DNA from: Vicinamibacteria bacterium
Lineage (GTDB): Bacteria; Acidobacteriota; Vicinamibacteria; Fen-336
NCBI GenBank assembly: GCA_050246895.1
Contig: JBFWVE010000006.1
Location: 251,770-315,769 of the forward strand
Reading direction: 5' to 3'
Length of the DNA stretch: 64,000 bases
The notes beneath the pieces were generated by a model. That model had not been told where the DNA came from, ran no database searches, and saw only the letters and a program-made list of their open reading frames with translations. This document shows positions 1 through 64,000 of this stretch, piece after piece. The position numbers and the translations under genes were made by a program. The stretch's first letter is position 1, and the number at the start of each line of letters is the position of its first letter.

Positions 1-293
1 TCGGGGTCCATCACCTTGAGGTACAGGATGCCGTCGACCCCGACCTGCACGTTGTCACGCGTGATGCAGATCTGCTCGGGGATGTCGATCGCCTGCTCCT
101 TCAGCATGTGGCGATAGCGGATCACGTCCACGAAGGGCACCAGGATGTGGAAACCCGCCTCCAGGACGCCCGAGAAGCGGCCGAGCCGCTCGACGACGTA
201 GGCGTTCTGCTGCGGCACCACGACCGCCGTCTTGAAGAACACCCAGAGCACGAACAGCGCGAACAGAAACGCGACGAACAGAAGTCCGCCCAT
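1..293 (-). CDS. SPFH/band-7 (stomatin/HflC-like) membrane protein, 5' part only (runs off window start)
   Basis: Minus-strand translation from ATG (rc of cat 291-293) reads MGGLLFVAFLFALFVLWVFFKTAVVVPQQNAYVVERLGRFSGVLEAGFHILVPFVDVIRYRHMLKEQAIDIPEQICITRDNVQVGVDGILYLKVMDP, a classic SPFH N-terminus. An AGGAGG RBS sits in the 18-bp gap after the upstream NfeD gene. It is absent from the ORF track because it is truncated. Confidence 0.75.
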   Translation of the reverse strand, partial: MGGLLFVAFLFALFVLWVFFKTAVVVPQQNAYVVERLGRFSGVLEAGFHILVPFVDVIRYRHMLKEQAIDIPEQICITRDNVQVGVDGILYLKVMDP

Positions 294-311
294 GGCTCGC
301 AGCCTCCTTGA

Positions 312-743
312 CTACTCGAGATGCACGAGGAGCGTCAGCCCCTCGACCCGATCGACCACGCAGCGCCTCCCCGCGGGGATCGCCGTCGCTCCGCCGTTGC
401 GGGCGTTCCAGCTGGCGCCGCGCAGCTCCGCCTTGCCGATGGCGCCGACGGCGATCTCTTCCTGCGCCATCGCCACCTCCCCGGGGATGCTGTCGACCGC
501 GCGCCCGGGCCGGATGCTGCCCAGCCGCTGCTTGAGCGGCCCGCGCAGGAAGCCGAGCAGCGCGATGGCGAGCCCCGCGAAGAGCAGCCACTGCATCCAG
601 GCTGGCCCGGCCCAGCCGACGCCGGCGAGCGCCCCGACGGCCAGCGCCGACACGCCGAAGAACGCGGCGAAGAACCCCCCGGGCAGCGCGACCTCGAGCG
701 CGAGCAGGCCCAGGCCGATCACGACCCACAGCCACCATTCCAT
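312..743 (-). CDS. NfeD-family membrane protein (stomatin operon partner)
   Basis: The internal Met83 of track ORF 312..989 gives MEWWLWVVIGLGLLALEVALPGG... (two TM helices) and a C-terminal beta-barrel-like GKAELRGASWNARN...VVDRVEGLTLLVHLE. It lies directly upstream of the SPFH gene, which is the canonical NfeD-stomatin arrangement. Confidence 0.7.
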   Translation of the reverse strand: MEWWLWVVIGLGLLALEVALPGGFFAAFFGVSALAVGALAGVGWAGPAWMQWLLFAGLAIALLGFLRGPLKQRLGSIRPGRAVDSIPGEVAMAQEEIAVGAIGKAELRGASWNARNGGATAIPAGRRCVVDRVEGLTLLVHLE

Positions 744-782
744 GACGTCACCCTCGAAGCAGAAAAGCTGCCGAAGGCTAAC

Positions 783-891
783 ACGCGAACGGAGGCAACG
801 GACGGGCGACGGACGTGAACGTCCACGTGAAACGTGAACGTGAACGGGGCCAGGGCGCCCGAACGGCCTGAACGTGAACGTGAACGGGCGC
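783..891. repeat. Intergenic repeat cluster, GTGAACG orientation: GGCGACGGACGTGAACGTCC core plus (GAACGT)n hexamer tandems
   Basis: The sequence here is ggcgacggacgtgaacgtccacgtgaaacgtgaacgtgaacgggg...cctgaacgtgaacgtgaacgggcgc. It contains the palindrome GGACGTGAACGTCC. The same family recurs at 6005-6146 (inverted), 27706-27775, 28315-28408, 28967-29060, 29636-29675, 30401-30526 and 30935-31075. Confidence 0.6.
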
Positions 892-1287
892 TTATGACCA
901 GTTCTCGACTCGAAGCCCCGGCACCCGGCGGAAGTGGCGTGTGTTGTTCGTGACCACGGTGAGCCCGCGCGACAGCGCCTGGGCCGCAACGAGCGTGTCC
1001 AGGATTCCTATCGGACTACCCTTGCCGGCCAGGCCCGCGGCCACCTCCGCAAAGCGCTCCGCTGCTGCCTCATCGAACGGCAACACCGTCAGGTCCTTCA
1101 CGAAGCTGCGGATTGCCTTTCGGAGCTTCTGCGATTTCTTGCGTTCAGCTCCGAATCGCAGCTCAGCCAGCGTAATCGAGCTGATACAGAGGTCGGACGG
1201 CACGTGCTCGAGGATGCGAGCAGCTGCTTGCCCGTGGCCGCGGAGGGCGTAGCTGACGGTATCTGCATCAAGCAGGTACCGGGGCAT
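892..1287 (-). CDS. vapC: VapC PIN-domain toxin
   Basis: From Met34 of the track ORF: MPRYLLDADTVSYALRGHGQAAARILEH...ITLAELRFGAE...LDTLVAAQALSRGLTVVTNNTRHF, a PIN fold with acidic residues. The ATG overlaps the vapB stop in an ATGA overlap. Confidence 0.85.
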   Translation of the reverse strand: MPRYLLDADTVSYALRGHGQAAARILEHVPSDLCISSITLAELRFGAERKKSQKLRKAIRSFVKDLTVLPFDEAAAERFAEVAAGLAGKGSPIGILDTLVAAQALSRGLTVVTNNTRHFRRVPGLRVENWS

Positions 1288-1526
1288 CAGGCGAACGGGT
1301 TTCGCGTGCGGAAGAGGCGCTCCTGCTTCGGGCGAGGAATGTCCTCGGCGATCGAGCCCAGGCAGCCACGGAACTCGGCCGACCATTCATCGGCCGGCTC
1401 GAGGATCACCCGACGTCCCTCCCGGCGAACCAGGACCTCACGCTGGGACCCAAAACGGTAGGCCTTCGGCAGCCGAACCGCCTGGCTTCCGCCGTTCTGA
1501 AACAGCTTCGCTCGAATCGCCTTCAC
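1287..1526 (-). CDS. vapB: VapB antitoxin (AbrB/SpoVT/MazE-type swapped-hairpin)
   Basis: MKAIRAKLFQNGGSQAVRLPKAYRFGSQREVLVRREGRRVILEP is the SpoVT/AbrB motif. The gene is 79 aa with a GTG start and is translationally coupled to vapC. Confidence 0.8.
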   Translation of the reverse strand: MKAIRAKLFQNGGSQAVRLPKAYRFGSQREVLVRREGRRVILEPADEWSAEFRGCLGSIAEDIPRPKQERLFRTRNPFA

Positions 1527-1562
1527 GCCGCGAGTATAGATGCTCGTCTATACGTCCGTCAA
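1527..1562 (-). promoter_or_regulatory. vapBC promoter with an inverted-repeat operator (TATAGA-N6-TCTATA) overlapping the -10
   Basis: The minus strand reads TTGACG-18nt-TATACT, then 8 nt, then the GTG start, so the transcript is likely leaderless or short-leader. The perfect 6-bp inverted repeat TATAGAcgagcaTCTATA (plus 1535-1552) sits between -35 and -10. This is typical of TA autoregulation. Confidence 0.45.
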
Positions 1563-1678
1563 CTCTCCAACTCACTCTCGTGTCCGCCCACGCGCGGTCA
1601 GTTCCCGGCTGGAGCCGTGCTCGTGAACGGTTCCAGCCGGCACTCTTCATCTTCCCCCTGCGACCGATGACCCACCAC

Positions 1679-1993
1679 TCACGGCTCCGCGAGGAACGCG
1701 CGATCTCGGACACGATCAGCCTCCGGGTAGAAGGTCGGTTCCAACTCCCGAATCGCAACATAGATGCGAAGTGCCCGTCGCGCGTTCGCCACCGTAGGAG
1801 CTGCAACCGCGCCGGCCCCGAGCCAGCCGACGGTAAGCCTGGCTCCCTCAGCCGCCACACCGATCTCAATAGACGGGTTGAGGCCGTCGATTGCCCCCTC
1901 CCGTAGTGCCCCGACAAGCGGAGCGCATGGTTGCTGTTGAACGTCGCAACGAGAGTGCGCCTCTCGGGGGAACCGCAGTAACGCGGATCCCAT
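1679..1993 (-). CDS. Hypothetical small protein (possibly a gene remnant)
   Basis: The ORF is 104 aa with moderate GC3 like the neighbouring island genes rather than the core genome. It is A/G-rich and has no recognisable motifs. Confidence 0.2.
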   Translation of the reverse strand: MGSALLRFPREAHSRCDVQQQPCAPLVGALREGAIDGLNPSIEIGVAAEGARLTVGWLGAGAVAAPTVANARRALRIYVAIRELEPTFYPEADRVRDRAFLAEP

Positions 1994-2051
1994 CGTCTGA
2001 ACCCCCCTGATGACAGAACCTGCCCACCATTGCCCCGGCGAACACGCTCGC

Positions 2052-2531
2052 TCACTGGAAGCCTGCTTCTACGAGCCGCCGCAGGAGCATTGAGGCGAAA
2101 GACAGGTGGTCGAGGCAAAGGTCAGGATCATCGCGCACGTCGTACTCGTGACCCCGAGGATTGCGGATGGCGAGCATCGAACCCGCGAACAGGAACTGGT
2201 ATCCCTTTTGCTCGTCCTGTTGCGAGGCAGTAACGAGCGGTGTGAGCCGCAGCGGCGGGGCATCACCGCCGAACACCTGCATCATGAGCTTGAAGCCTGC
2301 TTCGGAAGAACGGGCGTGTCGCTGAACCTGCTTGTCGACGAACTTGTAGGCCTCGAATGTAGCCTGAGCGAAGTGCCCATCATCAAACAGTCGACGTACG
2401 CGGCCCGGCAACGATGACGAGATGTTCCGTGTCTCGAATGGGTGCTGCGGCGCACCCTGCTGGCTCGCGGGTGCCGCGAAACGGCGCGCGCTACGAACGA
2501 TCCGTTCAAAGGCGGCGAAACTACTCGACAT
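2052..2531 (-). CDS. HEPN-like protein (TIGR02391/Abi_C-like) with an RNxxxH motif
   Basis: The 159-aa protein reads ...YQFLFAGSMLAIRNPRGHEYDVRDDPDLCLDHLSFASMLLRRL. R-N-x3-H is the canonical HEPN Rx4-6H active-site motif. It overlaps the upstream gene by 11 bp (operon) and has lower GC3 than the core genome. Confidence 0.6.
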   Translation of the reverse strand: MSSSFAAFERIVRSARRFAAPASQQGAPQHPFETRNISSSLPGRVRRLFDDGHFAQATFEAYKFVDKQVQRHARSSEAGFKLMMQVFGGDAPPLRLTPLVTASQQDEQKGYQFLFAGSMLAIRNPRGHEYDVRDDPDLCLDHLSFASMLLRRLVEAGFQ

Positions 2532-3192
2532 CGATCAGGTTCTCGCGGAGGCTTTTGAATATCCGGTCGTACGTGGGCTGGTCCGCGTCCGCGGGGAGGT
2601 TGATCTCGACGCGAACGGTCAGGCCGACGTCCCGAGCCCGTTTCGCGGCAGACACATCGATGGGCGACGGCGTCGGGGGTGCTGCGGCCTTGGGCTTCAC
2701 AGTTGCGCCCTTCTGGCTCTTCGTAGCCTTGGCCTTGGCGTCAGTCGTCCGGGTCGTCGGTGGCTCGGCCTTGCCGGCGATCGCGGACAGAGCTTGAAAG
2801 GTCGTCGCCTGACGCCTTCCGACGACACCGCTTGTCTCGTCTGTGGATCGGAAGTACTGAATGAGCTTGTTTTGGTCCAGGGACCACGCGGAATCGCCAT
2901 GCAGGGTGAACAGGTCACCGTAGGCATCCTTGACGAGCTTCGAGAATGCCTTCTGGAATGAGTCGTTGGCATGCTGCGTGAACACCTTGGCGCCTTCCGC
3001 CGTCTTCTTGCCCTCCTGGTCGAGAGCATTGATGAAGCGGAGGATGTTGATGACGTAACCCTCGTTGTTGGGCGCAAGTCCGAGCTTCTTGAGCGTCTCG
3101 GCTGTGACCGTGGCCGGAAAGGACTTGCGCAGCTGTTCAACGATCTGAAACAGAGGGCCGCTGCCTGACATGTAGGGGTGTTTCTCAGCCAT
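2521..3192 (-). CDS. Hypothetical protein, partner of the HEPN gene (N-terminal globular domain, K/A/P/T-rich linker, conserved C-terminal ~40 aa)
   Basis: The 223-aa protein has an ATG start with an AGGAGA RBS. It reads MAEKHPYMSGSGPLFQIVEQLRKSFPATVTAETLKKLGL..., then a low-complexity TTRTTDAKAKATKSQKGATVKPKAAAPPTP linker, then LTVRVEINLPADADQPTYDRIFKSLRENLIDVE. Codon usage is low-GC. Confidence 0.55.
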   Translation of the reverse strand: MAEKHPYMSGSGPLFQIVEQLRKSFPATVTAETLKKLGLAPNNEGYVINILRFINALDQEGKKTAEGAKVFTQHANDSFQKAFSKLVKDAYGDLFTLHGDSAWSLDQNKLIQYFRSTDETSGVVGRRQATTFQALSAIAGKAEPPTTRTTDAKAKATKSQKGATVKPKAAAPPTPSPIDVSAAKRARDVGLTVRVEINLPADADQPTYDRIFKSLRENLIDVE

Positions 3193-3356
3193 CGCTCACA
3201 TCTCCTTCGGTTTCACAGTGTGTCGCAACGTGCCCGCCTAACACCGCGGAGGCTGCGAAACGACTCAATCAACGAAAATAGCCTCGCCGGCGCGCCACGG
3301 CCGGTCCCGTTTAAGAGATCCGCGCGTCGTCGCATTCATGCGCTTGTTCGGCCGCC

Positions 3357-3899
3357 TCAGGCCTCCGCTGCATCCTGGTCGACAACGAGTGTCGCAAGGA
3401 ACGCGGACAGCCGCCTCACATCGGCCGACTTGAGGTCCGTCGGCAACGACATGCGGGCGATTCGCCCTTCGCGCAGCGGGAACGGATACTCCACAAACCC
3501 CACCGTCGGAGGGAGCGTCGCCTTCTCGACCTCCTCCGCCGATTCGGCGCCCGGCCGACCCCGCTCGAGCTTCCCGTTCCGAGGTGGTCGTTCCTGGCCA
3601 CCGATCTTCCAGGACGAGGGGTCCTTGAGATAGCCCAGATACGAGGCATGGGCTTTGCGGAAGCGCCGTTCATACTCCTTAAGGCTATCGGGCTTGTACT
3701 CCCTCCCCTTGAGCGTCCGGAATCTCCTAAGGAGGCCATCCACGTCAACTGTGGAGATGTCCAACGCCTCCCAACCCTTCTCGATCTCGAGGACCTTGGT
3801 ACATGCGGCGCGAAGCGCGTTGGCCGTATTCGCGTTGAGGAGACCCTTCCCGGCGGCCCATTCCCAGTGTCCGACGAACTCTCTCCCCGTGCTGCCCAC
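3357..3899 (-). CDS. Hypothetical protein (181 aa) in the low-GC island
   Basis: The start is at GTG (Val62 of track ORF 3357..4082), preceded by AGGAG-7nt. The protein reads VGSTGREFVGHWEWAAGKGLLNANTANALRAACTKVLEIEKGW...KEYERRFRKAHASYLGYLKD.... No family was recognised. Confidence 0.5.
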   Translation of the reverse strand: MGSTGREFVGHWEWAAGKGLLNANTANALRAACTKVLEIEKGWEALDISTVDVDGLLRRFRTLKGREYKPDSLKEYERRFRKAHASYLGYLKDPSSWKIGGQERPPRNGKLERGRPGAESAEEVEKATLPPTVGFVEYPFPLREGRIARMSLPTDLKSADVRRLSAFLATLVVDQDAAEA

Positions 3900-3948
3900 G
3901 AAAGAACTCCTACGGAAGCGGGATGGCCCCTTGCCATCTCCAATCTGG

Positions 3949-3977
3949 AATATATGATATCTATATCGATCTGTCAA
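3949..3977 (-). promoter_or_regulatory. Near-consensus sigma70-type promoter (TTGACA-17-TATATT) in an AT-rich stretch
   Basis: On the minus strand, TTGACA (plus 3977-3972) is followed by 17 nt and then TATATT (plus 3954-3949). This is about 45 nt upstream of the GTG at 3899, and the local AT-rich block runs 3905-3985. Confidence 0.5.
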
Positions 3978-4112
3978 TGAACTACAGATGGCATATCGGC
4001 GGCGGCCCCGCACGACCTTCGCTGGGTGGGCCGGACACACGGATAAGCCAGGAACCCGCGATGCTCGCCGCGAGGCGAGCACGCGACGCCGCGGGCGATG
4101 CGAAGAGGTTCG

Positions 4113-4490
4113 TTAGTCTGTCTGGTTGTTGTGCGGGTCACTCGATGCTCCCAAGGCGAGCCTCAACGAGGGCGACGACCTCCGATAGGACTCGTGCGTC
4201 CGGAGCAATTGGAGGAGAGTGCGTTCCCAGAACAGAGTAGTGCTTGTCTCTAAGAGCCCCTGTTCAAGCGCGGCGGCACGATCACGGAAAGCACGGTGTT
4301 GCTCAAACAACTCTTGCCGCGACGCGCAGGTTCGCAGAAGGGCATTGCCTCTTGCCGTTGTGCGCAAGTTCAGGTGTAGTGCGATCCTCGAAAACGGGGA
4401 CGATGCCTTGGGGGACGAGCTGTCGCCTGTGCGCCCAATTGAGTGGGCCACCATGCGCGGCCCACATGGACGGCAGAGTCCGCAGAACAC
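4113..4490 (-). CDS. Hypothetical small protein with an N-terminal CxxCxxC (possible zinc finger)
   Basis: The protein reads MFCGLCRPCGPRMVAHSIGR.... Codon usage is low-GC (TTA, ACA, ACT). An alternative overlapping minus ORF at 4303..4599 makes the frame choice uncertain. Confidence 0.3.
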   Translation of the reverse strand: MFCGLCRPCGPRMVAHSIGRTGDSSSPKASSPFSRIALHLNLRTTARGNALLRTCASRQELFEQHRAFRDRAAALEQGLLETSTTLFWERTLLQLLRTHESYRRSSPSLRLALGASSDPHNNQTD

Positions 4491-4576
4491 CTCTGGATTG
4501 ACCTGCAGGGGGCGCCCAGTCTGTTGGCAGCAGATCTTGTCTGCTCCAATCCTCTGTTCGACGGTCGTGCGGAGGG

Positions 4577-5128
4577 CTAGGGTTGTTTGTGGTTCGCATC
4601 TCTGCTCATCGTCAGCTTGAGGATTTCGGAATCTAGCCGAGCGATCTCCCTATAGATCGCCGCCGCCTGGGGCCCAAACCCCGGGCGGTCGGATCTGTGG
4701 ACCTCCGAGACCATTCCGCTCTGCAGCTTCTCCAAAGCCATTTGCTTCTCTCGAATGAGTTTGTCAAGGGACTCATAGTGAGCCTTCTCACGAAGAAAGG
4801 CCTCCACCGTACCAAGCCATTTGTTGTCCGACTCGCCGTACGCCGCAGAAATAATGGCCAGCGCCTCACCACGTTTCTCTGAGTCCGGTTCCCTAACCCA
4901 TTCCAGAAGTAGCCTTGCCCGCTCGCGCGCGATGGTCTCCTTCGAGGCCTCCCGGTTTAGAGCGGACTCGGGTCGTTGAACAAGCCAAAAAACGAACGCC
5001 GCGCCAAGAACCGCCAGGAGGGCCTTGACCACCTCGACTCTCAGTTTGGCCTGTTCAAGCCGAAGGGCCGGGTCCACGACTGGCGGCGCAGGTCCCTCTC
5101 GTTTGTCGTCGGGCATTGCTGGTCTCAT
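4577..5128 (-). CDS. Membrane-anchored coiled-coil protein (single TM helix plus a long helical region)
   Basis: The protein reads MRPAMPDDKREGPAPPVV...LRVEVVKALLAVLGAAFVFWLVQRP (TM), then EASKETIARERARLLLEW...LDKLIREKQMALEKLQSG...IYREIARLDSEILKL. A GGAAGG RBS is present, with an alternative start at 5116. Codon usage is low-GC. Confidence 0.45.
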   Translation of the reverse strand: MRPAMPDDKREGPAPPVVDPALRLEQAKLRVEVVKALLAVLGAAFVFWLVQRPESALNREASKETIARERARLLLEWVREPDSEKRGEALAIISAAYGESDNKWLGTVEAFLREKAHYESLDKLIREKQMALEKLQSGMVSEVHRSDRPGFGPQAAAIYREIARLDSEILKLTMSRDANHKQP

Positions 5129-5267
5129 CTCCCTTCCGTCGAACAACGCCAGGCAGCTGACAAGATGATCCCGCTAGCACTGCAGTCAATAGTGCCAGCC
5201 GTGGACCGGCATGTGTCGGGGACTCTCCAGATTGGCCGAGATTAAGAGTTGAAGGAGTGTAGCGCCG

Positions 5268-5774
5268 TCAGCGGCGCGAGGGCGTGTCGAATTTATGCAT
5301 CAGGCCGACCAGCATCGAGACGATGCGGATCAGCAGCGATCGCCCGCGGCGGTGGTCGGCTGGGCTGATCAGGCCGCGGGCCAGCAGCAGGTCGAGCGCA
5401 GCGGCTGACTCCGTGGCCGACCCGCGGGCGATCGAGAAGAACTGGACTTTCTCCCCGGAAGACGAGCGGCCCGCACCCTCCGCCGTGTTCAGGCAAATGC
5501 TGACCGAGGCGCGGTCGAGCTGGTCGCGCAGGGCGCCGAGACCGCGGCCTCGACACAAGCGCGCGGCAAGCTGCTGGAACTCGAGCGAGACGCGATAGGC
5601 GTCGAGCCGGTCGTGCTCCAGCCAGGCGTCGGGCTGTGGCTCACGACCACGAGCCGGCAGCGGTTCACGACCGGGAACCGGCGACGGGCACGGGCGGGCT
5701 GGAGCAGCGGACGCACCGGCGGGAGCGGGGCCGGCTGCGGGATCGCCTGCGGGACTGGTGGAGCGATGGGCCAT
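5268..5774 (-). CDS. Four-helix-bundle protein (TIGR02436 / 23S rRNA IVS protein family, Avd-like fold)
   Basis: The sequence AYRVSLEFQQLAARL...LRDQLDRASVSICLNTAEGAGRSSSGEKVQFFSIARGSATESAAALDLLLARGLI matches the family signature. A ~50-aa Pro/Ala-rich N-terminal extension precedes it. A strong GGAGGTGA RBS sits before the ATG. Confidence 0.75.
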   Translation of the reverse strand: MAHRSTSPAGDPAAGPAPAGASAAPARPCPSPVPGREPLPARGREPQPDAWLEHDRLDAYRVSLEFQQLAARLCRGRGLGALRDQLDRASVSICLNTAEGAGRSSSGEKVQFFSIARGSATESAAALDLLLARGLISPADHRRGRSLLIRIVSMLVGLMHKFDTPSRR

Positions 5775-6004
5775 CTGTCACCTCCGTTCGGGCCGGCGAG
5801 GGCCGGCCTCTCGCGAAGTGGAGGCCGGCCCGAGCGGAACGAAGGTGACAGCAAGGCCAGCGACGCCCCGAGCAGGAGCCGCGCACGCGCCGTGACGCCG
5901 CGGCAGTTCAGGCGGTTCTGTCCGGCGGCGGGCCGCGGCGGCGCGCCGCGTGCAGCGCGGCCGTCAGGGCGTCCTCAGGCCGCCGCGCTCCCCCTTGGTC
6001 GTTG

Positions 6005-6146
6005 CCGTTCTCGTTGACGTTCACGTCTGTAGCCGCTCGCCCCGTTTCGTTCACGTTCACGTTGCCCGTTCCCCGTTCACGTCCGTAGCCACCCGCCGCC
6101 GTTCCGTTCATCGTTCACGTTCCCGTTTGCGTTCACGTCCGCAGCC
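6005..6146. repeat. Intergenic repeat cluster in the opposite (CGTTCAC) orientation: at least 3 copies of the CGTTCACGTC(C/T)G(T/C)AGCC core plus (ACGTTC)n
   Basis: The sequence here is gttgacgttcacgtctgtagccgc...ttcacgttcacgttgcc...cgttcacgtccgtagccacc...cgttcacgttcc...cgttcacgtccgcagccgg. Its reverse complement matches the 27706/28315/28967 elements (GGCTACGGACGTGAACG). Confidence 0.6.
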
Positions 6147-6192
6147 GGCCCGTCGCCCCCCGAACGAGGCTTAGAGTTGTCCCGCACGAAAG

Positions 6193-6621
6193 ATGCCCGT
6201 CCTGACCGATCCCCTCGGCTGGTTCACGCTGCGCTTCCCGGAGGAGTGGGAGCAGACGACCGAGGACGGCGTGACGGTGCTCGGCACGGGCGTGGGCACG
6301 GTCTTCGTGGGCGGCGGCCGCCACGCCGCGGGGCCGCAGCCCGGCTTCGGGGGCTCCGACTTCCTCGCGCGCTTCCTGCGCTCGATCGGCCTGTCCGTGG
6401 AGGAGGCCGCGATCGAGCAGAGCGAGGGCATCGGCTGCCGCATCTACCACTACCGGCGCGAGGCGGAGCAGGCGCACTGGCGCTACTGGTCGGTGACCGA
6501 CGACGAGACGGCCCTGCTGATCTCGTACACCTGCGCGGCGGAGCACGCCGGGCGGGACAGCGACGAGGTCGAGTCTCTGGTCGGCTCGGTGCGCCTGTTC
6601 CACTCCGCGCGGCCCGCCTAG
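6193..6621 (+). CDS. Hypothetical protein (142 aa)
   Basis: The ORF has normal composition (MPVLTDPLGWFTLRFPEEWEQTTEDGVTVLGTG...) and high GC3, with the repeat cluster in its upstream region. Confidence 0.5.
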   Translation: MPVLTDPLGWFTLRFPEEWEQTTEDGVTVLGTGVGTVFVGGGRHAAGPQPGFGGSDFLARFLRSIGLSVEEAAIEQSEGIGCRIYHYRREAEQAHWRYWSVTDDETALLISYTCAAEHAGRDSDEVESLVGSVRLFHSARPA

Positions 6622-6648
6622 CCCGAGGCGGCGAGCTATGATCCGCCG

Positions 6649-7527
6649 ATGCGACCCGCGCTGATCGTCCACGGCGGCTGCGGCACGCCGCCGCCAGACG
6701 AGGAGCGTCCGCGCCAGCTCGCGACCGAGCGCGCCGCCGACGCCGGCTGGGCCCTGCTCTCGCAGGGGGGCAGCGCGCTCGACGCCGTCGAGGCGGCGGT
6801 GCGCCGGCTGGAGGACGAGGAGGTGCTGAACGCGGGCACCGGCGCCTATCTGCAGGCCGACGGCGTCGCCCGCCTCGACGCCAGCCTGATGGCCAGCGAC
6901 GGCCGCGCGGGCGCGGTGTTCCAGGCGCCCAACCTGAAGAACCCGATCCGGCTCGCCCGCTACCTGCTGGAGCAGGACGCGCACGTGGCGCTCTCGGGCC
7001 GCGAGGCGCTGGAGCTGGCGCTGCGCCTGGGCCACGATCCGGCCGTGCTGGCGACGCGGGCCAAGGCCGACTACTGGCGCGACCACCTGGATCAGGCGAG
7101 CCAGCGTCTCGACTACGAGGCGATGGGCCGCGTCTGGCGCGAAGGCAACCCGCGCCTGGGCACGGCCGGCTGCGTGGCGGTGGACCGCGACGGGCGGCTG
7201 GCCGCGGGCACGTCCACCGGCGGAACCGGCCACTGCTACCCGGGCCGCGTCGGCGACACGCCGATCATCGGCGCCGGCACCTACGCGATGCCGCGCGTCG
7301 CCGTCTCGCTGACGGGCGTCGGCGAGCGCATCATGGTGCTGCTGTCGGCCAAGCGCCTGTGCGACCTGGTGGCGGACGGCCGCCCGCTGATGCTCGCCGC
7401 GGAGGCGGTGATCTCGGAGGTCACCAAGACCCGCAGCTTCGCGGGCTTGATCGCGGTCGACCCGTCGGGCCAGCTGGTGGACCTGCGCAACACGCCGTCG
7501 ATGCCCGTGGCGCGGCGCAGCGCATGA
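6649..7527 (+). CDS. Isoaspartyl peptidase / L-asparaginase (Ntn hydrolase, plant-type asparaginase family)
   Basis: IVHGGCG...EVLNAGTGAYLQADG...GTAGCVAVDRDGRLAAGTSTGG (Thr nucleophile) ...TPIIGAGTYA. Confidence 0.85.
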   Translation: MRPALIVHGGCGTPPPDEERPRQLATERAADAGWALLSQGGSALDAVEAAVRRLEDEEVLNAGTGAYLQADGVARLDASLMASDGRAGAVFQAPNLKNPIRLARYLLEQDAHVALSGREALELALRLGHDPAVLATRAKADYWRDHLDQASQRLDYEAMGRVWREGNPRLGTAGCVAVDRDGRLAAGTSTGGTGHCYPGRVGDTPIIGAGTYAMPRVAVSLTGVGERIMVLLSAKRLCDLVADGRPLMLAAEAVISEVTKTRSFAGLIAVDPSGQLVDLRNTPSMPVARRSA

Positions 7528-8243
7528 GCATTCGGCGGCCGTTCGCCGCGCTGGGCCTGCTGGCGCTCGCGAGCGCGCCGTCCGCCTGCAGCTCGGAAGC
7601 ACCGCCCGCCGCGGCCCAGCACGCGACGGCCCGCCCCGAGCCGGCCGATCCGCAGGCTCGGCCGGCCGATCCGGAGGCGTTCATCGCGATGCTGGAGGAC
7701 CCGGCGCGCGACGCCTACCAGCGGCCCGACGAGGTGGTGGCGGCGCTCGCGCTGCGGCCGGGCGACGTGGTGGCCGACATCGGCTCGGGCTCCGGCTACT
7801 TCGCGCTGCGGCTCGCGCGCGCCGTGGGCGAGCAGGGCCGCGTGTACGCGGTCGACATCGACCCCGACCTGATCAAGCACCTGAACCGCCGCATCCGCGA
7901 CGCCGGCCTGCGCAACCTGCACACGGTGCTGGTGCCGCCCGACGACCCGCTGCTGCCCGACGCTTCGATCGACCTCTTCTTCATCTGCGACACCTGGCAC
8001 CACATTCCCGAACAGCCGCGCTACCTGGCCGGCCTGAAGCGCATGCTGAAGCCCGGCGGGCGGGTGGCGATGGTCGACTTCCACAAGCGCGCGCTGCCGG
8101 TGGGCCCGCCGCTCTCGCTGAAGATCTCGCGCGAGGAGCTGATCGCGCAGATGCGCCGGAACGGCTTCGTGCTGGCGAAGGAGCACGGCCTGCTGGCCTA
8201 CCAGTACTTCCTGGAGTTCGTGCCGGCGAAGCCTTCCCGTTAG
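7524..8243 (+). CDS. Class I SAM-dependent methyltransferase with an N-terminal signal/lipoprotein-like peptide
   Basis: From Met56 of the track ORF: MSIRRPFAALGLLALASAPSAC, followed by VVADIGSGSGYFALRLA...VYAVDIDPD...LKPGGRVAMVDF. The start overlaps the upstream stop (ATGA). Confidence 0.8.
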   Translation: MSIRRPFAALGLLALASAPSACSSEAPPAAAQHATARPEPADPQARPADPEAFIAMLEDPARDAYQRPDEVVAALALRPGDVVADIGSGSGYFALRLARAVGEQGRVYAVDIDPDLIKHLNRRIRDAGLRNLHTVLVPPDDPLLPDASIDLFFICDTWHHIPEQPRYLAGLKRMLKPGGRVAMVDFHKRALPVGPPLSLKISREELIAQMRRNGFVLAKEHGLLAYQYFLEFVPAKPSR

Positions 8244-10117
8244 GCGGGGCGGCGCCCGGCCCGGTACAGGAACAGGCACACCGCCAGCGCCAGCCCGAGC
8301 GCCAGCAGCTCGCCGGGCACGCCGGAGACGCGGGGATCGATCGAGCGCGGCGCGAGCTTGGACGCCACCAGCGCGGCCACCAGCACGCCGGCGAGCCCCT
8401 CCCCCGCCACCAGGCCGGAGGCGGCCAGGATGCCGGGATCGGCCTCTGCCTCGCGCCTGGGGCCGTCCCCGCACAGCGCGCGTACGCAGCCGCCGACGTA
8501 GAGCGGCGCCATCGTCGCGAGCGGCAGGTAGACGCCGATCGCGAACGCGAGCCCGGAGACGCCGCACAGGATGGCGCCGATCGAGAGCCCGCCGCCGGTC
8601 AGCACCAGGCCCCAGGGCAAAGCGCCCGCCAGCACGCCCTCGATGATCGTCTTCATCAGGGTCGCCTGCGGCGCGGGGATCTCCTTCGAGCCGAAGCCGT
8701 AGGCGTCGCCCAGCAGCAGCAACGTGGCGGCCACCGCCCAGCAGGCGAACGCGGCGCCGATCAATTGGCCGAGCTGCTGGCGCGCCGGCGTCGCGCCCAC
8801 CAGCCAGCCGGTCTTGAGGTCCTGCGAGATGTCGCCCGACTTCGAGGCGGCGATCGCGACGATGGTGCCGACGGTGAGCACCGCCGCCCGCGCGCCGGGG
8901 TCGGTCCAGCCGGCCGCCGCGAAGACCGAGGCGACGCCCAGCAGCGTCACCAGCGTGATGCCCGAGGTCGGCTGCGTCGACACCCCGACGATGCCCACGA
9001 TGCGCGCGGCCACCGCGACGAACAGCAGCCCGAAGAAGCCGACGCCCGCGGCGCACACCGCGCGCTGCAGCGGGCTCATGTCGCCGGCGAAGATGCCGGG
9101 CACGATGCCGGCGGTCAGCACCACGAACAGGATGCCGCCGACCACGAAGCCGCCCGGCAGGTCGCGCTCGGTGGCCGGCAGGGGGCCGGTCGCGACGCCC
9201 GTGCCCGCGCGCATGCCGCGCGCGACGGCCGTGAAGGCGCCGAGCATCGTCGGCAGGCCGCGGGCCACCGTGATGATCCCGGCCACCGCCACGGCGCCGG
9301 CGCCGACGTAGCGGATGTAGCGAGCCCAGATCGCCGCGGTGTTCATCTCCGACACCAGCCTCTGCGTCTCGGGGAACAGCGGCGCCGTCAGCCCGGCGCC
9401 GGCCCAGGTGATCAGCGGGATGATCGCGAGCGCCGACACCAGGGCGCCCGCGACGCAGACGGCGGACTGCCGGTAGCCCAGGATGAAGCCCACGCCGAGG
9501 AGAGCCGGCGCCACCTCGAGCGCGAGCTGCGCGTTCGGCAGCACCGGCAGCGCCAGCGAGATCTCGTTCGGCACCAGGAACGCGAGCGAGATCAGCAGCT
9601 TCACCGCGGCGCCCACGGCCATCCCGCGGAAGATCCACTCGGAGCCCGTGGCGCCCGCCGTCGTCGCGCGCAGCACTTCGGCGCAGGCGGTGCCCTCGGG
9701 ATACGGCAGCTCGTCGCGGGCGTCGACGATCAGCAGCCGGCGCAGCGGGATCATGGCCGAGAGCCCGAGAACGCCGCCCAGGAAGCAGAGCGCCACGACC
9801 TGCAGATAGGGCGGGGCCATGCCCCACAGGAACAGCGCCGGCAGCGTGAAGATGGCGCCGGTGGCGAGCGAGGTCGAGGCCGAGCCGATCGTCTGCGAGA
9901 GGTTGGCCTCGAGGATGCTGCCCTTCGCGCCGAACATGCGGAAGAGGGCGACCGTCATCACCGCCGCCGGGATCGACGCCGACACCGTCATGCCGACGCG
10001 CAGGCCGAGGTAGGCGTTGGCGGCGCCGAACACGATGCCGAGCCCGACCCCCGTGACGACGGCCTTCAGCGTGAACTCGGCGAGGCCGAAGGCGCGCGGG
10101 GGGACGGCCGCGGTCAC
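8240..10117 (-). CDS. OPT-family oligopeptide transporter
   Basis: The 626-aa polytopic protein reads VTAAVPPRAFGLAEFTLKAVVTGVGLGIVFGAANAYLGLRVGMTVSASIPAAVM.... The GTG start overlaps the M28 stop (GTGA). Track ORF 8240..12007 is a read-through artifact. Confidence 0.85.
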   Translation of the reverse strand: MTAAVPPRAFGLAEFTLKAVVTGVGLGIVFGAANAYLGLRVGMTVSASIPAAVMTVALFRMFGAKGSILEANLSQTIGSASTSLATGAIFTLPALFLWGMAPPYLQVVALCFLGGVLGLSAMIPLRRLLIVDARDELPYPEGTACAEVLRATTAGATGSEWIFRGMAVGAAVKLLISLAFLVPNEISLALPVLPNAQLALEVAPALLGVGFILGYRQSAVCVAGALVSALAIIPLITWAGAGLTAPLFPETQRLVSEMNTAAIWARYIRYVGAGAVAVAGIITVARGLPTMLGAFTAVARGMRAGTGVATGPLPATERDLPGGFVVGGILFVVLTAGIVPGIFAGDMSPLQRAVCAAGVGFFGLLFVAVAARIVGIVGVSTQPTSGITLVTLLGVASVFAAAGWTDPGARAAVLTVGTIVAIAASKSGDISQDLKTGWLVGATPARQQLGQLIGAAFACWAVAATLLLLGDAYGFGSKEIPAPQATLMKTIIEGVLAGALPWGLVLTGGGLSIGAILCGVSGLAFAIGVYLPLATMAPLYVGGCVRALCGDGPRREAEADPGILAASGLVAGEGLAGVLVAALVASKLAPRSIDPRVSGVPGELLALGLALAVCLFLYRAGRRPA

Positions 10118-12216
10118 TTGCCGCTCTTGAGCGTGAGCGCGCCGGCCTTCTGCGCCCGCTCCAGCAGGTCGGCCACGTCGGCGGGCGCGACGCTGCCGTA
10201 GTACCAGTCGCCCGCCGAGAGCGCCTCGGCGGCCACGGCCTCGTAGACCTCCCAGGCGTTGCGGCGGCCGTCGCAGAAGTTGAGCGCCTCGAAGCGCATC
10301 ATCGAGTGCAGTTTCGGCGTCGCCCCGAGCTTCTCGAGCGCGTCGTACCAGGCGCCGGGGCTGGTCGCGGGGGCGTAGACCTTCTGCGCCATCGCCCGCT
10401 CCTCCTTCGACAGGTCGAGGTTCGGGGGGTTCTTGCCCGTCAGCGACGTGTAGGCCCGCTCGAGCGTGTCGAGATCGGTGGCGAGCTGGTCCTCCAGACG
10501 CTGGCTCGCCCAGCCGGCGGTCTCCACGGCGCGGCCCTTCGGCGACAACCGGCGCAGCGTCGCGAGCCGCGCCGTCTCCTTGCGGTGGCTCTGCAGCACC
10601 AGGTTGCGCGCGGCGCGGAAGGCCGCGTCGCGCCCGGCCGCGGCGGCGCCGCCGAGGTGCGCGACCGCCGTCGCCACGTCGGCCGCGACCCGCGCGCGCG
10701 CCCGGCCCGCCGAGTAGGCGGAGAGCGCCGCCGCCTGCTCGTCGCCCAGCGCCGCGAAGTAGCCGGCCACCGCCGCCACCACCACCGCGTTGCGCTCGAG
10801 CTGGGTGGCGTCGATGTTCTCGAGGTCGTCGCCCGTCGAGTGGATGAACTCGTCCGGCCAGTTGGTCAGCGAGGTGCCGGGCACGCCGATGAAGGACGGC
10901 GTGAAGTCGTGGTGGTCGGTCGAGTCGAAGTAGGGGACCATCCGCGCGTGATAGGGCTCGCGCGAGCCCTTCACCGCCGTGATCTCGGCGAGGAACGGCT
11001 GCGGCTGGCCGGTGCCGCGGTTGTTCAGGTACGACGTGTTGCCGTCGCGCACCGCGCCCAGCACGCTCTCCATCACGTCGTCGAGCACGTGCGGCAGGCT
11101 CCAGGGCAGCAGCGAGCCGTACTGCACGCGCCCGCCCCAGCTCTGGCGCGCGCCGACCATGTCCTGGTTGATGTTGAGCAGCAGCTTGCGCGGCTCCTGC
11201 GGGTTCTCGCGGAAGAACTGCTTCTGGCTCGACAGCTCGTTCAGCCACCAGAAGCGGATGTCGCGCCGCGGCCGCGGCAGGCGGCCGTCCTCGATCATCC
11301 GGCTGAGCGCGCGGCCGATCTCGAGCAGGTTGCCGCAGCCGCTGCCGTCGTCGTTGGCCGAGGTCATCTCCTCCTGGATGTGGGCGGTCAGCACGATCTG
11401 CTGGTCGTGGATCTCGCTGCCGCGGATCCAGCCCTCCACCATGGCCTGCTCCGCGCTCTGGAACGACGACTCGATGTCCACCTTCGCGCGCAGCGGCTTG
11501 CCCGCCGCCAGCACGCGCTTCTGCAGGGCGCGGCCCCGGCGCGGGGAGAGCATGACCGCGAAGGAGCCGGGCGTGCCGTCCTTGACGCCGGCGACGCCCT
11601 TGGCCTCGTAGCCGATGCGGCCCCAGGCGACCTGGTCGGGCGCGTCGAAGTCCTCGGGCCGGTTGGTCTGGTACGAGAGCACGCCGAGAGCGCCGCGCTT
11701 CCAGACGGCCTCGGCGTGCACCGTGCCCGCGGAGCCGCTCGCGAGCACGACCTTCCCCTTGACGTCCTTGCCCTGGTAGTCGGCCTCGCGCGTGCCGCTG
11801 CCCACGTCCACCAGCTCGGCCGTGACGTGGGCGCTGCGGCTCATGTCGGCGATCGAGACCGCGACCGCGCCGTAGTCGGCCAGCTTCTCGTCGGGGTCGA
11901 GCAGCCACGCCTCGCCCGAAGCGCACGACCACCCCTTGCCGTCCCACTTCTGCCGGATCAGCCTGACGTCCTCGAGGCCAGCCTCCTTCGCCGCCTTGGC
12001 GATCCACTCGGCGGCCGCGAAGAAGTCCTTGCTGCCGCCGGTGCGGTGGTAGTGCGACAGCCAGCGCACGTTCTCGTAGGCGCGGTCACCCGAGATCTCG
12101 CTGACGAGGGCGCGGCGCAAGTCCTCGGGCAGGAAAGGCGACGACTGGGCGAAGGCGGGGAGCGTCGCGGCGGCCAGCAGAGCTGCGGCCGGCAGTAGGG
12201 CGTTCTTCAAGGCCAC
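10114..12216 (-). CDS. M28-family peptidase with PA domain and signal peptide, paralog 1
   Basis: The protein has MALKNALLPAAALLAAATLPAFA (signal), AHIQEEMTSANDDGSGCGNLLEIGRAL and INQDMVG zinc-ligand motifs. It is coupled to the downstream OPT transporter. Confidence 0.8.
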   Translation of the reverse strand: MALKNALLPAAALLAAATLPAFAQSSPFLPEDLRRALVSEISGDRAYENVRWLSHYHRTGGSKDFFAAAEWIAKAAKEAGLEDVRLIRQKWDGKGWSCASGEAWLLDPDEKLADYGAVAVSIADMSRSAHVTAELVDVGSGTREADYQGKDVKGKVVLASGSAGTVHAEAVWKRGALGVLSYQTNRPEDFDAPDQVAWGRIGYEAKGVAGVKDGTPGSFAVMLSPRRGRALQKRVLAAGKPLRAKVDIESSFQSAEQAMVEGWIRGSEIHDQQIVLTAHIQEEMTSANDDGSGCGNLLEIGRALSRMIEDGRLPRPRRDIRFWWLNELSSQKQFFRENPQEPRKLLLNINQDMVGARQSWGGRVQYGSLLPWSLPHVLDDVMESVLGAVRDGNTSYLNNRGTGQPQPFLAEITAVKGSREPYHARMVPYFDSTDHHDFTPSFIGVPGTSLTNWPDEFIHSTGDDLENIDATQLERNAVVVAAVAGYFAALGDEQAAALSAYSAGRARARVAADVATAVAHLGGAAAAGRDAAFRAARNLVLQSHRKETARLATLRRLSPKGRAVETAGWASQRLEDQLATDLDTLERAYTSLTGKNPPNLDLSKEERAMAQKVYAPATSPGAWYDALEKLGATPKLHSMMRFEALNFCDGRRNAWEVYEAVAAEALSAGDWYYGSVAPADVADLLERAQKAGALTLKSGK

Positions 12217-12273
12217 CTCCGGGGGGACGGAAAGCGAGCGGGCGGAGTATACGCGCCGCCGCCGGGCGCGGGT

Positions 12274-13314
12274 TCAGGCCTGCAGGCCGAGCCGGCGGCC
12301 TTCGCTCTCGAACTGCCGCAGCAGTTCCCTGCGCAGCCCCGTCTCGCCGAGGCCGAAGCGCAGGCCGTTCAGGTTCAGCTCCCAGAGCAGCGCCAGCGGC
12401 AGGCCGGCCTGCTCGTGCGCGAGCACGTACTCCCCCGCCAGATCGGTGCCGAAGAACGGCGGGTCGTCGGTGCTGAGCGTGCACGGCACGCCCGCCGCCA
12501 GCAGCTCGTGGATCGGGTGGCTGCGCGGGTCGCGGAACGGCGTCAGGCAGGCGTTGCTGGTGAGCGCCACGTCGCAGCAGACCTCGCGCTCGGCCAGCAG
12601 CCGCAGCACCGACGCGTCCTCGACCGCCCGCACGCCGTGCTGCACGCGCCGCGCCTTCAGGAAGGTGACGGCCTGCCGCACGTGCTCGGCGCCGCCCGTC
12701 TCGCCGGCGTGGCACACGGCGGGATAGCCCGCGTTGCGCGCGCGCTCGAAGAAGGGCGCCACCAGGGTGCGCGCGAAGCCGTCCTCGGGGCCGCCTAGGC
12801 CGATCGCCACCACCAGCGGGTTCGCGATCTCCTCCAGCAGGTCGGCGGTCCAGGGGCCGCTGTCGCCGTACGACTCCGAGGGGATGTCGAGGATCAGCCG
12901 CGTCGCCGGCCCGCCGGCGGCCTCGGCCTCGCGCAGCCGGCCGCTGACGATCTCGAGCGCGCGCCGGCCGCCGAAGCCGTAACGCTCGTGGTTGAAAGGG
13001 GTGAAGTGCGCCTCGACGTAGCGCACGTTCTGGCGCCGGCACTCGGCGACGTGGCTGTCGACCATCTCGAGGTAGTCGGCCTCGGTCTTGAGACACGAGC
13101 ACATCGCGAGCCACAGCGTCACGAAGCGGTCGAAGCTCTCGAAGTGGTAGAGCCGGCGCAAGCCCTCCAGGCTGTCCGCCGGCAGCGCCGAGCGGTTGCG
13201 CGCCGCCATGCGCCACAGCGTCTCGGGCGCGATCGTGCCCTCGAGGTGGAGGTGGACCTCGGTCTTCGGCATGCGCAGCAGCAGGTCCCTGGCAGCTTCC
13301 TGGTTCATGGGCAT
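12274..13314 (-). CDS. add: Adenosine deaminase
   Basis: MPKTEVHLHLEGTI...VCHAGE...SLSTDDPPFFG are the metal-dependent adenosine/AMP deaminase signatures. Confidence 0.8.
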   Translation of the reverse strand: MPMNQEAARDLLLRMPKTEVHLHLEGTIAPETLWRMAARNRSALPADSLEGLRRLYHFESFDRFVTLWLAMCSCLKTEADYLEMVDSHVAECRRQNVRYVEAHFTPFNHERYGFGGRRALEIVSGRLREAEAAGGPATRLILDIPSESYGDSGPWTADLLEEIANPLVVAIGLGGPEDGFARTLVAPFFERARNAGYPAVCHAGETGGAEHVRQAVTFLKARRVQHGVRAVEDASVLRLLAEREVCCDVALTSNACLTPFRDPRSHPIHELLAAGVPCTLSTDDPPFFGTDLAGEYVLAHEQAGLPLALLWELNLNGLRFGLGETGLRRELLRQFESEGRRLGLQA

Positions 13315-13346
13315 GGTGTCGGCGGTATCCTAACCAAGAGGTCGCG

Positions 13347-13937
13347 ATGCCGCTCTTCATGCTGTTGGGGGTGCTGATGGCCGGCGATCCGGGCGCCGAG
13401 CAGAAGGAGGCGGTCCGTCTCGCCGAGCAGGCGCTGTCCGAACGGCTCGGCGTCGGCGCGGCCGCGCTCAGCCTCGAGAGCACACAGGCCGTCGACTGGC
13501 CGGATGCGAGCCTGGGCTGCCCGGAGAAGGGCATGGTCTACGCCCAGGTCGTGACGCCCGGCTATGAGGTGGCCCTCGCGCACGCCGGCTCCTCGTATGC
13601 GGTGCACGTGGGCGCGGGCCGCGCCGTCGTCTGCGAAGCTCCGCGGCAGTCGCGCCGCCAGTCGGTCGAGACCGCGCGTGCCGCCGTTCAGGCGGGCGCC
13701 CGGGCGCGGAGCGAGCTGGCGCGCTCGCTGGGCATCGAGGCCTCGGCAATCCGGATCCTGCGCGTCCGGCCGGCCTCGGCGCCGCTCACCGAGGGTGAGC
13801 CCGAGTGCTCCGACCTCACTGCTGGCGGTGCAGCGGCGGACGCGCCGGCCTTCCGGGTCGACCTGGAGGCACAGGGCCGGCGCCACGTCTACTCGGTGGC
13901 CGGCGAGCGAGTCCGGGCCTGCGCGAGCCCGCGCTGA
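13347..13937 (+). CDS. Secreted hypothetical protein (signal peptide), convergent with the S8 protease and a possible inhibitor-like partner
   Basis: MPLFMLLGVLMAGDP signal, then ...DWPDASLGCPEKGMVYAQVVTPGYEVALAHAGSSYAVHVGAG. No confident family was assigned. Confidence 0.5.
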   Translation: MPLFMLLGVLMAGDPGAEQKEAVRLAEQALSERLGVGAAALSLESTQAVDWPDASLGCPEKGMVYAQVVTPGYEVALAHAGSSYAVHVGAGRAVVCEAPRQSRRQSVETARAAVQAGARARSELARSLGIEASAIRILRVRPASAPLTEGEPECSDLTAGGAAADAPAFRVDLEAQGRRHVYSVAGERVRACASPR

Positions 13938-13953
13938 GCGACGCGGGAGCGGC

Positions 13954-13975
13954 GGGGGCGCCCGAGGGCGCCCCC
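13954..13975. terminator. GC-rich perfect hairpin between convergent genes (candidate bidirectional terminator, no U-tract)
   Basis: GGGGGCGCCCgaGGGCGCCCCC has perfectly complementary 10-nt arms around a 2-nt centre (realistically a 9-bp stem with a 4-nt loop). Confidence 0.35.
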
Positions 13976-14001
13976 GCTCGCGGTTCTGCTCGGGCGACCG
14001 C

Positions 14002-16428
14002 TTAGGGATCGAGGCGCAACCGGGTCCCGTCGAGGCTGACCCGCAGCTCGAACTCGTCCTGCGCGGGGCGGTCGCACGTCCCGCCCTGGTGCCCATGCTT
14101 GCGGCCATGCTCGTCGACGTCGTGGACGGTGAAGCCCTGCACGAGCGCGGTCCAGGTGCCGGGCGCGGGCGAGGCGAGCACGACGCGCTCGGGCGAGGCG
14201 AGCGTCGCGCCGTCCGTGACGGCCGCTCCCGAAGGATCGATCAGCACGAGATCGAGGTCGTTCGTGGGATAGCGGCCCCAGTGCTCCTTCCAGGACAGCT
14301 CGACGACCGCCTGGCCTGTGCCGGCCGCCACCTCGAACTCGAAGGGCACCAGGTCGCCTTCCGCGACGCGGCCCCTGCCGGACGCGAATCCCTGCGAGGC
14401 GCGCACTCGATCGATGGTCAGGTTGGCCGAGATCGCCCCGGCGTTGGTCCAGTCGCCGAGCACCGTCACGCGGACGAGCCCGGTCTGGGGATCGTCGAGC
14501 GTGAAGGAGGTCGGCGCGGCGACGAACGCGTACTCCTGCTGGTCCGCGAAAGACGTCGGGGCGTCGACGATCGAGACCAGCAGGTCGTCGCCGAAGAACG
14601 CGTTCTGGTCTGCGGGCGCCAGATCCGGGGTGACGTCGTCGAGGCTGACGACGAGCTGATCCGTCTTCTCGTCGGCCTCCACGAAGAAGTGCGCCGCCTG
14701 GCCCGGCAGCAGGTCGCTGAGGGAGGTCGTGAAGCGGTCGTTGCGGAACGAGACGGCGCGGAAGCCGGCCTCGCGGATGTTCCGCTCCACGTCGCGGCTG
14801 GGCTCGTCGCGTCCGTGCGCGCCACGCCGGCCGTGACGGTGCCGTCCGTCGCGACAGCCGTCGTCGTCGAGCCGGCCGCTGACGTGCCCGGACTGCAGCA
14901 GCGCGAGCGCCGCGGGGATGTCGACGAAGCCCTCGCCCTGGTCGATCGCACCCGAGTCGTCCCCGAGCAGAGAGGCGTTGGCCGTACGGGCGAGCGCGTT
15001 GCGCACCTGGATGCCGGTCGACGTGGGCGAGGCCGCTCTCAGCAGCGCCGCGGCGCCGGCCACGGTGGGACCCGAGAAGGACGTGCCGGACGCGAGTGAG
15101 AGGCCGCCGTTCGCGGCCTGGGTGAAGCTCGCGTAGCCGTTGGCGACGAGGTCGGGGTCGATGCGCCCGTCAGCCGTCGGGCCGCGCGAGCTGAAGTCGG
15201 CCGTCTGGATGTGGTCGGAAGCGCGATACAGCGCGCCGACTCCCAGGCCGTACTGGACGTCGCGCAGGATGCGCTCGTGGGCCGCTGTCGAGGCGGCGCC
15301 GACCGTGAGGCTGCCGAGGCCGGTGCCGGGGCTGCCGCCGGTCATGGCGCTCGGGCCGTCATTGCCGGCCGAAACGACGAGCGTGATGCCGGCCTTCGCC
15401 ATCTCCTCCGTCAACTGGTCCTCGATGTCACGCCCGGCGTAGAGCGTCGGCCCGCCCAGGCTCATGTTCACGACGCGGATGTCGAGGGCGTCGTAGACGT
15501 AGGGGTCGTTCTCCGTGCCCGTGCCCGAGACCGGGCTCGCGGACCCGCCCGCGTCGAAGTTGCGCTTCAGCGTCAGGGCGCGGTCCATCGCCGCGATGAT
15601 GCGCGACTCGGGGGCCCCACCGCCCGAGGAGGCGAACACCTTGAGCGCGTAGAGGCTCGCCGAGGGAGCGGTGCCGACCATGGGGATGATCGAGCGCGTG
15701 GCCGAGCACGGAGCCACGTAGGGCACGGGGCACGGGATCGCGCTGCTCGGCGCGTGCGCCAGCACCGACTGCAGCAGGATGGAGGTGTTGTTGAAGACGA
15801 ACAGCCCGTGCGCGGCGATCATGGTGCCGGTCTGGGTTCCGTGCGAGCCGTTGAGGCGGCTGGTGGCCGACGCCACGGGATCGCCCGCGACGAAGTTCTC
15901 GCCGCCGATCACGCTGCCCGCGAGGGCCGGCACCACCGGCGCGTTGGCCGTGCCCGAATCGATCACGGCGACCACGACACCCGCCCCGGTCTGGCCGGCC
16001 GCGTGCAGCGTGGCGGCCCCGGTCAGGGCATTGTTGAAGCTGTAGTTGGCGGGCGCGCTCGCCAGCAGCTCGGCGCTGGCCGAAGCGTCGAGAACGAGGG
16101 TCTCGGCCCCCGGAAGCTCGGCCGCGAAGACGGCGGCTTCCTCGATCGGTCGCGGCGCGGCGACCACGACGTCCTTGGTCACGCCGTCGCTGCCGACCAG
16201 CGCGAGCAGCGCGCCCATGCCGCGGCTCGGCAGGCTGACCGCGAGCGCGTCGACGTTGTCGTACTTGTGGAGGACCTCGCCGCCGAGGCTGCGGATGGTG
16301 GCGACCATCTGGTCGTAGGGCTTGGGCGTCCGCACGATGAGCCGCTCGCGGTCGTCCGCCTGGGCCGAGCCGGCGGCGAGGCTCGCGAGCAGCATGCAGA
16401 GCGTCAGCGCTCTGACGGGGATTCTCAT
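14002..16428 (-). CDS. S8 subtilisin-family serine peptidase with an I9 propeptide and a long C-terminal extension
   Basis: From Met25 of the track ORF: MRIPVRALTLCMLLASLAAGSAQA. The catalytic motifs VVAVIDSGT (Asp), NGSHGTQTGTMIAA (His) and GTSFSGPTVAGAAALL (Ser) are present. An AAGGAG RBS precedes the start. Confidence 0.9.
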   Translation of the reverse strand: MRIPVRALTLCMLLASLAAGSAQADDRERLIVRTPKPYDQMVATIRSLGGEVLHKYDNVDALAVSLPSRGMGALLALVGSDGVTKDVVVAAPRPIEEAAVFAAELPGAETLVLDASASAELLASAPANYSFNNALTGAATLHAAGQTGAGVVVAVIDSGTANAPVVPALAGSVIGGENFVAGDPVASATSRLNGSHGTQTGTMIAAHGLFVFNNTSILLQSVLAHAPSSAIPCPVPYVAPCSATRSIIPMVGTAPSASLYALKVFASSGGGAPESRIIAAMDRALTLKRNFDAGGSASPVSGTGTENDPYVYDALDIRVVNMSLGGPTLYAGRDIEDQLTEEMAKAGITLVVSAGNDGPSAMTGGSPGTGLGSLTVGAASTAAHERILRDVQYGLGVGALYRASDHIQTADFSSRGPTADGRIDPDLVANGYASFTQAANGGLSLASGTSFSGPTVAGAAALLRAASPTSTGIQVRNALARTANASLLGDDSGAIDQGEGFVDIPAALALLQSGHVSGRLDDDGCRDGRHRHGRRGAHGRDEPSRDVERNIREAGFRAVSFRNDRFTTSLSDLLPGQAAHFFVEADEKTDQLVVSLDDVTPDLAPADQNAFFGDDLLVSIVDAPTSFADQQEYAFVAAPTSFTLDDPQTGLVRVTVLGDWTNAGAISANLTIDRVRASQGFASGRGRVAEGDLVPFEFEVAAGTGQAVVELSWKEHWGRYPTNDLDLVLIDPSGAAVTDGATLASPERVVLASPAPGTWTALVQGFTVHDVDEHGRKHGHQGGTCDRPAQDEFELRVSLDGTRLRLDP

Positions 16429-16662
16429 GTCACGCTCCTTGATAGGGGAGACTGGCGCGCTGCACGCGCAGGACGGCGCCCGGCGGGACTCGGCGTGCAT
16501 CGCGCATGACTACTTCGTATGCGATTGGTGCGCTAGTCTGTCGGCCGCGCGGCGTCGCTGTCAACGGTTTTCGCGAAGACCCGCGGCGGGTTGGACAGAA
16601 GCGGCCGGCCGGGAGCTGGCGGGCGGACTGAGGCGGAGGCGGGCGGGCCCGGCGAGCGCCCG

Positions 16663-18468
16663 CTAGCCGAAGGCCTTCCGGGCTTCGTCGATGGCGCGCT
16701 CGAGCGAGCGGTAGATGGCCAGGCGCCCGTGGCGGTCGCGCCAGCCGGCGCGGGCCATCGCGCGCAGCGGCTGCGGCTGCACGCCGGCGCAGATCACGAA
16801 GACCTGCGCCTTCCAGAGCCGCTCGAAGGCCGACTCCAGGCCGACGAGGCCGGTGGCGTCGATCGCGGGAACCGAGCGCAGGTCGAGGATCACCACGCGC
16901 ACCTCGTGGTCGACCCTCTTGAGGGCGCTCATCGCCTGCTGCGCCGCCCCGAAGAAGAGCGGGCCGGCGACCTCGTAGACCAGGACGCCCTTCGGCAGCG
17001 GCGTCTCGAGCTGCAGCGGGTGGTGATCGACGAGGCGCACCTGCGAGACGTCGGCCATCCGCTTCATGAACAGCAGCGAGGCGAGCAGCACGCCGGCGCT
17101 GACGGCCACCACCATGTCGAACAGCACCGTGAGCCCGAAACAGAGCAGGAGCACCACCACGTCCGAGCGCGGCGCCACCCGCAGCATGTGGGCGAAGTGC
17201 TCCTTCTCGCTCATGTTCCAGGCCACCAGCAGCAGCAGCGCGGCGAGCGAGGCCATCGGCAGGTAGCCGAGCAGCGGCGCCAGCAGCAGCACGGCCAGCA
17301 GCACGAAGGCCGCGTGCACGATCGCGGCGATCGGCGAGCGGGCCCCCGCGCGCACGTTGGTCGCGGTCCGCGCGATGGCGCCGGTGGCGGCGATGCCGCC
17401 GAAGAAGGGCGCGATCAGGTTGCCAGTGCCCTGGGCCATCAGCTCGGCGTCGGGGTCGTGGGTATGGCCGGTCATGCCGTCCGAGACCACGGCGGAGAGC
17501 AGGGACTCGATGGCGCCGAGGATCGCGATCGTGAAGGCGGAGGGCAGCAGCTGGCGCAGCAGGTCGAGCGAGAGCACGAGCGGGCGGCCGTCGGGGCCCG
17601 GCAGGCGCCAGGGCAGCACCGGCAGCGGCGGCGTCTGCGGGATGCCGCCGTGCGTCGCGCCGAGCAGCTCGTAGTGGAAGGTGCTGGCGATCGTCGCCAC
17701 CTCGAAGCCGCCGATCGCCCGCGAGAGCGCGAACGCCGCGACGGCTCCCGTGACGAGCGCCACCAGCTGCGCCGGCACGCGGTGGGTCACCCGCGGCCAC
17801 AGCAGCAGCACCGCCAGCGTCAGCCCGCCGATCGTCAGCTCGCCCAGGCGGGCCGAAGGCAGGGCGCGCGCGAGCGCCACCACGCGCTCCGGGAAGTGCT
17901 CGGGCATCTTCGAGACGGCGAGGCCGAGCAGGTCCTTCAGCTGCAGCGTCGCGATGACGACGGCGATCCCGGCGGTGAAGCCCGTGGTCACCGGATAGGG
18001 CACGAACTGGATCAGGCGGCCGAGCCGCAGCAGCCCGAGGCCGGCGAGGATCGCTCCGGCGAGCACGGTGGCCATCAGCAGGCCGCCGAGCCCGAAGCTC
18101 ACCTGGATCGGGGCCAGCACCACCACGAATGCCGCCGTCGGGCCCGAGACCTGCACGCGCGAGCCACCGAGCAGCGCGATCAGCGCGCCTCCGACGATCG
18201 CCGTGTAGAGGCCGTGCTGCGGCGGCGCGCCCGAGGCGATCGCCAGCGCCATCGAGAGCGGCAGCGCCACGACGCCCACCACCAGCCCCGCCAGCACGTC
18301 CGCCCGCAGATCGCCGAGGCCGTAGCCCTGGCCCAGCGCCTCGCGCAGCGCGGCCGCCGGAACCAGCGGTGGCGGCGGCGGCTGGTCGGGAACGGCCAGC
18401 CCGCGGGCGGTGACGTCTCCGGCAGGCAGGCCGCCGGGGACGTTCGCGAAGCGGGCCGACGGGCTCAC
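16663..18468 (-). CDS. SulP-family anion transporter with a C-terminal STAS domain
   Basis: The protein reads VSPSARFANVPGG...DLRADVLAGLVVGVVALPLSMALAIASG...SGPTAAFVVVLAPI..., with a STAS-like C-terminus (VLVYEVAGPLFFGAA...). The GTG start overlaps the XDH stop (GTGA). The giant overlapping ORFs 16591..19683(+) and 16663..19761(-) are artifacts. Confidence 0.85.
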   Translation of the reverse strand: MSPSARFANVPGGLPAGDVTARGLAVPDQPPPPPLVPAAALREALGQGYGLGDLRADVLAGLVVGVVALPLSMALAIASGAPPQHGLYTAIVGGALIALLGGSRVQVSGPTAAFVVVLAPIQVSFGLGGLLMATVLAGAILAGLGLLRLGRLIQFVPYPVTTGFTAGIAVVIATLQLKDLLGLAVSKMPEHFPERVVALARALPSARLGELTIGGLTLAVLLLWPRVTHRVPAQLVALVTGAVAAFALSRAIGGFEVATIASTFHYELLGATHGGIPQTPPLPVLPWRLPGPDGRPLVLSLDLLRQLLPSAFTIAILGAIESLLSAVVSDGMTGHTHDPDAELMAQGTGNLIAPFFGGIAATGAIARTATNVRAGARSPIAAIVHAAFVLLAVLLLAPLLGYLPMASLAALLLLVAWNMSEKEHFAHMLRVAPRSDVVVLLLCFGLTVLFDMVVAVSAGVLLASLLFMKRMADVSQVRLVDHHPLQLETPLPKGVLVYEVAGPLFFGAAQQAMSALKRVDHEVRVVILDLRSVPAIDATGLVGLESAFERLWKAQVFVICAGVQPQPLRAMARAGWRDRHGRLAIYRSLERAIDEARKAFG

Positions 18469-20573
18469 TGGCGCGCCTCGCGGATCGAGGCCAGGATGCG
18501 GTCGGGCGAGAGCGGCAGCTCGCGCACGCGGGCGCCGCTCGCGTGGGCCACGGCGTTGGCGAGCGCGGCCGCGGCGCCCGCCTCCACGATCGAGCCGAGG
18601 GCCTTTTCGCCGCGCGGAGCTGCGGGCGCCTGCGTCGGCACCAGCACCACCGACACCTGTGGCGCCTCGAGCGTGCTCAGCACGCCGCAGCAGGCGCCCA
18701 GCGCGCGCGCCGCGCCCCGGCACAGGGCGCCTTCGACCCGGCCCTCGACGAGGCGCGGGTTCAGGGCACGCCCGACGTCGACGGCGGCCAGCAGGCTGAT
18801 CGCCCGCGTCGCGCCCGTCTCGAGATCCAGCTCCACCTCCACGAAGACCGCGGCGCCGGCCGCGGGCGCCTCCGAGCTGGTCCTGGCCGCAACCGCCGCC
18901 AGGGGGGCGGCCCGCGTTCCCTCGCCCCGCGCATGGGCGATGCGCTCGAGCGTCAGCGTGCGGCCGTCGGAGGCGCTGACGAGCCCCTCGCGCAGTCGCA
19001 GCCGGCGTGGCGGCAGCGCGAGCAGCGCGCCCGCGCGCTCGAGCAGCTGGCGCTTCAGGCCCTGCGCCGCCTCCAGCACGGCGAGAGCGGCGGCGTCGTG
19101 CGTCGCCGGATCGCCGTATTCGGAGCCGGCCGGCGCCGCGTCGGTGTCCGCGAGCTGCACGCTGACGTGCTCCGCCCCGATGCCCAGCTCGCTCGCCACG
19201 ATGCTGGCGAAGCGCGTGTGCGCGCCGGCGGCGCCGTCGGGCACGCCGACCACGAGCTGCAGCGCTCCGTCCTCCACCAGCCGCAGGGCCGCGCCGGCCG
19301 AGCCCGTCACGGCCAGGCCCGGCACGGCCGTCGCGAGCGCCATGCCCAGGCCGCGCCGCAGCCGCGGAAGGCTGTCGGCCAGCCTCGGCGGGCCCGGGCG
19401 CGGCGCCGGCCGTTCGGGGCCGAGCTGCTCGCGCCGCGCGGCCCACCCGACGCGGGCCGAGCCGGCGGCGATCGCCAGCTCGAGGCCGCTCTCCGCGGCC
19501 GCGGGCCCGAGGTTCCGGCTGCGGAAATCGAGCGGATCCTCGCCGAGGCCGAGGGCGATCTCGTCCAGGTGGCTCTCGAGCGCGAAGCTGACGTCGGGCG
19601 AGGCGTGGGCGTCGAGCGCGGGCGCGGGAGGCGCGTGGCCGCGCCTGCGCCGCACCTCGCACCGCAGGTTCGCCAGGTCGTAGGCGGCGAAGGCGCCGAA
19701 CCCGGCCGTGACGGGGGCCTCCCCGCCCGGAGCGACGGCTCCGACCTCCTCCACGAGGCACGCCTCGAGCGCGACCAGCCGGCCCTCGCGGACGCCGCTG
19801 CGGATGTCGGCCGTGAGGCCGGGCAGCGTCAGCGCGAGACGGCCCGCCTCAGCCGCCGGCAGCTCGTAACGGACCGGCCGTCCCGTACGCAGCGCGAGCG
19901 CGGCGCAGACGTCCTCTGTCAGCAGCTCCGCGCGCCGCAGGAACCCCCCGCCGACGCGCGGGGCCACCACGCGGATGCCCCCGCTCGCCAGGCCGAGCGC
20001 CGCCGCCAGCGCGCGGCGCACGGCGAACGGCCGCTCGCTGGAGGTGCGCACGACCAGCCGCCCGTCCTCGTCGAGCCAGGCCGCCGAGACGCGGGGCTCG
20101 AGCGTGGCGTCGGCCAGGGCCGGGACGCTGTAGCGGCCCTCGAATCGGCGCTCGGCCGCCGCGAAGCCGGCCTGCAGGTCGCCCCGCTCCACGACGAGCA
20201 GCGCGGGCAACTCCAGCGCTGCGTCGCCCGCGGGCAACAGCTCGTAATCGACCTCCACCGCCTCGGCGGCGTGCCGCGCCAGCTCCGGGTCGCTGGCCGC
20301 CACGAGCGCCACGCGGTCGCCGCGGAAGAACAGCTCGGCCGAGAGCGGCGCGCCGTCCTCGTGGCTGAGCACGCAGGCGACGCCGGCCAGCGCGCGGGCG
20401 CGCGTCGCGTCGACGCGGCGCACGCGGGCGTGCGCGTGCGGGGAGCGCAGCACCGCGCCGTGCAGGGCGCCCGCCGGCAGCGCGTCGCCGGCGAAGACCG
20501 CGCGGCCGGTGGCGAGCTTGGCGGCGTCGACTCGCGCGATCGGCCGGACGGCGGGTTGGCTTCGAATGCTCAC
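18465..20573 (-). CDS. Xanthine dehydrogenase / aldehyde oxidase family molybdopterin-binding large subunit
   Basis: The N-terminus VSIRSQPAVRPIARVDAAKLATGRAVFAGD matches XDH large subunits, followed by ...VVAPRVGGGF.... The start is probably the GTG at Val15 (20573); the alternative ATG is at 20615. Confidence 0.85.
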   Translation of the reverse strand: MSIRSQPAVRPIARVDAAKLATGRAVFAGDALPAGALHGAVLRSPHAHARVRRVDATRARALAGVACVLSHEDGAPLSAELFFRGDRVALVAASDPELARHAAEAVEVDYELLPAGDAALELPALLVVERGDLQAGFAAAERRFEGRYSVPALADATLEPRVSAAWLDEDGRLVVRTSSERPFAVRRALAAALGLASGGIRVVAPRVGGGFLRRAELLTEDVCAALALRTGRPVRYELPAAEAGRLALTLPGLTADIRSGVREGRLVALEACLVEEVGAVAPGGEAPVTAGFGAFAAYDLANLRCEVRRRRGHAPPAPALDAHASPDVSFALESHLDEIALGLGEDPLDFRSRNLGPAAAESGLELAIAAGSARVGWAARREQLGPERPAPRPGPPRLADSLPRLRRGLGMALATAVPGLAVTGSAGAALRLVEDGALQLVVGVPDGAAGAHTRFASIVASELGIGAEHVSVQLADTDAAPAGSEYGDPATHDAAALAVLEAAQGLKRQLLERAGALLALPPRRLRLREGLVSASDGRTLTLERIAHARGEGTRAAPLAAVAARTSSEAPAAGAAVFVEVELDLETGATRAISLLAAVDVGRALNPRLVEGRVEGALCRGAARALGACCGVLSTLEAPQVSVVLVPTQAPAAPRGEKALGSIVEAGAAAALANAVAHASGARVRELPLSPDRILASIREARQ

Positions 20574-20665
20574 GGGAGAGCCCGGCGCTCCCGGGCCGGG
20601 GCCCGATTCTCCCACGCGCCGCGCCGCTGCGCGCGAGTCCGCGCGAGCGCTAGAATCCCGCCTCG

Positions 20666-21148
20666 ATGAACGCCCCGTCCATGCTCGCCCAGCTCGACGA
20701 CGCGGACGCGGACTGGCTCGCCGCCGCGGGCGAACGGCGGCCGATCCCGGTGGGCTCGCTGTTGATCGAGCAGGGCAAGCCGCTGGCCGCCGTCTTCATC
20801 GTGCTCGATGGCCGCTTCGACATCTACGGCGCGGCGAGCACGATCGGCATCGGGCCGGGGGAGATGCTGGGCGAAGTCTCCTTCGTGGACCAGAGCCCGC
20901 CCGCCGCCGACCTGGTGGCGAGCGAGGACTCGCTGGTGCTGGCCGTGCCGCGCGCCGCGCTGCAGGCCAGGCTTTCGACCGACGCCGCGTTCGCCTCGCG
21001 CTTCTACCGGGCGGTCGCGCTGCTGCTCTCGCACCGGCTGCGGCGCACGGCGGCCGAGGCCAGCGGCGACCCGCGGCTGATGCCGGCGCAGGCCGACGAT
21101 GACGCGCGGGCGCGGGCGCGCCGTCTGGTGGAGCGGCTGCGGGGCTAG
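20666..21148 (+). CDS. Stand-alone cyclic-nucleotide-binding (CAP effector) domain protein
   Basis: IEQGKPLAAVFIVLDGRFDIY...GPGEMLGEVSFVD...RAALQARL... shows the cNMP-binding beta-roll with a GE..GE phosphate-binding cassette. No DNA-binding HTH follows. Confidence 0.65.
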   Translation: MNAPSMLAQLDDADADWLAAAGERRPIPVGSLLIEQGKPLAAVFIVLDGRFDIYGAASTIGIGPGEMLGEVSFVDQSPPAADLVASEDSLVLAVPRAALQARLSTDAAFASRFYRAVALLLSHRLRRTAAEASGDPRLMPAQADDDARARARRLVERLRG

Positions 21149-21153
21149 GCGCG

Positions 21154-22557
21154 TCAGCGGCGGCCGCGGGCCGTCGCGATCGCCTCGAGCACGGCCGCCA
21201 CCGGCGCGACGCCGCCGCTGCACGGGCACGGGCAGCCGGCCAGGGCCTCGCGCACCTGGGCCTCGGTCGGCCGCGGCACCGCCGCCAGCAGCGCCTTCGT
21301 CACCAGCTCCTGTGCCGGCGTGCAGTAGCCGCACTGCACGGCGCCCGCCTCGACGAACGCACGCTGCACCGGGTGCAAGCCGTCCTGCCCCGCGAGGCCC
21401 TCGATCGTCTCGACCGAGCGGCCGTGGGCGCGCACCGCCGGCACCAGGCAGGCGGGCACCGGGCGGCCGTCGAGCAGCACGGCGCAGGCGCCGCACTCGC
21501 CGTCCTGACAGCCGCGCTTGGCGCCCGTCAGCCCGGCGTCGCGCAGCGCGTCGAGCAGGCTGGTGCGCGCCTCGACCTCGAGAGCGCGCGCGTGCCCATT
21601 GAGCTGCAGCTCGACGCGGCCCGAGGTGAAGTAAGGCAGCGGCGAGATCGGCGCGGCGCGCGGGGGCGCGCCCCACAGCCCCGGCTCGGGCGGCTCCGCC
21701 GGGATGCCGACGCGCCAGATCGCCTTGCGCAGCGCGCGGCGCAGCAGCGTGGGGACGACCGCGGCGCGATACGACGCCGGCGCCTGCGCGTCGTCGCGGA
21801 AGCTGGCGCGCCGGAGCACCTCCTCCACCACGCGCTCGATCGCCTCGTCCTCGCCCGCCGAGCCCTCCAGGCGTCGTTCGGCCTCGACGATGCGCAGGGC
21901 CCGGTCCTCGATGCCGCTGATCGCGACGCGGGCGCGCGCGCAGCGCTCGCCGGCGAAGACGACGCTGGCCGCCACCGACAGCAGCGAGGGCCCGCCGGGC
22001 ACGGCCGAGACGCGCTCGAGCGCCGCGCCCTGCACCGGCCCCGGGATCACCAGCCGGCGCACGATGCCGCCGCCCGCCAGGTCGTCCTGCGGCGCGCGCA
22101 CGAAGCGCAGCGCGGGCACCTCCAGGCTGCCGCGCCGCGCGTCCACCACGAACACGGCGTTCAGCGCCAGCAGCACCGCGCCGACGTCCGAGCCGGCGGC
22201 GCCGTCGATCACCTCGCCCGCCAGCGTCGCCAGGTTGCGCAGCAGGCGCGAGGGCGACTGGGCGCGGCAGGCCTCGGGCAGGACGCCGCAGGTGGTCTGC
22301 CAGAGCAGCGTCGAGTCGAGCACCTCCTGCAGCGTCGCCGACGCGCCGATCACCAGGTCGAACTCGCCGCCGTCGAGCTCGTGCATCTCGATGGCGCCGT
22401 CGTCGAGGGCCAGCAGGTCGAGCACGATCGGCAGCGGCTCGGCCGACGCCAGCACCCGCGTGCCGCCGCCGATCGGAACGGCGCCCTCGGCCGCCAGCGC
22501 GAGCGCCTCCTCGATGCGGCCTGGCCGGTGGTAGCTGCGGATGCCGTAGGCGCGCAT
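21154..22557 (-). CDS. Xanthine dehydrogenase family FAD-binding subunit fused to a [2Fe-2S] ferredoxin-like subunit
   Basis: The N-terminal CoxM-like FAD domain (MRAYGIRSYHRPGRIEEALAL...PIGGGTRVL) is followed by a C-terminal CoxS-like domain (GCQDGECGACAVLLDG...CGYCTPAQ). Confidence 0.8.
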   Translation of the reverse strand: MRAYGIRSYHRPGRIEEALALAAEGAVPIGGGTRVLASAEPLPIVLDLLALDDGAIEMHELDGGEFDLVIGASATLQEVLDSTLLWQTTCGVLPEACRAQSPSRLLRNLATLAGEVIDGAAGSDVGAVLLALNAVFVVDARRGSLEVPALRFVRAPQDDLAGGGIVRRLVIPGPVQGAALERVSAVPGGPSLLSVAASVVFAGERCARARVAISGIEDRALRIVEAERRLEGSAGEDEAIERVVEEVLRRASFRDDAQAPASYRAAVVPTLLRRALRKAIWRVGIPAEPPEPGLWGAPPRAAPISPLPYFTSGRVELQLNGHARALEVEARTSLLDALRDAGLTGAKRGCQDGECGACAVLLDGRPVPACLVPAVRAHGRSVETIEGLAGQDGLHPVQRAFVEAGAVQCGYCTPAQELVTKALLAAVPRPTEAQVREALAGCPCPCSGGVAPVAAVLEAIATARGRR

Positions 22558-22566
22558 GCGGGCGGC

Positions 22567-23970
22567 TCAGGTCCTCCCGAAGTAGTCCCGGCCGGTGCGG
22601 GCGGACGCCTCGCGCAGCAGCCGCTGGGAGACGGCCTCGGCTCGCGCGGCCAGCGCCTCGACGTCGACGCCCAGCAGCTCGCCGCTCGAGACCACGACAC
22701 GGCCGTTCACGATGACGGTGTCGACCGGCTCGGGCCACGGCGAGAACACGAGCGCCGCCAGGATGTCGCTGCCGCCCCCGGCGTACGACAGCCGGCGCGT
22801 CTCGACCAGCAGCAGGTCGGCCGCCTTGCCCGGCTCCAGGCTGCCGACGTCGTCGCGCCCGAGGCAGCGCGCGCCGCCGCGGGTGGCCATCCAGAAGACC
22901 TCCTCGGCCGAGATCCAGCGCGCGGGGTCGGGTTCCTGCCGGTGCAGCAGCAGCGCCTGGCGCAGCTCCGCCAGCATGTTCGAGGAGTCGTTGCTGGCCG
23001 AGCCGTCGACGCCGAGCCCGACGGCGGCGCCGGCCTCGAGCAGGGGGCGGATCGGCGCCTGGCCCGAGCCCAGCCGCTGGTTCGACGACGGGCAGTGGCC
23101 GACGGCGGTGCCCGTCTCGGCGAACAGGCGCACCTCCTCGGCGTTCAGGTGCACGCAGTGCGCGAGCCAGACGTCGGGGCCGAGCCAGTCGAGCCCGCGC
23201 AGGTACTCGACGGGCCGGCAGCCGTAGATGCGCTGGCAGTACTCGTCCTCGTCGCGCGTCTCGGCCAGGTGCGTGTGCAGGCGCACGCCGTGCTCGCGCG
23301 CCAAGTCGCGCGTCCGGCGCATCAGCTCGTCGGTCACCGAGAACGGCGAGCAGGGAGCGAGAGCGATGCGCGTCATCGCCCGCGGCCGCGCGTCGTGGTG
23401 CTCGCGGATCAGCCGCAGCGAGTCGGCCAGGATCGTCTCCTCGTCCTGGCACACCTCGTCGGGCGGCAGCCCGCCCTGGCTCTCGCCCCGGCTCATCGAG
23501 CCGCGCGTCGGCTGGAAGCGGATCCCCAGCTCGCGCGCCGCGGCGATCTGCACGTCGATGAAGCGCTCCTGCCCGCGCGGGAACAGGTAGGTGTGGTCGG
23601 TCGTGGTGGTGCAGCCCGTCAGCAGCAGCTCGCCGAGCCCGACGCGGGCCCCGGCGTCCACCGCGTCCTGGTCGAGGCCGCGCCAGACCTGGTACAGCTC
23701 GGTCAACCAGCGGAAGAGCGGCGCCTCCTGCACCCGCGGCACGTTGCGCGTCAGCGTCTGCACCAGGTGGTGGTGGGTGTTGACGAGGCCGGGCAGCACC
23801 ACCTTGCCGCGGGCGTCGAGCGTGCGGTCGGGCCGGGGCTCCGCCGGCGGCTCACCGCTGCCGACCGCCAGGATGCGGTCGTCCTCGATCAGGACGTAGC
23901 CGTCCTCGAATCGGGTGCGCCGGTCGTCCATCGTGGCGACCAGCCGCGCGTGTGAGATCAGCGTGCGCAC
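22567..23970 (-). CDS. Amidohydrolase-superfamily deaminase (guanine / 8-oxoguanine deaminase-like)
   Basis: GLVNTHHHLVQT...HTHLAET...GLGVDGSASND are metal-dependent hydrolase motifs. The context is purine catabolism. Confidence 0.75.
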   Translation of the reverse strand: MRTLISHARLVATMDDRRTRFEDGYVLIEDDRILAVGSGEPPAEPRPDRTLDARGKVVLPGLVNTHHHLVQTLTRNVPRVQEAPLFRWLTELYQVWRGLDQDAVDAGARVGLGELLLTGCTTTTDHTYLFPRGQERFIDVQIAAARELGIRFQPTRGSMSRGESQGGLPPDEVCQDEETILADSLRLIREHHDARPRAMTRIALAPCSPFSVTDELMRRTRDLAREHGVRLHTHLAETRDEDEYCQRIYGCRPVEYLRGLDWLGPDVWLAHCVHLNAEEVRLFAETGTAVGHCPSSNQRLGSGQAPIRPLLEAGAAVGLGVDGSASNDSSNMLAELRQALLLHRQEPDPARWISAEEVFWMATRGGARCLGRDDVGSLEPGKAADLLLVETRRLSYAGGGSDILAALVFSPWPEPVDTVIVNGRVVVSSGELLGVDVEALAARAEAVSQRLLREASARTGRDYFGRT

Positions 23971-24078
23971 GCGCGGATTGTAGTGGCTTTGGCCGCCCTT
24001 CCCGTGCGGCGGGCCTCCGCGGGAGCACGCCGCACGTAGAATCCGGCGCGAACCGCGTCGAACGAAAGGACGTCTCGG

Positions 24079-26082
24079 ATGAAGCCCAGCACTGCAGCGT
24101 CGTGTCTGTCAGCTCTCGCCGCCCTGGCCGCGGAGGCTGGCGCCGAACGCCGCGTGCCGTTCTGGCCGGACGCCGTGCCCGCCGCCATCCAGGCCGAGGT
24201 CGACGGCCGCGCGGCGCTCGAGACGGTGCGCGCGCTCGGGCGCTTCCACCGCGTGCACGGCTCGCCCGGCTTCAGCGCGGCGGCCGAGCACGTGCGGGCG
24301 AGCGCCGAGGCCGCGGGCCTGCGCGAGGCGCGCGTCCTGCGCTTCCCCGCCGACGGCGAGACGCGCTACGCCCACTTCCGCAGCTACCTCGGGTGGACCG
24401 CGACGAGCGCCGTCCTCGAGGAGCCGGGCTCGCCCGCGCGCGTGCTGGCTCGCTTCCCGGAGTCGCCGGTGGCGCTCGCCGACTACTCGCAGGACGCCGA
24501 CGTGATGGCCGAGCTGGTGGACGTCGGCCGCGGCGTTTCCGCCTCCGACTACGAGGGCAAGGACGTGCGGGGCCGGCTGGTGCTGGCGAGCGGGCCGCTG
24601 CCCGCGGCGCACCAGGCCGCGTGCATCGAGCGGGGCGCGCTCGGCCTCCTTTCGGACTTTCCCAACCAGACGACCGCCTGGTCCGGCGACGACCGCGACC
24701 TGGTGCGCTGGGGCCATCTGTCCCCCTACGAGACCCGCAACCGCTTCGCCTTCATGCTGTCGAAGCGCCAGGCCGACGCCCTGCGCGCGCGGCTCGCGCG
24801 GGGCGAGACGCTGATGCTGCGCGCCCGGGTCGCCGCGCGCATGCGCCCGGCGAGCTTCGAGGTGGTGAGCGCCCTGATCCCCGGCAGCGACGCGAAGGCC
24901 GGCGAGATCGTGCTCACCGCGCACCTCTGTCACCAGTCCGCCGGCGCCAACGACAACGCCTCGGGCAGCGCCGCCATCCTCGAGGTCGCGCGCGCGCTGC
25001 AGGCGGCGATCGAGCGCGGCGCGCTGCCGGCTCCCCGCCGCGGCATCCGCTTCCTCTGGCTGCCCGAGATCGCCGGCGCCCAGGCCTGGCTGGTGCGCCA
25101 TCCCGAGCTGGCGTCGCGCCTGGTGGCCGGCATCCACATGGACATGGTCGGCGGCCTGCTGTCGACCACGCGCGGCACCTTCCATCTGTCGCGCTCCGCC
25201 GAGTCGCTGCCCCACGTGGTGAACGACGTGGCGGGCGCGTTCTTCGAGGAGGTCGTCGCGGCCTCCGCGGCGCACGCCGAGCACGGCGGCGACCCCGGCG
25301 CCGGCTTCGTCTGGCCGCCGGGCTCGCGCGAGGTCTTCCTCGGCGACCTGCGCGCGCTCGAGCTGGGCAGCGACCACCAGGTCTTCCAGGCCGCCCCCTT
25401 CGGCGTGCCGATGGTCTACTTCCACGACTGGCCGGACGTCAGCATCCACACCAACAAGGACCTGCCGGAGAACCTGGATGCGACCAAGCTCGGGCGCGTC
25501 GCGTACATGGGCGCGGGCATCGCCTGGACGCTCGCCGCCCTGCCCGACGCCGAGGCGCCGAGGCTGCTGGCGCTCGCGCGGGCCGGCGCCGAGCAGCGGC
25601 TCGTCCGCGCGCGCCTGCGCGGCGAGCTCTCGGCCGACGCGCGAGACGGCGCGCTCTTCGTGCGCGAGGCCGCGCTGACCGGCGCCGCGGCGCTGCGCTC
25701 CACGGGCGCTTTGTGGCCGTCCGTGGCGGCCGCGGCGGAGGACCAGGCGCGGCGCCTCGAGCACCAGGCCGGCACGCCCGCGGCGCCCGCGCAGGAGGAT
25801 CGGCGCGTGCCGGCGCGCAGCCCCGAGATCAAGGGCCCACTTTCGGTCTACTACTACGACCACTTGGCCGCGACGCTGCCCACGGGCTCGGGCGCCGACA
25901 CGGCGCCCGAGGGCGAGCAGGACGAGCGGCTCGCATACGAGCTGCTGAACCTGGTCGACGGCCGCCGCAGCGTCGGCGAGATCCGCGACGTGCTGTCGGG
26001 GCGCTACGCGCCGGTGACGCTCGCCGCGGTCCAGCGCGAGCTCGAGCGGCTGGCGCGCGCGCGCGTGGTGAGCTTCCGGTGA
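24079..26082 (+). CDS. M28-family peptidase with PA domain, paralog 2
   Basis: HLCHQSAGANDNASGSAAILEVARAL and HMDMVGG match the M28 zinc-ligand motifs. It has the same architecture as 10114..12216. A GAAAGGA RBS precedes the start. Confidence 0.8.
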   Translation: MKPSTAASCLSALAALAAEAGAERRVPFWPDAVPAAIQAEVDGRAALETVRALGRFHRVHGSPGFSAAAEHVRASAEAAGLREARVLRFPADGETRYAHFRSYLGWTATSAVLEEPGSPARVLARFPESPVALADYSQDADVMAELVDVGRGVSASDYEGKDVRGRLVLASGPLPAAHQAACIERGALGLLSDFPNQTTAWSGDDRDLVRWGHLSPYETRNRFAFMLSKRQADALRARLARGETLMLRARVAARMRPASFEVVSALIPGSDAKAGEIVLTAHLCHQSAGANDNASGSAAILEVARALQAAIERGALPAPRRGIRFLWLPEIAGAQAWLVRHPELASRLVAGIHMDMVGGLLSTTRGTFHLSRSAESLPHVVNDVAGAFFEEVVAASAAHAEHGGDPGAGFVWPPGSREVFLGDLRALELGSDHQVFQAAPFGVPMVYFHDWPDVSIHTNKDLPENLDATKLGRVAYMGAGIAWTLAALPDAEAPRLLALARAGAEQRLVRARLRGELSADARDGALFVREAALTGAAALRSTGALWPSVAAAAEDQARRLEHQAGTPAAPAQEDRRVPARSPEIKGPLSVYYYDHLAATLPTGSGADTAPEGEQDERLAYELLNLVDGRRSVGEIRDVLSGRYAPVTLAAVQRELERLARARVVSFR

Positions 26083-27704
26083 CGAGCGAGCGCCCGACCG
26101 CGACCCCGGCGGCAGGCGCGCTCGTCCGCATCCTGCTCGCCTGCCCCCATTGCGGGGCTCCCTTCAGCGTCGACGACGAGACGCGCAGCGTCCTGTGCGA
26201 GCACTGCGCCTCGCGCCTGCTGCTCGAGGCGCCGGAGCGCGAGGAGATCTACGTCGTCGACGGGCAGGTCGAGCGGCCCGCGGACCTGCTCGAGATCCTG
26301 GTCGAGTACCGCGTGCAGGCGCAGCGCGCCGAGATCATCCACCGCAACCGCGACTCCGAGGGCAACCCGCCGTCCGAGCTGCTGATCGAGCGGGAGCTGC
26401 GCGCCTACGAGACGAAGCTGCGCCAGCAGGCGCGCCTCATCGCCACGCGGCCGCTGCACGTCCCCTACTGGCACCTGACGGGCGCCATCGTGCAGGGTCT
26501 GCTGGCGCGCCGGAAGGACGCCAAGCTGACGCACGTGCGGGCCTTCGCGCTGGAGCACACCGTGCCCGGCTACTCGACGCTGAAGGCCAACCTGCGGGAC
26601 AAGGGGCTGCGCATGGACCGCGCGCTGGCGCGGCCGCTCTCGTCGGCGCTGGTGAAGGAGCGCGGCTCGTTCCTGCCCTGGGTGGAGCTGCCGGAGCAGC
26701 AGTCGCGCGAGATCGACAAGTGGCTGCAGCGCGACCTCGACCCCGACGTCGAGCCGATGTTCAAGCACGGCGAGCTGCTCTACGCGCGGCGGCTGCTGAT
26801 CTACCGGCCCTACTGGCTGGCGAAGGCAATCACCGACAAGGGGCAGGAGTGGCTGCTCTTCGACGGCTGCTTCCGCACGATCGCCGGCTACCCGACCGAG
26901 CCCGAAGCGCGCGCGCTCGGGGCGCTGCGGGACCCCGATCCGCTGCGCGCGGCGAGCGCGCCCTATCGGCGGGTCCGCGTCGTGCCTTCGCGCTGTCCCG
27001 ATTGCGGCGCCGAGTCGCGCTTCGAGCCGACGGCCGTCGTCAGCGTGTGCCCGAACTGCAACCTGGGCCTCGAGCTGACGCCCGCGGGCGCCCGCGTCGT
27101 TCCCTACGACCACGGCGCCGGCGGCGAGCTCGACGCCGACTACCTCCCGTTCTGGCGCTACGAGATCGAGGCGCGCTTCCCCGACGGCAAGCGCGCGGGC
27201 GCGCTGCAGGAGTACGTGCGCGCGCTGCTGCCGCAGGCGACGCCCGGCTTCGCCGTGAAGGGGCCCCATCTCTACCTGCCCGCCGCGCGCCTGCTGGGGA
27301 CGGCGCCGGGCGACGCCGTCTGGAAGGCGCTCGTCGAGTGGGTCCACGCCGAGCCGCCCGGGATCGTGCCCGGCAAGATCCCGCTCGGCGGCCGCGCGCG
27401 GCCCTGGCCCGTGAGCGTGACGGAGGAGGACGCGCGAGCGACGGCGCGCTTCGCCCTGTTCGGCCTGTTCACGAGGGCCGCCGCGGCCCGCCTGAACGCG
27501 ATCGCGGCCCGGCGCGCGCTGAAGGAGGTCGAGCTCGAGGTCCGGCAGCCGCGGCTGGTGATGCTGCCCTTCGTTCGCACGGGAGAGGAGCTGCAGGCAC
27601 GCGAGGGCGGGCCGCGGGTGGCGACGTTCCTGCTGCGCCGCAGCCCCGAGCTGAGCCAGATGAGGGCGACGGTGCAAGGAGCCTTCGCGGGGGCGGCGCG
27701 CTAG
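26079..27704 (+). CDS. Hypothetical protein with two zinc-ribbon-like CxxC...CxxC motifs, each heading a ~230-aa domain (internal duplication); translationally coupled to the M28 peptidase
   Basis: The GTG start overlaps the M28 stop (GTGA). The two halves begin CPHCGAPFSVDDETRSVLCEHC and CPDCGAESRFEPTAVVSVCPNCN. Later repeated motifs include HVPYWHLTGAI versus YLPFWRYEIEA. Confidence 0.6.
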   Translation: MTSERPTATPAAGALVRILLACPHCGAPFSVDDETRSVLCEHCASRLLLEAPEREEIYVVDGQVERPADLLEILVEYRVQAQRAEIIHRNRDSEGNPPSELLIERELRAYETKLRQQARLIATRPLHVPYWHLTGAIVQGLLARRKDAKLTHVRAFALEHTVPGYSTLKANLRDKGLRMDRALARPLSSALVKERGSFLPWVELPEQQSREIDKWLQRDLDPDVEPMFKHGELLYARRLLIYRPYWLAKAITDKGQEWLLFDGCFRTIAGYPTEPEARALGALRDPDPLRAASAPYRRVRVVPSRCPDCGAESRFEPTAVVSVCPNCNLGLELTPAGARVVPYDHGAGGELDADYLPFWRYEIEARFPDGKRAGALQEYVRALLPQATPGFAVKGPHLYLPAARLLGTAPGDAVWKALVEWVHAEPPGIVPGKIPLGGRARPWPVSVTEEDARATARFALFGLFTRAAAARLNAIAARRALKEVELEVRQPRLVMLPFVRTGEELQAREGGPRVATFLLRRSPELSQMRATVQGAFAGAAR

Positions 27705-27705
27705 G

Positions 27706-27775
27706 ACGGCACGGAGGCAGTCGGCTACGGACGTGAACGGGAACCGGGAACGGCAACGTGAACGAAAGGTGGACC
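27706..27775. repeat. Repeat-family copy (GTGAACG orientation)
   Basis: The sequence is gacggcacggaggcagTCGGCTACGGACGTGAACGGGAACcgggaacggcaacgtgaacg, directly after the stop of 26079..27704. Confidence 0.55.
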
Positions 27776-27810
27776 CAGGGCAGCAGCGTGGATCATGGAG
27801 TTCTGCGGCG

Positions 27811-28050
27811 GTGGACCGTGACTTCGAGCTCGTCGGGGAGATCCTGGAGATCGAGTCGATCGCGGCGGGTCGGGCCGTTCGGGACCGGCAGCGGCTCATC
27901 CGTTTGTACGGGAAGGGTCGTTGGCGCAAGATGAAGGGCATTGCTCGGATCCGTCTGCGTCTTGGAGGGGTCCGGTTGGCGGAACTGCACTGGTATGAAG
28001 CGCACGGCATCGGCCGGAAAGAGCTCAAAGCGAAGCGGTACCTCGACTAG
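27811..28050 (+). CDS. Small hypothetical protein (about 80 aa, start uncertain: GTG 27769 or 27811)
   Basis: The protein reads VDRDFELVGEILEIESIAAGRAVRDRQRLIRLYGKGRWRKMKGIARIRLRLGGVRLAELHWYEAHGIGRKELKAKRYLD, with mixed GC3 codon usage. The annotated 5' end of the track ORF lies inside the repeat and is likely spurious. Confidence 0.4.
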   Translation: MDRDFELVGEILEIESIAAGRAVRDRQRLIRLYGKGRWRKMKGIARIRLRLGGVRLAELHWYEAHGIGRKELKAKRYLD

Positions 28051-28078
28051 GCGCCCCAAGGGCCCCGAGAGGAGGTTC

Positions 28079-28282
28079 GTGGTCTGCGTCCGGAACTCGG
28101 GCTATGAAGCCTCGCTCGAGCAGAACAAGATCTACCTCGTGCTTCCCGACTTGGATGCAGAGCGGCACCAGCAGCTCCGCGTGGTCGACGAGAGCGGCGA
28201 GGATTATCTCTTCTCTGCTGACCGCTTCGTCGCGATCGACGTGCCAGCCGCCGTTCGCGACTCGCTCCTCAAGGCGTCTTAG
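28079..28282 (+). CDS. Small hypothetical protein (67 aa)
   Basis: [13 protein letters not shown] precedes the GTG start. The protein reads VVCVRNSGYEASLEQNKIYLVLPDLDAERHQQLRVVDESGEDYLFSADRFVAIDVPAAVRDSLLKAS. It lies 29 bp after the previous small gene, making a possible two-gene module. Confidence 0.45.
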   Translation: MVCVRNSGYEASLEQNKIYLVLPDLDAERHQQLRVVDESGEDYLFSADRFVAIDVPAAVRDSLLKAS

Positions 28283-28314
28283 TCCCCCGGGCCGGCGGTC
28301 AGTCGTCGGCGGAC

Positions 28315-28408
28315 GACGGCGGCGGTCGGCTACGGACGTGAACGTGAACGAGCAACGTGCACGTGAACGTCGGGAGGCGGCCTAACGGACGTGAACGGGA
28401 ACGTCAAC
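28315..28408. repeat. Repeat-family copy A, about 94 bp and identical to copy B
   Basis: The sequence is gacggcggcggtcggctacggacgtgaacgtgaacgagcaacgtgcacgtgaacgtcgggaggcggcctaacggacgtgaacgggaacgtcaac. It is preceded by the hairpin GTCGTCggcgGACGAC. Confidence 0.7.
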
Positions 28409-28423
28409 GACAACGAGGGCGGG

Positions 28424-28993
28424 ATGCCGCCCACGGTGCAGCTGGCGGGCGCGCGCCTGCGCGGGCTCCGGCCGGAGGACGCCGCGGCGTGGTACCACTA
28501 CTTGAGCGATCCTGTGGTGACCGAGCTGACGAGCTATCCGACGCTGACGTTCGCGGCGGTCGAGTCGATGGTCGAGCACTACCGCGAGGGCTACACGGCA
28601 GGCACGTCGTGCAAATGGGCGATCGCCGCCGGGCCCGACGACACGCTCGTCGGGACCTGTGGGTTCAACGAGTGGTCGCGGAGCCAAGGCTGGGCCGAGC
28701 TGGCCTACGAGCTGGCCGCTTCCCACTGGGGCCGTGGGCTCGCCACGGAAGCTGTTGGGGCCTGCCTGGCCTGGGCGTTCGAGCAGCCCCGGTTCAACCG
28801 GGTTCACGCGTTCGTGATGGTCGGCAACGTCCGCTCCGAGCGCGTTCTGCAACGTGCCCGTTTCACCCGAGAGGGTTGCCTCAGGTCGTACCGCACGTGC
28901 CGAGGACTGCCGCGGGACTTCTGGGTGTTCAGCCTTCTTCGCCCCGAATGGGAGAGTATGGACAACGACGGCGGCGGTCGGCTACGGACGTGA
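28424..28993 (+). CDS. GNAT-family N-acetyltransferase (RimJ/RimL-like)
   Basis: From Met12 of the track ORF: MPPTVQLAGARLRGLRPEDAAAWYHY.... The acetyl-CoA binding region is GTCGFNEWSRSQGWAELAYELAASHWGRGLATEAV. The last nine codons and the stop lie inside repeat copy B. Confidence 0.85.
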   Translation: MPPTVQLAGARLRGLRPEDAAAWYHYLSDPVVTELTSYPTLTFAAVESMVEHYREGYTAGTSCKWAIAAGPDDTLVGTCGFNEWSRSQGWAELAYELAASHWGRGLATEAVGACLAWAFEQPRFNRVHAFVMVGNVRSERVLQRARFTREGCLRSYRTCRGLPRDFWVFSLLRPEWESMDNDGGGRLRT

Positions 28994-29060
28994 ACGTGAA
29001 CGAGCAACGTGCACGTGAACGTCGGGAGGCGGCCTAACGGACGTGAACGGGAACGTCAAC
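28967..29060. repeat. Repeat-family copy B, a perfect direct repeat of copy A lying 652 bp downstream
   Basis: It is the same ~94-bp string as 28315-28408, with stop codons in all six frames. Confidence 0.7.
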
Positions 29061-29276
29061 CTGAACGACGAACGTGACGAACGGCCAGGTGAAGGTGGGG
29101 AGGATTCAGAGGCTCCCTTCGAGCTGCGTGAGATCGACGACGAGGCCGAGGGGGAACCACCGCGCGGCGAGGGGCTCGGCGCCGCCGGCCAGTTGATCGC
29201 GGCGCTGGGTATCTCTGCGGTACTGGGTCTCCTGATCGTCGGCGCACTCGCGGTGCTTTCATGGCTGTTCGCGTGA
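29043..29276 (+). CDS. Possible small membrane protein (acidic N-terminus, one C-terminal TM helix)
   Basis: The protein reads ...EAPFELREIDDEAEGEPPRGEGLGAAGQLIAALGISAVLGLLIVGALAVLSWLFA. The only in-frame start is the GTG inside the repeat, so support is weak. Confidence 0.25.
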   Translation: MNGNVNLNDERDERPGEGGEDSEAPFELREIDDEAEGEPPRGEGLGAAGQLIAALGISAVLGLLIVGALAVLSWLFA

Positions 29277-29311
29277 CTTGGCGCCGTACGTTCCGGAAGG
29301 CCTGAGCGGCC

Positions 29312-29668
29312 GTGCTCCTCCTGGTTCTCGGGTGTGTCGTGGCGCTCCAGGCGTGGGTGTGGCGCGATCTGTCCACCCGCGTCGAGTGCGGCGGGCTCAG
29401 CAAGATGGGCGCGGTGATCCGCTACGCCCTCTGGGCCCTGATGCCCCCGCTTCTCTTCGTCGTGGCCTTCCTGGTGGGCGTGGGGCTCGAGGAGTGGCTC
29501 GACGTGGCGCTGATCCCAGAGCTGCTGGGGCGGGCGGCGCTTCCCGTGGGAGTGTTTCTCGTTGGCTCTGCCGGGCTTGGCTCAATATGCTTCGGGGTCA
29601 GGTCGGTCTGGCTGGAGGCGCCGGCGGGACGGAGCCGACGTGAACGTGAACGAGGAACGTCCGGGTGA
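29312..29668 (+). CDS. Small integral membrane protein (3 predicted TM helices)
   Basis: The protein is VLLLVLGCVVALQAWVW...AVIRYALWALMPPLLFVVAFLVGVGL...LPVGVFLVGSAGLGSICF. The start is GTG, and the stop falls inside the next repeat copy. Confidence 0.45.
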   Translation: MLLLVLGCVVALQAWVWRDLSTRVECGGLSKMGAVIRYALWALMPPLLFVVAFLVGVGLEEWLDVALIPELLGRAALPVGVFLVGSAGLGSICFGVRSVWLEAPAGRSRRERERGTSG

Positions 29669-29675
29669 ACCGACT
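29636..29675. repeat. Short repeat-family copy
   Basis: The sequence is cgacgtgaacgtgaacgaggaacgtccgggtgaacc. Confidence 0.5.
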
Positions 29676-29710
29676 TCGGCTCGATCTCGACGCGGAACCG
29701 GAGAGTGCTC

Positions 29711-30400
29711 ATGCGCCATCGCGAAAGACACCGGACCGGCCGCGTTGGCTGGTTGCGCGCGGCGGTGCTGGGGGCGAACGACGGCATCGTGTCGACGGCG
29801 AGCCTCCTGGTCGGCGTTGCGGCGGCCGGGGCGACCAGCCACGACGTCGTGGTGGCGGGGGTCGCAGGGCTGGTCGCGGGGGCCATGTCCATGGCCGCGG
29901 GTGAATACGTCTCGGTCAGCTCCCAGGCAGACAGCGAGCGGGCCGACATCGAGCGCGAGCGCGGGGAGCTTGCGACGAACGAAGAGCACGAGCGGGAGGA
30001 GCTGGCGGCGATCTACGTCCAGCGCGGTCTGGATCCTCCGCTCGCGCAACAGGTCTCCGCGCAGCTCATGGCCCACGACGCGCTGGGCGCCCATGCTCGC
30101 GACGAGCTGGGCATCTCCGACACGCTCAGCGCGCGGCCCGTACAGGCGGCGCTGGCCTCCGCCGGTTCGTTCGCCGTGGGCGCGGCACTGCCGCTCCTGA
30201 CGGCTGTCGTCGCCGCCGGCGTCCCCGTCATCCCAGTCATCGCCGGAACCGCGCTGGTATTCCTCGCGCTCCTAGGCGGCTTGGCCGCGGTCGCCGGCGG
30301 TGCGAACGCCGTGGAGGGGGCTGTGCGCGTGACGTTCTGGGGTGCGCTTGCCATGGCGCTGACCGCGGGCGTCGGCGCCGTGTTCGCGACGGTCGTGTAG
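29711..30400 (+). CDS. VIT1/CCC1-family (vacuolar iron transporter-like) membrane protein
   Basis: From Met3 of the track ORF: MRHRERHRTGRVGWLRAAVLGANDGIVSTASLLVGVAAAG is the PF01988 signature. Hydrophobic C-terminal helices follow. A GGAGAG RBS precedes the start. Confidence 0.85.
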   Translation: MRHRERHRTGRVGWLRAAVLGANDGIVSTASLLVGVAAAGATSHDVVVAGVAGLVAGAMSMAAGEYVSVSSQADSERADIERERGELATNEEHEREELAAIYVQRGLDPPLAQQVSAQLMAHDALGAHARDELGISDTLSARPVQAALASAGSFAVGAALPLLTAVVAAGVPVIPVIAGTALVFLALLGGLAAVAGGANAVEGAVRVTFWGALAMALTAGVGAVFATVV

Positions 30401-30526
30401 GTTCGTTCGTTCACGTTCACGTGCGTCGTTCACGTTCACGTCCGTCCGAGCCGGGGAGCCTCAGGTCGACGGGAAGGCCACGGGCGTGAACGTCAACGAC
30501 CAACGTGAACGTGAAAGGCGGGCGGA
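30401..30526. repeat. Palindromic repeat-family copy: left arm (CGTTCAC)x4, ~37-bp spacer, right arm (GTGAACG)x3
   Basis: The left arm is gttcgttcgttcacgttcacgtgcgtcgttcacgttcacgtccg and the right arm is gggcgtgaacgtcaacgaccaacgtgaacgtgaaagg. The arms form an imperfect ~35-bp inverted repeat. Confidence 0.6.
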
Positions 30527-30534
30527 GGCGACGG

Positions 30535-30912
30535 GTGGTTGCGCTCGAGGCGTTCGAGGTGAAGGACGGGTACGCCGTCTTCAGGCCCGCTGGGCCGACG
30601 ACGGTCGAGCAGCTCCTGGTGATGCTCGAGCAGGCGATGAAGGCTTGCCAGGACGCGGGCGTGGCGAGACTCCTCGTGAACGTCTCGCGACTGAGACACC
30701 CGGACCTGACGACCAGCGACCGGTTTCACCTGGGCGACCGGATGGCGGCCTTCTGGGATCGGAGGATCCGGCTGGCAGTCGTTCCCAGGGAGGATCAGAT
30801 CGACCCCGAGCGGTTTGGCGCCTTCGTCGCGCAGAATCGCGGGTTGCGCGTAGGCCCCCACGCCGACGAAGCCGCGGCGTTGAGCTGGCTGATGTCGGAT
30901 TCGGAGCGCTGA
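30535..30912 (+). CDS. Hypothetical protein (125 aa), possibly STAS/anti-sigma-antagonist-like
   Basis: GGAGG lies 6 nt before the GTG start. The protein reads VVALEAFEVKDGYAVFRPAGPTTVEQLLVMLEQAMKACQDAGVARLLVNVSRLRHPDLTTSDRFHLGDRMAAFWDRRIRLAVVP.... The fold assignment is tentative. Confidence 0.45.
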   Translation: MVALEAFEVKDGYAVFRPAGPTTVEQLLVMLEQAMKACQDAGVARLLVNVSRLRHPDLTTSDRFHLGDRMAAFWDRRIRLAVVPREDQIDPERFGAFVAQNRGLRVGPHADEAAALSWLMSDSER

Positions 30913-30934
30913 GCTGCCTCCAGGCCAACCCTTC

Positions 30935-31075
30935 CACACGTTCACGTTCACGTGCGCCGTTTCACGTTCACGTCCGTCCAGGCCCGCGGGCCAACGGACG
31001 TACGGACGTACGGGCTGACGGGTCGGTGATACGGACGTGAACGTGAACGTCAACGAGAGCGTCAACGTGAATGCT
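30935..31075. repeat. Palindromic repeat-family copy: CGTTCAC arm, spacer with GGACGTAC x2, GTGAACG arm
   Basis: The sequence is cacgttcacgttcacgtgcgccgtttcacgttcacgtccgtcc...ccaacggacgtacggacgtacggg...gatacggacgtgaacgtgaacgtcaacgagagcgtcaacgtgaatg. Confidence 0.6.
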
Positions 31076-31105
31076 ACGGCCGGGCTGGGGTACATTCGGC
31101 TTCCA

Positions 31106-31957
31106 ATGCTCGAGGATTTCCACCTCCACACGCTGATCAGCGATGGGGAGCTGACGCCCACCGTGCTGCTCGCGCACGCGGCACGGCACGGGGTGCGGCG
31201 GGCCGCGATCACCGACCACGACAGCCTGGGGGCCTACCGCTGGGAGGAGGGCGCCGTCTTCAGCGAGGCGCGCCGGCTCGGGGTGGAGCTGACGGTGGGC
31301 ATCGAGATGGACGCCGACTGGGACGGCGTCGAGGTGCACGTGCTCGGGCTCGACGTGTCGCTCGACGACGGGCGGCTCAACCACCACCTCACGCGCGTGC
31401 GTGAGACGCGGCGCGAACGGGCCCGCCGCGAGATCGACGTCGTCTGCGGCCTGCTGGGCGCGGGCGCCGTGCGCGAAGCTGACGTCTTCGTGCCGGGCCG
31501 CGAGACCCTGATGAAGCCGCACTTCATCCGCCCGCTGCTCGCGCGCGGGTTCTTCGCGAGCTACGAGCTGGCCAACGCGTGGTACCACGCGAACGTGAAG
31601 ACCGGGATCGAGGTGCCGCGGCCGGACGTGGGCGAGGCGGTGCGGATCATCCACGAGGCCGGCGGCTGGGCATCGCTGGCGCACGCGGGCTACTACGAGC
31701 GCGACGGCCTCGCGGGAGTGCTGGAGCGGCTGCCCGATCTCGTGGCCGAGGGGCTCGACGCGGTGGAGCTCGAGTACCCCTACCACGCCTGCTCGCCGCA
31801 TCTGTTCGGGCTGGAGGACGAGCGCCGCTTCCTGGCGGCGCTGCGGGCGGCGGCGGCGTCCCTCGGACTGCGCTTCACCCGCGGCAGCGACGCGCACGCC
31901 GCGACCGACTTCGAGCGCAGCTATGGCGCCGGGTTCGCCAGCGTGTCCGCCCGCTGA
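31106..31957 (+). CDS. PHP-domain metal-dependent phosphoesterase (TrpH/YciV RNase AM-like)
   Basis: From Met24 of the track ORF: MLEDFHLHTLISDGELTP...AAITDHDSLGAY...KPHFIRPLLARGF...RGSDAHAA, the PHP His/Asp motifs. Confidence 0.8.
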   Translation: MLEDFHLHTLISDGELTPTVLLAHAARHGVRRAAITDHDSLGAYRWEEGAVFSEARRLGVELTVGIEMDADWDGVEVHVLGLDVSLDDGRLNHHLTRVRETRRERARREIDVVCGLLGAGAVREADVFVPGRETLMKPHFIRPLLARGFFASYELANAWYHANVKTGIEVPRPDVGEAVRIIHEAGGWASLAHAGYYERDGLAGVLERLPDLVAEGLDAVELEYPYHACSPHLFGLEDERRFLAALRAAAASLGLRFTRGSDAHAATDFERSYGAGFASVSAR

Positions 31958-32940
31958 TGCGCCGGGCACCAGTCGCCGGCCTGGCCTGCGCCGCCGCCGT
32001 CTGCCTCGCTCTCGTGCCGGCCTGCGCACCCAAGCCGCAGCCGGGCGGCGTGCGCCGCCTCTCGATCGCGGCGGGGCTGCTCGGCGGGGTCTACTCGGTC
32101 TACGGCGCCGCGATCGCTCGCGTCGTGGGAGCGGCCATCCCGGGCGTGGAGCTGACCGCGGAGACCACCTCGGGCTCGGTCGACAACCTGAAGCTGCTGC
32201 GCGACGGCAAGGCCGACCTGGCCTTCGCGCTGGCCGATAGCCTGCGCGACGCGCTCGACGGCCGCGCTCCGTTCGAGGACGGCCCCGTGAAGGCGGCGGC
32301 GCTGGCGGTGCTCTACACCAACCACACGCACGTGGTGGCCCTCGAGGGCGGCGGCGTCGCCTCGCTCGGCGACCTGCGCGGCAAGCAGGTGTCGCTGGGC
32401 GCGCCGGGCAGCGGCACCGAGACGATCGCGACGCGGCTGCTGATGGCTTCGGGCCTGGATCCGGAGCGTGACCTGAACCGGCAGGCGCTGGGCGTCGGCC
32501 CTGCCGTCGACGCGCTGAAGGACGGCAAGCTGGACGCTTTCTTCTGGAGCGGCGGCGTGCCGACCGCGGCGCTGCTCGAGCTGGCGGCGACGCCCGGGCG
32601 CAAGCTGCTGCTGGTGCCCAACGCGGGCGCGCTCGGCGTGCTGCGCGGCCGCTACGGGATGCTCTACTTCCCGGCCACGATTCCGGCGGCCGCCTATCCG
32701 GGGCTCGCGCAGGACGTGCCCGTCGTCGGCGTCTCGAACGTGCTGGTGGTGCGCGAAGACCTCGACCCCGAGCTCGCGTACCAGATCACCAAGGCGCTCT
32801 TCGAAGGCAAGCAGGCTTTGGTGGCGGCGCACCCCGAGGCCGAGCACCTCACGCTGCCGCAGGCGGCGGACGCCTCGCCCGCGCCGTTCCATCCGGGGGC
32901 GCAGCGCTACTTCCGGGAGCGCGGGGCCTGGCCTCGCTGA
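31957..32940 (+). CDS. TAXI-family TRAP transporter solute-binding protein (lipoprotein)
   Basis: MRRAPVAGLACAAAVCLALVPAC is a lipobox. The body reads ...GGVYSVYGAAIARVV...TTSGSVDNLKLLRDGKADLAFALAD...GVPTAALLEL. The ATG overlaps the PHP gene stop (TGATG). Confidence 0.85.
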   Translation: MRRAPVAGLACAAAVCLALVPACAPKPQPGGVRRLSIAAGLLGGVYSVYGAAIARVVGAAIPGVELTAETTSGSVDNLKLLRDGKADLAFALADSLRDALDGRAPFEDGPVKAAALAVLYTNHTHVVALEGGGVASLGDLRGKQVSLGAPGSGTETIATRLLMASGLDPERDLNRQALGVGPAVDALKDGKLDAFFWSGGVPTAALLELAATPGRKLLLVPNAGALGVLRGRYGMLYFPATIPAAAYPGLAQDVPVVGVSNVLVVREDLDPELAYQITKALFEGKQALVAAHPEAEHLTLPQAADASPAPFHPGAQRYFRERGAWPR

Positions 32941-33056
32941 GCGACTCGCGAGAGCTCGTCGCCGAGGCCGCCCCCGCCCGGAGGCTCGCCGGCGGCCCCG
33001 GGCGGGTCGCGTTCGCGCTGGCGCTGGCGCTGCCCCTGCTGGGCCTCGTCTGGGTC

Positions 33057-34871
33057 GTGACCGTGCTGCCGGCGCAGCCCTACCGAGCCGCTTTTCTCGG
33101 CGTGGCGCTGGCGCTGGCGTTCGTGATGTATCCCGCGCGCCCGGGGCGGCTCGAGGCGCCGTCCGCGCTCGACTGGTCGCTCGCCGCCGCGTCGGCAGCC
33201 GTCGCAGCCTGGCCGATCCTCGATCGGGCCCGCTTCGCCTATCGCGCGGCGACGCCCGGCGCCACGGATCTCGCGCTCGGCGCGCTGGCCGTGGCGCTCG
33301 TGCTGGAGGCCACGCGCCGCTCCGTCGGCTGGGCGCTGCCGCTGACCGCCCTCGGCTTCCTGGGTTACGCCTGGCTGGGCCCCTACCTCGACCGCGTGGG
33401 CCTCGGCCTGGTGGCGCACCGCGGCTACGGCCTCGACCGCATCGTGGGCACGCTGTACCTGAGCCTGGACGGCCTGTTCGGCGTGCCGCTCGACGTGGCC
33501 GCGACTTACATCGTGCTGTTCGCGGTCTACGGCGCTGTGCTCGAGCGCTCGGGCGCCGGACATTTCTTCATCGACTGGTCGCTCGCCGCGCTCGGCCGCT
33601 CGGGCAGCCCCGCGGCGCCCGGCCGTACGGCGACGCTCGCCGGGTTCCTGCTCGGCAGCGTCTCGGGCAGCGGGGTCGCGACGACCGTCACGCTGGGGTC
33701 CGTGGCCTGGCCGCTGCTGCGACGCGCGGGCTATTCCGCCGAAGCGGGCGGCGCCGTGCTGGCGGCTGCCGGCATCGGCGCGATCCTCTCGCCCCCGACG
33801 CTCGGCGCCGCGGCGTTCCTGATCGCCGAGTTCCTGCGCATCTCGTACCTGCAGGTGCTGGTGATGGCCGCGGCGCCGACGCTGCTCTATTACCTCTCCG
33901 TCTTCCTGATGATCGAGGCCGACGCGCGACGGCTGGTGGCGCCCGGCGGCCCGCCGCCGGCCGTGGCGCCGCTCGGGCGGCTGACCTGGCAGCGGGGGCA
34001 CCACTTCCTCTCGCTGCTGGCGATCGTCGCGCTGATGGCCGCAGGCTTCAGCGCGTTCCGCGCCGTGGTGCTGGCGACGCTGGTCGAGCTCGCGAGCGCG
34101 GCCCTGCGCGGCAGCGGCGCCCTGCGGCCGCGAGCGCTGGTGGAGGCGCTCGCCTCGGCGGGCCGCGGTGTCGTGGCGGTCGCCGTCACCACGGCCACGG
34201 CGGGAATCGTGGTCGGCGTGACGGCGCTCACCGGCCTCGGCCTCAAGGCCGCGGGCCTGCTGGTGTCGCTGGCCGGAGGCAGCCTGACGCTGGGCGTGCT
34301 GTTCTCGGCCGTGGCGGTGCTGGCGCTCGGGCTCGCCGTGCCGGTCACCGCGTCCTACGTGATCGCGGCGGTGATGATCGCGCCGGCGCTCGAGCAGGTG
34401 GGCGTGTCGCGCCTCGCCGCCCACATGTTCATCTTCTACTACGCGGTGCTATCCGAGGTCAGCCCGCCGACGGCGCTGGCGCCCGTCGCCGCCGCGGCGC
34501 TCACCGGCGGCCGGCCGGTCGCCACCATGCTGCTCACCTGGAAGTACACGCTGCCGGCGTTCCTGGTGCCGCTCGCCTTCACGCTCAGCCCCGCCGGCGC
34601 CGGCCTGCTGCTGCAGGGGACGTGGGGAGGCGCGCTGCTCGCGCTCGGCACCGCCGCGCTCGGGATCGCCGCCCTCGCCCACGGCCTCGGCGGCGGGCTC
34701 TGGCGGCCGGCGACGCGCGCCGAGCGCGTGCTGGCCGGGCTCGGCGGGCTGCTGCTGGTCGCGGGCGACCCGCGGGCGGATGCCGCGGGTGTGGGGTTGC
34801 TCTGCGCAGCTTTCGCCCTGGGCCGAGCGGGTGGTGCGCATGGCCCCTTGACAGAATCGACGCATGTCTGA
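33057..34871 (+). CDS. TRAP transporter fused permease (TAXI-associated)
   Basis: It is a 604-aa polytopic membrane protein lying immediately downstream of the TAXI solute-binding protein. Confidence 0.85.
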   Translation: MTVLPAQPYRAAFLGVALALAFVMYPARPGRLEAPSALDWSLAAASAAVAAWPILDRARFAYRAATPGATDLALGALAVALVLEATRRSVGWALPLTALGFLGYAWLGPYLDRVGLGLVAHRGYGLDRIVGTLYLSLDGLFGVPLDVAATYIVLFAVYGAVLERSGAGHFFIDWSLAALGRSGSPAAPGRTATLAGFLLGSVSGSGVATTVTLGSVAWPLLRRAGYSAEAGGAVLAAAGIGAILSPPTLGAAAFLIAEFLRISYLQVLVMAAAPTLLYYLSVFLMIEADARRLVAPGGPPPAVAPLGRLTWQRGHHFLSLLAIVALMAAGFSAFRAVVLATLVELASAALRGSGALRPRALVEALASAGRGVVAVAVTTATAGIVVGVTALTGLGLKAAGLLVSLAGGSLTLGVLFSAVAVLALGLAVPVTASYVIAAVMIAPALEQVGVSRLAAHMFIFYYAVLSEVSPPTALAPVAAAALTGGRPVATMLLTWKYTLPAFLVPLAFTLSPAGAGLLLQGTWGGALLALGTAALGIAALAHGLGGGLWRPATRAERVLAGLGGLLLVAGDPRADAAGVGLLCAAFALGRAGGAHGPLTESTHV

Positions 34872-34906
34872 GCCAATGATGGGAGCGCCGTCAGGAGGCC
34901 CGAGCT

Positions 34907-35215
34907 TTGACCAGCCTGTTCAAGCAGACGAAGACGCCTCGGCTCGAGGTCGTCATCCAGATCACCGAGATCGCGGCGGACCGCGAGAAAGTCCGGACCT
35001 TCGAGGTCCACGACGTCGAGCGGAACCGCGGCTTCCGCATCACGCTGCCCGCGGCGCTTGCGGCCGGCGCGTCGGAAGCCGACGTCGAGAGAGCGATCGG
35101 GGTCGCCATCGAGCGCGCGCTGCAGACGCCTCCTGAGAAGCTGCCCGGCCAGGTCTACCCGGTCGACCTGACGCGCGACGACCTGCGCGCGGGAGCCCAG
35201 GTCGCCACCAGCTGA
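34907..35215 (+). CDS. Small hypothetical protein (102 aa)
   Basis: AGGAGG lies 8 nt before the TTG start. The protein reads LTSLFKQTKTPRLEVVIQITEIAADREKVRTFEVHDVERNRGFRITLPAALAAGASEADVERAIGVAIERAL.... It is followed by the hairpin GAGGCCtccccGGCCTC. Confidence 0.45.
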   Translation: MTSLFKQTKTPRLEVVIQITEIAADREKVRTFEVHDVERNRGFRITLPAALAAGASEADVERAIGVAIERALQTPPEKLPGQVYPVDLTRDDLRAGAQVATS

Positions 35216-35383
35216 GGCCTCCCCGGCCTCGACGCTGACCCGGTTCAGACAGGGCCCGTCCCACCGCCGGACACCGCAGCGTCCTCCGGGCTCGCCGGGA
35301 GGGCGCAACTCCTTCTGCCCTCGGCGCGTTCCAGCAGGGAGCCGCCTGGTGCGCCCATTGCAGCGCCGGCGGCAGGAGGCGCC

Positions 35384-37783
35384 ATGACCGTCCTGCAGGA
35401 CCTGCGTTTCGCCGCCCGGATGCTCGTCAAGCGGCCTGGGTTCGCCTTCACCGGCATCCTCACGCTGGCGCTCGGCATCGGCGCCAACACGGCGGTCTTC
35501 AGCGTGGTGGACGGCGTGCTGCTGCGCCCGCTGCCGGTGCAATCGCCCGAACGGCTGGTGATCGTCTGGGAGCACAACCTCCCGCGCTCACGCACACACA
35601 ACGTGGTGAACCCGGCCAACTTCCTGGCGTGGAAGGAGCGCGCGCGCTCCTTCGAGTCTTTTACCGCCTTCACGCAGTGGGGCATGAACCTGGCGGGCGA
35701 GGGCGAGCCCGAGCGGATCCAGGCCGGCATCGTGATGTCCGACTTCTTCGCGACGCTCGGCGTCTCGCCCAGCCTCGGACGCGGTTTCACGGACGGCGAC
35801 GGCGTTCCCGGCGCGGCCGACGTGGTCGTGATCGCCGATGGGCTCTGGAAGCGCCGCTTCGGCGCCGATCCGTCGGTGATCGGCAAGACGCTGCAGCTCA
35901 ACGGTCGGACGCAGACGGTGGTCGGGGTGATGTCCGCCTCCTTCTCGATCCCGCCCGGCGTCGAGCTGTGGGTGCCGCAGACGGTCAGCGAGAATCTGCG
36001 CAACGCGCGCGGACGCTACATGATGTCGATCGCGCGCATGGCGCCCGGCGTCTCCTTGGGCGAGGCCCGCGCCGAGATGCTGAGCATCGCGGCGCAGCTG
36101 GAGAAAGAGTTCCCCGAGCGCGATGCCGGCTGGAGCGTGACCGTCGCGCCGCTGCACGAGGACCTGGTGCGCGAGGCGCGGCCGGCCACCCTGCTGCTCT
36201 TCGGCGCGGTGGCGCTGGTGCTGCTGATCGCCTGCGGCAACCTGGCCAACCTGCTGCTGGCCCGCGCGCTCTCACGCGAGCGCGAGGTGGCGGTGCGGCG
36301 CGCCCTCGGCGCCAGCCAGGGCCGGCTACTCGTCCAGTTCCTGACCGAGGGCCTGCTGCTGGCGGCCGCCGGCGGGGCTCTCGGCGTCGCGCTCGCGGGC
36401 CCGCTGCTGCAAGCGCTGATGGGCGTGGTGCCGGCCCAGGTTCAGGCCCTCTTCGACGTGACGCTGAACCAGAAGGTGCTCGCCTTCACGGCGCTGCTGA
36501 GCCTCGCGAGCGCGCTGATCTTCGGACTGGCGCCCGCCTGGAGCCTGGCGCGCGGATCGCTCGCTGCCTCGCTGCGCGAGGGCTCGGCGGGCTCGGGCGC
36601 CAGCCGCCAGAGCCGGCGGCTGTCACGGCTGCTGGTGGGGGCGGAGATCGCCGTCTCGGTGGTGCTGCTGGTGGGAGCGGGCCTGCTGTTGCGCAGCTTC
36701 GAGCGCCTGCAAGGGGTCGATCCCGGCTTCGACGCGCGCGCCCTCACCTTCGAGGTCTCGCTGTCGGGTCCCGCCTATGCCCAGGGGGCGGCGCAGAGCC
36801 GGTTCTTCGCCGAGGCCGTCTCGCGCCTGGCAGCGATCCCGGGCGTCGAGGCCGCCGGCGCCATCTCCTGGCGCCCGATCGGAAACGGCTCCGCGACCAG
36901 CTTCACGCTGGGCGACCGGCCGCAGCCGGCCGCCGGCCAGGAGCCGGTGGCCGACGTGCGCATGGTGACACCGGGCACGTTCCGCGCGCTCGGCATGCCG
37001 CTGCTGCGGGGACGGGACTTCGAGCCGCGCGATACGCCCGAGCAGCCGACCGTCGTGGTGGTGAACGAGGCCACCGTGCGCGAGTTCTGGCCGGGGCAGG
37101 ATCCGATCGGCAAGCGCATCAGTATGGACTGGGGCCGCGAGCTCGACGCCGAGGTCGTCGGCGTCGTCGGCGACGTGCGCTTGAGCGGCCTCGACACCGA
37201 GCCGCGCCCCACGCTCTACTGGGCCCAGACGCAGCTGCCGAACAACTTCATGAGCTTCGTGCTGCGCGGCTCGGGCTCGGGGCAGGCGCTGCTGCCGTCG
37301 GCCCGAGCGCAGCTCGCGTCGCTCGACGCGTCGATCCCGCTCGCGCGCGTGGGGACGCTCGATGAGGCGGTGCAGGACTCGTTGCGCCAGCCGCGCTTCA
37401 CGCTCGCGCTGCTCGCGGCCTTCGCGGGCGCGGCGGCGCTGCTGGCGGCGATCGGCCTGTTCGGCGTGCTGTCCTTCGCGGTCGGGCAGCGGGTGCCCGA
37501 GATCGGCGTGCGGCTCGCGCTGGGGGCGCGGCCGGCGGACGTGCTGCGGCTGGTGCTGCGCGACGGCGTGCGGCTGGCGATCGCGGGCACGGCGGCCGGG
37601 CTGCTCGGGGCGCTCGCGCTCGCGCGCGTGCTGGCGGGCCTGCTCTTCGAGGTGAGCCCGTACGACCCGGCCGCCTTCGCCGGCGTGCTGGCGCTCGTCG
37701 CGACGGTCAGCCTGTGCGCGGCGCTGCTGCCCGCCCTGCGCGCGAGCCGCGTCGATCCGGTTCAGGCCCTGCGCGCGGAGTAG
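35384..37783 (+). CDS. ADOP-type ABC transporter permease (FtsX/MacB-like, duplicated permease)
   Basis: MTVLQDLRFAARMLVKRPGFAFTGILTLALGIGANTAVFSVVDGVLLRPLP...IVWEHNLPRS is the TIGR03434-type N-terminus. The protein is 799 aa with two FtsX-like halves. Confidence 0.85.
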   Translation: MTVLQDLRFAARMLVKRPGFAFTGILTLALGIGANTAVFSVVDGVLLRPLPVQSPERLVIVWEHNLPRSRTHNVVNPANFLAWKERARSFESFTAFTQWGMNLAGEGEPERIQAGIVMSDFFATLGVSPSLGRGFTDGDGVPGAADVVVIADGLWKRRFGADPSVIGKTLQLNGRTQTVVGVMSASFSIPPGVELWVPQTVSENLRNARGRYMMSIARMAPGVSLGEARAEMLSIAAQLEKEFPERDAGWSVTVAPLHEDLVREARPATLLLFGAVALVLLIACGNLANLLLARALSREREVAVRRALGASQGRLLVQFLTEGLLLAAAGGALGVALAGPLLQALMGVVPAQVQALFDVTLNQKVLAFTALLSLASALIFGLAPAWSLARGSLAASLREGSAGSGASRQSRRLSRLLVGAEIAVSVVLLVGAGLLLRSFERLQGVDPGFDARALTFEVSLSGPAYAQGAAQSRFFAEAVSRLAAIPGVEAAGAISWRPIGNGSATSFTLGDRPQPAAGQEPVADVRMVTPGTFRALGMPLLRGRDFEPRDTPEQPTVVVVNEATVREFWPGQDPIGKRISMDWGRELDAEVVGVVGDVRLSGLDTEPRPTLYWAQTQLPNNFMSFVLRGSGSGQALLPSARAQLASLDASIPLARVGTLDEAVQDSLRQPRFTLALLAAFAGAAALLAAIGLFGVLSFAVGQRVPEIGVRLALGARPADVLRLVLRDGVRLAIAGTAAGLLGALALARVLAGLLFEVSPYDPAAFAGVLALVATVSLCAALLPALRASRVDPVQALRAE

Positions 37784-37837
37784 CCGAGGCCCGACGACAT
37801 CCGCCGCACGCGAGCGTAGAGTCTCTTCAGCATCGCT

Positions 37838-37857
37838 GGGGCCTTTCCCAAAGGCCC
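37838..37857. terminator. Perfect 8-bp-stem hairpin downstream of the ADOP permease (candidate terminator, weak U-tract); coordinates approximate
   Basis: GGGCCTTTcccAAAGGCCC. Confidence 0.35.
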
Positions 37858-37891
37858 GAATGAGCGCACCTCTCCCGATGGAGGCCCTGCC

Positions 37892-40807
37892 ATGAAGAAG
37901 CGCCTGCTGCTCTCGCTGGCGGCCGCGGCGTGCCTCGCGCACGCGAGCGCCGTGCTCGCCCAGACCTCGACCGGGGCCGACGTCTTCGGTCTCGTGCGCG
38001 ACGACACCGGCGCCGCCTTGCCCGGCGTCAGCGTCACGCTCACGAACGATGCGACCGGCGTCGCCCATGAAACCCGCACCGCAGTCGACGGAGCCTATCG
38101 CGTGTCCGGCCTGCCGCCCGGCGAGTACACGCTGCACGCCACCCTCGCGGGCTTCTCACGCCTCGAGCGCAAGGGGCTGCTGCTTCAGGTCGGCCAGCTC
38201 GCGACGCTCGACCTGGCGCTGAGGGTCGGCGGAGTGAGCGAGACGGTCACCGTCACGCAGGCGGCGCCCGTGGTGGAGACGAGCCGCACCCAGCTCGGCG
38301 TCGTCGTCAACCGCGGGGACATCGAGAGCCTGCCCATCAACGGCCGCAACTTCCTCGACTTCGCCGTCACCGTGCCCGGCGTCACCGGCTCCCAGAACAG
38401 CGGCCAGGGCAGCGGCATCAGCGTCAACGGCGGCCGCCAGCGCAGCAACAACGTCTCGGTCGACGGCGCGGACAGCAACGGCCAGCTGAACGGCAACACG
38501 CGCCTCACCGTGAGCCAGGAGGCGGTGCAGGAGTTCCAGGTCGTCACCAACCAGTTCGCGGCCGAGTTCGGGCGCGCGGGCGGCGGGCTGGTCAACGTCG
38601 TCTCGAAGTCCGGCACCAACAGCTTCTCCGGCAACGCCTTCTACCTGATGCGCGACGAGTCGCTCGACGGCCGCAACGCCTTCGCCCCCGCGGACGAGCC
38701 GAAGCCGCAGTTCGACCGCAGGAACTGGGGCGGCACGCTCGGCGGCCCGCTGGTGAAGGGCAGGACCTTCTTCTTCGCCGCCTTCGAGCAGATCACCCGC
38801 GACGAGAGCGACGTCGTCACGATCTCGGACCCGAACCTGGCGGGGGTCAACGCGATCCTGGCGGCCCGTCCGATCCCGAACGCGGGCGTGACGAGCATCG
38901 CCAACGGCAGCTTCCCGGTGGAGAACGACACGACGCTCGTGTCGTTGAAGCTCGACCACTCGCTCGACTCCCGCAACAACCTGAGCCTGCGTTACAGCTT
39001 CGGCAAGCGCGACGAGGGCAACTCGGGCGGCGTCGGCATCGGCGGCCTGACCGACGTCTCGGGCGGCGGCGGCGCGCGCACGCGCGACCACGCGCTGGTG
39101 CTGGCCTGGACCAGCACGCTGAAGCCGAGCCTGCTGTCCGAGACCCGCCTGCAGTTCGCGCCGCGCGAGCTGACGCAGTACAGCAACGACCTGATCGGTC
39201 CGCGCGTGTCGATCTCGGGCGTCGCCACCTTCGGGCGCAACGTCAACTTCCCCGTCCTGCTCGACGAGACGCGCTGGCAGCTCCTGCAGACCTTCTCGTG
39301 GCAGAAGGGGCGCCATTTCCTGAAGGCGGGCGGCGACTTCACCCACGTGAACGCGCTCACGTCGTTCCCGATCTCGTTCGCGGGCAGCTTCTCGTTCGGC
39401 AGCCTCGCGACTTTCGGCCAGGGCCGGCCGACCAGCTTCACCCAGGGCTTCGGCAACCCCGAGATCCGGCTGAAGGACACGCTGCTGACGGCCTTCGTGC
39501 AGGACAGCTTCCGCGTCGACGAACGCCTGACGCTCGCCTATGGCCTGCGCTACGACTACGACATGCAGCCGCAGGACATCCCGCGCGACCGCTCGAACCC
39601 GATCGAGGCGCCGCTGCAGGACGGGATCCACCGCGACGGCAACAACATCCAGCCGCGCGTCTCGCTCGCCTTCGACCCGAAGGGGAACGGCCGCAGCGTG
39701 CTGCGGGCGGGCTACGGCGCCTTCTACGACAAGATCTTCCTGCTGGTCGCGCGCAACGCGCTGCTCGCGCGGCAGTCGATCTCGCTCTCGGGCACGGCCG
39801 CGGCGGACCAGTTCGCGAAGGGGGCGTTCCCGGAGAGCGACCAGCTCCCGCCGGGCTTCGGCCTGGTGCGCCCCAACATCAACCTGGCTGGCGAGGACAT
39901 CGAGATCCCGAAGAACCACCAGTTCAGCGTGGGCCTCGAGCGCCAGCTCGGCGCCGACTGGTCCGTGGCCGCCAACTACGTGCTCGTGCTCGGGCGGCAG
40001 CTGCTGGTGTCGGACAACACGAACCTGGCGCCGCCGACGGTGCTGACGGCCGAGAACGCCGCCTCGCTCGGCGTCGCTCGCCCGAACCCGCAGCAGCTCG
40101 GCCGCTCGTACTACGGCTCGACGGCGCGGCTGGACCCCGCGTTCAACAACATCCAGGTCGTCTCCTCGGGCGGGCGCTCACACTACGACGGGCTGCAGCT
40201 CTCCGTGCAGAAGCGGATGAGCCGCGGCCTCCAGCTGCGCGCGAGCTACACGCTGTCGACCGCCAAGGACGACGCCTCCGACTTCGTGCAGGCCCAGCAG
40301 CCGGACGATCCGTACGACCGGGACGCCGAGTACTCGCTGTCCGAGGAGCACCAGCGCCATCGCTTCACGCTGACGGCGGTGTGGCGCGTGCCGGAGCCGG
40401 GCGGGGAAGGCTCCGCGCTGCGCGCCGTGCTGGGGAACTGGGTGGTCTCGAGCCTCGTCAGGTACCGCTCGGGCACGCCGCAGAACGTGACGGTGGGCTC
40501 GGACGTCAACGGCGACGGCAACAGCTCGACCGACCGGCCCTTCGTGGACGGCTCGATCATCGAGCGCAACGGCCTGATCGGGCCCGACTACCTGACCGTG
40601 GACCTGCGGCTGGCGAAGAGCATCGGGCTCGGCGGGCGACGCTCGCTGCAACTGCTGTGCGAGGCCTTCAACCTGCTGAACCGCACCAACTACGCGGGCG
40701 TCAACACGACCTGGGGCACGGAGCTCGCCCCGCGCTCGACCTACGGCGAGTTCACCTCGGCGAACGACCCGCGCCAGCTGCAGCTCGGCGCGAAGCTGAC
40801 GTTCTAG
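37892..40807 (+). CDS. TonB-dependent receptor-like outer membrane protein with an N-terminal CarboxypepD_reg domain (Oar-like)
   Basis: It has a signal peptide (MKKRLLLSLAAAACLAHASAVLA), GVSVTLTNDATGVAHETRTAVDGAYRVSGLPPGEYTL (CarboxypepD_reg), a plug region and a C-terminal ...LGAKLTF aromatic terminus. A GGAGG RBS precedes the start. Confidence 0.85.
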   Translation: MKKRLLLSLAAAACLAHASAVLAQTSTGADVFGLVRDDTGAALPGVSVTLTNDATGVAHETRTAVDGAYRVSGLPPGEYTLHATLAGFSRLERKGLLLQVGQLATLDLALRVGGVSETVTVTQAAPVVETSRTQLGVVVNRGDIESLPINGRNFLDFAVTVPGVTGSQNSGQGSGISVNGGRQRSNNVSVDGADSNGQLNGNTRLTVSQEAVQEFQVVTNQFAAEFGRAGGGLVNVVSKSGTNSFSGNAFYLMRDESLDGRNAFAPADEPKPQFDRRNWGGTLGGPLVKGRTFFFAAFEQITRDESDVVTISDPNLAGVNAILAARPIPNAGVTSIANGSFPVENDTTLVSLKLDHSLDSRNNLSLRYSFGKRDEGNSGGVGIGGLTDVSGGGGARTRDHALVLAWTSTLKPSLLSETRLQFAPRELTQYSNDLIGPRVSISGVATFGRNVNFPVLLDETRWQLLQTFSWQKGRHFLKAGGDFTHVNALTSFPISFAGSFSFGSLATFGQGRPTSFTQGFGNPEIRLKDTLLTAFVQDSFRVDERLTLAYGLRYDYDMQPQDIPRDRSNPIEAPLQDGIHRDGNNIQPRVSLAFDPKGNGRSVLRAGYGAFYDKIFLLVARNALLARQSISLSGTAAADQFAKGAFPESDQLPPGFGLVRPNINLAGEDIEIPKNHQFSVGLERQLGADWSVAANYVLVLGRQLLVSDNTNLAPPTVLTAENAASLGVARPNPQQLGRSYYGSTARLDPAFNNIQVVSSGGRSHYDGLQLSVQKRMSRGLQLRASYTLSTAKDDASDFVQAQQPDDPYDRDAEYSLSEEHQRHRFTLTAVWRVPEPGGEGSALRAVLGNWVVSSLVRYRSGTPQNVTVGSDVNGDGNSSTDRPFVDGSIIERNGLIGPDYLTVDLRLAKSIGLGGRRSLQLLCEAFNLLNRTNYAGVNTTWGTELAPRSTYGEFTSANDPRQLQLGAKLTF

Positions 40808-41367
40808 TCCCGGGCGCGGAGCGAGATCTCCTCGACCACCACGCTGGCGCCCACGCCGCGCGGGCGGTAGCGCACGCTGATCGTGTTGCCGGCGAGGTCG
40901 CGGCTGTAGGAGCCGTCCGTCTGGTAGCGATCGCGCACGTCGAGCGCGAATCCCTCCTCGAGGGACTGGCCCTTCTGGGCCGCCTGCTCCAGCTCCGGCA
41001 CGCGCTCGGAGGCGATCACCAGGTACATGCGCTCGACACCCGGCTCCTCGGAGAGCCGCACGAAGGTGCTCTTGGGCAGCTTCGCCCACTGGTTGGCCGG
41101 CTGCGCTTCGACCGGGCGCGCGCCCGCCTCGGGGAACGTCAGGCGGTAGTCGCCCTTCGGGCCGCGCATGATCACGTAGCAGTAGCTCGACTGCTCGAGC
41201 TTGACCTTCAGCCGCAGCGCGTCGGCCGTGTCGAAGCCCTTCAGGAAGCTGGCGGAGCTGACTGCGCCGCCCCGCTCGCGCTCGATCGTGTACTCGAAGG
41301 AGAGGTTGGCGGCTCGGGCCGGGGCGCTCGCGGCCAGCAGCATCAGCATGCCGATCAATCGGCGCAT
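40804..41367 (-). CDS. Secreted hypothetical protein (signal peptide)
   Basis: From Met37 of the track ORF: MRRLIGMLMLLAASAPARAANLSFEYTIERE.... Its stop overlaps the TonB-receptor stop on the opposite strand. Confidence 0.5.
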   Translation of the reverse strand: MRRLIGMLMLLAASAPARAANLSFEYTIERERGGAVSSASFLKGFDTADALRLKVKLEQSSYCYVIMRGPKGDYRLTFPEAGARPVEAQPANQWAKLPKSTFVRLSEEPGVERMYLVIASERVPELEQAAQKGQSLEEGFALDVRDRYQTDGSYSRDLAGNTISVRYRPRGVGASVVVEEISLRARD

Positions 41368-41597
41368 TTTCGGGAACCCCCTGACGGACGAAGGCCGCGC
41401 TCGCGGCCGCTTCTCGATGGCGCCGCGCACCCTCGGGCGGGCCCCGCCCACCGAGGTCGCCGGCCAGTGGCGCACAGCCTAAGCCGTTCGAGGCCGGTTT
41501 GGGCGTGAGGCCGGTCACAGGGCGGAGCGGGCGAGAGCCGCGCCACGCCGTGAGGGCGTTGCAGTCCGCGCCGGGCTCATATATCGTGTGGCCACAT

Positions 41598-41942
41598 ATG
41601 TCCACGAGCATGCTCGAGCGGGAGCTCAAGCGCGGCAGCGCGGAGCTGCTGATCCTGGCGCTGGTCGAGGAACGCCCGCGCCACGGCTACGAGATCGGCC
41701 AGCAGATCGACAGCCGTTCGAACGGCACCATCCGCTTCCACGTCGCCTCGCTCTACCCGACGCTGTACCGCCTCGAGGACCGCGGTCTGCTCGAGGGTCG
41801 CTGGGTCGAGCGCCCCGGCACGCGGCGCCGGCGCTACTACCGGCTGACCGCCGAGGGGCGCCGCGTGCTCGCGCGCCAGCGCGGCGTCTGGGAGAGCTTC
41901 TTCGCGGCGCTCGACCGCGTCGCGCGGGTGCGGCCGGCGTGA
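41598..41942 (+). CDS. PadR-family transcriptional regulator
   Basis: MSTSMLERELKRGSAELLILALVEERPRHGYEIGQQIDSRSNGTIRFHVASLYPTLYRLEDRGLLEGRWVE... is the PadR winged helix. Confidence 0.85.
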   Translation: MSTSMLERELKRGSAELLILALVEERPRHGYEIGQQIDSRSNGTIRFHVASLYPTLYRLEDRGLLEGRWVERPGTRRRRYYRLTAEGRRVLARQRGVWESFFAALDRVARVRPA

Positions 41943-44644
41943 GCGCCGACGAAGCGGGCTGGGCGGCGCGCGTGCGAGGCCGCCTCGGCCCGGAAGCCGA
42001 CGCGGACGTCGTGCTCGAGCTCGCGCAGCACGCCGCGTCGAGCTACGCGGCCGCCCGCGCGGAGGGCGCCAGCGTAGAGCAGGCGCAGCGCGCGGTGGAA
42101 GCGGAGCTGGCGGGCTGGGGCGGCGCGCAGGCCGGGCTCGGCCGTCGGCCGCGACGGCCTCCGCTGCTGGAGCCGGCCGCCACGGGAACCAGCGGTCTCG
42201 CGGGCGTCCTCCACGACCTCCGGCACGCGGCGCGCTCGCTGCGGCGCCAGCCGGGCCACTCGGCCTTGGTCGTGCTCACGATGGCCGTCGGCATCGGCGC
42301 GACCACGCTGCTCTTCAGCGTGGTCCACGGCGTGCTGCTGCGGCCGCTGCCCTGGCCGCGTGCCGAGCGGCTGGTGCGTCTCGCCGAGACGCGCGAGGGC
42401 GCGACACGGCAATGGCCCTGGATGTTCACCAACGCGAGCTACCTGCCGTGGGTCGAGGATCCCGCCACGATCGAGGCGCTCGCCGGCTGGCGCAAGGACA
42501 CCGTCACGCTCACGGGCCGGGGCGACCCCGAGCGCCTGAGCCTCGCCGACGTGACGCCGAGCCTGTTTCCGATGCTCTCGGTCACGCCGGAGCTCGGCGA
42601 GGCGTTCTCGGAGGCGCAGGTGACAGACGGCGTGCTGCTGCTGTCGCACGCGCTCTGGCAGCAGCGCTTCGCGGGCCGGCCCGACGCGATCGGCCAGGTC
42701 GTCGAGCTGGACGGGCGGCCGCACCGGGTCCAGGGCGTGATGCCGCGCGAGTTCGAGTTCCCCGACGCCGACGCGCGCGCGTGGCGGCCGCTGCAGGTGC
42801 CGGCGGTCGTGGGCGCCGACGGAACCTCGCGCGGGATCTCGCTCTTCTCCGCGATGGCGCTGCTGCGGCCCGGCGTCAGGCCCGAGCAGGCCGCGGAGGA
42901 AGCAACCCAGCTTGCGCGGCTCGGGCCGGACCCCGGGATGGTGGCGCTCGCGCTGTTCGGGACGAAGGGCGCCGTGCGCATCAGGGCGGTGCCCGCGAAG
43001 GACGCGCTCGTCGCGGAGGTGCGGCCCGCGTTGCTGCTGCTGCTCGCATCGGTGGGCCTGCTGCTGGCCGCGGCCACGGCGAACGTGGCCAGCTTGCAGC
43101 TCGCGCGTGCGACCGCCCGCCGCCGTGAGCTCGCGGTGCGCGCGGCGCTCGGTGCTGGGGGCGCCCGGCTCGCGCGCCTGCTGCTGGCCGAGAGCCTGCT
43201 GCTCGGCCTCGCCGGCGGCGGCCTCGGGCTCGCGCTGGCCGCGGTCGGGCACGGCAGCCTGCCCACTCTGCTGCCACCCGACTTCCCGCGGCCCGACGCG
43301 ATCGCGCTCGACGCGCTGGTGGCGGGGGTGGCGGTCGCGCTCTCGCTCGGCGCCGGCGTGGCGTTCGGCGTGCTGCCGGCGCTGTTCGCCCGCGGGATCC
43401 CGCTCACCGAGGCGCTCGCCGACGACGGCGGCGGTGCCATCGGCGCCGGCCGCTCGAGCGCGGCCAGGATCCGCGCGGCGATGCTGACGGGACAGGTCGC
43501 GGTTGCGGCGCTGCTGCTGCTGGGCGCGCTGCAGGTCGGCCGCAGCTTCCTCGCGATGCTGGGAACCGAGCGCGGCTTCGAGCCGGCGAACCTGCTGGTC
43601 GCCCGCCTGCCGATGTCGGGCGCGCTGTTCAGCCCGGCGCGCCGGCGCGAGATCCCGGAGCGGCTGGTCGAGCGGCTGCGGGCGCTGCCCGCGGTCCGGC
43701 ACGCCGCCTTCACGAGCATCGTCCCGCTGGCGCCGAACGAGGCCGTCGCCGCCTTCACGGTGCCGGAAGGGACGCGCGGGGCGGCGGACGGGCGCCTGCA
43801 CACGGCGGTGCGCCTGGTCAGCCCCGACTACTTCCCCGCGCTCGGTCGCCGCCTGCTTGCCGGCCGCTGGTTCAGCGAGGCGGACGCGGCGGGCTCGCCG
43901 GACGTGCTGGTGGTGAACCGCACGTTCGCCCGGCGTCACCTGGGCGACGATCCCGTCGGATCGGTGCTGCCGATCCGGCTCGAGGAGGGACACGAGCGCT
44001 GGCAGGTGATCGGCGTCGTGGAAGACGTCAAGCAGGCCCGCCTGACCGAGCCGCCGCAGCCCGAGCTGTTCGCGTCCTACCGCCAGCGCCCGAGCGCGGC
44101 GCTCACCGAGCCTGTGCTGGTCGTGCGCACCGGCGGCGCGCCCGAGGCCCTGGCGCCGACACTGCGCGCGCTGGTCGCCGAGCAGGACCCCGCGCTGGCG
44201 CTCGGCTCGATCCGCAGCATGCAGGACATGGTCGAGACGAGCCTGGCCCGGCCGCGGCTCTACTCGCTGCTGCTGGGGCTGTTCGCCGCCTGCGCCCTCG
44301 CGATCGCAGGCGTCGGCCTGTTCGGCGTGCTGTCGTACGCGGTGGCGCTGCGCACGCGCGAGATCGGCCTGCGCGTGGCGCTCGGCGCGCGGCCGCGCGA
44401 CGTGGTGCGGCTGGTCGCGGGCCGCGGCCTGCGGCTGGCCTGCGCGGGCCTCGCGCTCGGCCTGCTGGCGGCGGCCTTCCTCGGCCGCTTCGTCGCCTCC
44501 CTGCTCTACGGTGTGAGGCCGCAGGACCCGTTGGGCGTCGCTGCGGTGGCGTTGGCGCTCGTCGGCGTCGCCGGCCTGGCCTCCGCGCTGCCCGCGCTGC
44601 GGGCCGCGCGCATCGACCCGCAGCGCGCACTGCGCGAGGGCTAG
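41939..44644 (+). CDS. ADOP-type ABC permease (FtsX-like) with an N-terminal permease-prefix domain; coupled to PadR
   Basis: The GTG start overlaps the PadR stop (GTGA). The protein reads VSADEAGWAARVRGRLGPEADADVVLELAQH...LRRQPGHSALVVLTMAVGIGATTLLFSVVHGVLLRPLPWP.... It is 901 aa. Confidence 0.85.
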   Translation: MSADEAGWAARVRGRLGPEADADVVLELAQHAASSYAAARAEGASVEQAQRAVEAELAGWGGAQAGLGRRPRRPPLLEPAATGTSGLAGVLHDLRHAARSLRRQPGHSALVVLTMAVGIGATTLLFSVVHGVLLRPLPWPRAERLVRLAETREGATRQWPWMFTNASYLPWVEDPATIEALAGWRKDTVTLTGRGDPERLSLADVTPSLFPMLSVTPELGEAFSEAQVTDGVLLLSHALWQQRFAGRPDAIGQVVELDGRPHRVQGVMPREFEFPDADARAWRPLQVPAVVGADGTSRGISLFSAMALLRPGVRPEQAAEEATQLARLGPDPGMVALALFGTKGAVRIRAVPAKDALVAEVRPALLLLLASVGLLLAAATANVASLQLARATARRRELAVRAALGAGGARLARLLLAESLLLGLAGGGLGLALAAVGHGSLPTLLPPDFPRPDAIALDALVAGVAVALSLGAGVAFGVLPALFARGIPLTEALADDGGGAIGAGRSSAARIRAAMLTGQVAVAALLLLGALQVGRSFLAMLGTERGFEPANLLVARLPMSGALFSPARRREIPERLVERLRALPAVRHAAFTSIVPLAPNEAVAAFTVPEGTRGAADGRLHTAVRLVSPDYFPALGRRLLAGRWFSEADAAGSPDVLVVNRTFARRHLGDDPVGSVLPIRLEEGHERWQVIGVVEDVKQARLTEPPQPELFASYRQRPSAALTEPVLVVRTGGAPEALAPTLRALVAEQDPALALGSIRSMQDMVETSLARPRLYSLLLGLFAACALAIAGVGLFGVLSYAVALRTREIGLRVALGARPRDVVRLVAGRGLRLACAGLALGLLAAAFLGRFVASLLYGVRPQDPLGVAAVALALVGVAGLASALPALRAARIDPQRALREG

Positions 44645-44648
44645 GGTC

Positions 44649-46070
44649 CTAGCGGCGCTTCTTGCTGACGGGCGTGCGCGACAGCTCGTCGTAGAGGTAG
44701 ATCGCCGACTTCATGCACTTCACCCAGTCGCCGAGGTGCAGGCTCTCGTTCTCCGAGTGGGCGTTGCAGGCCGGGTCCTCGACGCCCATCAGCAGGCAGG
44801 GCGCGCCGCCCAGCAGCTTCGCGAACGGGCCCACGAAGCCGATCGAGCCGCCGGCGCCCATCATCACGGTCTGCTTGCCGTAGCCGGCCTCGAGCGCGCG
44901 GCGGGCGGCCTCGAAGGCCGGACCCTCGGGATCCGTGGTCCACCACGGCGTCACCGCCTTGCGGCTCTGGCTGACGCTGACCTTGGCGCCGTAAGGCACC
45001 TTCGAGGTCAGCCTCTTCCTGAGCAGGCTCGCCGCTTTGTTGCCGTCCATCTCCGGCACGGTGCGCAGCGACAGGCGCGCGCGCGCCGCGTCGATGATCT
45101 GGTTCGAGCTGCCCTGGAACTGCCGCGCCTCGAAGGCGATCACCGTCAGCGAAGGCCGCGTCCACAGCTTCTCGTAGACGGAGTAGCCCTGCTCCCCCGC
45201 CAGCCTCATGCCCGGCATCATGCCGGCTTCCTTCTTGAAGCGCGCCTCGCTGAAGGGCAGCGCGCGGATGCGCTGCAGCTGCTTCTTGGGAGGCCTGGCG
45301 ACCATCCGGTAGAGGCCCGGGATGTCGAGCGAGCCGTCGTCCTTGGTCAGGCCGGCGATCAGCTTGCAGAGGATCTGCACCGGATCGGGAACCGGGCCGC
45401 CCCACATGCCGCTGTGGACGGGCTGCTTCAGCGACTGCACCTCGACGTCGAGCTGGCAGATGCCGCGCAGCTGGTAGGTCAGCGCGGGCACGCCCACCGC
45501 GAAGTTCGAGGTGTCGGAGAGCACGATGAAGTCGGCCGCCAGCCGGTCCTCGTACTTCGCGAGGAAGCTGCCCAGGTTGCCGGAGCCGATCTCCTCCTCG
45601 CCCTCGATCACGAACTTGACGTTGCAGGGCAGCGCGCCGCTCGACCTCAGGTAGGACGCCGCCGCGGCCACGTGAGCCATCACGCCGGCCTTGTCGTCGG
45701 CGGTGCCGCGTCCGTAGAGGCGGCCGTTGCGCTCGGCGGGCTCGAAGGGCGGCGAGTCCCAGCGATCGTGGCGGCCCTCGGGCTGGACGTCGTGGTGCCC
45801 GTAGAGCAGGATCGTGGGGGCGCCCGGCTGCTTCAGCCAGTCGCCGTAGACGTACGGGTGGACGCCCGGGATCTCGAGCACCTCGACGTTCTCGATGCCC
45901 GCCTCGCGCATCGCGCGGGCCGTCGCGTCGGCCGAGCGGCGCACCTCTGCGGCCGGGAAGCCGGCGGCCGAGATGCTGGGGATCTTCGACAGCTCGACGA
46001 GCGTCGACTTGAAATCCCCGTAGTGGGCGTCGAGGTAGCCGAGAGCCTGCTTGACGATGCCGTTGGCCAT
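44649..46070 (-). CDS. M20-family metallopeptidase (dipeptidase / ArgE-DapE-like)
   Basis: ILLYGHHDVQP and GRGTADDKAG are the M20 metal-ligand motifs. Confidence 0.85.
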   Translation of the reverse strand: MANGIVKQALGYLDAHYGDFKSTLVELSKIPSISAAGFPAAEVRRSADATARAMREAGIENVEVLEIPGVHPYVYGDWLKQPGAPTILLYGHHDVQPEGRHDRWDSPPFEPAERNGRLYGRGTADDKAGVMAHVAAAASYLRSSGALPCNVKFVIEGEEEIGSGNLGSFLAKYEDRLAADFIVLSDTSNFAVGVPALTYQLRGICQLDVEVQSLKQPVHSGMWGGPVPDPVQILCKLIAGLTKDDGSLDIPGLYRMVARPPKKQLQRIRALPFSEARFKKEAGMMPGMRLAGEQGYSVYEKLWTRPSLTVIAFEARQFQGSSNQIIDAARARLSLRTVPEMDGNKAASLLRKRLTSKVPYGAKVSVSQSRKAVTPWWTTDPEGPAFEAARRALEAGYGKQTVMMGAGGSIGFVGPFAKLLGGAPCLLMGVEDPACNAHSENESLHLGDWVKCMKSAIYLYDELSRTPVSKKRR

Positions 46071-46195
46071 CTTCGTGGTCCCTCCGAATCAGAGCCTGAT
46101 CGTTACGAGATGAGAGCCGCGCGCCGCGCGGCTGCGGCGCGGCGCCGGCCAGTGTAGATCAGCGAAAGCCCGCTACCATAGGCCAGGAGGCTCAG

Positions 46196-47563
46196 GTGGC
46201 ACTCGTCTCGGTCAACCCGGTGAACGGCCAGCGCCTGCGTGAATACGAGGAGCATTCCGACGCCCGCGTCGCCGAGATGCTGGCGGCCGCCGCCCGCGGC
46301 TACGCCGGCTGGCGGCGCACCAGCTTCAGCGAGCGCCGGCGCGCGCTCGAGCAGGCGGGCACGCTGCTGGAAGAGCGCAGGGAGGCCCTCGCGCGCCTGA
46401 TGGCGCTCGAGATGGGCAAGCCGCTGGCGCAGGGCCGCGCCGAGGTCGACAAGTGCGCCTCCGTCTGCCGCTACTACGCCGAGCACGGCGAGGCCCTGCT
46501 GCGCTCCGAGGACGTGGCGACCGAGGCGTCGCACAGCTTCGTCGCCTACCAGCCGCTCGGCCCGGTGCTGGCGGTGATGCCCTGGAACTTCCCGCTCTGG
46601 CAGGTGTTCCGCTTCGCCGCGCCCGCGCTGATGGCCGGCAACGTCGGCCTGCTGAAGCACGCGTCGAACGTCAGCGGCTGCGCGCTGGCGATCGAGGAGC
46701 TGCTGCACGAAGCCGGCGTGCCGCAGGGGGCCTTCCGCACGCTGCTCGTGCCCTCGTCGCGGGTGAAGGCCCTGGTGGAGGCGCCCGAGGTCAGGGCCGT
46801 CACGCTGACGGGCTCGACGCCCGCCGGCCGCGCGGTGGCCGGGGCCGCCGGGGCGGCGCTCAAGAAGTCGGTGCTCGAGCTGGGCGGCAGCGACGCCTAC
46901 GTCATCCTGGAGGACGCCGATCTCGAGGCCGCCGCCGAGGCCTGCGCCACCGCGCGCCTGATCAACTCGGGCCAGAGCTGCATCGCGGCCAAGCGCTTCG
47001 TGGCGGTCGAGGCCGTGCACGACCGCTTCGCGCGGCTGCTGGTCGAGCGCATGGCGGCCCGGCGCATGGGCGATCCGCTGGCCGAGGGCGTCGACGTCGG
47101 CCCGCAGGCGCGCACGGACCTGCGCGACGAGCTGGAGCTCCAGGTCGAGCGCAGCCTGAAGGCGGGAGCGCGCGCGCTGCTCGGCTGCGAGAGGCCGGCC
47201 GGTCCCGGCGCCTTCTACCCGCCGAGCGTGCTGGCCGGCGTGGCCAGGGGCATGCCGGCCTTCGACGAGGAGCTGTTCGGCCCCGTGGCGGCCGTGGTGC
47301 GGGCGCGCGACGAGGCCGAGGCGGTCCAGCTCGCGAACGACAGCCCCTTCGGCCTCGGCGCCGCGGTCTTCAGCGCGGACCTGGAGCGCGCCGAGCGGCT
47401 GGCCGCCACGCAGATCGAGGCGGGCAGCTGCTTCGTCAACGCGTTCGTGCGCTCCGATCCGCGCCTGCCGTTCGGCGGCATCAAGGAGTCGGGCTACGGG
47501 CGCGAGCTCGGAGTCTGGGGCATCCGCGAGTTCGTGAACGTCAAGACGATCTACGTGAAGTGA
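46196..47563 (+). CDS. NAD(P)-dependent aldehyde dehydrogenase (succinate-semialdehyde dehydrogenase-like)
   Basis: VNPVNGQRL...LELGGSDAYVIL...NSGQSCIAAKRF shows the ALDH catalytic Cys and Glu motifs. Confidence 0.85.
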   Translation: MALVSVNPVNGQRLREYEEHSDARVAEMLAAAARGYAGWRRTSFSERRRALEQAGTLLEERREALARLMALEMGKPLAQGRAEVDKCASVCRYYAEHGEALLRSEDVATEASHSFVAYQPLGPVLAVMPWNFPLWQVFRFAAPALMAGNVGLLKHASNVSGCALAIEELLHEAGVPQGAFRTLLVPSSRVKALVEAPEVRAVTLTGSTPAGRAVAGAAGAALKKSVLELGGSDAYVILEDADLEAAAEACATARLINSGQSCIAAKRFVAVEAVHDRFARLLVERMAARRMGDPLAEGVDVGPQARTDLRDELELQVERSLKAGARALLGCERPAGPGAFYPPSVLAGVARGMPAFDEELFGPVAAVVRARDEAEAVQLANDSPFGLGAAVFSADLERAERLAATQIEAGSCFVNAFVRSDPRLPFGGIKESGYGRELGVWGIREFVNVKTIYVK

Positions 47564-48038
47564 GCCAGGCCTCCAGGTTGCGCTCGATCTGCTGCGCGTG
47601 CCCCTCGAGGTGCCGCGCGTAGCTGCGCAGCCAGTCCTCCGCGCCGTAGGGCCCCGACTCCGTGTGCCGGCCCTGCTTCGCCCAGTCCGCCAGCTGCAGG
47701 CGCCGGATCATCGGCAGCGTGTGCGCCCGCACGGCATCGACGGTGCGCAGCGCGACGTCCGCGGGGTGCGCGTGGTAGTCCAGGACGCGCGCCCAATCGG
47801 CCTGGTCGTAGCCGAGGATGAGCGGCTCCTTCTCGGCGACGAGATAGCGGATGCGCAGCGAGGCGTTGCTCTCGGAGTCGGCGCAGTGCACCACCACCTC
47901 GTGGGCCGACCATTTGTCCTCGTCCGGCCGCCACTGGCGCGCCTCGGCAGGCACCTTCTCCCAGGCGGCGCGCAGCCGCGCCGGACCCATCTCGTACTCC
48001 CGAATCAGCTCCTCGCGCTCGCGTGCGTCCATCGGCAT
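47541..48038 (-). CDS. DinB/YfiT-like (DinB_2) four-helix metalloenzyme-family protein
   Basis: From Met22 of the track ORF: MPMDAREREELIREYEMGPARLRAAW...WSAHEVVVHCADSE...YARHLEGHAQQIER. A GGAAAGG RBS precedes the start. Confidence 0.6.
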   Translation of the reverse strand: MPMDAREREELIREYEMGPARLRAAWEKVPAEARQWRPDEDKWSAHEVVVHCADSESNASLRIRYLVAEKEPLILGYDQADWARVLDYHAHPADVALRTVDAVRAHTLPMIRRLQLADWAKQGRHTESGPYGAEDWLRSYARHLEGHAQQIERNLEAWLTSRRSS

Positions 48039-48109
48039 CCCGCCTTTCCGCAGCCCCGTCGCCGACCGTCCTGGCCGGACAGTCTGATTCTCCGACTCCA
48101 CTCAGTCGT

Positions 48110-48141
48110 ATGTCAATCTGAGCCGACTACTGCATTGACAA
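48110..48141. promoter_or_regulatory. 7-bp inverted repeat TGTCAAT-N16-ATTGACA in a lower-GC divergent promoter region (candidate operator); coordinates approximate
   Basis: Seen directly in the sequence between the divergent DinB-like gene and the DUF1800/DUF1501 operon. The ATTGACA half also resembles a -35 element. Confidence 0.3.
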
Positions 48142-48276
48142 TCGTAAGGTACGAGAGACCCCTCTCCCGCGCCGCCGAAGGCGAATCCGACCTGCGGCGG
48201 GGGCGCCCGAGCGGGACCTTGCGCGCGTTCAACCTTCAAGACATCCTTACGGTCGAAGTAAGCCAGGAGGCGACCC

Positions 48277-49689
48277 TTGCCAGCACCGGAGAGCCTGGGA
48301 TCCCGAGTCGTCCTGCATCTGCTGAACCGGGCCGCCTACGGCCCGCGGCCCGGCGAGATCGAGGACGTGCTCCGGCGCGGGCCGACCGAATGGATCGAGG
48401 ATCAGCTCGCCCCCGGTCCCGACCCGGAGCTCGACGCCAGGCTCGCGGCCTATCCGACGCTGTCCTACACGACCACGCGGGTGCTCTCGCTCTACAACGC
48501 GGACCAGCGCTCGATCGGCGTGATCCTCGACGAGCTGTTCAGCGCCAAGATCGTGCGCTCGGTCTACGCGAGGTACCAGCTCCAGGAGGCGCTCGTCGAC
48601 TTCTGGTTCAACCACTTCAACGTCTTCGTGAACGACGGCTTCGACCGCTACTCGATCGGCTCGTACGAGCGCGACGCGATCCGGCCGCGCGTGCTGGGAC
48701 GCTTCCGGGACCTGCTCGAGGCCGCCTCGCTGCACCCGGCGATGCTCTTCTACCTCGACAACTACCTGAACACGGTGCCGCGCCAGCAGGGCAACCGCGT
48801 CATCGGCGGCATCAACGAGAACCAGGGCCGCGAGCTGCTCGAGCTGCACACGGTCGGCGTCGACGCCGGTTACACCCAGGCGGACGTGGTCGAGGCCTCG
48901 CGCTGTCTGACCGGCCACGGCATCGACAACCTCGGCGCCAGCGGCAACTACCTCTACCGCCCCGCCAACCACGACAACGGCGCGAAGCAGGTCTTCGGCC
49001 TTTCCGTGCCCGCGGGCGGCGGCGAGCGCGACGTCGAGCTGCTGTTCGACCACCTCGCGAGCCATCCGGCCACCGCTCGCTTCATCTGCTACCGGCTGGC
49101 CCAGCGCTTCGTCGCCGACGTCCCGCCCGAGGGTCTCGTCGGACGGCTGGCCGAAGCCTTCCTGCGCACGGACGGCGACCTGCGCGAGGTCGCGCGCGCG
49201 CTGTTCGGCAGCCCCGAGTTCTGGGCGGAGGCCTTCGGCTCCGGCAAGCCGAAGACGGGCTTCGAGTACGTGATCAGCGTGCTGCGGGCGACCGGGGCGC
49301 GGCTGAACCAGACGCGCAGCGTGCGCACGGCGCTCCAGGACGCCGGCATGCCGCTCTACGCCTGCAACCCACCTACCGGCTACAGCAACCGCGGCGACGA
49401 CTGGCTGAACCCGTCGGCGCAGCTCTACCGCATGAACTTCGCGCTCGACGCCTCGGCTGGAGCGCTCGCGGGCGTCGTCACCGACGTGCGAACGCTGATC
49501 CGCGACGGCGGCGGTGACGCCGAGAACCCGCGCTCGGCGGCGGAGGCGATCGACCGCGAGGTCTTCGGACGGACGCTCTCCTCCAGCACGCTCGCCGCGG
49601 CCGCGCGGGTCACGACTCCCGCGAGCGTGCCGGTGTCGACGCGGGTCGCGGGCGTGATCTTCGCCGGTCCCGAGATGCAGGTGAGGTGA
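48277..49689 (+). CDS. DUF1800-family protein
   Basis: HLLNRAAYGPRPGE...DFWFNHFNVF...YLDNYLN are the characteristic DUF1800 motifs. Confidence 0.8.
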   Translation: MPAPESLGSRVVLHLLNRAAYGPRPGEIEDVLRRGPTEWIEDQLAPGPDPELDARLAAYPTLSYTTTRVLSLYNADQRSIGVILDELFSAKIVRSVYARYQLQEALVDFWFNHFNVFVNDGFDRYSIGSYERDAIRPRVLGRFRDLLEAASLHPAMLFYLDNYLNTVPRQQGNRVIGGINENQGRELLELHTVGVDAGYTQADVVEASRCLTGHGIDNLGASGNYLYRPANHDNGAKQVFGLSVPAGGGERDVELLFDHLASHPATARFICYRLAQRFVADVPPEGLVGRLAEAFLRTDGDLREVARALFGSPEFWAEAFGSGKPKTGFEYVISVLRATGARLNQTRSVRTALQDAGMPLYACNPPTGYSNRGDDWLNPSAQLYRMNFALDASAGALAGVVTDVRTLIRDGGGDAENPRSAAEAIDREVFGRTLSSSTLAAAARVTTPASVPVSTRVAGVIFAGPEMQVR

Positions 49690-49693
49690 GCCG

Positions 49694-50908
49694 ATGAGCT
49701 GGGACGCCTCACGTCGCGTCTTCCTGAAGGGCGCCGGCCTCGCCGCCGTTGGCGTGGGCATCGCCCCTTCCTCCCTGCTCGTTCGCACGGCCCAGGCCGC
49801 CGGCCTCGGCGAGAAGGTGCTGGTCAAGGTGTTCCTGCGCGGGGGAGCCGACGGGCTCAACCTGTGCGCCCCCTACGGCGACGCCCAGTACTACGACCTG
49901 CGCCAGGGCATCGCGCTGCCGGCACCGGGAGCGTCCGGCGGCGTCGTTCGGCTCGACGGCACGTTCGGCCTGCACCCGGAGCTCGCGCCGCTGCGGCCGT
50001 TCTTCGACGACGGCCGGCTGGCGGTCATCCACGCCGTCGGCAACCCGCAGGTGACACGCTCGCACTTCGACGCCCAGGACTTCCAGGAATCCGGCACGCC
50101 CGGCAGCAAACAGACGCCGACGGGCTGGCTCGACCGCGCGATCGCCCAGATCCCGGGCGCGCAGGTGACGCAGGCCGTCTCCTTCTCCACGCAGCTCGTG
50201 CGCTCCTATCTCGGTCCGGAGCCCGTGCTGGTCGCGCAGTCGCTGGCCTCCTTCGACCTGCGCGCGCGCAACTGGCGCGCGGAGGCCGAAACGCTGCTGC
50301 GCTCGATGTACGACGCCGACCAGACCGAGGTGGGCGCCACCGGCCGCGAGACCTTCGAGGCGATCAACACGCTGCTGCGCGTGCCGCCGGCGGCCCCTGC
50401 CAACGGGGCGGCCTACCCGGTCGCCAACGTCGGCAACTCCCTGCGCCAGGCGGCGCAGCTGATCAAGGCCGGCATCGGCACCCGCTGCATCTACGTCAAC
50501 GTGACGGGCGGCTTCGACACGCACTCGAACCAGCTCCAGAACAACACCGTCGACTACCGCCCGATCGGCCAGGCGCTGGCGGCTTTCGCCACCGACCTCG
50601 GGGGCCTGCTCGACGACGTCGTGCTGATGGTGACGACGGAGTTCGGGCGCACCGCCGCCGTCAACGGCGCCGCGGGCACGGATCACGGCACCGGCTACGC
50701 CATGCTGGTGCTCGGGGGCCGGGTCCGCGGCGGGCGCGTGCTCGGCCGCTGGCCCGGGCTGGGCCGCGGGCAGCTCTACCAGGACCGCGACCTGGCGGCG
50801 ACGACCGACTTCCGCGACGTCTTCCAGGAAGTCGCGCGCGCGCAGTTCGGCATCACCGCATCGCTGTTCCCCGGCTACACCCCGGGCTCCGGCGTCGGAG
50901 TCGTCTGA
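49694..50908 (+). CDS. DUF1501-family protein (Tat signal, sulfatase-like)
   Basis: MSWDASRRVFLKGAGLAAVGV is a twin-arginine signal peptide. It is the conserved partner of DUF1800 and sits 4 bp downstream. Confidence 0.8.
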   Translation: MSWDASRRVFLKGAGLAAVGVGIAPSSLLVRTAQAAGLGEKVLVKVFLRGGADGLNLCAPYGDAQYYDLRQGIALPAPGASGGVVRLDGTFGLHPELAPLRPFFDDGRLAVIHAVGNPQVTRSHFDAQDFQESGTPGSKQTPTGWLDRAIAQIPGAQVTQAVSFSTQLVRSYLGPEPVLVAQSLASFDLRARNWRAEAETLLRSMYDADQTEVGATGRETFEAINTLLRVPPAAPANGAAYPVANVGNSLRQAAQLIKAGIGTRCIYVNVTGGFDTHSNQLQNNTVDYRPIGQALAAFATDLGGLLDDVVLMVTTEFGRTAAVNGAAGTDHGTGYAMLVLGGRVRGGRVLGRWPGLGRGQLYQDRDLAATTDFRDVFQEVARAQFGITASLFPGYTPGSGVGVV

Positions 50909-50940
50909 GACAGCCCTCACCAGGAAAGGACCTGAATCGA

Positions 50941-51489
50941 GTGCAACGACCGCTTCGCCGTGCGACGCCGCTGATCGCCGCCCTGGCCGCCCTGCTCGCC
51001 CCGACGGCGTCGGCCGGCGAGAAGCTGCCGGTGGACCTCTTCGCCGGCTATTCCTACGCGGACATCTCGGAGGAAGGCCGTCACGGCGCCGACGCCGCCC
51101 TCGGCCTCGCCCTCGCCGGGCCCGTCTCCGCTTTCGTCGACGCGAGCGCCCACTGGGCCAGTGTCTCCGGCGTCGACCTGTCCGACTGGACGCTGATGGC
51201 CGGTCCCGGCATGCGCTTCGGCAAGGCCGGCGGCAGCGTGTTCTTCGTGCGGGCGCTCGGCGGTCTTGTGCACGACCGCGCTTCGATCACGGTCCTCGAC
51301 GTGGACATCGGCGAGAGCAACAGCCGGCTCGGCGTCCTCGCCGGCGGCGGGATCGACCTGCGCGTGGCGCGCGCCTGGGCCGTGCGCGTGCAGGGCGACT
51401 ACCTCTGGAACGACGCCCCCGAAGGCGCCAAGACGAGCGGCTTCCGCGCCGCCGCGGGCGTCGTCTACCGCTTCGGGATCGGCCGGTGA
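50941..51489 (+). CDS. Outer-membrane beta-barrel protein (OmpW/porin-like, 182 aa)
   Basis: The GTG start is in frame within artifact ORF 49864..51489. There is a signal peptide (LIAALAALLAPTASA), alternating beta-strand pattern and a C-terminal ...GVVYRFGIGR. Confidence 0.55.
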   Translation: MQRPLRRATPLIAALAALLAPTASAGEKLPVDLFAGYSYADISEEGRHGADAALGLALAGPVSAFVDASAHWASVSGVDLSDWTLMAGPGMRFGKAGGSVFFVRALGGLVHDRASITVLDVDIGESNSRLGVLAGGGIDLRVARAWAVRVQGDYLWNDAPEGAKTSGFRAAAGVVYRFGIGR

Positions 51490-51947
51490 AGACCAGCCGG
51501 CGCGCCTTCGTGACGGTCGCCGGCGCGAGCGTCGCGACGACCCTCGCGGGCTGCGGCGGTGGTGGAGGCGGCTCCTCGCCGACGGCTCCCTCCGCGGGCA
51601 CGCCGACCCCGGCACCCACGCCGACGCCCGGCTCGAATGAGGTCCGGATCCCGCTGATGGGGATCGGCGAGACGAGCGCGACCTCGGTCAACCTGGTGGG
51701 CGGCCTGCAGACGCCGCTCGCCGTCACGCGGCTGTCGGCCACCGAGGTGGTGGCGGTCTCGCGCATCTGCACGCACGAGAGCTGCACGGTGGCGCTGCCT
51801 GCCTCGGCCGGAGCGACGCTCGACTGCCCTTGCCACGGCTCGCGCTTCCGCACCACCGGCCAGGTCGTGAACGGCCCCGCCGCCCGCCCGCTCTCGACGT
51901 TCCCGGCGGCGATCCGCGGCAACGAGGTCGTGATCACGATCGGCTGA
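51486..51947 (+). CDS. Rieske [2Fe-2S] domain protein, Tat lipoprotein
   Basis: SRRAFVTVAG (twin-arginine) and LAGCGGG (lipobox), then CTHESC...CPCHGSRF, the Rieske cluster ligands. The GTG overlaps the upstream stop. Confidence 0.8.
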   Translation: MKTSRRAFVTVAGASVATTLAGCGGGGGGSSPTAPSAGTPTPAPTPTPGSNEVRIPLMGIGETSATSVNLVGGLQTPLAVTRLSATEVVAVSRICTHESCTVALPASAGATLDCPCHGSRFRTTGQVVNGPAARPLSTFPAAIRGNEVVITIG

Positions 51948-51977
51948 CTGCGCCGGCAACCCTTATAGTCGCGCTTC

Positions 51978-53246
51978 GTGACCTCCGAAGCGCCGGCTCC
52001 CGCGGCTCCCACCCGGCGCCTCCTCGGCCTGCTCGAATGGCCGCGTCACGTGAGCGAGGCCGAGCGGCGCTCGCTCGTCGCGGGCGGCCTCGGCTGGATG
52101 CTCGACGCCATGGACGTGATGCTCTACTCCATGGTGCTCGCGCACCTGATGCTCGACCTCGGCATGGACAAGCCGACGGCGGGCCTGCTCAACTCGCTCA
52201 CGCTGCTGGCGTCCGCGATCGGCGGCCTGCTGTTCGGCTTCCTGGCCGACCGCGTCGGCCGCACGCGCGCGCTGATGCTCTCGATCCTGGTCTACTCGCT
52301 GGCGAGCGGCGCCTGCGGGCTCTCCACCACGATCGCCCAGCTCGCCCTCTTCCGCTTCCTGCTCGGCCTCGGCATGGGCGGCGAGTGGACGACGGGCGCC
52401 GCGCTGATCGCCGAGACCTGGGCCCCCGAGCACCGCGGCAAGGCGCTCGGCCTGATGCAGTCGACCTGGGCCATCGGCGAGATGCTCGCGGCGGGCATCG
52501 TCGCCCTGGTGCTGCCCGTCTACGGCTGGCGCGCGGTGTTCTTCGTCGGCGTGCTGCCCGCGCTCGTCGTCTTCTGGATCCGGCGCGACGTGCCGGAGTC
52601 GGAGCTCTGGCTGAAGCACCAGGCGAGCGGCGAGAGGGGCTCGCTGCGCGTGCTGTGGCGCAAGGACATCCGCTGGCACGGCATCCTGGCAACCGCGATG
52701 AACGCCTTCGGCATGTTCGGCTACTGGGGCCTGTTCACCTGGATCCCCGCCTACCTGGCGCTGCCGGTCGCCCTGGGAGGGCGCGGCCTCGACCTGATGC
52801 AGACGACCACCTGGCTCGTGATCATGGGCGTCGGCAAGTGGTTCGGCTACGCCCTCTTCGGGTTCTTCGCCGACTCCGCGGGGCGACGCCGCGCCTACGT
52901 GACCTACCTGCTGGTCGCGGCCGCGCTGGTGCCGCTTTACGGCATGGCCGAGAGCCCGCTGTGGCTGCTGCTGCTCGGCCCGTTCGTGGCTTTCTTCGGC
53001 ACCGGCTTCTTTTCCGGTTTCAGTGCCGTCGCCTCGGAGCTGTTCCCTACCGAGATCCGCGCCACGGCCATGGGCCTCAGCTACAACATCGGCCGCGGGC
53101 TGTCGGCGGCCGCGCCGGCGATCGTCGGCCTGCTGGCGGCCCGCTTCGGCCTCGGCTCGGCCTTCTTCCTGCAGGCCGCGGCCTTCTTCGTGGCCGCGCT
53201 GCTGGCGCTCGCCCTGCCCGAGACGAAGGGCCGCAAGCTGGAGTAG
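51978..53246 (+). CDS. MFS transporter
   Basis: A 12-TM profile with GFLADRVGRTRAL, the MFS loop 2-3 motif. Confidence 0.8.
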   Translation: MTSEAPAPAAPTRRLLGLLEWPRHVSEAERRSLVAGGLGWMLDAMDVMLYSMVLAHLMLDLGMDKPTAGLLNSLTLLASAIGGLLFGFLADRVGRTRALMLSILVYSLASGACGLSTTIAQLALFRFLLGLGMGGEWTTGAALIAETWAPEHRGKALGLMQSTWAIGEMLAAGIVALVLPVYGWRAVFFVGVLPALVVFWIRRDVPESELWLKHQASGERGSLRVLWRKDIRWHGILATAMNAFGMFGYWGLFTWIPAYLALPVALGGRGLDLMQTTTWLVIMGVGKWFGYALFGFFADSAGRRRAYVTYLLVAAALVPLYGMAESPLWLLLLGPFVAFFGTGFFSGFSAVASELFPTEIRATAMGLSYNIGRGLSAAAPAIVGLLAARFGLGSAFFLQAAAFFVAALLALALPETKGRKLE

Positions 53247-53288
53247 CGCGCGCCTGGGCTGCCGCGGGCGCGAGCCTCCGGCGTCCCG

Positions 53289-55076
53289 CTACTCGAGCAC
53301 CGTGCTCCAGCCGCGGCGGTTGAGGTCCCAGTAGACGATGCCGCCGGCGACCGCGGCCACCACCAGCAGGCCGAGCCCCAGCGCCGGCTCGCCGAAGATG
53401 ATCTTGCCGACGCCGAAGAGCGTCATGTAGACGAGCACGCAGCCGGCGGCCCAGTCGAGCAGGTTGTAGAGCGCGTCGTGCTTCGGCACGACGTCCGTCG
53501 CCTCGCGCGCGATCGGGCCCCAGAGCGCCGCGCTCGGCCGCACCTTCCGGTAGAAAGCGAGCAGGATCGCCCGCTCCTCTGGCGCCGTCAGGTAGGTCGC
53601 CGACAGCCAGGCCACGGTCGAGATCCCGACCGTGATGATCACGAGCCAGGCGAACTCGCTCGGGTCCTCGCTCTTCAGGCCGAAGCCGTACTGCAGGACG
53701 AGCGATGCCACGAACGAGGCGGCCATCGCCACGACCTCGCTCCAGGCGTTGATGCGCCACCAGAACCAGCGCAGGATGAAGACGCTGCCGGTGCCCGCCC
53801 CCAGCCCGATCAGCAGCTTCCAGGCGCCCGCGATCGAGTCCTGGTAGTAGGTCACGACGCACGAGATCAGCATGATCGCCACGGTCGCGAGCTGCGAGAT
53901 CCGCACGTAGTGCTTCTCGTCGCGCCCCTTCACAAGGAAGCGCCGGTAGAAGTCGTTGACCAGGTAGGAGGCGCCCCAGTTGAGCTGGGTGCTGACGGTG
54001 GACATGTAGGCGGCCGCGAAGGCGGCGACCATCACTCCGCGCAGCGCGGCGGGGAACACGTTCGGGTCCAGCATCATCTTGACGAAGCCGGACTCCTTGT
54101 CCGCCAGGTCGGGGTAGAGCACCAGCGAGCAGAGCGCCGTCAGCACCCAGGGCCAGGGCCGCACGGCGTAGTGGGCGACGTTGAACCAGAGCGTCGCCAG
54201 CAGCGAGTGTTTCTCGTCCTTGGCGCAGAAGATCCGCTGCGCGATGTAGCCGCCGCCGCCGGGCTCGGCGCCGGGGTACCAGGTCGCCCACCAGTTGACG
54301 GCCACGTAGACGAAGAAGGCGATCATGGGCATCCAGGGCGAGCCCAAGTCGGGCACGAAGGCCAGGATCGAGCCGTGACCCCCGCCCGCGGCCGCGCGCG
54401 CTGCGTCGAGGGCGGCCAGCTTCTGCTGCAGCGCGTCGAGCCCGCCGACGGCGCGCACGGAGCACACCGCCAGCACGATCACCATCCCCATCTTGAGGAC
54501 GAACTGGAACAGGTCGGTCACCAGCACGCCCCACAGGCCGGAGAGCGCCGAGACCATCGACGTCAGTAGCATGATCCCGAAGACCGCGGCGAGCGCCTGC
54601 AGCTTGTCGATGCCGAAGATCATCATCAGGATCTTCACCATCGCCAGGTTGACCCAGCCCATGATGATGCAGTTGATCGGCAGCCCCAGGTAGAGCGCGC
54701 GGAAGCCGCGCAGGAAGGCGGCCGGCCGGCCCGCGTAGCGCAGCTCGGCGAACTCGACGTCGGTCAGGACGCCCGCGCGCCGCCACAACCGCGCGTAGAA
54801 GAAGACGGTGAGCATGCCGCTCATCAGCATGCTCCACCACAGCCAGTTGCCCGCGATGCCGTGGGCCGCCACCAGGCCCGTCACCGCGAGCGGCGTGTCC
54901 GCGGCGAAGGTGGTGGCGACCATCGAGGTGCCGGCCAGCCACCAGCTCACGTTGCGCCCGCCCACGAAGAACTCCTCGGTGGAGGCGGTGGCGCGCGCGC
55001 GGTAGTAGAGGCCGATCGCCACGTTGGCGGCGAAGTAGAGGCCGATCGCGAGCCAGTCGAGCCAGCTGAGCTGCAT
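53289..55076 (-). CDS. Sodium:solute symporter family (SSS) transporter
   Basis: From Met16 of the track ORF: MQLSWLDWLAIGLYFAANVAIGLYYRARATASTEEFFVGGRNVSWWLAGTSMVATTFAADTPL. GGAGG lies 9 nt upstream. Track ORF 53077..56241 is an artifact. Confidence 0.85.
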   Translation of the reverse strand: MQLSWLDWLAIGLYFAANVAIGLYYRARATASTEEFFVGGRNVSWWLAGTSMVATTFAADTPLAVTGLVAAHGIAGNWLWWSMLMSGMLTVFFYARLWRRAGVLTDVEFAELRYAGRPAAFLRGFRALYLGLPINCIIMGWVNLAMVKILMMIFGIDKLQALAAVFGIMLLTSMVSALSGLWGVLVTDLFQFVLKMGMVIVLAVCSVRAVGGLDALQQKLAALDAARAAAGGGHGSILAFVPDLGSPWMPMIAFFVYVAVNWWATWYPGAEPGGGGYIAQRIFCAKDEKHSLLATLWFNVAHYAVRPWPWVLTALCSLVLYPDLADKESGFVKMMLDPNVFPAALRGVMVAAFAAAYMSTVSTQLNWGASYLVNDFYRRFLVKGRDEKHYVRISQLATVAIMLISCVVTYYQDSIAGAWKLLIGLGAGTGSVFILRWFWWRINAWSEVVAMAASFVASLVLQYGFGLKSEDPSEFAWLVIITVGISTVAWLSATYLTAPEERAILLAFYRKVRPSAALWGPIAREATDVVPKHDALYNLLDWAAGCVLVYMTLFGVGKIIFGEPALGLGLLVVAAVAGGIVYWDLNRRGWSTVLE

Positions 55077-55164
55077 CTTCGTGGACCTCCGGGGCCGCCG
55101 TGCTCGGGCGGACGCTAGCACAACGCTTGAAATCGGCGCGCGGCCGGGCTCTACTCAGGCCCGC

Positions 55165-56673
55165 GTGGATTTCCTCAGCATCGGCCTCCCCACCCTCCTC
55201 GCCGTCCTCGTCTACCTCGTCGGCATCAACCTGCTGGGCGCCTGGCTCGGGCGCGGCCAGAAGGACGCCGGCGACTATTTCCTCGGCAGCCACGCGATGC
55301 CCTGGTGGGCCGTGATGGCCTCGATCGTGGCTACCGAGACCTCGGCGCTCACCTTCCTGTCGGTGCCGGGCGACGCCTACCAGAGCGGCTTCGCATTCCT
55401 GCAGCTCACCTTCGGCTACCTGATCGGCCGCATCGCGGTCTCGCTGATCCTGCTGCCGGGTTACTTCAGCGGGCGGATCACCACCGCCTACGCCCTGCTC
55501 GAGCGGCGCTTCGGGGTCGCCGTACGGCGCTTCGCCTCGCTGATCTTCATGGTCACGCGGGTGATGGCGGCGAGCGTCCGGCTCGCGGTGCCCGCGATCC
55601 CGATCGCCCTGATCCTGGGCGTGCCGGTGTGGGTGGCGATCCTGATCCTGGCCGCTGGCACCGCGATCTACACCTACGTCGGCGGGCTGAAGGCGGTGAT
55701 CTGGATCGACCTGATCCAGGTGATCGTCTACCTCTCGGGCGCGATGATCGCGCTCCACTACCTGTTCGCCGCGATCCCGGGAGGCTTCGGCACGGTGGTG
55801 TCGGGCCGGGCGCTCGCGAGCGCGATCGATCTCGGCTTCGACCTGTCGAAGCCCTACACGCTCTGGGCAGGGATCCTGGGCGGCGGCTTCCTGACGATGG
55901 CGAGCCACGGCGCCGATCAGCTGATCGTGCAGCGGCTGCTCGCCTGCCGGGGGTTGCGCGACGCGCAGTGGGCGCTCGTGGGCAGCGGCGTCCTGATCGT
56001 GCTCCAGTTCGCGGTGTTCCTGACGCTGGGCGTGGCGCTCAACGCCTTCTTCGGGGGCCGCGCGATCGACCCGACGGGCGCCGTCGCCGACGCCTTCCGC
56101 TCGAGCGACGCGATCTTCCCTTCCTTCATCGTGCAGCACCTGCCGCCGCTCGCCTCGGCGTACCTGGTGGCCGGCATCTTCTCCGCGGCGATGTGCTCGG
56201 AGTCGTCCGCGCTCAACTCGCTGGCCTCCGCGCTCGCGCACGACATCGTCGCCCCGGTCTTCGGCGAGCAGGTGATCGAGGGCCGGCGCGGCCTGTGGCT
56301 CGGGCGCACGCTGACCCTCGTCTGGACGCTGGTCCTGGCCGGGCTCTCGATCGCCTTCTCGTACATGAGCCAGGGCGAGCCCGCCGTGCAGGTGGCGCTC
56401 GGCCTCGCCAGCGTCACCGCCGGCGGGCTGCTGGGCGCCTTCCTGCTGGGCCTGCTCGTGAAGCGCGCGCGGCAGGCGGACGTGCTGCTCGGCATCGGCA
56501 TCTCGGCGCTCGCGATGTTCTCCCTGTGGCTCGGCTCGAAGGGCTTCCTCCCCTTCGAGGCGGCCAAGGGCATCGCCTGGCCGTGGTATTCGCTGATCGG
56601 GTCCGCGATCGCGGTCGGCGTGGGCGCGCTGTCGTCGGCGCTCCGCAACGGCGGGCGACGGCAGGCCGTCTAG
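55165..56673 (+). CDS. Sodium:solute symporter family transporter (second copy, divergent)
   Basis: VDFLSIGLPTLLAVLVYLVGINLLGAWLGRGQKDAGDYFLGSHAMPWWAVMASIVATETSALTFLSVPG. Confidence 0.8.
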   Translation: MDFLSIGLPTLLAVLVYLVGINLLGAWLGRGQKDAGDYFLGSHAMPWWAVMASIVATETSALTFLSVPGDAYQSGFAFLQLTFGYLIGRIAVSLILLPGYFSGRITTAYALLERRFGVAVRRFASLIFMVTRVMAASVRLAVPAIPIALILGVPVWVAILILAAGTAIYTYVGGLKAVIWIDLIQVIVYLSGAMIALHYLFAAIPGGFGTVVSGRALASAIDLGFDLSKPYTLWAGILGGGFLTMASHGADQLIVQRLLACRGLRDAQWALVGSGVLIVLQFAVFLTLGVALNAFFGGRAIDPTGAVADAFRSSDAIFPSFIVQHLPPLASAYLVAGIFSAAMCSESSALNSLASALAHDIVAPVFGEQVIEGRRGLWLGRTLTLVWTLVLAGLSIAFSYMSQGEPAVQVALGLASVTAGGLLGAFLLGLLVKRARQADVLLGIGISALAMFSLWLGSKGFLPFEAAKGIAWPWYSLIGSAIAVGVGALSSALRNGGRRQAV

Positions 56674-56724
56674 CTGCGGCTAGCCGCGGGCGGCTCGGCG
56701 GGCGCAACGCCCGCTGTCACTCGC

Positions 56725-57135
56725 CTACGCTCGCTCGCGTCGCGCGCCGCGGACCTCGTCCATCAGGGCGAGCAGGTTGCCGTCGGGGTCGCGGAAGAAC
56801 GCCATCCAGAGATCGTGGTCGGGGAGCCTCGCGATCAGGTGCGGCTTCGCCTCGAAGGCGACGCCGCGCGCCTCGAGCGCCGCGGCGGCCGCCTGCAGAT
56901 CGGCCACCTTGTAGTAGATCACCGACGCGTTGCCGGCTCTGTCGCGAGCCGGAGCGTCGAGCATCAGCCGGACGCCGGCACAGTCGAAGAAGCCGAGCCC
57001 GGGGGGTGCCTGGAACAGGAAGCGCATGCCCAGCACGTCGCGGTAGAACGCGACTGCCCGCTCGATGTCGGCGACCGGTACAGCGATCTGCCCGATCGCC
57101 GCGAGGCCGAAACCACCAGCCGTGGAGCCACTCAT
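56725..57135 (-). CDS. VOC-family (glyoxalase/bleomycin-resistance/dioxygenase fold) protein
   Basis: From Met76 of the track ORF: MSGSTAGGFGLAAIGQIAVPVADIERAVAFYRDVLGMRF.... GGAGG lies 5 nt upstream. Confidence 0.75.
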   Translation of the reverse strand: MSGSTAGGFGLAAIGQIAVPVADIERAVAFYRDVLGMRFLFQAPPGLGFFDCAGVRLMLDAPARDRAGNASVIYYKVADLQAAAAALEARGVAFEAKPHLIARLPDHDLWMAFFRDPDGNLLALMDEVRGARRERA

Positions 57136-57289
57136 GCCCGCCTCCTGCATCCGCCGCCCGGGGATCCCACAGCATAGTGGGCTCCGCAGCCCGGAGTCGA
57201 CCGCGCGCGGCGGCCCCCCCGGGCCGCTCGCGTTTGACGCGCTGCGCGAATCCCCGCAAGATACCCGCCACTTCTCGCAGGAGGCCGCT

Positions 57290-58603
57290 TTGGACCTCGC
57301 CGCCACGATCACCGCGATGCGCACGGGCTTCAGCCGGACGTTCTGGATCGCGAACGTCATCGAGCTCTTCGAACGCTTCGCCTACTACGGGAGCAAGGCG
57401 ATCCTGGCGGTGTACGTGGCCGAGCAGGTGGGCCTCGGCCCCGAGCAGGCGGGCTGGCTGGTCGGCAGCTTCTTCAACACGCTGCTCTACTTCCTGCCGA
57501 TCCTGGCCGGCACGGTGGTCGACCGCTACGGCTTCAAACGCAGCCTGATGGCCTGCTTCGCGATCTTCTCGCTGGGCTACTTCATGATCGGCTTCGCCGG
57601 CCTGCCGGCCGGCCAGGGCGTCGTGCAGGCGATCGGCCCGCGCGCCTACATGGTGCTGGCGCTGCTGGTGACCGCGATCGGCGGCTCCCTGATCAAGCCC
57701 TCGATCGTCGGCACGGTCGCGCGCACGACCGACGAGAAGACCAAGTCGCTCGGCTACTCGATCTACTACACGCTGGTGAACATCGGCGGCGCCGTCGGCC
57801 CGATCTTGGCGCTGCAGGTGCGCGAGAACCTGGGCATCTCCTACGTGCTGGTGATGTCCTCGCTGGTGAGCTTCCTGTTGTTCAGCTCCACCGTGATCTT
57901 CTTCAGCGAGCCGCCGCGGCCCAAGGACGCCGCCCCGGCCAAGTCGATGGCGGGGGTCGTCGGCGACATGTTCACGGTGTTCCTGAACCTGCGCTTCATG
58001 GCCTTCCTGGTGATCTTCTCGGGCTTCTGGGCGATGTTCTGGCAGATCTTCTACTCGCTGCCGTTCTACGTGCGCGACGTGCTGCGCTACCCGCGCTTCG
58101 AGATCATCGAGACGGTCGACGCCTGGACCATCATCGTGGTGACCGTGCCGGCGGCCGCGCTCGCCAACAAGCTGCGGCCGATCCGGGCGATGACGCTGGG
58201 CTTCGCGCTGGCGACCGCCTGTTGGTTCGTGATGGGCGCGATGCCCACGCTGTTCGCGACGGTGGCGGCGATCGCGCTGTTCGCGGTCGGCGAGGCGATC
58301 CAGGCTCCGCGCTACTACGAGTACGTCGCCGACCTGGCGCCCAAGGAGCAGATGGGCACGTACATGGGCTTCGCGTTCCTGCCGGTCGCGATCGGCACTT
58401 TCGTGGCCGGCGCCATCGCGGGACGCCTGGTCACCCACTTCATAGGCACCACGGTCGACGGCACGCTCGTTCCCGGCCCTGGCGCCGCGGCGCCGCAGCA
58501 GATGTGGTTCGTGGTCGGCGCCATCGGCGTCGTCTCGACGCTGCTGATGATCGCCTACGACAAGCTGGTCGCTCCGCAGAAGCGGGCCCAGGCCCCCAGC
58601 TAG
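57290..58603 (+). CDS. POT/PTR2-family proton-dependent oligopeptide transporter (MFS)
   Basis: FSRTFWIANVIELFERFAYYGSKAILAVYV is the PTR2 signature. The start is either the TTG at 57290 (AGGAGG 5 nt upstream) or the ATG at 57317. Confidence 0.85.
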   Translation: MDLAATITAMRTGFSRTFWIANVIELFERFAYYGSKAILAVYVAEQVGLGPEQAGWLVGSFFNTLLYFLPILAGTVVDRYGFKRSLMACFAIFSLGYFMIGFAGLPAGQGVVQAIGPRAYMVLALLVTAIGGSLIKPSIVGTVARTTDEKTKSLGYSIYYTLVNIGGAVGPILALQVRENLGISYVLVMSSLVSFLLFSSTVIFFSEPPRPKDAAPAKSMAGVVGDMFTVFLNLRFMAFLVIFSGFWAMFWQIFYSLPFYVRDVLRYPRFEIIETVDAWTIIVVTVPAAALANKLRPIRAMTLGFALATACWFVMGAMPTLFATVAAIALFAVGEAIQAPRYYEYVADLAPKEQMGTYMGFAFLPVAIGTFVAGAIAGRLVTHFIGTTVDGTLVPGPGAAAPQQMWFVVGAIGVVSTLLMIAYDKLVAPQKRAQAPS

Positions 58604-59211
58604 CCTCCGGGCCGGCCAGTCGGGCGCTTCAGCGCCGCGATCGGCTCCCCCGCTTCGGAGCAGGCGACGAGCTGCGCGAGGCGGCGCTCGCGCGTCTCGG
58701 GGCGCTTCGCGCTCATGACCCAGAAGGCGCAGGTTCGCTGGTACCAGGGCGGCTGCGTGCGGAAGAAGTGCCAGGCGCGCGCCTGCGCCCGGAACCGCTT
58801 GGCGAGGGCGGGAGCGAGGCGGCGCGGCCGGTTCTCGTAGGAGTAGCTCGGCTCGACGCGGGCCTCGAACGCCCGCAGCCCCGACGGTCGCACGCGGCCC
58901 TCGGCCCGCAGCTCCTCGAAGCGCCTGACGTTGACCGCGCTCCATGCGCTCTTCGGCTTGCGAGGTGTGAAGCGCACGCTGAAGCTCTCCGCGTCCACGG
59001 CGCGCCGCACGCCGTCGATCCAGCCCACGCACAGCGCCTCGTCGAGGGCCTGCCGGTAGGTGACGCCGCGGCGGCTCGCCTGGACCTTGCGGCAGCTGAC
59101 CAGCAGCTCCCTCTCGCCGGGGTGTCCCTGCAGCCAGCGACGGAACTCGGCGGGGGTCGCGAACGCCCTGGCCACTGGCCCCGTCACCGCGTCAGCTCCC
59201 TGCCGCTCCAC
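58600..59211 (-). CDS. YdeI/OmpD-associated family protein
   Basis: ...CVGWIDGVRRAVDAESFSVRFTPRKPKSAWSAVNVRRFEEL.... Confidence 0.6.
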   Translation of the reverse strand: MERQGADAVTGPVARAFATPAEFRRWLQGHPGERELLVSCRKVQASRRGVTYRQALDEALCVGWIDGVRRAVDAESFSVRFTPRKPKSAWSAVNVRRFEELRAEGRVRPSGLRAFEARVEPSYSYENRPRRLAPALAKRFRAQARAWHFFRTQPPWYQRTCAFWVMSAKRPETRERRLAQLVACSEAGEPIAALKRPTGRPGG

Positions 59212-59716
59212 GAGCGGGAAGGCGCAGGCTCGCCCTGTTCTCCTTGATCCAGGCGAAGAGCCGGTCGGCTATCGGCTCTTCGTTGGAATAGAACTGCGCG
59301 TCGCAGCTCTCGAGCGCGTCGTGAAGGTCGCCACTCTCGCCGACGATGGCCGCCGACGCCCTGGACTCGGCCTTCTCGGGCGTCAGCTCGCCCACGACGC
59401 CGAGCGCCGCGATCGCCGCCTGCGTGATGCCCGCCACCCTGGGGCAGCCGATCGCGTGCAGGGCGGCGACGATGACGTCCACGAACTCGTTCGAGGAGTT
59501 GACGAAGAACTGGCTGTAGCCGCCGTTGTTGACCTCCCGCTCGAGCGCCTCCACGGCGAGCACGAAGCGCTCCTGCGTCGAGAGCGGGCCGGTCTTCTGC
59601 TGGATCGCCTGCTCGAACGCCAGCACCAGCGAGTCGATCCGGTACCTGGCCTCGAGCGCCAGCAGCTCGTCGGTCGTCTGGCCGGTGTAGGCCTCGAACC
59701 ACGCGTCACTCGGCAT
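59192..59716 (-). CDS. DUF4375-like protein (DMP19 C-terminal DNA-mimic fold family)
   Basis: LEREVNNGGYSQFFVNSSNEF matches the ENNGGF.QFF.NS motif of that family. Confidence 0.5.
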   Translation of the reverse strand: MPSDAWFEAYTGQTTDELLALEARYRIDSLVLAFEQAIQQKTGPLSTQERFVLAVEALEREVNNGGYSQFFVNSSNEFVDVIVAALHAIGCPRVAGITQAAIAALGVVGELTPEKAESRASAAIVGESGDLHDALESCDAQFYSNEEPIADRLFAWIKENRASLRLPARGAAGS

Positions 59717-59744
59717 CGCCGAACCTCGCCTTGCTCGGGGCCGG

Positions 59745-60176
59745 TCAGGGCGTCGGCTTGCGCGTCTGCGGCTCCGTCTCGCCCCGGTGGCAGGTGTAGC
59801 AGGTGACCTTCGGGGCGCCGGGCGCCGCCGGCTCCCCGACGCCCTTCAGCAGCTCGCCGTTGATGGCGAACACCATGCGGAGCATCACCCGCGCCGTGCG
59901 CTTGTCGTCCCGCTCGTCGCTCGCGAAGTCGTACTTGGTCAGATCGTCGGCATCGTCGCCCTTGTAGACGTGACAGTTCTGGCAGCGCACGCCGAGCGCC
60001 TGCGTGAAGCCCTTCATCATTCCGACGACGTCGCGTCCGCTGGTGTCCTTGGGCAGGACCTGGAGGTTGGTCGGATCCGGTGGCGACCACTGCGCGCTGG
60101 CGGTCGGCGCGCACCCGACAGCCAGCACCACGATTCCCGCCAGCCGAAGCGCCGCCCGGCTCGTCACGTCCCTCAT
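59745..60176 (-). CDS. Dihaem c-type cytochrome (lipoprotein)
   Basis: Two CxxCH motifs (CQNCH and CYTCH) and a signal peptide with LAVGCAP lipobox. Confidence 0.7.
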   Translation of the reverse strand: MRDVTSRAALRLAGIVVLAVGCAPTASAQWSPPDPTNLQVLPKDTSGRDVVGMMKGFTQALGVRCQNCHVYKGDDADDLTKYDFASDERDDKRTARVMLRMVFAINGELLKGVGEPAAPGAPKVTCYTCHRGETEPQTRKPTP

Positions 60177-60291
60177 GCTCTCCCTCCTCCAGGCCGACGC
60201 AACTCCGGCCTGACCACTGGGAATGAGCCAAGCATAGCGGGTTCATCGTTCCTTGCCGTTCACGTCCTCATGGCCAACCGTCCTGGAGAGC

Positions 60292-61569
60292 CTAGTAGAC
60301 GCCGCGGTTCTGGACCTTTTCCTTGGTGGCCAGGCTGAAGCGCGGATCGACCGCCTCACCGCTCTGGACGTGGGCGGCCACGTACTCGCCGAGGGCCGGG
60401 CCGTGCTTGAACCCGTGGCCTGAGCCACCGCCGACGAGCCAGACGTTCTCGAGGTCGGGATGGCGGTCGATCAGGAAGTCGCCGTTCGAGCTGTTCTCGT
60501 ACTGGCAGACCTCGCTCGAGACGAGCGGCGCGTCGGCGAGGCCTGGGAAGCGCCGCGCCACGAACTCGCGGACGGAAGCGAGCGTCGCCGGCGTGAGCTG
60601 GCGCTCGGCCGTGTCGGGATCGATCGCCGGCCCGTGCCGGTCGGGCGCGACCTTGAAGCCCCGCGTCTCGATGTCCGGCAGGCCGTAGATCTCCTCGCTG
60701 AAGTCGATCCAGACCGGCAGCCGCGGCGGCGCGAAGCGCGAGTCGCCGGCAGCCGGCCCGAAATAGAACACCTCCTGGCGCGTCGGGAAGATCCGCGGAC
60801 CGAGCAGCTCTGGGAACGCCTTGCCGAGCCAGGGCCCCAGCGCGAAGACGAAGGCGCCCGCGCGGACGCGAGACCCGTCGGCGAGCGTGATCTCGCTCGG
60901 GCGACCCCGGCCGGCGGGCGGCGTCGCCCGTCCGATCAGCAGCTCGCCCCCGTCGCGCCGCAGCTCGCCGACGACGGCTTGCACCGAGCGCCGCGCCATC
61001 AGCACGCCGCTCTTGGGCTCGAAGGTCGCCCAGGAGATCGGCCCGAACGCGATCTGCGGCCAGCGCCGCTCCAGCTCCGCGCGGTCGAGCTTCTCGTGCG
61101 GAATGCCGACACGGCCCAGTGTCGCGAGCGTCAGCAGCGTCAGCGGGTCCTGGTCGCGCGCCATCCACAGCATGCCTGTCTCGTGGAAGAACGGCGCGCC
61201 GCCCGCGCGCGCCGACAGCGCCTTCCACTGCTCGAGCGAGCGCCACGACCAGCGCGTGTAGATCTCCTTGTCGCCGTAGCCCATCCGGGTCACGCGCGTC
61301 TCGCCGCCGGAGCTTCCGCGCGACGATGCCGGTCCGTAGGCGTCCACCAGCACGACCGAGCGGCCGGCCTTGCGCAGGTGCCAGGCGGTCCAGCTTCCGA
61401 AGACGCCGGCGCCGATCACCGCGACGTCGTACCTGCGCGCGCCCGCCTGCACCGCCGGCGCCTGCGCTTCGCTCGCTGCGCCGCTCTCCGCCGCCGCCAG
61501 CTTCGCCGTGGCCGCCGCCCCCATCGCTCCTCCCGTGGCGCCCAGAAAACGCCGCCGGCTCGCCTTCAT
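60292..61569 (-). CDS. FAD-dependent oxidoreductase (DAO family) with Tat signal
   Basis: [14 protein letters not shown] (twin-arginine), then [19 protein letters not shown], the Rossmann GxGxxG motif. The ATG overlaps the upstream DUF885 stop (ATGA). Confidence 0.8.
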
Positions 61570-63336
61570 CGGGCCTGCTCCTGCTTCACGAACCAGTCGA
61601 CGTGCTGCTCGAGCGTGCGCATCGGCAGGGCGCCGCTGCCGAGCACCGCGTCGTGGAAGCGCCGCACGTCGAAGCGCGGCCCGAGCGCCGCCCGCGCCTT
61701 CTCGCGCAGCCGCCGGAGCTCGAGCGAGCCCATCCGGTAGGCCAGCGACTGGCCCGGGATGTCGGTGGAGTAGCGCAGCGACTCCGTGTGGATCTGGGTG
61801 TCCGTCTCCATCAGGTGCTCGCGCATGAAGGCGACCGCCTTCTCGCGCGGCCAGCCGAGCGCGTTCATGCCGGTGTCCACCACCAGCCGGGTCGAGATGA
61901 AGATGTCCATGGCGAGGCGCCCGTAGCGGTCGTACGGGTCCTCGTACATGCCCATCTCGCCGGCGAGGTCCGACGCGTACTCGCCCCAGCCCTCGCTGTA
62001 GGCCGTGAAGAAAGTCTCGCGCCGGAACGCGGGCAGGCCCTGGTTCTCGATCGCGAGCAGCAATTGGAAATGGTGCCCCGGCACCAGCTCGTGGAAGATC
62101 AGCCCGCCGGCGTTCAGCAGCGAGCGGTCCTCCAGCTTCGACCCGTTGTAGCGGTAGTAGCCGCCCGGGTCGCTCGCCGTCGGCAGCTGGTAGTAGCCGA
62201 AGGTCGCCGCTCCCTCGAGCTCCGGCTCGAGCCGCTTCACGCCGTACGGCGCTCTCGGCTTGCGCAGGAAGAACGCGTCCACCTTCGGCTCGATGCGCGC
62301 GACGTGCGCCATCAGCCGCGCGCCGATCTCGTCGGCCGTCTTCGGGAAGAAGCGCGGGTCCGTGCGCAGCTTCTCCCGGAACTCGGCCTTCGTGCCGGTG
62401 AAACCGACGCGGGCACGCAGCGAGGCCATCTCGGCCTCGATCGCGGCGACGCGCTCCTGGCCGATGCGGTGGACCTGCTCGGGGGTGACGTCCTGCGAGG
62501 TGTGGTAGCGGACGAGCCAGCGGTAGTAGTCGGCTCCGCCGGGGTACTGCCCCAGCCCGACCGCGTCCGGCGCCGCCTTGCGGTACTCGCCGTCGAGCCA
62601 GCTCGCGAGCGCCGTGAGCCCCGGATTGACCTGGGTCTCGAGCCGCCTGCCGACCTCGGAGCGGAAGGCCTCCGCCTCTGCGGGCGCGACGCCCGCCAGG
62701 CGGCCGGACTTCACACCGAGGGGGCTCGTGTCGACGCCGCCCGCGATCGCGCGCAGCGTCGGAACCACCAGATCCAGCTCCTGCTTCGGGATTCGGATGC
62801 CCCGCGCCGCCTGGCCCTCGAGGATCTCGCGCATCTGGCCGATCAGCCGCGCGTAGTGCCCGAGCAGCGTCAGGAAGCGCGCGCGCCCGACGGCGTCCGT
62901 CACCGCCTGCGCCGCGAAGACGCCGTGGACGCTGCGGAACGGCGACGCGTAGGGCGTCACCGGGAAGCGCAGCCAGTGGAAACGCGGGGCGTCGGCCTCG
63001 GCCTCGAGCAGGAAGCGCAGCACGTCGAGCGAGAGCGCGTCCTCGTGCGCGAGCTCATCCGCCTTCGCGGCAGCCAGCCGCGCGAGCCAGGCGCGCGCCT
63101 CCGCGGCGTCCTGCTCCTCCTTCGCGAGCGAGAGGTCGGGCAGCGACTCGATCGGCAGGCCGAGCGACAGCCGCAGCTGCGGGCTGTCGCGCTTCAGCCG
63201 CTCGTAGTAGGCGTCGCCCGCCTCGCGCACGAGGCGCGCAAAGGCGTTCGGTTCGTCGGCGCGCCCGAGCGGCGGTGCGCCGAGGCTCCAGCCCAGGACC
63301 GCCAGCAGCGTCGCGACCGCGAGTTGTCGGAGCATC
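61566..63336 (-). CDS. DUF885-family protein (secreted metalloprotease-like, HExxPGHH)
   Basis: From Met51 of the track ORF: [19 protein letters not shown] (signal), then ...[16 protein letters not shown], the DUF885 metal-binding motif. Confidence 0.8.
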
Positions 63337-63478
63337 GGCTCGGGCCCCCTGGAAGCGTGAGACCGGATCATAGACCGAGCCTGCGCCGTTCCGCCTGCGC
63401 AGCCTGCTTCCGTCCAGGGAGAGATCGCGAAGCCGGCCGCGGAACGGCATACAGTGGGGCCGGCACTTGGAGAGCCCC

Positions 63479-64000
63479 ATGACAACCCCGGTCCGCACGG
63501 ACGTCAGCCTGCTGGGCGAGCAGGACCTGCACTTCTTCGCGGAGGGCACGCACGCGCGCGCCTGGCGCGTCTTCGGCTCCCATGCGGGCCGGGCGGCCGG
63601 CGTCGACGGCACCCACTTCGCCGTCTGGGCGCCCAACGCGCGCAGCGTCGCGGTGATGGGCGACTGGAACGGCTGGAACCCGGACGCGCAGCCGCTGGCG
63701 GAGCGGGGCGCCTCCGGCGTCTTCGAGGGATTCCTGCCGGGCGTGCGCCGCGGAGCGCTCTACAAGTACCGCGTGGTCTCCCGGATCGACGACTACAGCG
63801 TCGACAAGTCGGATCCGTTCGGCGTCTTCCAGGAGCAGCCCCCCGGCTTCGCCTCGGTCGTCTGGGACCTCGGCTACGAGTGGGGCGACGAAGCCTGGAT
63901 GCAGGGCAGGGCGCATCGGCAAGCGCTCACCGCGCCGATCTCGACCTACGAGGTCCACCTCGGCTCCTGGCGCCGCGTGCCGGAGGATGGCGACCGGCCG
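63479..64000 (+). CDS. glgB: 1,4-alpha-glucan branching enzyme GlgB, N-terminal part (runs off window end)
   Basis: MTTPVRTDVSLLGEQDLHFFAEGTHARAWRVFGSH...THFAVWAPNARSVAVMGDWNGWN is the GlgB N-terminal CBM48 region. Confidence 0.85.
   Translation, partial: MTTPVRTDVSLLGEQDLHFFAEGTHARAWRVFGSHAGRAAGVDGTHFAVWAPNARSVAVMGDWNGWNPDAQPLAERGASGVFEGFLPGVRRGALYKYRVVSRIDDYSVDKSDPFGVFQEQPPGFASVVWDLGYEWGDEAWMQGRAHRQALTAPISTYEVHLGSWRRVPEDGDRP

Follow-up and report, generated by a model that had tools for sequence, protein, structure and literature searches.

Positions 2052 to 3192 of the 64-kb window, by which we mean the whole stretch of DNA analysed, are an autonomous two-gene cassette, widespread but unstudied, in which a gene for a DUF5343 protein is followed by one for a HEPN protein of the Ymh family. 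Many bacterial immune and toxin-antitoxin (TA) systems kill or arrest by means of a HEPN RNase, and we know of no established means of keeping the RNase in check for most HEPN families. We consider it probable, though by no means secure, that the cassette is a horizontally mobile system of the TA or abortive-infection (Abi) type, in which a HEPN RNase is restrained by DUF5343. The cassette is compact, strictly conserved and phylogenetically broad, and the unusually clear three-part design of the partner offers a candidate docking peptide that can be tested. For annotation purposes, only 2052-3192 should be treated as the system; the rest of the segment consists of unrelated mobile-element leftovers plus a leader gene of separate interest (Table 1).

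Table 1. Features of the cassette and its surroundings (positions in the window)
Feature	Position	Strand	Basis
vapBC toxin-antitoxin pair (context only)	892..1526	-	VapC and VapB NCBIfam matches
vapC	892-1287	-	PIN match, E 1.3e-19
vapB	1287-1526	-	VapB NCBIfam match
Ymh-family HEPN protein, 159 aa, predicted RNase effector	2052..2531	-	PF09509 and TIGR02391
HEPN Rx4H catalytic motif (predicted), codons R123-N-P-R-G-H128	2148..2165	-	orthologue conservation
DUF5343 protein, 223 aa, conserved HEPN partner	2521..3192	-	PF17278, PDC-M34A
Near-invariant 34-residue C-terminal strand-helix peptide of DUF5343, GLTVRVEINLPADADQPTYDRIFKSLRENL	2524..2625	-	alignment A1
Disordered K/A/P/S/T-rich linker of DUF5343, residues 143-189	2626..2766	-	pLDDT, charge
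DUF5343 N-terminal domain, residues 1-142: winged helix-turn-helix, then helical bundle	2767..3192	-	
180-181-aa recombinase core-binding (SAM-like) protein, facultative leader	3357..3899	-	
TTGACA-17-TATATT, a sigma-70-like promoter preceding the 180-aa gene	3949..3977	-	11/12 consensus positions
Pseudogene, remnant of a conserved ~160-aa family with motif ...LYVGRTGDSSSP...SPFSRI...	about 4113-4490 (remnant 4123..4490)	-	homologue matches, tblastn
Single-pass membrane protein, called as 179 aa from 5116	4577..5128	-	hydrophobic segment

A HEPN protein of the Ymh type

The initial annotation had proposed a HEPN protein on the basis of the sequence AIRNPRGHE, and profile searches agree with it: the 159-aa product scores above the curated cut-offs of both Pfam PF09509 (Hypoth_Ymh; E 2.1e-26, 92.6 bits, cut-off 25) and TIGR02391 (E 3.8e-17, 62.5 bits, cut-off 39.45). 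Ymh, known from R-M and Abi contexts, is one of the HEPN families listed as conserving an Rx4-6H motif (PMC3710099), and our protein fits the survey of that family by profile score as well as by motif (Anantharaman et al., 2013, PMC3710099). The motif, RNPRGH, is conserved: of the 81 HEPN orthologues linked to DUF5343, 79 have R123, N124 and H128, the two exceptions being a copy truncated by a contig end and a degenerate one, and all three residues are invariant in the HEPN alignment (A5). Judged by its sequence, the R-N-P-x-G-H motif marks the protein as a predicted metal-independent RNase. Peculiar to the HEPN subfamily of the cassette within Ymh is a conserved N-terminal extension of about 37 residues, where F8, H30 and F32 are invariant and R35 is nearly so. 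All 76 HEPN orthologues compared matched the C-terminal domain of the PADLOC protein PD-Lambda-3_B and Aga_HEPN (Argonaute-associated HEPN), and no relative in the PDB was found by sequence or profile.

The partner is a three-part DUF5343 protein

None of the four other proteins had been thought to match a known family, which proved wrong for the 223-aa product. It matches Pfam PF17278 (DUF5343; E 7.9e-13), with 968 homologues at E<=1e-3, and the PADLOC candidate PDC-M34A (PDLC04589; E 1.8e-26) from end to end (profile positions 1-207 of 208), C-terminal peptide included; orthologues from Pseudomonas and Sodalis likewise match PDC-M34A over its full length. The novelty originally claimed is therefore lost, as both cassette genes fall into named families (PF09509/TIGR02391 and PF17278/PDC-M34A), and the literature searched holds no mention of DUF5343 or PDC-M34. 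The N-terminal winged-helix and helical domain is of the nucleic-acid-binding type. Next comes the linker, rightly described beforehand as disordered and rich in K/A/P/T, with pLDDT <50 at residues 148-189 of the structure model; its sequence is variable, yet in all of 59 DUF5343 homologues it carries a positive net charge (+3 to +8, median +5). The C-terminal peptide contains the invariant columns T192, V193, R194, E196, N198, L199, P200, Y208 and L219 in alignment A1, and in the monomer model it has a helix at 205-220 and a strand without a partner. We infer that this peptide is a HEPN-docking or dimerisation element.

The two genes are strictly paired and patchily distributed

Of 80 loci taken from different species, 79 have the HEPN gene directly downstream of the DUF5343 gene, the single non-adjacent locus being cut by a contig end, and the same order was found in four further metagenome contexts. 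This adjacency bears out the suspicion that the HEPN gene is functionally tied to the gene upstream. The overlap already noticed between the two ORFs amounts to 11 nt in the window, and it measures 4-17 nt in 74 of the 75 loci where both ORFs could be delimited. A Shine-Dalgarno-like site was identified upstream of DUF5343 in 68 of 79 loci, and a search of the same upstream regions found no conserved operator-like k-mer. The 150 nearest neighbours of the cassette fall into 125 Pfam families without any recurrent third gene, and a few of them are integrases, transposases, R-M genes or ThsA. Since defence genes make up only a minority of the nearest neighbours, enrichment in defence islands is not demonstrated.

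The cassette is present in 231 of 185,579 species genomes (~0.12%), with hosts in the Acidobacteriota, Proteobacteria, Bacteroidota, Cyanobacteria, Planctomycetota, Nitrospirota, Actinomycetota and Chloroflexota (Anaerolineales), among other phyla, and the pair is almost never carried by sequenced phages or plasmids. The arrangement is that of a type II TA system, namely two small, adjacent, co-directional genes with the partner first and translational coupling, and the patchy, HGT-like spread over variable contexts is characteristic of such systems as well. It seems very improbable to us that the pair is instead a housekeeping or regulatory nucleic-acid-binding complex, whose HEPN protein processes or binds a specific cellular RNA outside any conflict. 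Ordinary metabolic genes do flank many copies, the scarcity on phages and plasmids would fit, and some HEPN families, MtlR and Las1 among them, act in regulation or processing (PMC3710099). Against this stand the low frequency and the scatter over many phyla, the variable flanks, sometimes with integrases, transposases or R-M genes, the fact that the nearest relatives by profile occur as domains within defence proteins, and the setting of the present copy in an island of atypical GC adjoining vapBC and a pseudogene.

A restrained RNase as the probable mechanism

From the directly observed family memberships, motif conservation, strict pairing with overlap, patchy distribution and domain architecture, we infer the toxicity, neutralisation, trigger and target of the following model, and the TA/Abi-type role first suggested for the HEPN protein and its partner is the most sensible reading. 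The C-terminal peptide of DUF5343 would bind the HEPN protein, probably at the N-terminal extension or at the active-site cleft of the HEPN dimer, and keep the RNase inactive or sequestered. The N-terminal domain may bind DNA or RNA, either the promoter of the cassette itself or the nucleic acid, or a protein, of an invader. The RNase would be released once DUF5343 is lost, degraded by proteolysis or titrated away, as might happen when a phage infects the cell, and growth would cease as cellular or phage RNA is cut. The present copy of the cassette lies downstream of the promoter-bearing leader gene 3357-3899 and may share its transcript. If this mechanism is true, HEPN toxins have a second mode of control beside MNT-type AMPylation, and DUF5343 and the PADLOC candidate PDC-M34A gain a function.

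At 223 aa, the DUF5343 protein is larger than most antitoxins, and its role could be to sense or to act as an adaptor, not to inhibit. A related alternative, which we judge unlikely, is that DUF5343 is a positive specificity factor: the winged helix and basic linker would recognise phage nucleic acid or protein, and the C-terminal peptide would recruit the HEPN protein or activate it allosterically, making the pair a sensor-effector Abi system and not a TA system. Such an architecture equals a split version of the AbiJ-type proteins with an N-terminal sensor domain and HEPN that have been proposed (PMC3710099), and the always positive linker and the match to PDC-M34A are consistent with it; the partner-first overlapping order and the disordered tail, in contrast, are the classic layout of type II antitoxins, and defence genes are only occasional neighbours. 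In the AbiJ-type proteins, a non-catalytic N-terminal module is proposed to sense invaders and restrain the HEPN RNase (PMC3710099). By analogy, the same logic of a non-catalytic module plus a HEPN RNase may apply to the cassette, although the AbiJ-type modules are fused, whereas here they are encoded by separate overlapping genes and the non-catalytic one is DUF5343 rather than AbiJ-NTD1-5 or AbiTii. The Ymh survey describes solo proteins and fusions to paraMORC, AbiJ-NTD1 and AbiTii, and no dedicated DUF5343 partner (PMC3710099).

Comparison with known systems

HEPN-MNT (HepT/MntA) is a close analogue and would have in common with the cassette two genes, a small Rx4-6H HEPN RNase toxin and a neutralising partner upstream, along with a patchy distribution driven by horizontal transfer. 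The HEPN protein of the cassette is nevertheless in the Ymh family, not HepT, and assignment to this type VII TA class was rejected because the DUF5343 partner matches no nucleotidyltransferase family; with no such domain in the partner, neutralisation by AMPylation is excluded. PD-lambda-3 was reportedly described by Vassallo et al. in 2022. In PADLOC, all 76 HEPN partners score best against the C-terminal ~125 residues of its PD-Lambda-3_B protein (best E 1.3e-21), but only the HEPN domain is common, PD-Lambda-3_B being a protein of 270 aa with a different N-terminal half. The system behaves as an abortive-infection system (PMC13190303) and includes a PD-(D/E)XK protein (PMC10952713) that is absent from the cassette. 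As the match is limited to profile positions 137-259 of 270 and none of the local proteins matches PD-Lambda-3_A, the cassette is not PD-lambda-3.

Nor is it PDC-M34 as PADLOC defines it. The PDCs are candidates predicted from their embedding in known defence loci (PMC12881386), and in our case component A is present but an adjacent component B is not: the PDC-M34B models were matched by 0 of the 76 HEPN partners (E<=0.01), and the second component therefore comes from a different family. This suggests that proteins of the DUF5343 type pair with more than one effector.

A facultative leader gene

In the 180-aa protein encoded upstream, a disordered linker lies between a core-binding domain and a conserved C-terminal element made of a beta-hairpin and a helix. 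The protein is not a tyrosine recombinase, since the core-binding domain is unaccompanied by a catalytic domain with the RHRY tetrad. The near-consensus promoter ascribed to this gene was recovered (3977->3949) in a scan that found three sites against 0.6 expected, and the minus strand between 3357 and 3192 has no terminator-like site; it is possible that this promoter drives a three-gene transcript. At four independent loci (the window, L106, L124 and L136) a member of the family is found with a DUF5343 gene downstream of it, and the family as a whole precedes variable conflict cargo, including RhuM/PDC-S05, PDC-S23, kinases and PIN toxins besides the four DUF5343 genes. As it was absent from 80 of 80 species-genome loci searched with DUF5343, the 180-aa gene is a facultative companion of the cassette, not a fixed partner.

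We also weighed, as a rather doubtful option, a three-gene unit in which the core-binding protein regulates transcription of the DUF5343-HEPN pair or serves as its DNA-targeting subunit, all expressed from this promoter. In addition to the promoter and the lack of a terminator-like site before DUF5343, it is favoured by the same gene order in L106-L108 (identities of 50%, 53% and 60%), by the family members that are followed by a short DUF5343 protein in L124 and L136, and by another whose downstream neighbour, next to an XhoI R-M system, is a 262-aa Ymh protein. Moreover, DUF5343 is downstream in 4 of ~38 assessable loci, though DUF5343-HEPN is so rare among species genomes, and other downstream cargo is of the conflict type (RhuM/PDC-S05 four times, PDC-S23 three times, kinases, PIN toxins). 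The absence from all 80 species-genome loci argues against such a unit, however, and the closest 180-aa homologue with context (72% identical) precedes membrane proteins instead. In L095 and L105 the gene heads a phage-like replication module beside a recombinase, and it may be no more than a conserved gene of mobile elements that happens to border a hotspot for cargo.

A more speculative idea, decidedly unlikely in our estimate, is that DUF5343 and the 180-aa family represent an undescribed design, in which a disordered basic tether links a domain that binds nucleic acid to a short, invariant strand-helix peptide, and act as portable regulators or adaptors of interchangeable conflict effectors. 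If it were true, the effectors served by DUF5343 would be Ymh-HEPN RNases and PDC-M34B, whatever the latter is, the 180-aa family would be the marker of a hotspot that gathers cargo (RhuM, PDC-S23, kinases, PIN toxins, DUF5343 cassettes), and HEPN toxins would have a new control class, with a tethered peptide instead of MNT AMPylation.

The remainder of the segment

We give almost no credence to the original proposal of a single novel module for defence or abortive infection made up of all five co-directional ORFs (2052-5128). They share strand and low GC, but homologues of the ORFs 3357-3899, 4113-4490 and 4577-5128 are absent from the 80 pair-carrying loci and never co-occur with one another elsewhere, the second of them is a pseudogene, and the third has one homologue in an unrelated context. 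The module was thus rejected for want of co-occurrence elsewhere and for the decay of the 4113-4490 ORF. Of the co-occurrence expected, only the pairing of the last two genes stood; the five do not recur as a group, and the conserved operon is confined to that pair.

The supposed small CxxCxxC protein at 4113-4490 is no intact gene but a truncated, internally deleted and frameshifted remnant. The 64 representative proteins that match it do so only at residues ~17-58 and in a second stretch, tblastn revealed loss of the N-terminus and an internal deletion of 20 aa, together with a frameshift near 4254 and an in-frame stop, and the ORF appears in neither the NCBI nor the Logan gene calls. The membrane anchor assigned to the 4577-5128 protein is upheld by a single strongly hydrophobic 19-residue segment (residues 31-51, Kyte-Doolittle 2.12). 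With a sole homologue, 43% identical, among the 5.8 billion clusters searched, this protein is a near-orphan that is unlinked to the cassette elsewhere.

The low GC of the segment and its GC3 below that of the core genes were correctly recognised in the initial annotation: positions 1001-5000 are the lowest-GC stretch of the window (0.60-0.64 against a mean of 0.72), and GC3 is 0.66-0.79 in the island genes against 0.87-0.96 in the flanking core genes. The description as a repeat-bounded island holds only in part. Inverted (GAACGT)n arrays do lie on both sides (805-890 and 5992-6147), but 16 further copies at 27.7-31 kb identify a dispersed intergenic repeat and not an island-specific terminal one. 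The adjoining vapBC pair was correctly named, as its profile matches attest, and the promoter scan placed a promoter-like site for it at 1562->1533.

Two of the Five Genes Form a Conserved Unit

The initial annotation had described five co-directional genes of low GC content as one novel defence module (2052-5128). The five minus-strand ORFs are present as described, but the module itself is refuted, because homologs of ORF3, ORF4, and ORF5 were found at none of the 80 pair-carrying species-genome loci (the best 80 of 231), nor did we find the three co-occurring with one another elsewhere. What remains is a two-gene unit, in which a DUF5343 gene is followed by a Ymh-HEPN gene. Both belong to catalogued families, and the multi-gene novelty of the earlier proposal is gone. 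The features of the region are collected in the table.

Features of the low-GC region and its surroundings (window coordinates)
Feature	Position	Strand	Description
Repeat array	805-890		Inverted with respect to the array at 5992-6147
Low-GC block	about 890-5260
Lowest-GC stretch of the 64 kb	1001-5000		GC 0.60-0.64
Gap between HEPN stop and vapB	1527-2051		525 nt
ORF within the gap	1679-1993		104 aa
HEPN gene	2052-2531	minus	159 aa
HEPN residues 36-38	2418-2426	minus
DUF5343 gene	2521-3192	minus	223 aa
ORF3	3357-3899	minus	180 aa
ORF4	4113-4490	minus	Pseudogene
ORF4 frameshift	near 4254
ORF5	4577-5128	minus	One hydrophobic segment
Four-helix-bundle gene	5268-5774		23S rRNA intervening-sequence protein (TIGR02436); host-like GC, 0.72
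Repeat array	5992-6147
Dispersed repeat copies	27749-31055		16 intergenic copies

The 159-aa product had been called HEPN-like, and this proved correct: it matched Pfam Hypoth_Ymh (PF09509, E 2.1e-26) and NCBIfam TIGR02391 (E 3.8e-17), with scores far over the curated cut-offs, and it carries a conserved Rx4H-type motif. By these profile matches it belongs to a named family, Ymh, one of the HEPN families of Anantharaman et al. (2013), whose members share a conserved Rx4-6H motif and occur as solos or as fusions to paraMORC, AbiJ-NTD1, or AbiTii, and in restriction-modification (R-M) neighborhoods (PMC3710099). Of 81 orthologs that adjoin DUF5343 genes, 79 keep the RNPRGH residues R123, N124, and H128, the exceptions being one contig-truncated and one degenerate copy, and the motif is invariant in our alignment of 76 DUF5343-linked HEPN proteins. 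The subfamily also has a conserved N-terminal extension of about 37 residues outside the Pfam match, in which F8, H30, and F32 are invariant and R35 nearly so. All 76 proteins matched both the C-terminal domain of the PADLOC model PD-Lambda-3_B (best E 1.3e-21) and the PADLOC Argonaute-associated HEPN model. For Ymh/TIGR02391, the literature search yielded only two relevant papers: the 2013 survey of HEPN families and one published in 2012 in that field.

Residue 38, which falls in the conserved N-terminal HPF[DE]xRNIH motif of the subfamily, is serine in the window copy and histidine in 72 of the 81 orthologs; both cassette genes of the window are otherwise full length. In an uncultured Fibrobacter contig, the HEPN partner aligns over a shortened length with only 40% identity, the R...H motif is missing, and the frame runs on into a 443-aa ORF; this copy of the cassette has probably decayed or been mis-assembled.

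The 223-aa partner had been thought to match no nameable family. It is in fact a DUF5343 protein (PF17278, E 7.9e-13), and its match to PDC-M34A, a candidate-defence model of PADLOC, spans the entire profile (E 1.8e-26). PDCs are untested candidates, predicted because they are repeatedly embedded within known defence loci (PMC12881386). An alignment of the family, which counts 968 homologs at E<=1e-3 with a typical length of 220-245 aa, revealed three parts: a well-conserved N-terminal region of about 140 residues; a K/A/P/S-rich linker, about 45-100 residues long (median 51), whose sequence is not conserved and whose charge is always positive (+3 to +8); and a near-invariant C-terminal peptide, GLTVRIEINLPxxxDQxTYDRIFKSIRENL. 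In DUF5343, a fold of the nucleic-acid-binding type is joined by a disordered tether to this terminal peptide. Neither cassette protein had a sequence or profile match among solved structures, a fold search against viral structures gave no match at E<=0.001, and we found no mention of DUF5343 or PDC-M34 in the literature searched. No obvious operator emerged when the regions upstream of 79 DUF5343 genes were searched for k-mers, most of those recovered being Shine-Dalgarno-like or A/T-rich.

In two short DUF5343-domain proteins of 162-172 aa (L124:948-1466 and L136:2533-3021), the C-terminal peptide is missing, and no HEPN neighbor could be detected; both lie directly downstream of ORF3 homologs. 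The DUF5343 N-terminal domain therefore exists outside the HEPN pairing too.

The Pair Behaves as an Autonomous Cassette

When a single genome from each of 185,579 species was scanned, 231 loci encoding a relative were identified. Among the best 80, from which the pairing counts were taken, the hosts are Alpha-, Beta-, Gamma-, and Deltaproteobacteria, Acidobacteriota, Bacteroidota, Cyanobacteria, Verrucomicrobiota, Planctomycetota, Nitrospirota, Actinomycetota, Chloroflexota, and Bipolaricaulota. The DUF5343 gene is directly followed by the Ymh-HEPN gene in 79 of these 80 loci, the sole exception ending at a contig edge, and in all but one of the 75 loci with assigned ORF boundaries (74) the two share 4-17 nt. 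No third gene recurs beside the pair: its 150 nearest neighbors, spread over 125 Pfam families, are mostly ordinary metabolic genes and include a few integrases, transposases, ThsA, restriction enzymes, and methylases. On gene-called metagenome contigs, the genes around the pair are likewise unrelated to one another: it adjoins an EcoRI R-M system in one case and lies between LysR and DUF1801 or between TctC and PrpD in others. A tblastn search with DUF5343 gave no match in plasmid and phage collections, and only 2 of the 2.9 million IMG/VR contigs carry the pair. Strict pairing, overlap, varied neighbors, and near-absence from plasmids and phages are together characteristic of a chromosomal cassette that is autonomous and moves horizontally. 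Its distribution is patchy and independent of context, and a housekeeping role for the pair seems improbable.

With a HEPN protein whose catalytic motif is intact and conserved, and an upstream partner that is obligatorily linked and translationally coupled, the sequences favor, on balance, a toxin-antitoxin or abortive-infection system in which a toxic HEPN RNase is restrained by DUF5343. The C-terminal peptide of DUF5343 would bind the HEPN protein and hold it in check, as with type II antitoxins, and loss or diversion of DUF5343, for example upon infection, would release the RNase. The main alternative, which we consider rather unlikely, is that DUF5343 acts as a sensor or adaptor and either activates the RNase or directs it to a target.

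The unit is, in kind, a two-gene HEPN cassette, and it differs from each of the described systems that it resembles. The lack of a nucleotidyltransferase domain in the partner sets it apart from HEPN-MNT, nor is it PD-lambda-3, which behaves as an abortive-infection system (PMC13190303), since the HEPN domain alone is common to the two. DUF5343 matches component A of PDC-M34, but none of the 76 HEPN partners matches a B model, so the cassette is not PDC-M34 as defined. Finally, AbiJ-type proteins are fusions, whereas here the two modules are separately encoded. The cassette will be no surprise to a specialist; it is nevertheless uncharacterized, well delimited, and easily testable.

ORF3 Is a Facultative Companion

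The ORF3 family consists of a recombinase core-binding-like domain, a disordered linker, and a conserved C-terminal motif (YPFPLREG...LP.DLK..E.KRL), and has no Pfam match. Its absence from the 80 loci had led us to regard ORF3 as unrelated to the pair, a view that was dropped when a recurrent but facultative adjacency was found. A homolog 50% identical to ORF3 lies directly upstream of DUF5343 and HEPN genes in L106-L108, another precedes a 262-aa Ymh protein adjoining an XhoI R-M system, and two precede the short DUF5343-domain proteins. ORF3 is a facultative companion of DUF5343. In about 38 assessable loci, the genes just downstream are varied and mostly of conflict type: RhuM/PDC-S05, a candidate for which protection has been shown (PMC12881386), in 4 loci, PDC-S23 in 3, DUF5343 in four, and also protein kinases, GNATs, a DUF433/DUF5615 pair, PIN_10, Mut7-C, DUF1016, a HEAT and methylase pair, and PIN toxins. 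In two contigs a homolog heads a phage-like replication module, with an adjoining recombinase in one, and the closest homolog with context (72% identical) is followed by membrane proteins. The most fitting description of ORF3 is that of a leader gene at the border of a mobile element's variable cargo site; the family may be the marker of a defence-cargo hotspot not yet described, or a regulator associated with defence. A common origin with DUF5343, considered in view of their parallel architectures, was rejected, as profile-profile alignment revealed no homology (probability 0.3%).

TTGACA-17-TATATT, the sole strong promoter-like site of the region, is at ORF3, and no terminator-like site was seen between ORF3 and the DUF5343 gene; co-transcription of ORF3 with the pair is plausible. 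An overlapping reading, which we consider rather unlikely, is that ORF3 regulates the pair in this genome.

The Low-GC Block Is a Mosaic

The reported compositional oddity is real: mean GC is 0.72 for the window and 0.73-0.77 in the next few kilobases, and GC3 is 0.66-0.79 in the island ORFs vs. 0.87-0.96 in adjacent core genes. Because the block holds vapBC, the DUF5343-HEPN cassette, ORF3, a pseudogene (ORF4), and ORF5, it is a mosaic of acquired and decaying pieces.

ORF4, previously listed as a small CxxCxxC protein, is missing from both the NCBI and the Logan annotations and has a weak codon structure. An exhaustive profile-free search gave 64 representative proteins of about 110-210 aa (P0151-P0214), which match ORF4 only at residues ~17-58 and a second short stretch. 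Aligned to the window, intact members reveal four defects, namely the loss of the first ~35 residues, a 20-residue internal deletion, a frameshift, and an in-frame stop, so ORF4 is a pseudogene of an uncharacterized family without a Pfam match. The parent family of ORF4 (4123-4490), of about 160 aa, has the motifs RGFWLYV...LYVGRTGDSSSP..SPFSRIGQHLD.R.NAKGN...GPLFPE...H.PFRD..AALE, whose spacing looks GIY-YIG-like by eye. The proposed membrane anchor of ORF5 is consistent with its hydrophobic segment. ORF5 is not linked to the cassette elsewhere: a search of 5.8 billion clusters gave exactly one homolog, 43% identical, whose short contig carries unrelated neighbors.

The block had also been described as a repeat-bounded island. 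Arrays do flank it on both sides, but they cannot be regarded as its ends because the same (GAACGT)n-type motif recurs in 16 further copies at 27.7-31 kb (22 matches vs. 0.03 expected by chance). The arrays are a hexamer-periodic, dispersed genomic repeat (AACGTGAACGTGAACG and variants), intergenic, in both orientations, and often just upstream of start codons. They are possibly regulatory sites, REP-like elements, or a cause of assembly breaks, the latter because two island-carrying Logan contigs end within a few hundred bases of them. An Rfam scan of positions 1-7000 gave no meaningful non-coding RNA match. The 104-aa ORF between the HEPN gene and vapB was called by one metagenome gene caller and not by NCBI, and has a weak codon signal. 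The product of the four-helix-bundle gene has a P/A-rich N-terminal extension of about 60 residues outside the TIGR02436 match, and its annotated start may be too far upstream.

Follow-up and report, generated by a model that had tools for sequence, protein, structure and literature searches.

An AT-rich block in a GC-rich genome

What is an AT-rich block of about 80 bp (positions 3905-3985) doing in a genome of 72-75% GC, and does the gene beside it owe its expression to that block? The block lies in the 64 kb stretch of DNA analysed here, which we call the window, from the MAG of an uncultured Vicinamibacteria bacterium (Acidobacteriota). A first-pass annotation had described it as a near-perfect sigma70-type promoter, as the strongest promoter-like signal of the window, and as the driver of the gene at 3357-3899 on the minus strand, and on these three points our analysis agrees with it. 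From comparison of sequences we think it likely that an integron-type gene cassette carries the block as its internal promoter, of the housekeeping-sigma (sigma70/sigmaA) type.

On the minus strand the promoter scan found a -35 hexamer, TTGACA (3977-3972), a 17-nt spacer, and a -10 hexamer, TATATT (3954-3949), which together match 11 of 12 positions of the consensus TTGACA/TATAAT. This is the only match of at least 11/12 on either strand of the whole 64 kb, accompanied by three of 10/12. None of 100 dinucleotide-preserving shuffles of the window reached 11/12, and the four matches of at least 10/12 compare with a mean of 0.16 in the same shuffles. The promoter also coincides with the least GC-rich DNA of the window: positions 3950-3989 are 27.5% GC, the lowest value of any 40-bp segment (mean 72%, s.d. 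7.6; next lowest 40%). The match is not a by-product of this AT-richness, because shuffling the 80-bp patch alone produces a match of at least 11/12 in just 0.14% of trials.

The promoter is well placed for its gene. Between the end of the -10 hexamer and the GTG start codon at 3899 lie 49 nt, a plausible length for a leader with the Shine-Dalgarno sequence AGGAG (3907-3911, minus strand, read from the sequence), which stands 7 nt before the GTG. The GTG and AGGAG fit both the public gene call and the N-termini of homologues, and an equivalent promoter is found upstream of homologues. The coordinates, AGGAG and GTG of the first annotation stand, but its product length of 181 aa does not; the product has 180 aa, since 3357-3899 includes the stop codon, and it is 100% identical to a hypothetical protein called in the Vicinamibacteria MAG. 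Recognition of TTGACA-17-TATATT by RNA polymerase would place the transcription start at about 3941-3944 (minus strand), a position deduced solely from that of the -10 hexamer. The transcript would then have a leader of about 42-45 nt, opening with a stem-loop and running through AGGAG to the GTG at 3899.

The annotation had also called the promoter foreign-looking and E. coli-like. The second does not imply the first: TTGACA/TATAAT is the housekeeping-sigma consensus across bacteria, and resemblance to E. coli does not mark a promoter as foreign.

Conservation of the promoter with its gene family

We compared 36 distinct regions upstream of homologous genes, from genomes and metagenomes, whose loci range from 37 to 72% GC and belong to several phyla; the contigs of close homologues P0006, P0009 and P0010 were left out of this comparison of upstream DNA. 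TTGAC occurs between -130 and -40 at 27 of the 36 distinct loci (shuffles: mean 2.5, maximum 6), and a promoter of at least 10/12 at 13 of them (shuffles: mean 0.65, maximum 3). The -35 hexamers are not spread evenly but cluster at about -55 to -60, -70 to -80 and -95 to -100 from the start codon. The closest orthologues are those of L056 and L057, their proteins 76% and 72% identical to that of the window; here the -35 hexamer is invariant, the -10 hexamer is TAGATT at the same position and spacing, and the Shine-Dalgarno sequence (GTAGGAGTC) and GTG are kept. At the level of upstream sequence, the promoter travels with the gene, and it is chiefly because of this comparative conservation that we believe it to be functional.

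The protein family is small (28 clusters) and scattered through Planctomycetota, Betaproteobacteria, Methylomirabilota, Acidimicrobiia, Myxococcota and Gammaproteobacteria. Many homologues lie outside recognisable cassettes, some of them in prophage-like surroundings beside a serine recombinase, and we therefore regard the promoter as belonging to the gene family and not to integron cassettes in general.

The gene neighbourhoods are varied. At L005 (1744-9085) and L006 (1950-7477) the family gene opens a prophage-like early operon (AAA_24, DUF669, RusA, DUF3799), with prophage replication genes beside a serine recombinase as neighbours, and the family is thus not restricted to integron cassettes; at L005 the gene is divergent from the serine recombinase. 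At L003 the family gene adjoins smpB.

An integron-type cassette

The 180-aa gene is followed, immediately behind its stop codon, by an attC-type site (3357-3230, minus strand, 128 nt), with R'' GCCGAAC at 3352-3346 and R' GTTAGGC at 3242-3236, that closes the cassette. We searched for attC sites with home-made covariance models, not with those of IntegronFinder: R1 was built from six copies, and R2 is a second model. The site scores 57.6 bits with R1 and 47.1 bits with R2, figures to be read with its place among the six copies of R1, as a member of the model's own training set. Independent support comes from its alignment with the repeats between genes at L056 and L057, and from matches outside the training set at L001.

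At L057 a 78-nt imperfect palindrome (GCyGCCnAACAAGGrGATGmAGCTGACGA ... TCGCAGCTkATCyCCrGTGTTrGGC) lies between every gene, and the repeats of L057 and L056 have the anatomy of attC: R'' (RYYYAAC), R' (GTTRRRY), an L stem with a bulged base, and a variable loop. In ten such sites the structure reaches 90.8% pairing (shuffles 74%, slid partners 28-43%), and 13 pairs carry changes on both sides. At L001, model R1 found three sites from outside its training set (40-52 bits), and the gene preceding them scores 431 bits with the NCBI integron-integrase model TIGR02249, whose cutoff is 265. Because these matches adjoin a bona fide integron integrase, we call the elements attC. By its attC anatomy, the window gene sits in an integron-type cassette, an ORF followed by an attC site on the same strand. 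The promoter is cassette-borne because at L057, L001 and L019 it sits between the upstream attC site and the start codon.

L001 (1140-8974) is a complete integron from a Planctomycetaceae MAG, with the integrase on the same strand as the cassettes. Between its detected attC sites come genes for a HicA-domain protein and a TIR_2 protein, a four-gene unit, and then an acetyltransferase gene; the four-gene unit, a single cassette, comprises the family gene, a 104-aa protein, a HEAT_2 protein and an N6_N4 methyltransferase.

The other end of the window's cassette is less clear. A probable attC site of the preceding cassette (4567-4476, minus strand; R'' GTCGAAC at 4562-4556, R' GTTCTGC at 4488-4482) lies 10 nt after the stop codon of a gene for a 179-aa protein (4577-5116, minus strand). 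Its 17.5-17.6 bits are marginal, with an E-value of 0.0014 when 4.6 kb are searched and 0.02 when 64 kb are searched, and we call it only probable because an unrelated GC hairpin at 47957-47920 scores as well (17.8 bits with R2). If the upstream site is real, the cassette starts at 4487; if both sites are real, it runs from 4487 to 3242, a length of 1246 bp. The marginal score leaves both the cassette start and the assignment to the class of orphan attC clusters (CALIN, discussed below) insecure.

Between the 179-aa and 180-aa genes are 677 nt without a called gene, and the stretch from the putative cassette start to the promoter (3994-4475, minus strand) has no gene in the public annotation. 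Here GTGTGTCCGGCC, at about 4060-4029, aligns with GGTGTTAGGCCG of L057 and may be the decayed 3' half of an attC site, which would imply two fused cassettes; the covariance model detected no site in 3994-4475, these positions included. A 125-aa ORF (4113-4490) was considered as a decayed cassette gene and rejected, having no homologue in the fetched loci and no Pfam match. We also rejected a tRNA or tmRNA integration site near the block, as the sole tRNA of the window is at 43313. Rfam found no family in the window at gathering thresholds and none at E<=1 in 3150-4650. Neither attC model, with filters off, found a site after the Ymh, vapC or IVP genes (see below).

An integron integrase stands within a few kb of the attC sites at L001 and not in the window, where none was found among the genes called within 10 kb on either side and where the best tblastn hit of the L001 IntI has an E-value of 1.8. 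Because the window is without an integron integrase and a platform promoter, the internal promoter would be what allows the cassette to be expressed; self-borne, it would let the 180-aa gene be expressed autonomously.

Neighbouring genes

The cassette belongs to an island of 60-64% GC (about 1000-5000) in which every gene between 5146 and 892 is read from the minus strand. Downstream of the attC site are a DUF5343 gene (2521-3192; Pfam; PADLOC candidate PDC-M34A, 1.8e-26) and, overlapping it, a Hypoth_Ymh/HEPN-like gene (2052-2531; Pfam; PADLOC PD-Lambda-3_B, 3e-12; HEPN model), followed by vapB and vapC (1526-892). There is no promoter-like site between 3192 and 3357, and DUF5343 and Ymh may be downstream passengers of the cassette's promoter, co-transcribed with its gene. 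Read-through across the attC site would possibly serve this promoterless pair. On contig P0010 a Ymh gene likewise follows the family gene. Our search of the literature on DUF5343 and PDC-M34 found nothing.

These genes bear on the suggestion of the first annotation that the promoter marks horizontally acquired defence cargo. Acquisition is supported by the 60% GC island and the integron-type cassette. As for defence, the suggestion is borne out only indirectly: the gene driven directly has no PADLOC match and is not a recognised defence gene, and the candidate defence genes, DUF5343 and Ymh, lie downstream of the attC site and would be reached by putative read-through only.

At L014 (1222-3035) the family gene, DUF5343 and Hypoth_Ymh occur in the window's order, with protein identities of 50%, 53% and 60%; the gap after the family gene there has the ends GCCTAAC ... 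GGTTATGC, which the attC models did not recognise. In the window, the variable loop of the attC site at 3357-3230 contains a GC hairpin, CCGGC-N8-GCCGG, with a T-rich run, TATTTTCGTT, 7 nt later (within 3193-3357, minus strand). Together they could terminate transcription weakly and so modulate how much of it continues into DUF5343; the hairpin was not among the calls of the terminator scan.

Other features lie in and around the island. The vapB gene (start codon 1524-1526) has a promoter-like sequence, TTGACG-18-TATACT (10/12; 1533-1562, minus strand), whose -10 hexamer stops 6 nt short of the GTG, a spacing that points to a leaderless mRNA. This hexamer is overlapped by a perfect inverted repeat of 7 bp, GTATAGA-N6-TCTATAC, that looks like a typical antitoxin operator. 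At the high-GC edge, a gene at 5268-5774 (minus strand) encodes a 168-aa protein of the 23S_rRNA_IVP family, the four-helix bundle family of the DGR Avd proteins. The gene lies just inside an array of GTGAAC repeats. The heptamer GTGAACG, in tandem GTGAAC units that often follow GGCTACGGAC, occurs 45 times in the window against 6.7+/-2.5 expected, in tight intergenic clusters at 815-886 (+), 6018-6136 (-), 27733-27764, 28338-28397, 28990-29049, 29640-29652, 30408-30439 (-), 30486-30511, 30939-30971 (-) and 31037-31049. Inverted clusters bracket the low-GC island (about 890-6010), and a second set, at 27.7-31.1 kb, stands between small ORFs about every 650 bp. By their appearance the arrays are an interspersed repeat peculiar to this genome, or a module boundary of another kind.

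The 180-aa protein

The protein has an N-terminal fold like the core-binding (CB/SAM-like) domain of tyrosine recombinases, a disordered linker and a C-terminal beta-beta-alpha domain, and no catalytic domain. In an AlphaFold model made with the family alignment, residues 1-95 form a confident four-helix domain (pLDDT ~90) and residues 100-130 are disordered; the C-terminal domain, of 45 residues, is probably oligomerising. From this architecture we infer that the protein seems to link a DNA-binding domain to one for oligomerisation.

In sequence searches the protein matched nothing in Pfam (its integrase models included), NCBIfam or PADLOC, a PDB profile search returned noise only, with no similarity to any chain, and hhalign against the core-binding domain of the L001 IntI gave a probability of 0.5%. 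A tyrosine recombinase was rejected because the core-binding-like fold comes without a catalytic domain (R-H-R-Y active site) and the sequence has no similarity to the integron integrase. A known anti-phage defence protein was rejected likewise, as no PADLOC model matched.

A bolder proposal, which we put forward as speculation and think improbable, is that the protein is the first of a class of DNA-binding factors so far unrecognised, stand-alone and integrase core-binding-like, which would spread both as self-expressed integron cassettes and as prophage early genes. Such factors would bind the repeats of their own promoters, or the folded attC site, to regulate themselves and to control the cargo behind them, or alternatively would modulate cassette recombination. 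The cargo would be the DUF5343/HEPN pair in the window and at L014, and the HEAT-repeat protein and methyltransferase at L001.

Leader, repeats and other readings of the block

The predicted 5' end of the transcript can fold into a stem-loop (UGG.GAUGGC-AAGGG-GCCAUCCCG; 3919-3942, minus strand) with an energy of -12.4 kcal/mol and a z-score of -1.97; taken alone, the window hairpin is not significant (z from -1.4 to -2.0). Folded separately, the leaders of L056 and L057 form a structure at the matching place (z -2.96 and -2.36), with exchanges from A-U to G-C, and from U-A through U-G to C-G. Leaders of the family as a whole fold better than their shuffles (mean z -1.21 +/- 0.31, n=23). RNAalifold found no covariation in a MAFFT alignment of the three leaders, an alignment in which the window hairpin is out of register.

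Does the block also contain an operator? The first annotation had pointed to a GATATC-centred near-palindrome, and this candidate finds no support: the element amounts to GATAT-AG-ATATC, with 5-bp arms in TA-rich sequence, the repeat search did not report it, and in the two closest orthologous promoters GATATC is replaced by CATATC. A longer-range inverted repeat of 8 bp that brackets the promoter, TGCCATCT (3932-3939) and AGATGGCA (3986-3993), was rejected as well, being lost in both orthologues.

The idea of an operator has a more general form, in which the block is mainly an operator region under repressor control, working as a switch of the immunity type: repeats over the promoter and a palindrome at +5 to +25 would be bound by the core-binding-like protein or by some other factor, and the promoter would normally be shut or be autoregulated. 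This would refine the reading of the block as a cassette-borne promoter rather than exclude it. In its favour, the modelled protein combines a DNA-binding fold with a linker and a small second domain, and the promoter regions of the family have 8-mer repeat pairs in about double the number expected (direct, 252 against 126+/-16; inverted, 177 against 114+/-16). Their motifs are clade-specific: L014 has AATGCTAT three times at 11-bp spacing, as direct repeats (AATGCTATnnn) that overlap the promoter; L026 has ATTTCCGGAAAT twice around the -35 hexamer; L037 and L039 have TTCCATG/CATGGAA four to five times; L043 has CTACAG/CTGTAG; and L021 has TTCGAAAT. The repeats of L026, L037, L039, L043 and L021 lie in the 140 nt upstream of the family gene and overlap the promoters. 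The window's own region, however, is not enriched: its one direct and five inverted pairs compare with 2.7 and 2.9 expected, and 47 of 100 shuffles reach this count. Neither GATATC nor the bracketing repeat is conserved, and the palindrome at +5 to +25 accommodates G-U pairs in L056 and L057, which fits an RNA stem better. We therefore favour an element acting as RNA, such as a 5' stabiliser, over a DNA operator, and because the window shows no repeat excess we hold autoregulation to be possible but doubtful.

Very improbable, in our judgement, is a bidirectional promoter, in which a plus-strand match, TTGCCA-16-TATGAT (3931-3958, 10/12 in the promoter scan), would drive a non-coding or antisense RNA into 3994-4475. 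The quality of the match and the long stretch without an annotated gene to its right speak for such a promoter, but shuffles of the patch contain some 10/12 match in about 3% of trials, the -10 hexamer becomes TACGAT in the orthologues and the -35 hexamer is lost in L057, and no Rfam family, no ORF conserved in the fetched loci and no called plus-strand gene was found downstream. The match is probably incidental to the AT-rich patch.

We give slightly less credence still to the view that the composition of the patch is a leftover of foreign DNA, or that the patch is a silencing target of nucleoid proteins, with its promoter match fortuitous and any transcription owed to read-through from the 179-aa gene. 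The surrounding 4-5 kb are indeed lower in GC (60% against 72-75%) and the common minus-strand orientation of the genes from 5146 to 892 makes read-through geometrically possible. Against this view, the patch shuffles described above rarely give an equal match, the hexamer positions are conserved over dozens of loci of very different GC content, and the promoter is set apart from the upstream gene by about 590 nt of non-coding DNA and a probable attC hairpin.

Comparison with known systems

The promoter itself is ordinary; what it adds is the mobile context, a self-promoted integron-type cassette that encodes an uncharacterised core-binding-like protein. Cassettes are usually promoterless and silent unless they lie beside the platform promoter, and a cassette with its own conserved consensus promoter is expressible wherever it has landed. 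Here the landing place is an integrase-less remnant in the genome of an acidobacterium, where the promoter may also switch on DUF5343 and Ymh. The locus thus offers a handle on how orphan cassette clusters stay expressed, and it flags a widely scattered, uncharacterised family whose fold suggests DNA binding.

A CALIN is defined by two or more attC sites that share a strand and are spaced by less than 4 kb, without an integron integrase (Cury et al. 2016, PMC4889954). [quoted passage not shown]

With the core-binding (SAM-like) domains of tyrosine recombinases, and with the phage regulators SroF of Phi3T and MrpR of SPbeta, the 180-aa protein shares its mobile-element context. Unlike them it is only 180 aa long, is without any catalytic domain, and has an unrelated C-terminal beta-beta-alpha domain. 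The early and immunity promoters of temperate phages offer a further parallel: L005 and L006 likewise have a strong consensus promoter before a first gene next to a recombinase, and in many family members locus-specific repeats, putative operators, overlap the promoter. The window copy differs from these in having no significant repeats and in lying in a cassette rather than a prophage.

The closest likeness in arrangement is to promoter-bearing cassettes. Cassettes rarely carry promoters, but some do (PMC4889954), among them toxin-antitoxin cassettes, ORF-less cassettes with promoter activity, and the defence cassette Sucellos of the Vibrio cholerae chromosomal integron, which has its own promoter (10.1101/2024.07.02.601686). 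The window cassette differs from these in its host, a Vicinamibacteria MAG, in having no integrase in 64 kb and one solid attC site, and in its product, an uncharacterised protein with a core-binding-like fold in place of a toxin-antitoxin pair or a known defence protein; its gene and promoter also occur outside recognisable cassettes. As with those cassettes, toxin-antitoxin (vapBC) and candidate defence genes adjoin it. Common to them all is a sigma70-type promoter between the upstream attC site and the ORF, from which expression would be independent of the platform promoter Pc and which could drive promoterless cassettes downstream.

Follow-up and report, generated by a model that had tools for sequence, protein, structure and literature searches.

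An exact 96-bp direct repeat around a GNAT gene in a repeat-delimited accessory-gene array of a Vicinamibacteria bacterium

To our knowledge, few systems beyond integrons and the dif modules of Acinetobacter hold ORF-sized accessory genes in arrays that can be shuffled. REP, BIME and REPIN elements are substrates for rearrangements. Integron cassette arrays and CALINs, the latter being clusters of attC sites without an integrase, are compact runs of short, tightly packed accessory ORFs on one strand, with structured repeats that start at or overlap stop codons and with an order and content that vary between close relatives (PMC4889954). Elements of the REP/BIME/REPIN-RAYT group are short, lineage-specific extragenic repeats that occur as singlets and in tandem clusters. 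A REP is an imperfect palindrome of ~20-35 nt with a GTAG-type head, a REPIN is an inverted doublet with a spacer that makes a hairpin of ~110 nt, and occasional identical copies imply recent replication (PMC3116915, PMC3337134). Mobile insertion cassettes and MITE-flanked modules are transposase-free passengers held between inverted repeat copies (PMC3913671, PMC4133298). The dif (pdif) modules of Acinetobacter plasmids, served by XerC/XerD, are small modules between inverted sites whose order varies in related replicons and whose recombinase is encoded elsewhere (PMC6449649, PMC13141974). Here, an uncultured acidobacterial lineage presents a shuffleable array built on a different, hexamer-periodic repeat, in which the relocation of a module is seen by comparing relatives.

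The array spans 3.4 kb and consists of seven accessory genes of low GC3, all on the same strand, between core genes of a Vicinamibacteria MAG. It lies in a 64-kb window, the whole stretch of DNA that was analysed. Its elements follow one another as a 541-aa gene, a forward repeat unit, a 79-aa + 67-aa gene pair, the repeat R, a GNAT gene, R again, a 77-aa gene, a 109-aa gene, a forward unit, a VIT1 gene, a junction element J, a 125-aa gene, a second J and a PHP gene. GC3 is 0.73-0.87 in the seven array genes and 0.935-0.965 in the M28 peptidase, 541-aa, PHP, NMT1 and DctM genes; standing below the flanking core genes in this respect, the array is compositionally foreign.

The left array edge is a forward unit (27705-27776, plus strand) directly after the stop of the 541-aa gene, and this unit travels with the 79-aa + 67-aa pair (27811-28282, plus strand). 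The pair is a cassette that occupies another place in the array in two related contigs (L156, 2152-2634; L166, 144-615). It matches no Pfam or NCBIfam family, and only its layout is reminiscent of a toxin-antitoxin pair. Relatives of the 79-aa protein form a very large, highly conserved family of small proteins, with at least 7,987 database clusters at E<=1e-8 and top matches 72-84% identical; its gene always has the 67-aa partner after it here, and the pair moves as a unit. Downstream of the second R lie the 77-aa and 109-aa genes for small membrane proteins (29043-29668, plus strand), and the 109-aa ORF stops inside the next forward unit (29612-29690, plus strand). That unit precedes the gene of a VIT1/CCC1-family transporter, a cassette with a GC3 of 0.87 (29711-30400, plus strand). 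The first J (30400-30520), the 125-aa gene, again a cassette (30535-30912, plus strand), and the second J (30935-31075), which forms the right array edge, complete the array; the core PHP gene (31106-31957) lies beyond. Forward units stand directly 5' of six ORFs or ORF groups, namely the 79-aa + 67-aa pair, the GNAT, 77-aa, VIT1, 125-aa and PHP genes, at distances to the start of ~15 to 35 nt; the 109-aa gene has no forward unit 5' of it.

Upstream, the array adjoins the genes of an M28 peptidase and of a 541-aa zinc-ribbon protein. The latter (26079-27704, GC3 0.965) has two zinc ribbons, no other recognisable domain and no PDB or NCBIfam relative, and its gene has a 4-nt overlap with the DUF4910/M28 peptidase gene at the stop of the latter. 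We considered this protein as a recombinase and set the idea aside on its matches, which are to zinc ribbons only, its overlap with the peptidase gene and its core-like GC3. Between ~3.3 kb left of the window and position 38993, the called genes include no recombinase, transposase or integrase, and none is found in ten long ORFs of 41-64 kb.

Self-comparison of the window shows that positions 28313-28408 (R1) and 28965-29060 (R2), both on the plus strand, are identical in the same direction at 96/96 bp. The copies are spaced 652 bp start to start and are separated by a segment of 556 bp. They form by a wide margin the longest exact repeat of the window, the runners-up measuring 20-22 bp and belonging mostly to the same family as R. 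Each copy is composed of two family units in tandem, which in R1 are a forward unit a (core at 28332) and a unit b (core at 28385). At the left ends the identity breaks off sharply and the flanks are unrelated; at the right ends only a hexamer-phase similarity persists, with 5/8 of the next bases matching. An AC dinucleotide is present on both sides of both copies, and there is no other flanking duplication at R. The preliminary description, which proposed aligning the copies and their outer flanks to place these junctions, gave a perfect direct repeat of 94 bp; the exact identity holds, and the true length is two bases more on the left. It also counted the last nine codons and the stop of the GNAT gene inside the second copy. 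This overlap is real, and comprises the stop and the 8 sense codons before it.

All three forward frames of R contain stop codons, followed by GGGAGG and, 14 nt downstream near its 3' end, a GTG. R1 ends 15 nt before the GNAT ATG. R2 gives the GNAT gene its stop codon and holds GTG 29043, which is the sole in-frame start of the 77-aa ORF and has GGGAGG before it. In the deposited annotation, the GNAT protein (200 aa) starts at GTG 28391 in R1 and the 77-aa protein at GTG 29043, and both begin with MNGNVN.

The gene between the copies (28424-28993, plus strand, stop at 28991-28993) encodes a GNAT N-acetyltransferase of the RimJ/RimL type, 189 aa long. It matches PF13302 (Acetyltransf_3) as a full-length domain, with an E-value of 2.7e-29 over profile positions 3-138 of 138. 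The ORF is intact and reads through both repeat junctions. As judged from the sequence, ATG 28424 is the more likely start, rather than GTG 28391: it is preferred for its own GAGGG Shine-Dalgarno site in the 15-nt leader and for its agreement with the N-termini of homologues. An alignment with 14 homologues gives 63-74% identity and 68 invariant columns. The nearest non-self homologues are 75-76% identical or lower and lie in unrelated contexts without family units. The C-terminal tails of homologues are unlike the tail encoded by R, and one homologue ends in ...SMDNG*; together these suggest that the native GNAT sequence continues right up to the R2 junction. Two tails beyond R2 were tried. 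Removal of 96 nt gives ...MDTERRT*, and removal of 94 nt joins the GNAT gene in frame with the 77-aa ORF, where 'RDERPG' bears a weak likeness to homologue tails that we judged coincidental.

The closest GNAT homologue on a long contig (L115; GCA_040960625.1, JBFOMW010000296.1, 1-14000) sits in another array of small same-strand genes, among them VapB/PIN, SnoaL, DUF4180 and FGE-sulfatase genes. The separators there belong to unrelated families, a palindrome of ~92 nt (GGGCTTCAATTTTCA...) and a repeat of ~67 nt ending in GTTAG/GTTAC. The ~67-nt repeat is attC-like by eye, and was negative in the strict RYYYAAC/GTTRRRY test.

A family unit consists of a GC-rich leader (e.g. GGCGGTCGGCT), a near-invariant core ACGGACGTGAACG and a tail of GNNAAC hexamers, (GNNAAC)n. 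The string ACGTGAACG occurs 35 times in the window, with 0.43 occurrences expected. Against R, other members of the family are 61-83% identical, so the identical R1 and R2 do form, as the preliminary description put it, a perfect pair in an otherwise divergent family. Within the window the family makes up three clusters plus one degenerate solitary unit. The latter (60220-60291, minus strand; GAGGACGTGAACGGCAAGGAACGATGAAC) is intergenic, with a DAO oxidoreductase gene on one side and the next gene of the minus strand on the other, and may represent a family copy that has decayed amid core genes. The junction element J is built from a reverse unit, a spacer of 31-53 nt and a forward unit, which together make a hairpin of ~110-140 nt. 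The first J has a spacer of 34 nt and a hairpin z of -4.9, and is orthologous to a junction of L156; the second has a spacer of 53 nt and a z of -5.1. Unit a of R folds weakly, with a z of -3.0 on one strand and -0.8 on the other. Read on the reverse strand, the family unit is ...GTTCACGTCC-GTAG-CC..., with no adjoining short palindrome evident.

The repeat family is lineage-specific. Its units match nothing in Rfam, a blastn search of plasmid sequences gave no match for the repeat, viral contigs gave chance matches only, and a literature search on the motif returned nothing relevant. A scan of a genome collection with ACGGACGTGAACGNGAAC gave, among the matches listed, single chance occurrences in unrelated taxa. 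A metagenome scan with a 19-mer returned 31 loci, chiefly chance matches in coding sequence; the family-like ones are L123, L143 and L122. The L143 and L122 contigs carry pairs of forward and reverse units without cargo. In L123 (Ga0124853_1058113, GC 0.68), family clusters at 332-443 and 1431-1502, ~1 kb apart, flank an apparently degraded coding sequence; two unit clusters on this contig place the family in at least one further population. A scan for promoters and terminators found no promoter-like or terminator-like sites at the units. The idea that the units reflect avoidance of ACGT as a restriction site was dropped, ACGT being not under-represented outside the elements (O/E 1.16).

A second island in the window is bounded by the same family. 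A cluster of family units at 787-890 (plus strand) abuts the stop of a PIN gene, and three tandem units at 5981-6164 (minus strand) stand in the opposite orientation; the hexamer tails of these inverted clusters point inward. Between them, the island (787-6164) comprises 5.3 kb with a GC of 61-65%, against ~73% elsewhere, and seven minus-strand genes. Its cargo includes a PIN toxin, a Hypoth_Ymh + DUF5343 pair, two unknown proteins and a 23S_rRNA_IVP four-helix protein. A 79-aa gene without family match adjoins the PIN toxin in the antitoxin position. In the distant relative L164, NfeD and Band_7, which are flanking genes of this island in the window, lie instead near the PHP gene.

The window sequence is found in contig JBFXAP010000005.1 of the Vicinamibacteria MAG GCA_050184175.1, where window base 1 is contig base 232,038. 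Nine consecutive proteins of the locus are the same in two NCBI MAG contigs, of 324,400 and 374,555 bp. The runs SRR27751815 and SRR27751816 yield three Logan contigs (k=31) that match the window at 100% identity. Two of them (L153 and L154) end at 28342, 30 nt into R1, and the third (L155) starts at 29031, 30 nt before the end of R2. Breaks at 30 nt inside each outer repeat edge imply a true repeat with two different flanks per side; these contigs confirm the repeat edges and leave the order of the pieces unset, so that a circle, an amplification or a mixed population would also fit them.

The array differs in order and content between close relatives. The JGI metagenome contig L156 and the window share 91-92% identity from PHP to MacB. 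In L156 the order is the end of an esterase gene, two J elements, a 63-aa gene, VIT1, J, a 124-aa gene, J, the 79-aa + 67-aa pair, two reverse units and PHP. The 63-aa gene is a homologue of the 77-aa gene of the window. The cassettes of the two contigs are only 76-85% identical. The 79-aa + 67-aa pair, 85% identical between them, lies at the opposite array end in L156, directly before PHP, and the homology runs from the forward unit through ~9 nt (TAG and a short C-run) past the stop. Of the L156 array, 2.8 kb are covered, the contig starting 525 nt before the 63-aa gene; this part has neither the GNAT gene nor the 109-aa gene, and the unit that follows the 109-aa gene is likewise missing. 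The Logan contigs L166 and L167, from two further runs, have the L156 arrangement. In a more distant relative, with a PHP protein 66% identical, neither array nor units occur upstream of PHP.

Array breakpoints between the window and its relatives fall beside family units, and cassette boundaries keep no fixed offset from the unit core. In L156, direct copies of a ~65-nt unit, 94% identical, stand on either side of the relocated pair; this bracket of unit, module and unit has the R-GNAT-R topology and is the older of the two. Two junctions without cargo, J1 and J2, also lie in tandem in L156 and are 94-95% identical by our reading of both sequences. Unit a of R2 aligns with the unit before the 63-aa homologue. 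Neighbouring units are more alike within one genome than to units of the other genome, window against L156, which hints at concerted evolution. Away from the array, L156 has an extra 638-aa amidohydrolase gene (9515-11408, against 37784-37795 of the window) on the opposite strand, between genes for a MacB-like protein and a TonB-type receptor; it is missing in the window, and no family units are seen there.

The perfect pair is the trace of a very recent recombination, whose products are still identical. We read R-GNAT-R as the youngest rearrangement in a hypervariable accessory array delimited by a lineage-specific repeat family, and give this reading a probability of about 0.5. In such an event, the GNAT gene with one R copy would integrate beside a resident R by Campbell-type recombination through the unit, either RecA-dependent or by a recombinase encoded outside the window, and would leave one identical unit on each side of the gene. 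By the reverse reaction, R1 x R2, the GNAT gene would be lost as a 652-bp circle and a single R restored before the 77-aa gene. We infer that the gene came in rather than that R was copied; the enzyme and the reversibility of the reaction are likewise proposals. The reading draws on the exact 96-bp pair set against 61-83% in other family pairs, the enrichment of ACGTGAACG, the foreign GC3, the relocated 79-aa + 67-aa pair, the L156 bracket, the GNAT homologues that lie elsewhere without units, and the distant relative without an array upstream of PHP. Against integration, a Campbell-type event yields identical flanks only where the incoming unit already matched the resident one exactly, and cassette boundaries at varying offsets from the core argue against a clean site-specific crossover point. 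No donor of the GNAT cassette was found, the best non-self match being 75-76% identical. The preliminary description had proposed a recent cassette insertion or duplication, by site-specific or homologous recombination. A recent event is borne out, and the neighbouring genes do act as cassettes, while the data accommodate insertion as well as copying, and homologous as well as site-specific exchange. Its authors had also considered that the repeat might be an assembly artifact, or that the GNAT gene with both copies might be conserved in relatives. The repeat is present in independent assemblies, and the arrangement is not conserved in L156, L166 or L164.

The identity ends at the unit end and the left flanks are unrelated, so whole-unit breakpoints fit better than a conversion tract; such breakpoints equally allow the copying of R itself. 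R may then be a small non-autonomous mobile element, MITE- or REPIN-like, that was recently copied over 556 bp, most likely to the position just upstream of the GNAT start, with the GNAT gene as a pre-existing bystander. Cargo-less tandem units, such as J1/J2 of L156 and the three at 5981-6164, indicate that units can duplicate alone, and thereby leave substantial weight with this rival, as do the cargo-less forward and reverse pairs of L143 and L122; the alignment of R2 unit a with the unit before the L156 63-aa homologue further agrees with R2 being the older copy. The AC on either side of both copies could be taken for a 2-bp target duplication, but it is also what a hexamer ending in AAC leaves, and thus carries no weight. 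R is moreover a two-unit composite, unlike the single unit or the hairpin junction found elsewhere, no transposase or RAYT is seen in the annotated parts of the window, and the copying of R leaves the relocation of the 79-aa + 67-aa pair unexplained. We regard such mobility of R as possible, if doubtful. If instead two older, diverged units that flanked the GNAT gene had been homogenised by gene conversion, no gene need have moved, and the closeness of the sites (652 bp) and the likeness of neighbouring units within a genome would both fit. A conversion tract should, however, leave mismatches at its outer ends, whereas all 96/96 positions are identical, starting with the first base of the leader and ending with the last hexamer, and other unit pairs, which share no more than 20 identical bases in a row, would be poor substrates; we hold this to be improbable.

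An effect of assembly, by which near-identical copies were collapsed, or the path through the chromosome took in a 652-bp circle or a tandem amplification a single time, is suggested by the MAG source, by a de Bruijn loop of repeat, unique segment and repeat that fits several molecule structures, and by the Logan contigs with their unset order. It is very improbable given that two MAG contigs of different length have the same nine proteins in the same order, that the graph breaks exactly at both repeat edges in two runs, that read pairs readily bridge a unique segment of only 556 bp, and that the GNAT ORF is intact across both junctions. The units could also be primarily intercistronic expression elements, serving as mRNA hairpins or stabilisers or as translation insulators, with recombination as a side effect. 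R does provide three-frame stops, GGGAGG and a GTG that gene callers use for the GNAT and 77-aa starts, and forward units stand directly 5' of the six array ORFs or ORF groups. The junction hairpins, with z about -5, point the same way, but the complementarity of their arms follows automatically from inverted copies of the motif, so that they are not independent evidence. With neither promoter-like nor terminator-like sites nor an Rfam family at the units, and with cassette reshuffling and the perfect duplication unexplained, an expression role as the primary one appears unlikely to us.

More speculatively, and with the odds rather against it, the ACGGACGTGAACG/(GNNAAC)n units could be the recombination sites of an undescribed, integron-independent cassette system of this Vicinamibacteria lineage. 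Its enzyme, a recombinase or transposase with a gene elsewhere in the genome, would take up ORF-sized modules, copy them and change their order; R-GNAT-R would be freshly integrated, and the units would also supply stops and starts. If a dedicated enzyme exists, the array would represent a new cassette platform; without one, it would be a clean natural case in which REP-like repeats drive the gain, loss and reordering of genes. We would expect the GNAT gene to be unstable, so that some members of the population carry it and others lack it.

Compared with integrons and CALINs, the array shares the tight packing of short accessory ORFs in one orientation, the structured repeats at or over stop codons, and a cassette order and content that vary between close relatives. 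Its cargo, a GNAT protein and small unannotated toxin-antitoxin-like proteins, is also of the kind found there, and as in a CALIN there is no adjacent integrase. From what the sequence offers, it nevertheless looks not to be an integron. The attC core pair, R'' RYYYAAC and R' GTTRRRY of an imperfect hairpin, 45-160 nt from one another, has no instance in 27600-31200 and none in any intergenic element; by the strict core patterns, four RYYYAAC and one GTTRRRY occur in 27600-31200, and the units were accordingly rejected as attC sites. Their arms, GTTCAC...GTGAAC, are of opposite polarity to those of attC. The units are hexamer-periodic, often single or in tandem direct copies, and their breakpoints lie at no one core position. 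For IntI and attI beside the array, no integrase domain was found in the genes called between ~3.3 kb left of the window and 38993, nor in the ten long ORFs of 41-64 kb.

With the REP, BIME and REPIN group, the family has in common its short, lineage-specific extragenic copies, as singlets and tandem clusters, and an occasional identical pair. The inverted doublet with spacer is present at 30400-30520, at 30935-31075 and at the equivalent L156 junctions. A single unit does not appear, however, to be a short palindrome of the canonical REP layout, and the units differ from REPs and REPINs in their unusual hexamer tails and in bracketing gene modules of foreign composition. REP families characteristically have tens to hundreds of extragenic copies and a single-copy RAYT (Y1 transposase, PF01797) flanked by them; in the annotated parts of the window and its short flanks, no RAYT was seen. 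As in mobile insertion cassettes, inverted units bracket the island 787-6164, the VIT1 module, the 125-aa module and three modules of L156, whereas the GNAT, 79-aa + 67-aa and 77-aa/109-aa modules have forward units only. The terminal units here are 45-70 nt long with internal hexamer repeats. No cognate IS with matching terminal repeats was found in the window or related loci, and target-site duplications at module ends are nowhere consistent or convincing, the R copies showing the AC dinucleotide only.

The comparison with dif modules extends to the small modules between inverted sites, to their changing order and to the recombinase encoded elsewhere, as proposed for the array. By eye, the junction sequences contain no 28-bp XerC-6-XerD site, in which two 11-bp arms enclose an AT-rich centre of 6 bp, and are GC-rich throughout. 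Sites of the dif type alternate in orientation and serve both adjacent modules, whereas neighbouring modules of the array share no single site, each junction having two cores 31-53 nt apart, and the array is chromosomal and belongs to the Acidobacteriota. By analogy with these systems, the array would work like an integron/CALIN or a set of dif modules, its single elements appear REPIN- or MITE-like, and its modules between inverted units seem to resemble mobile insertion cassettes.
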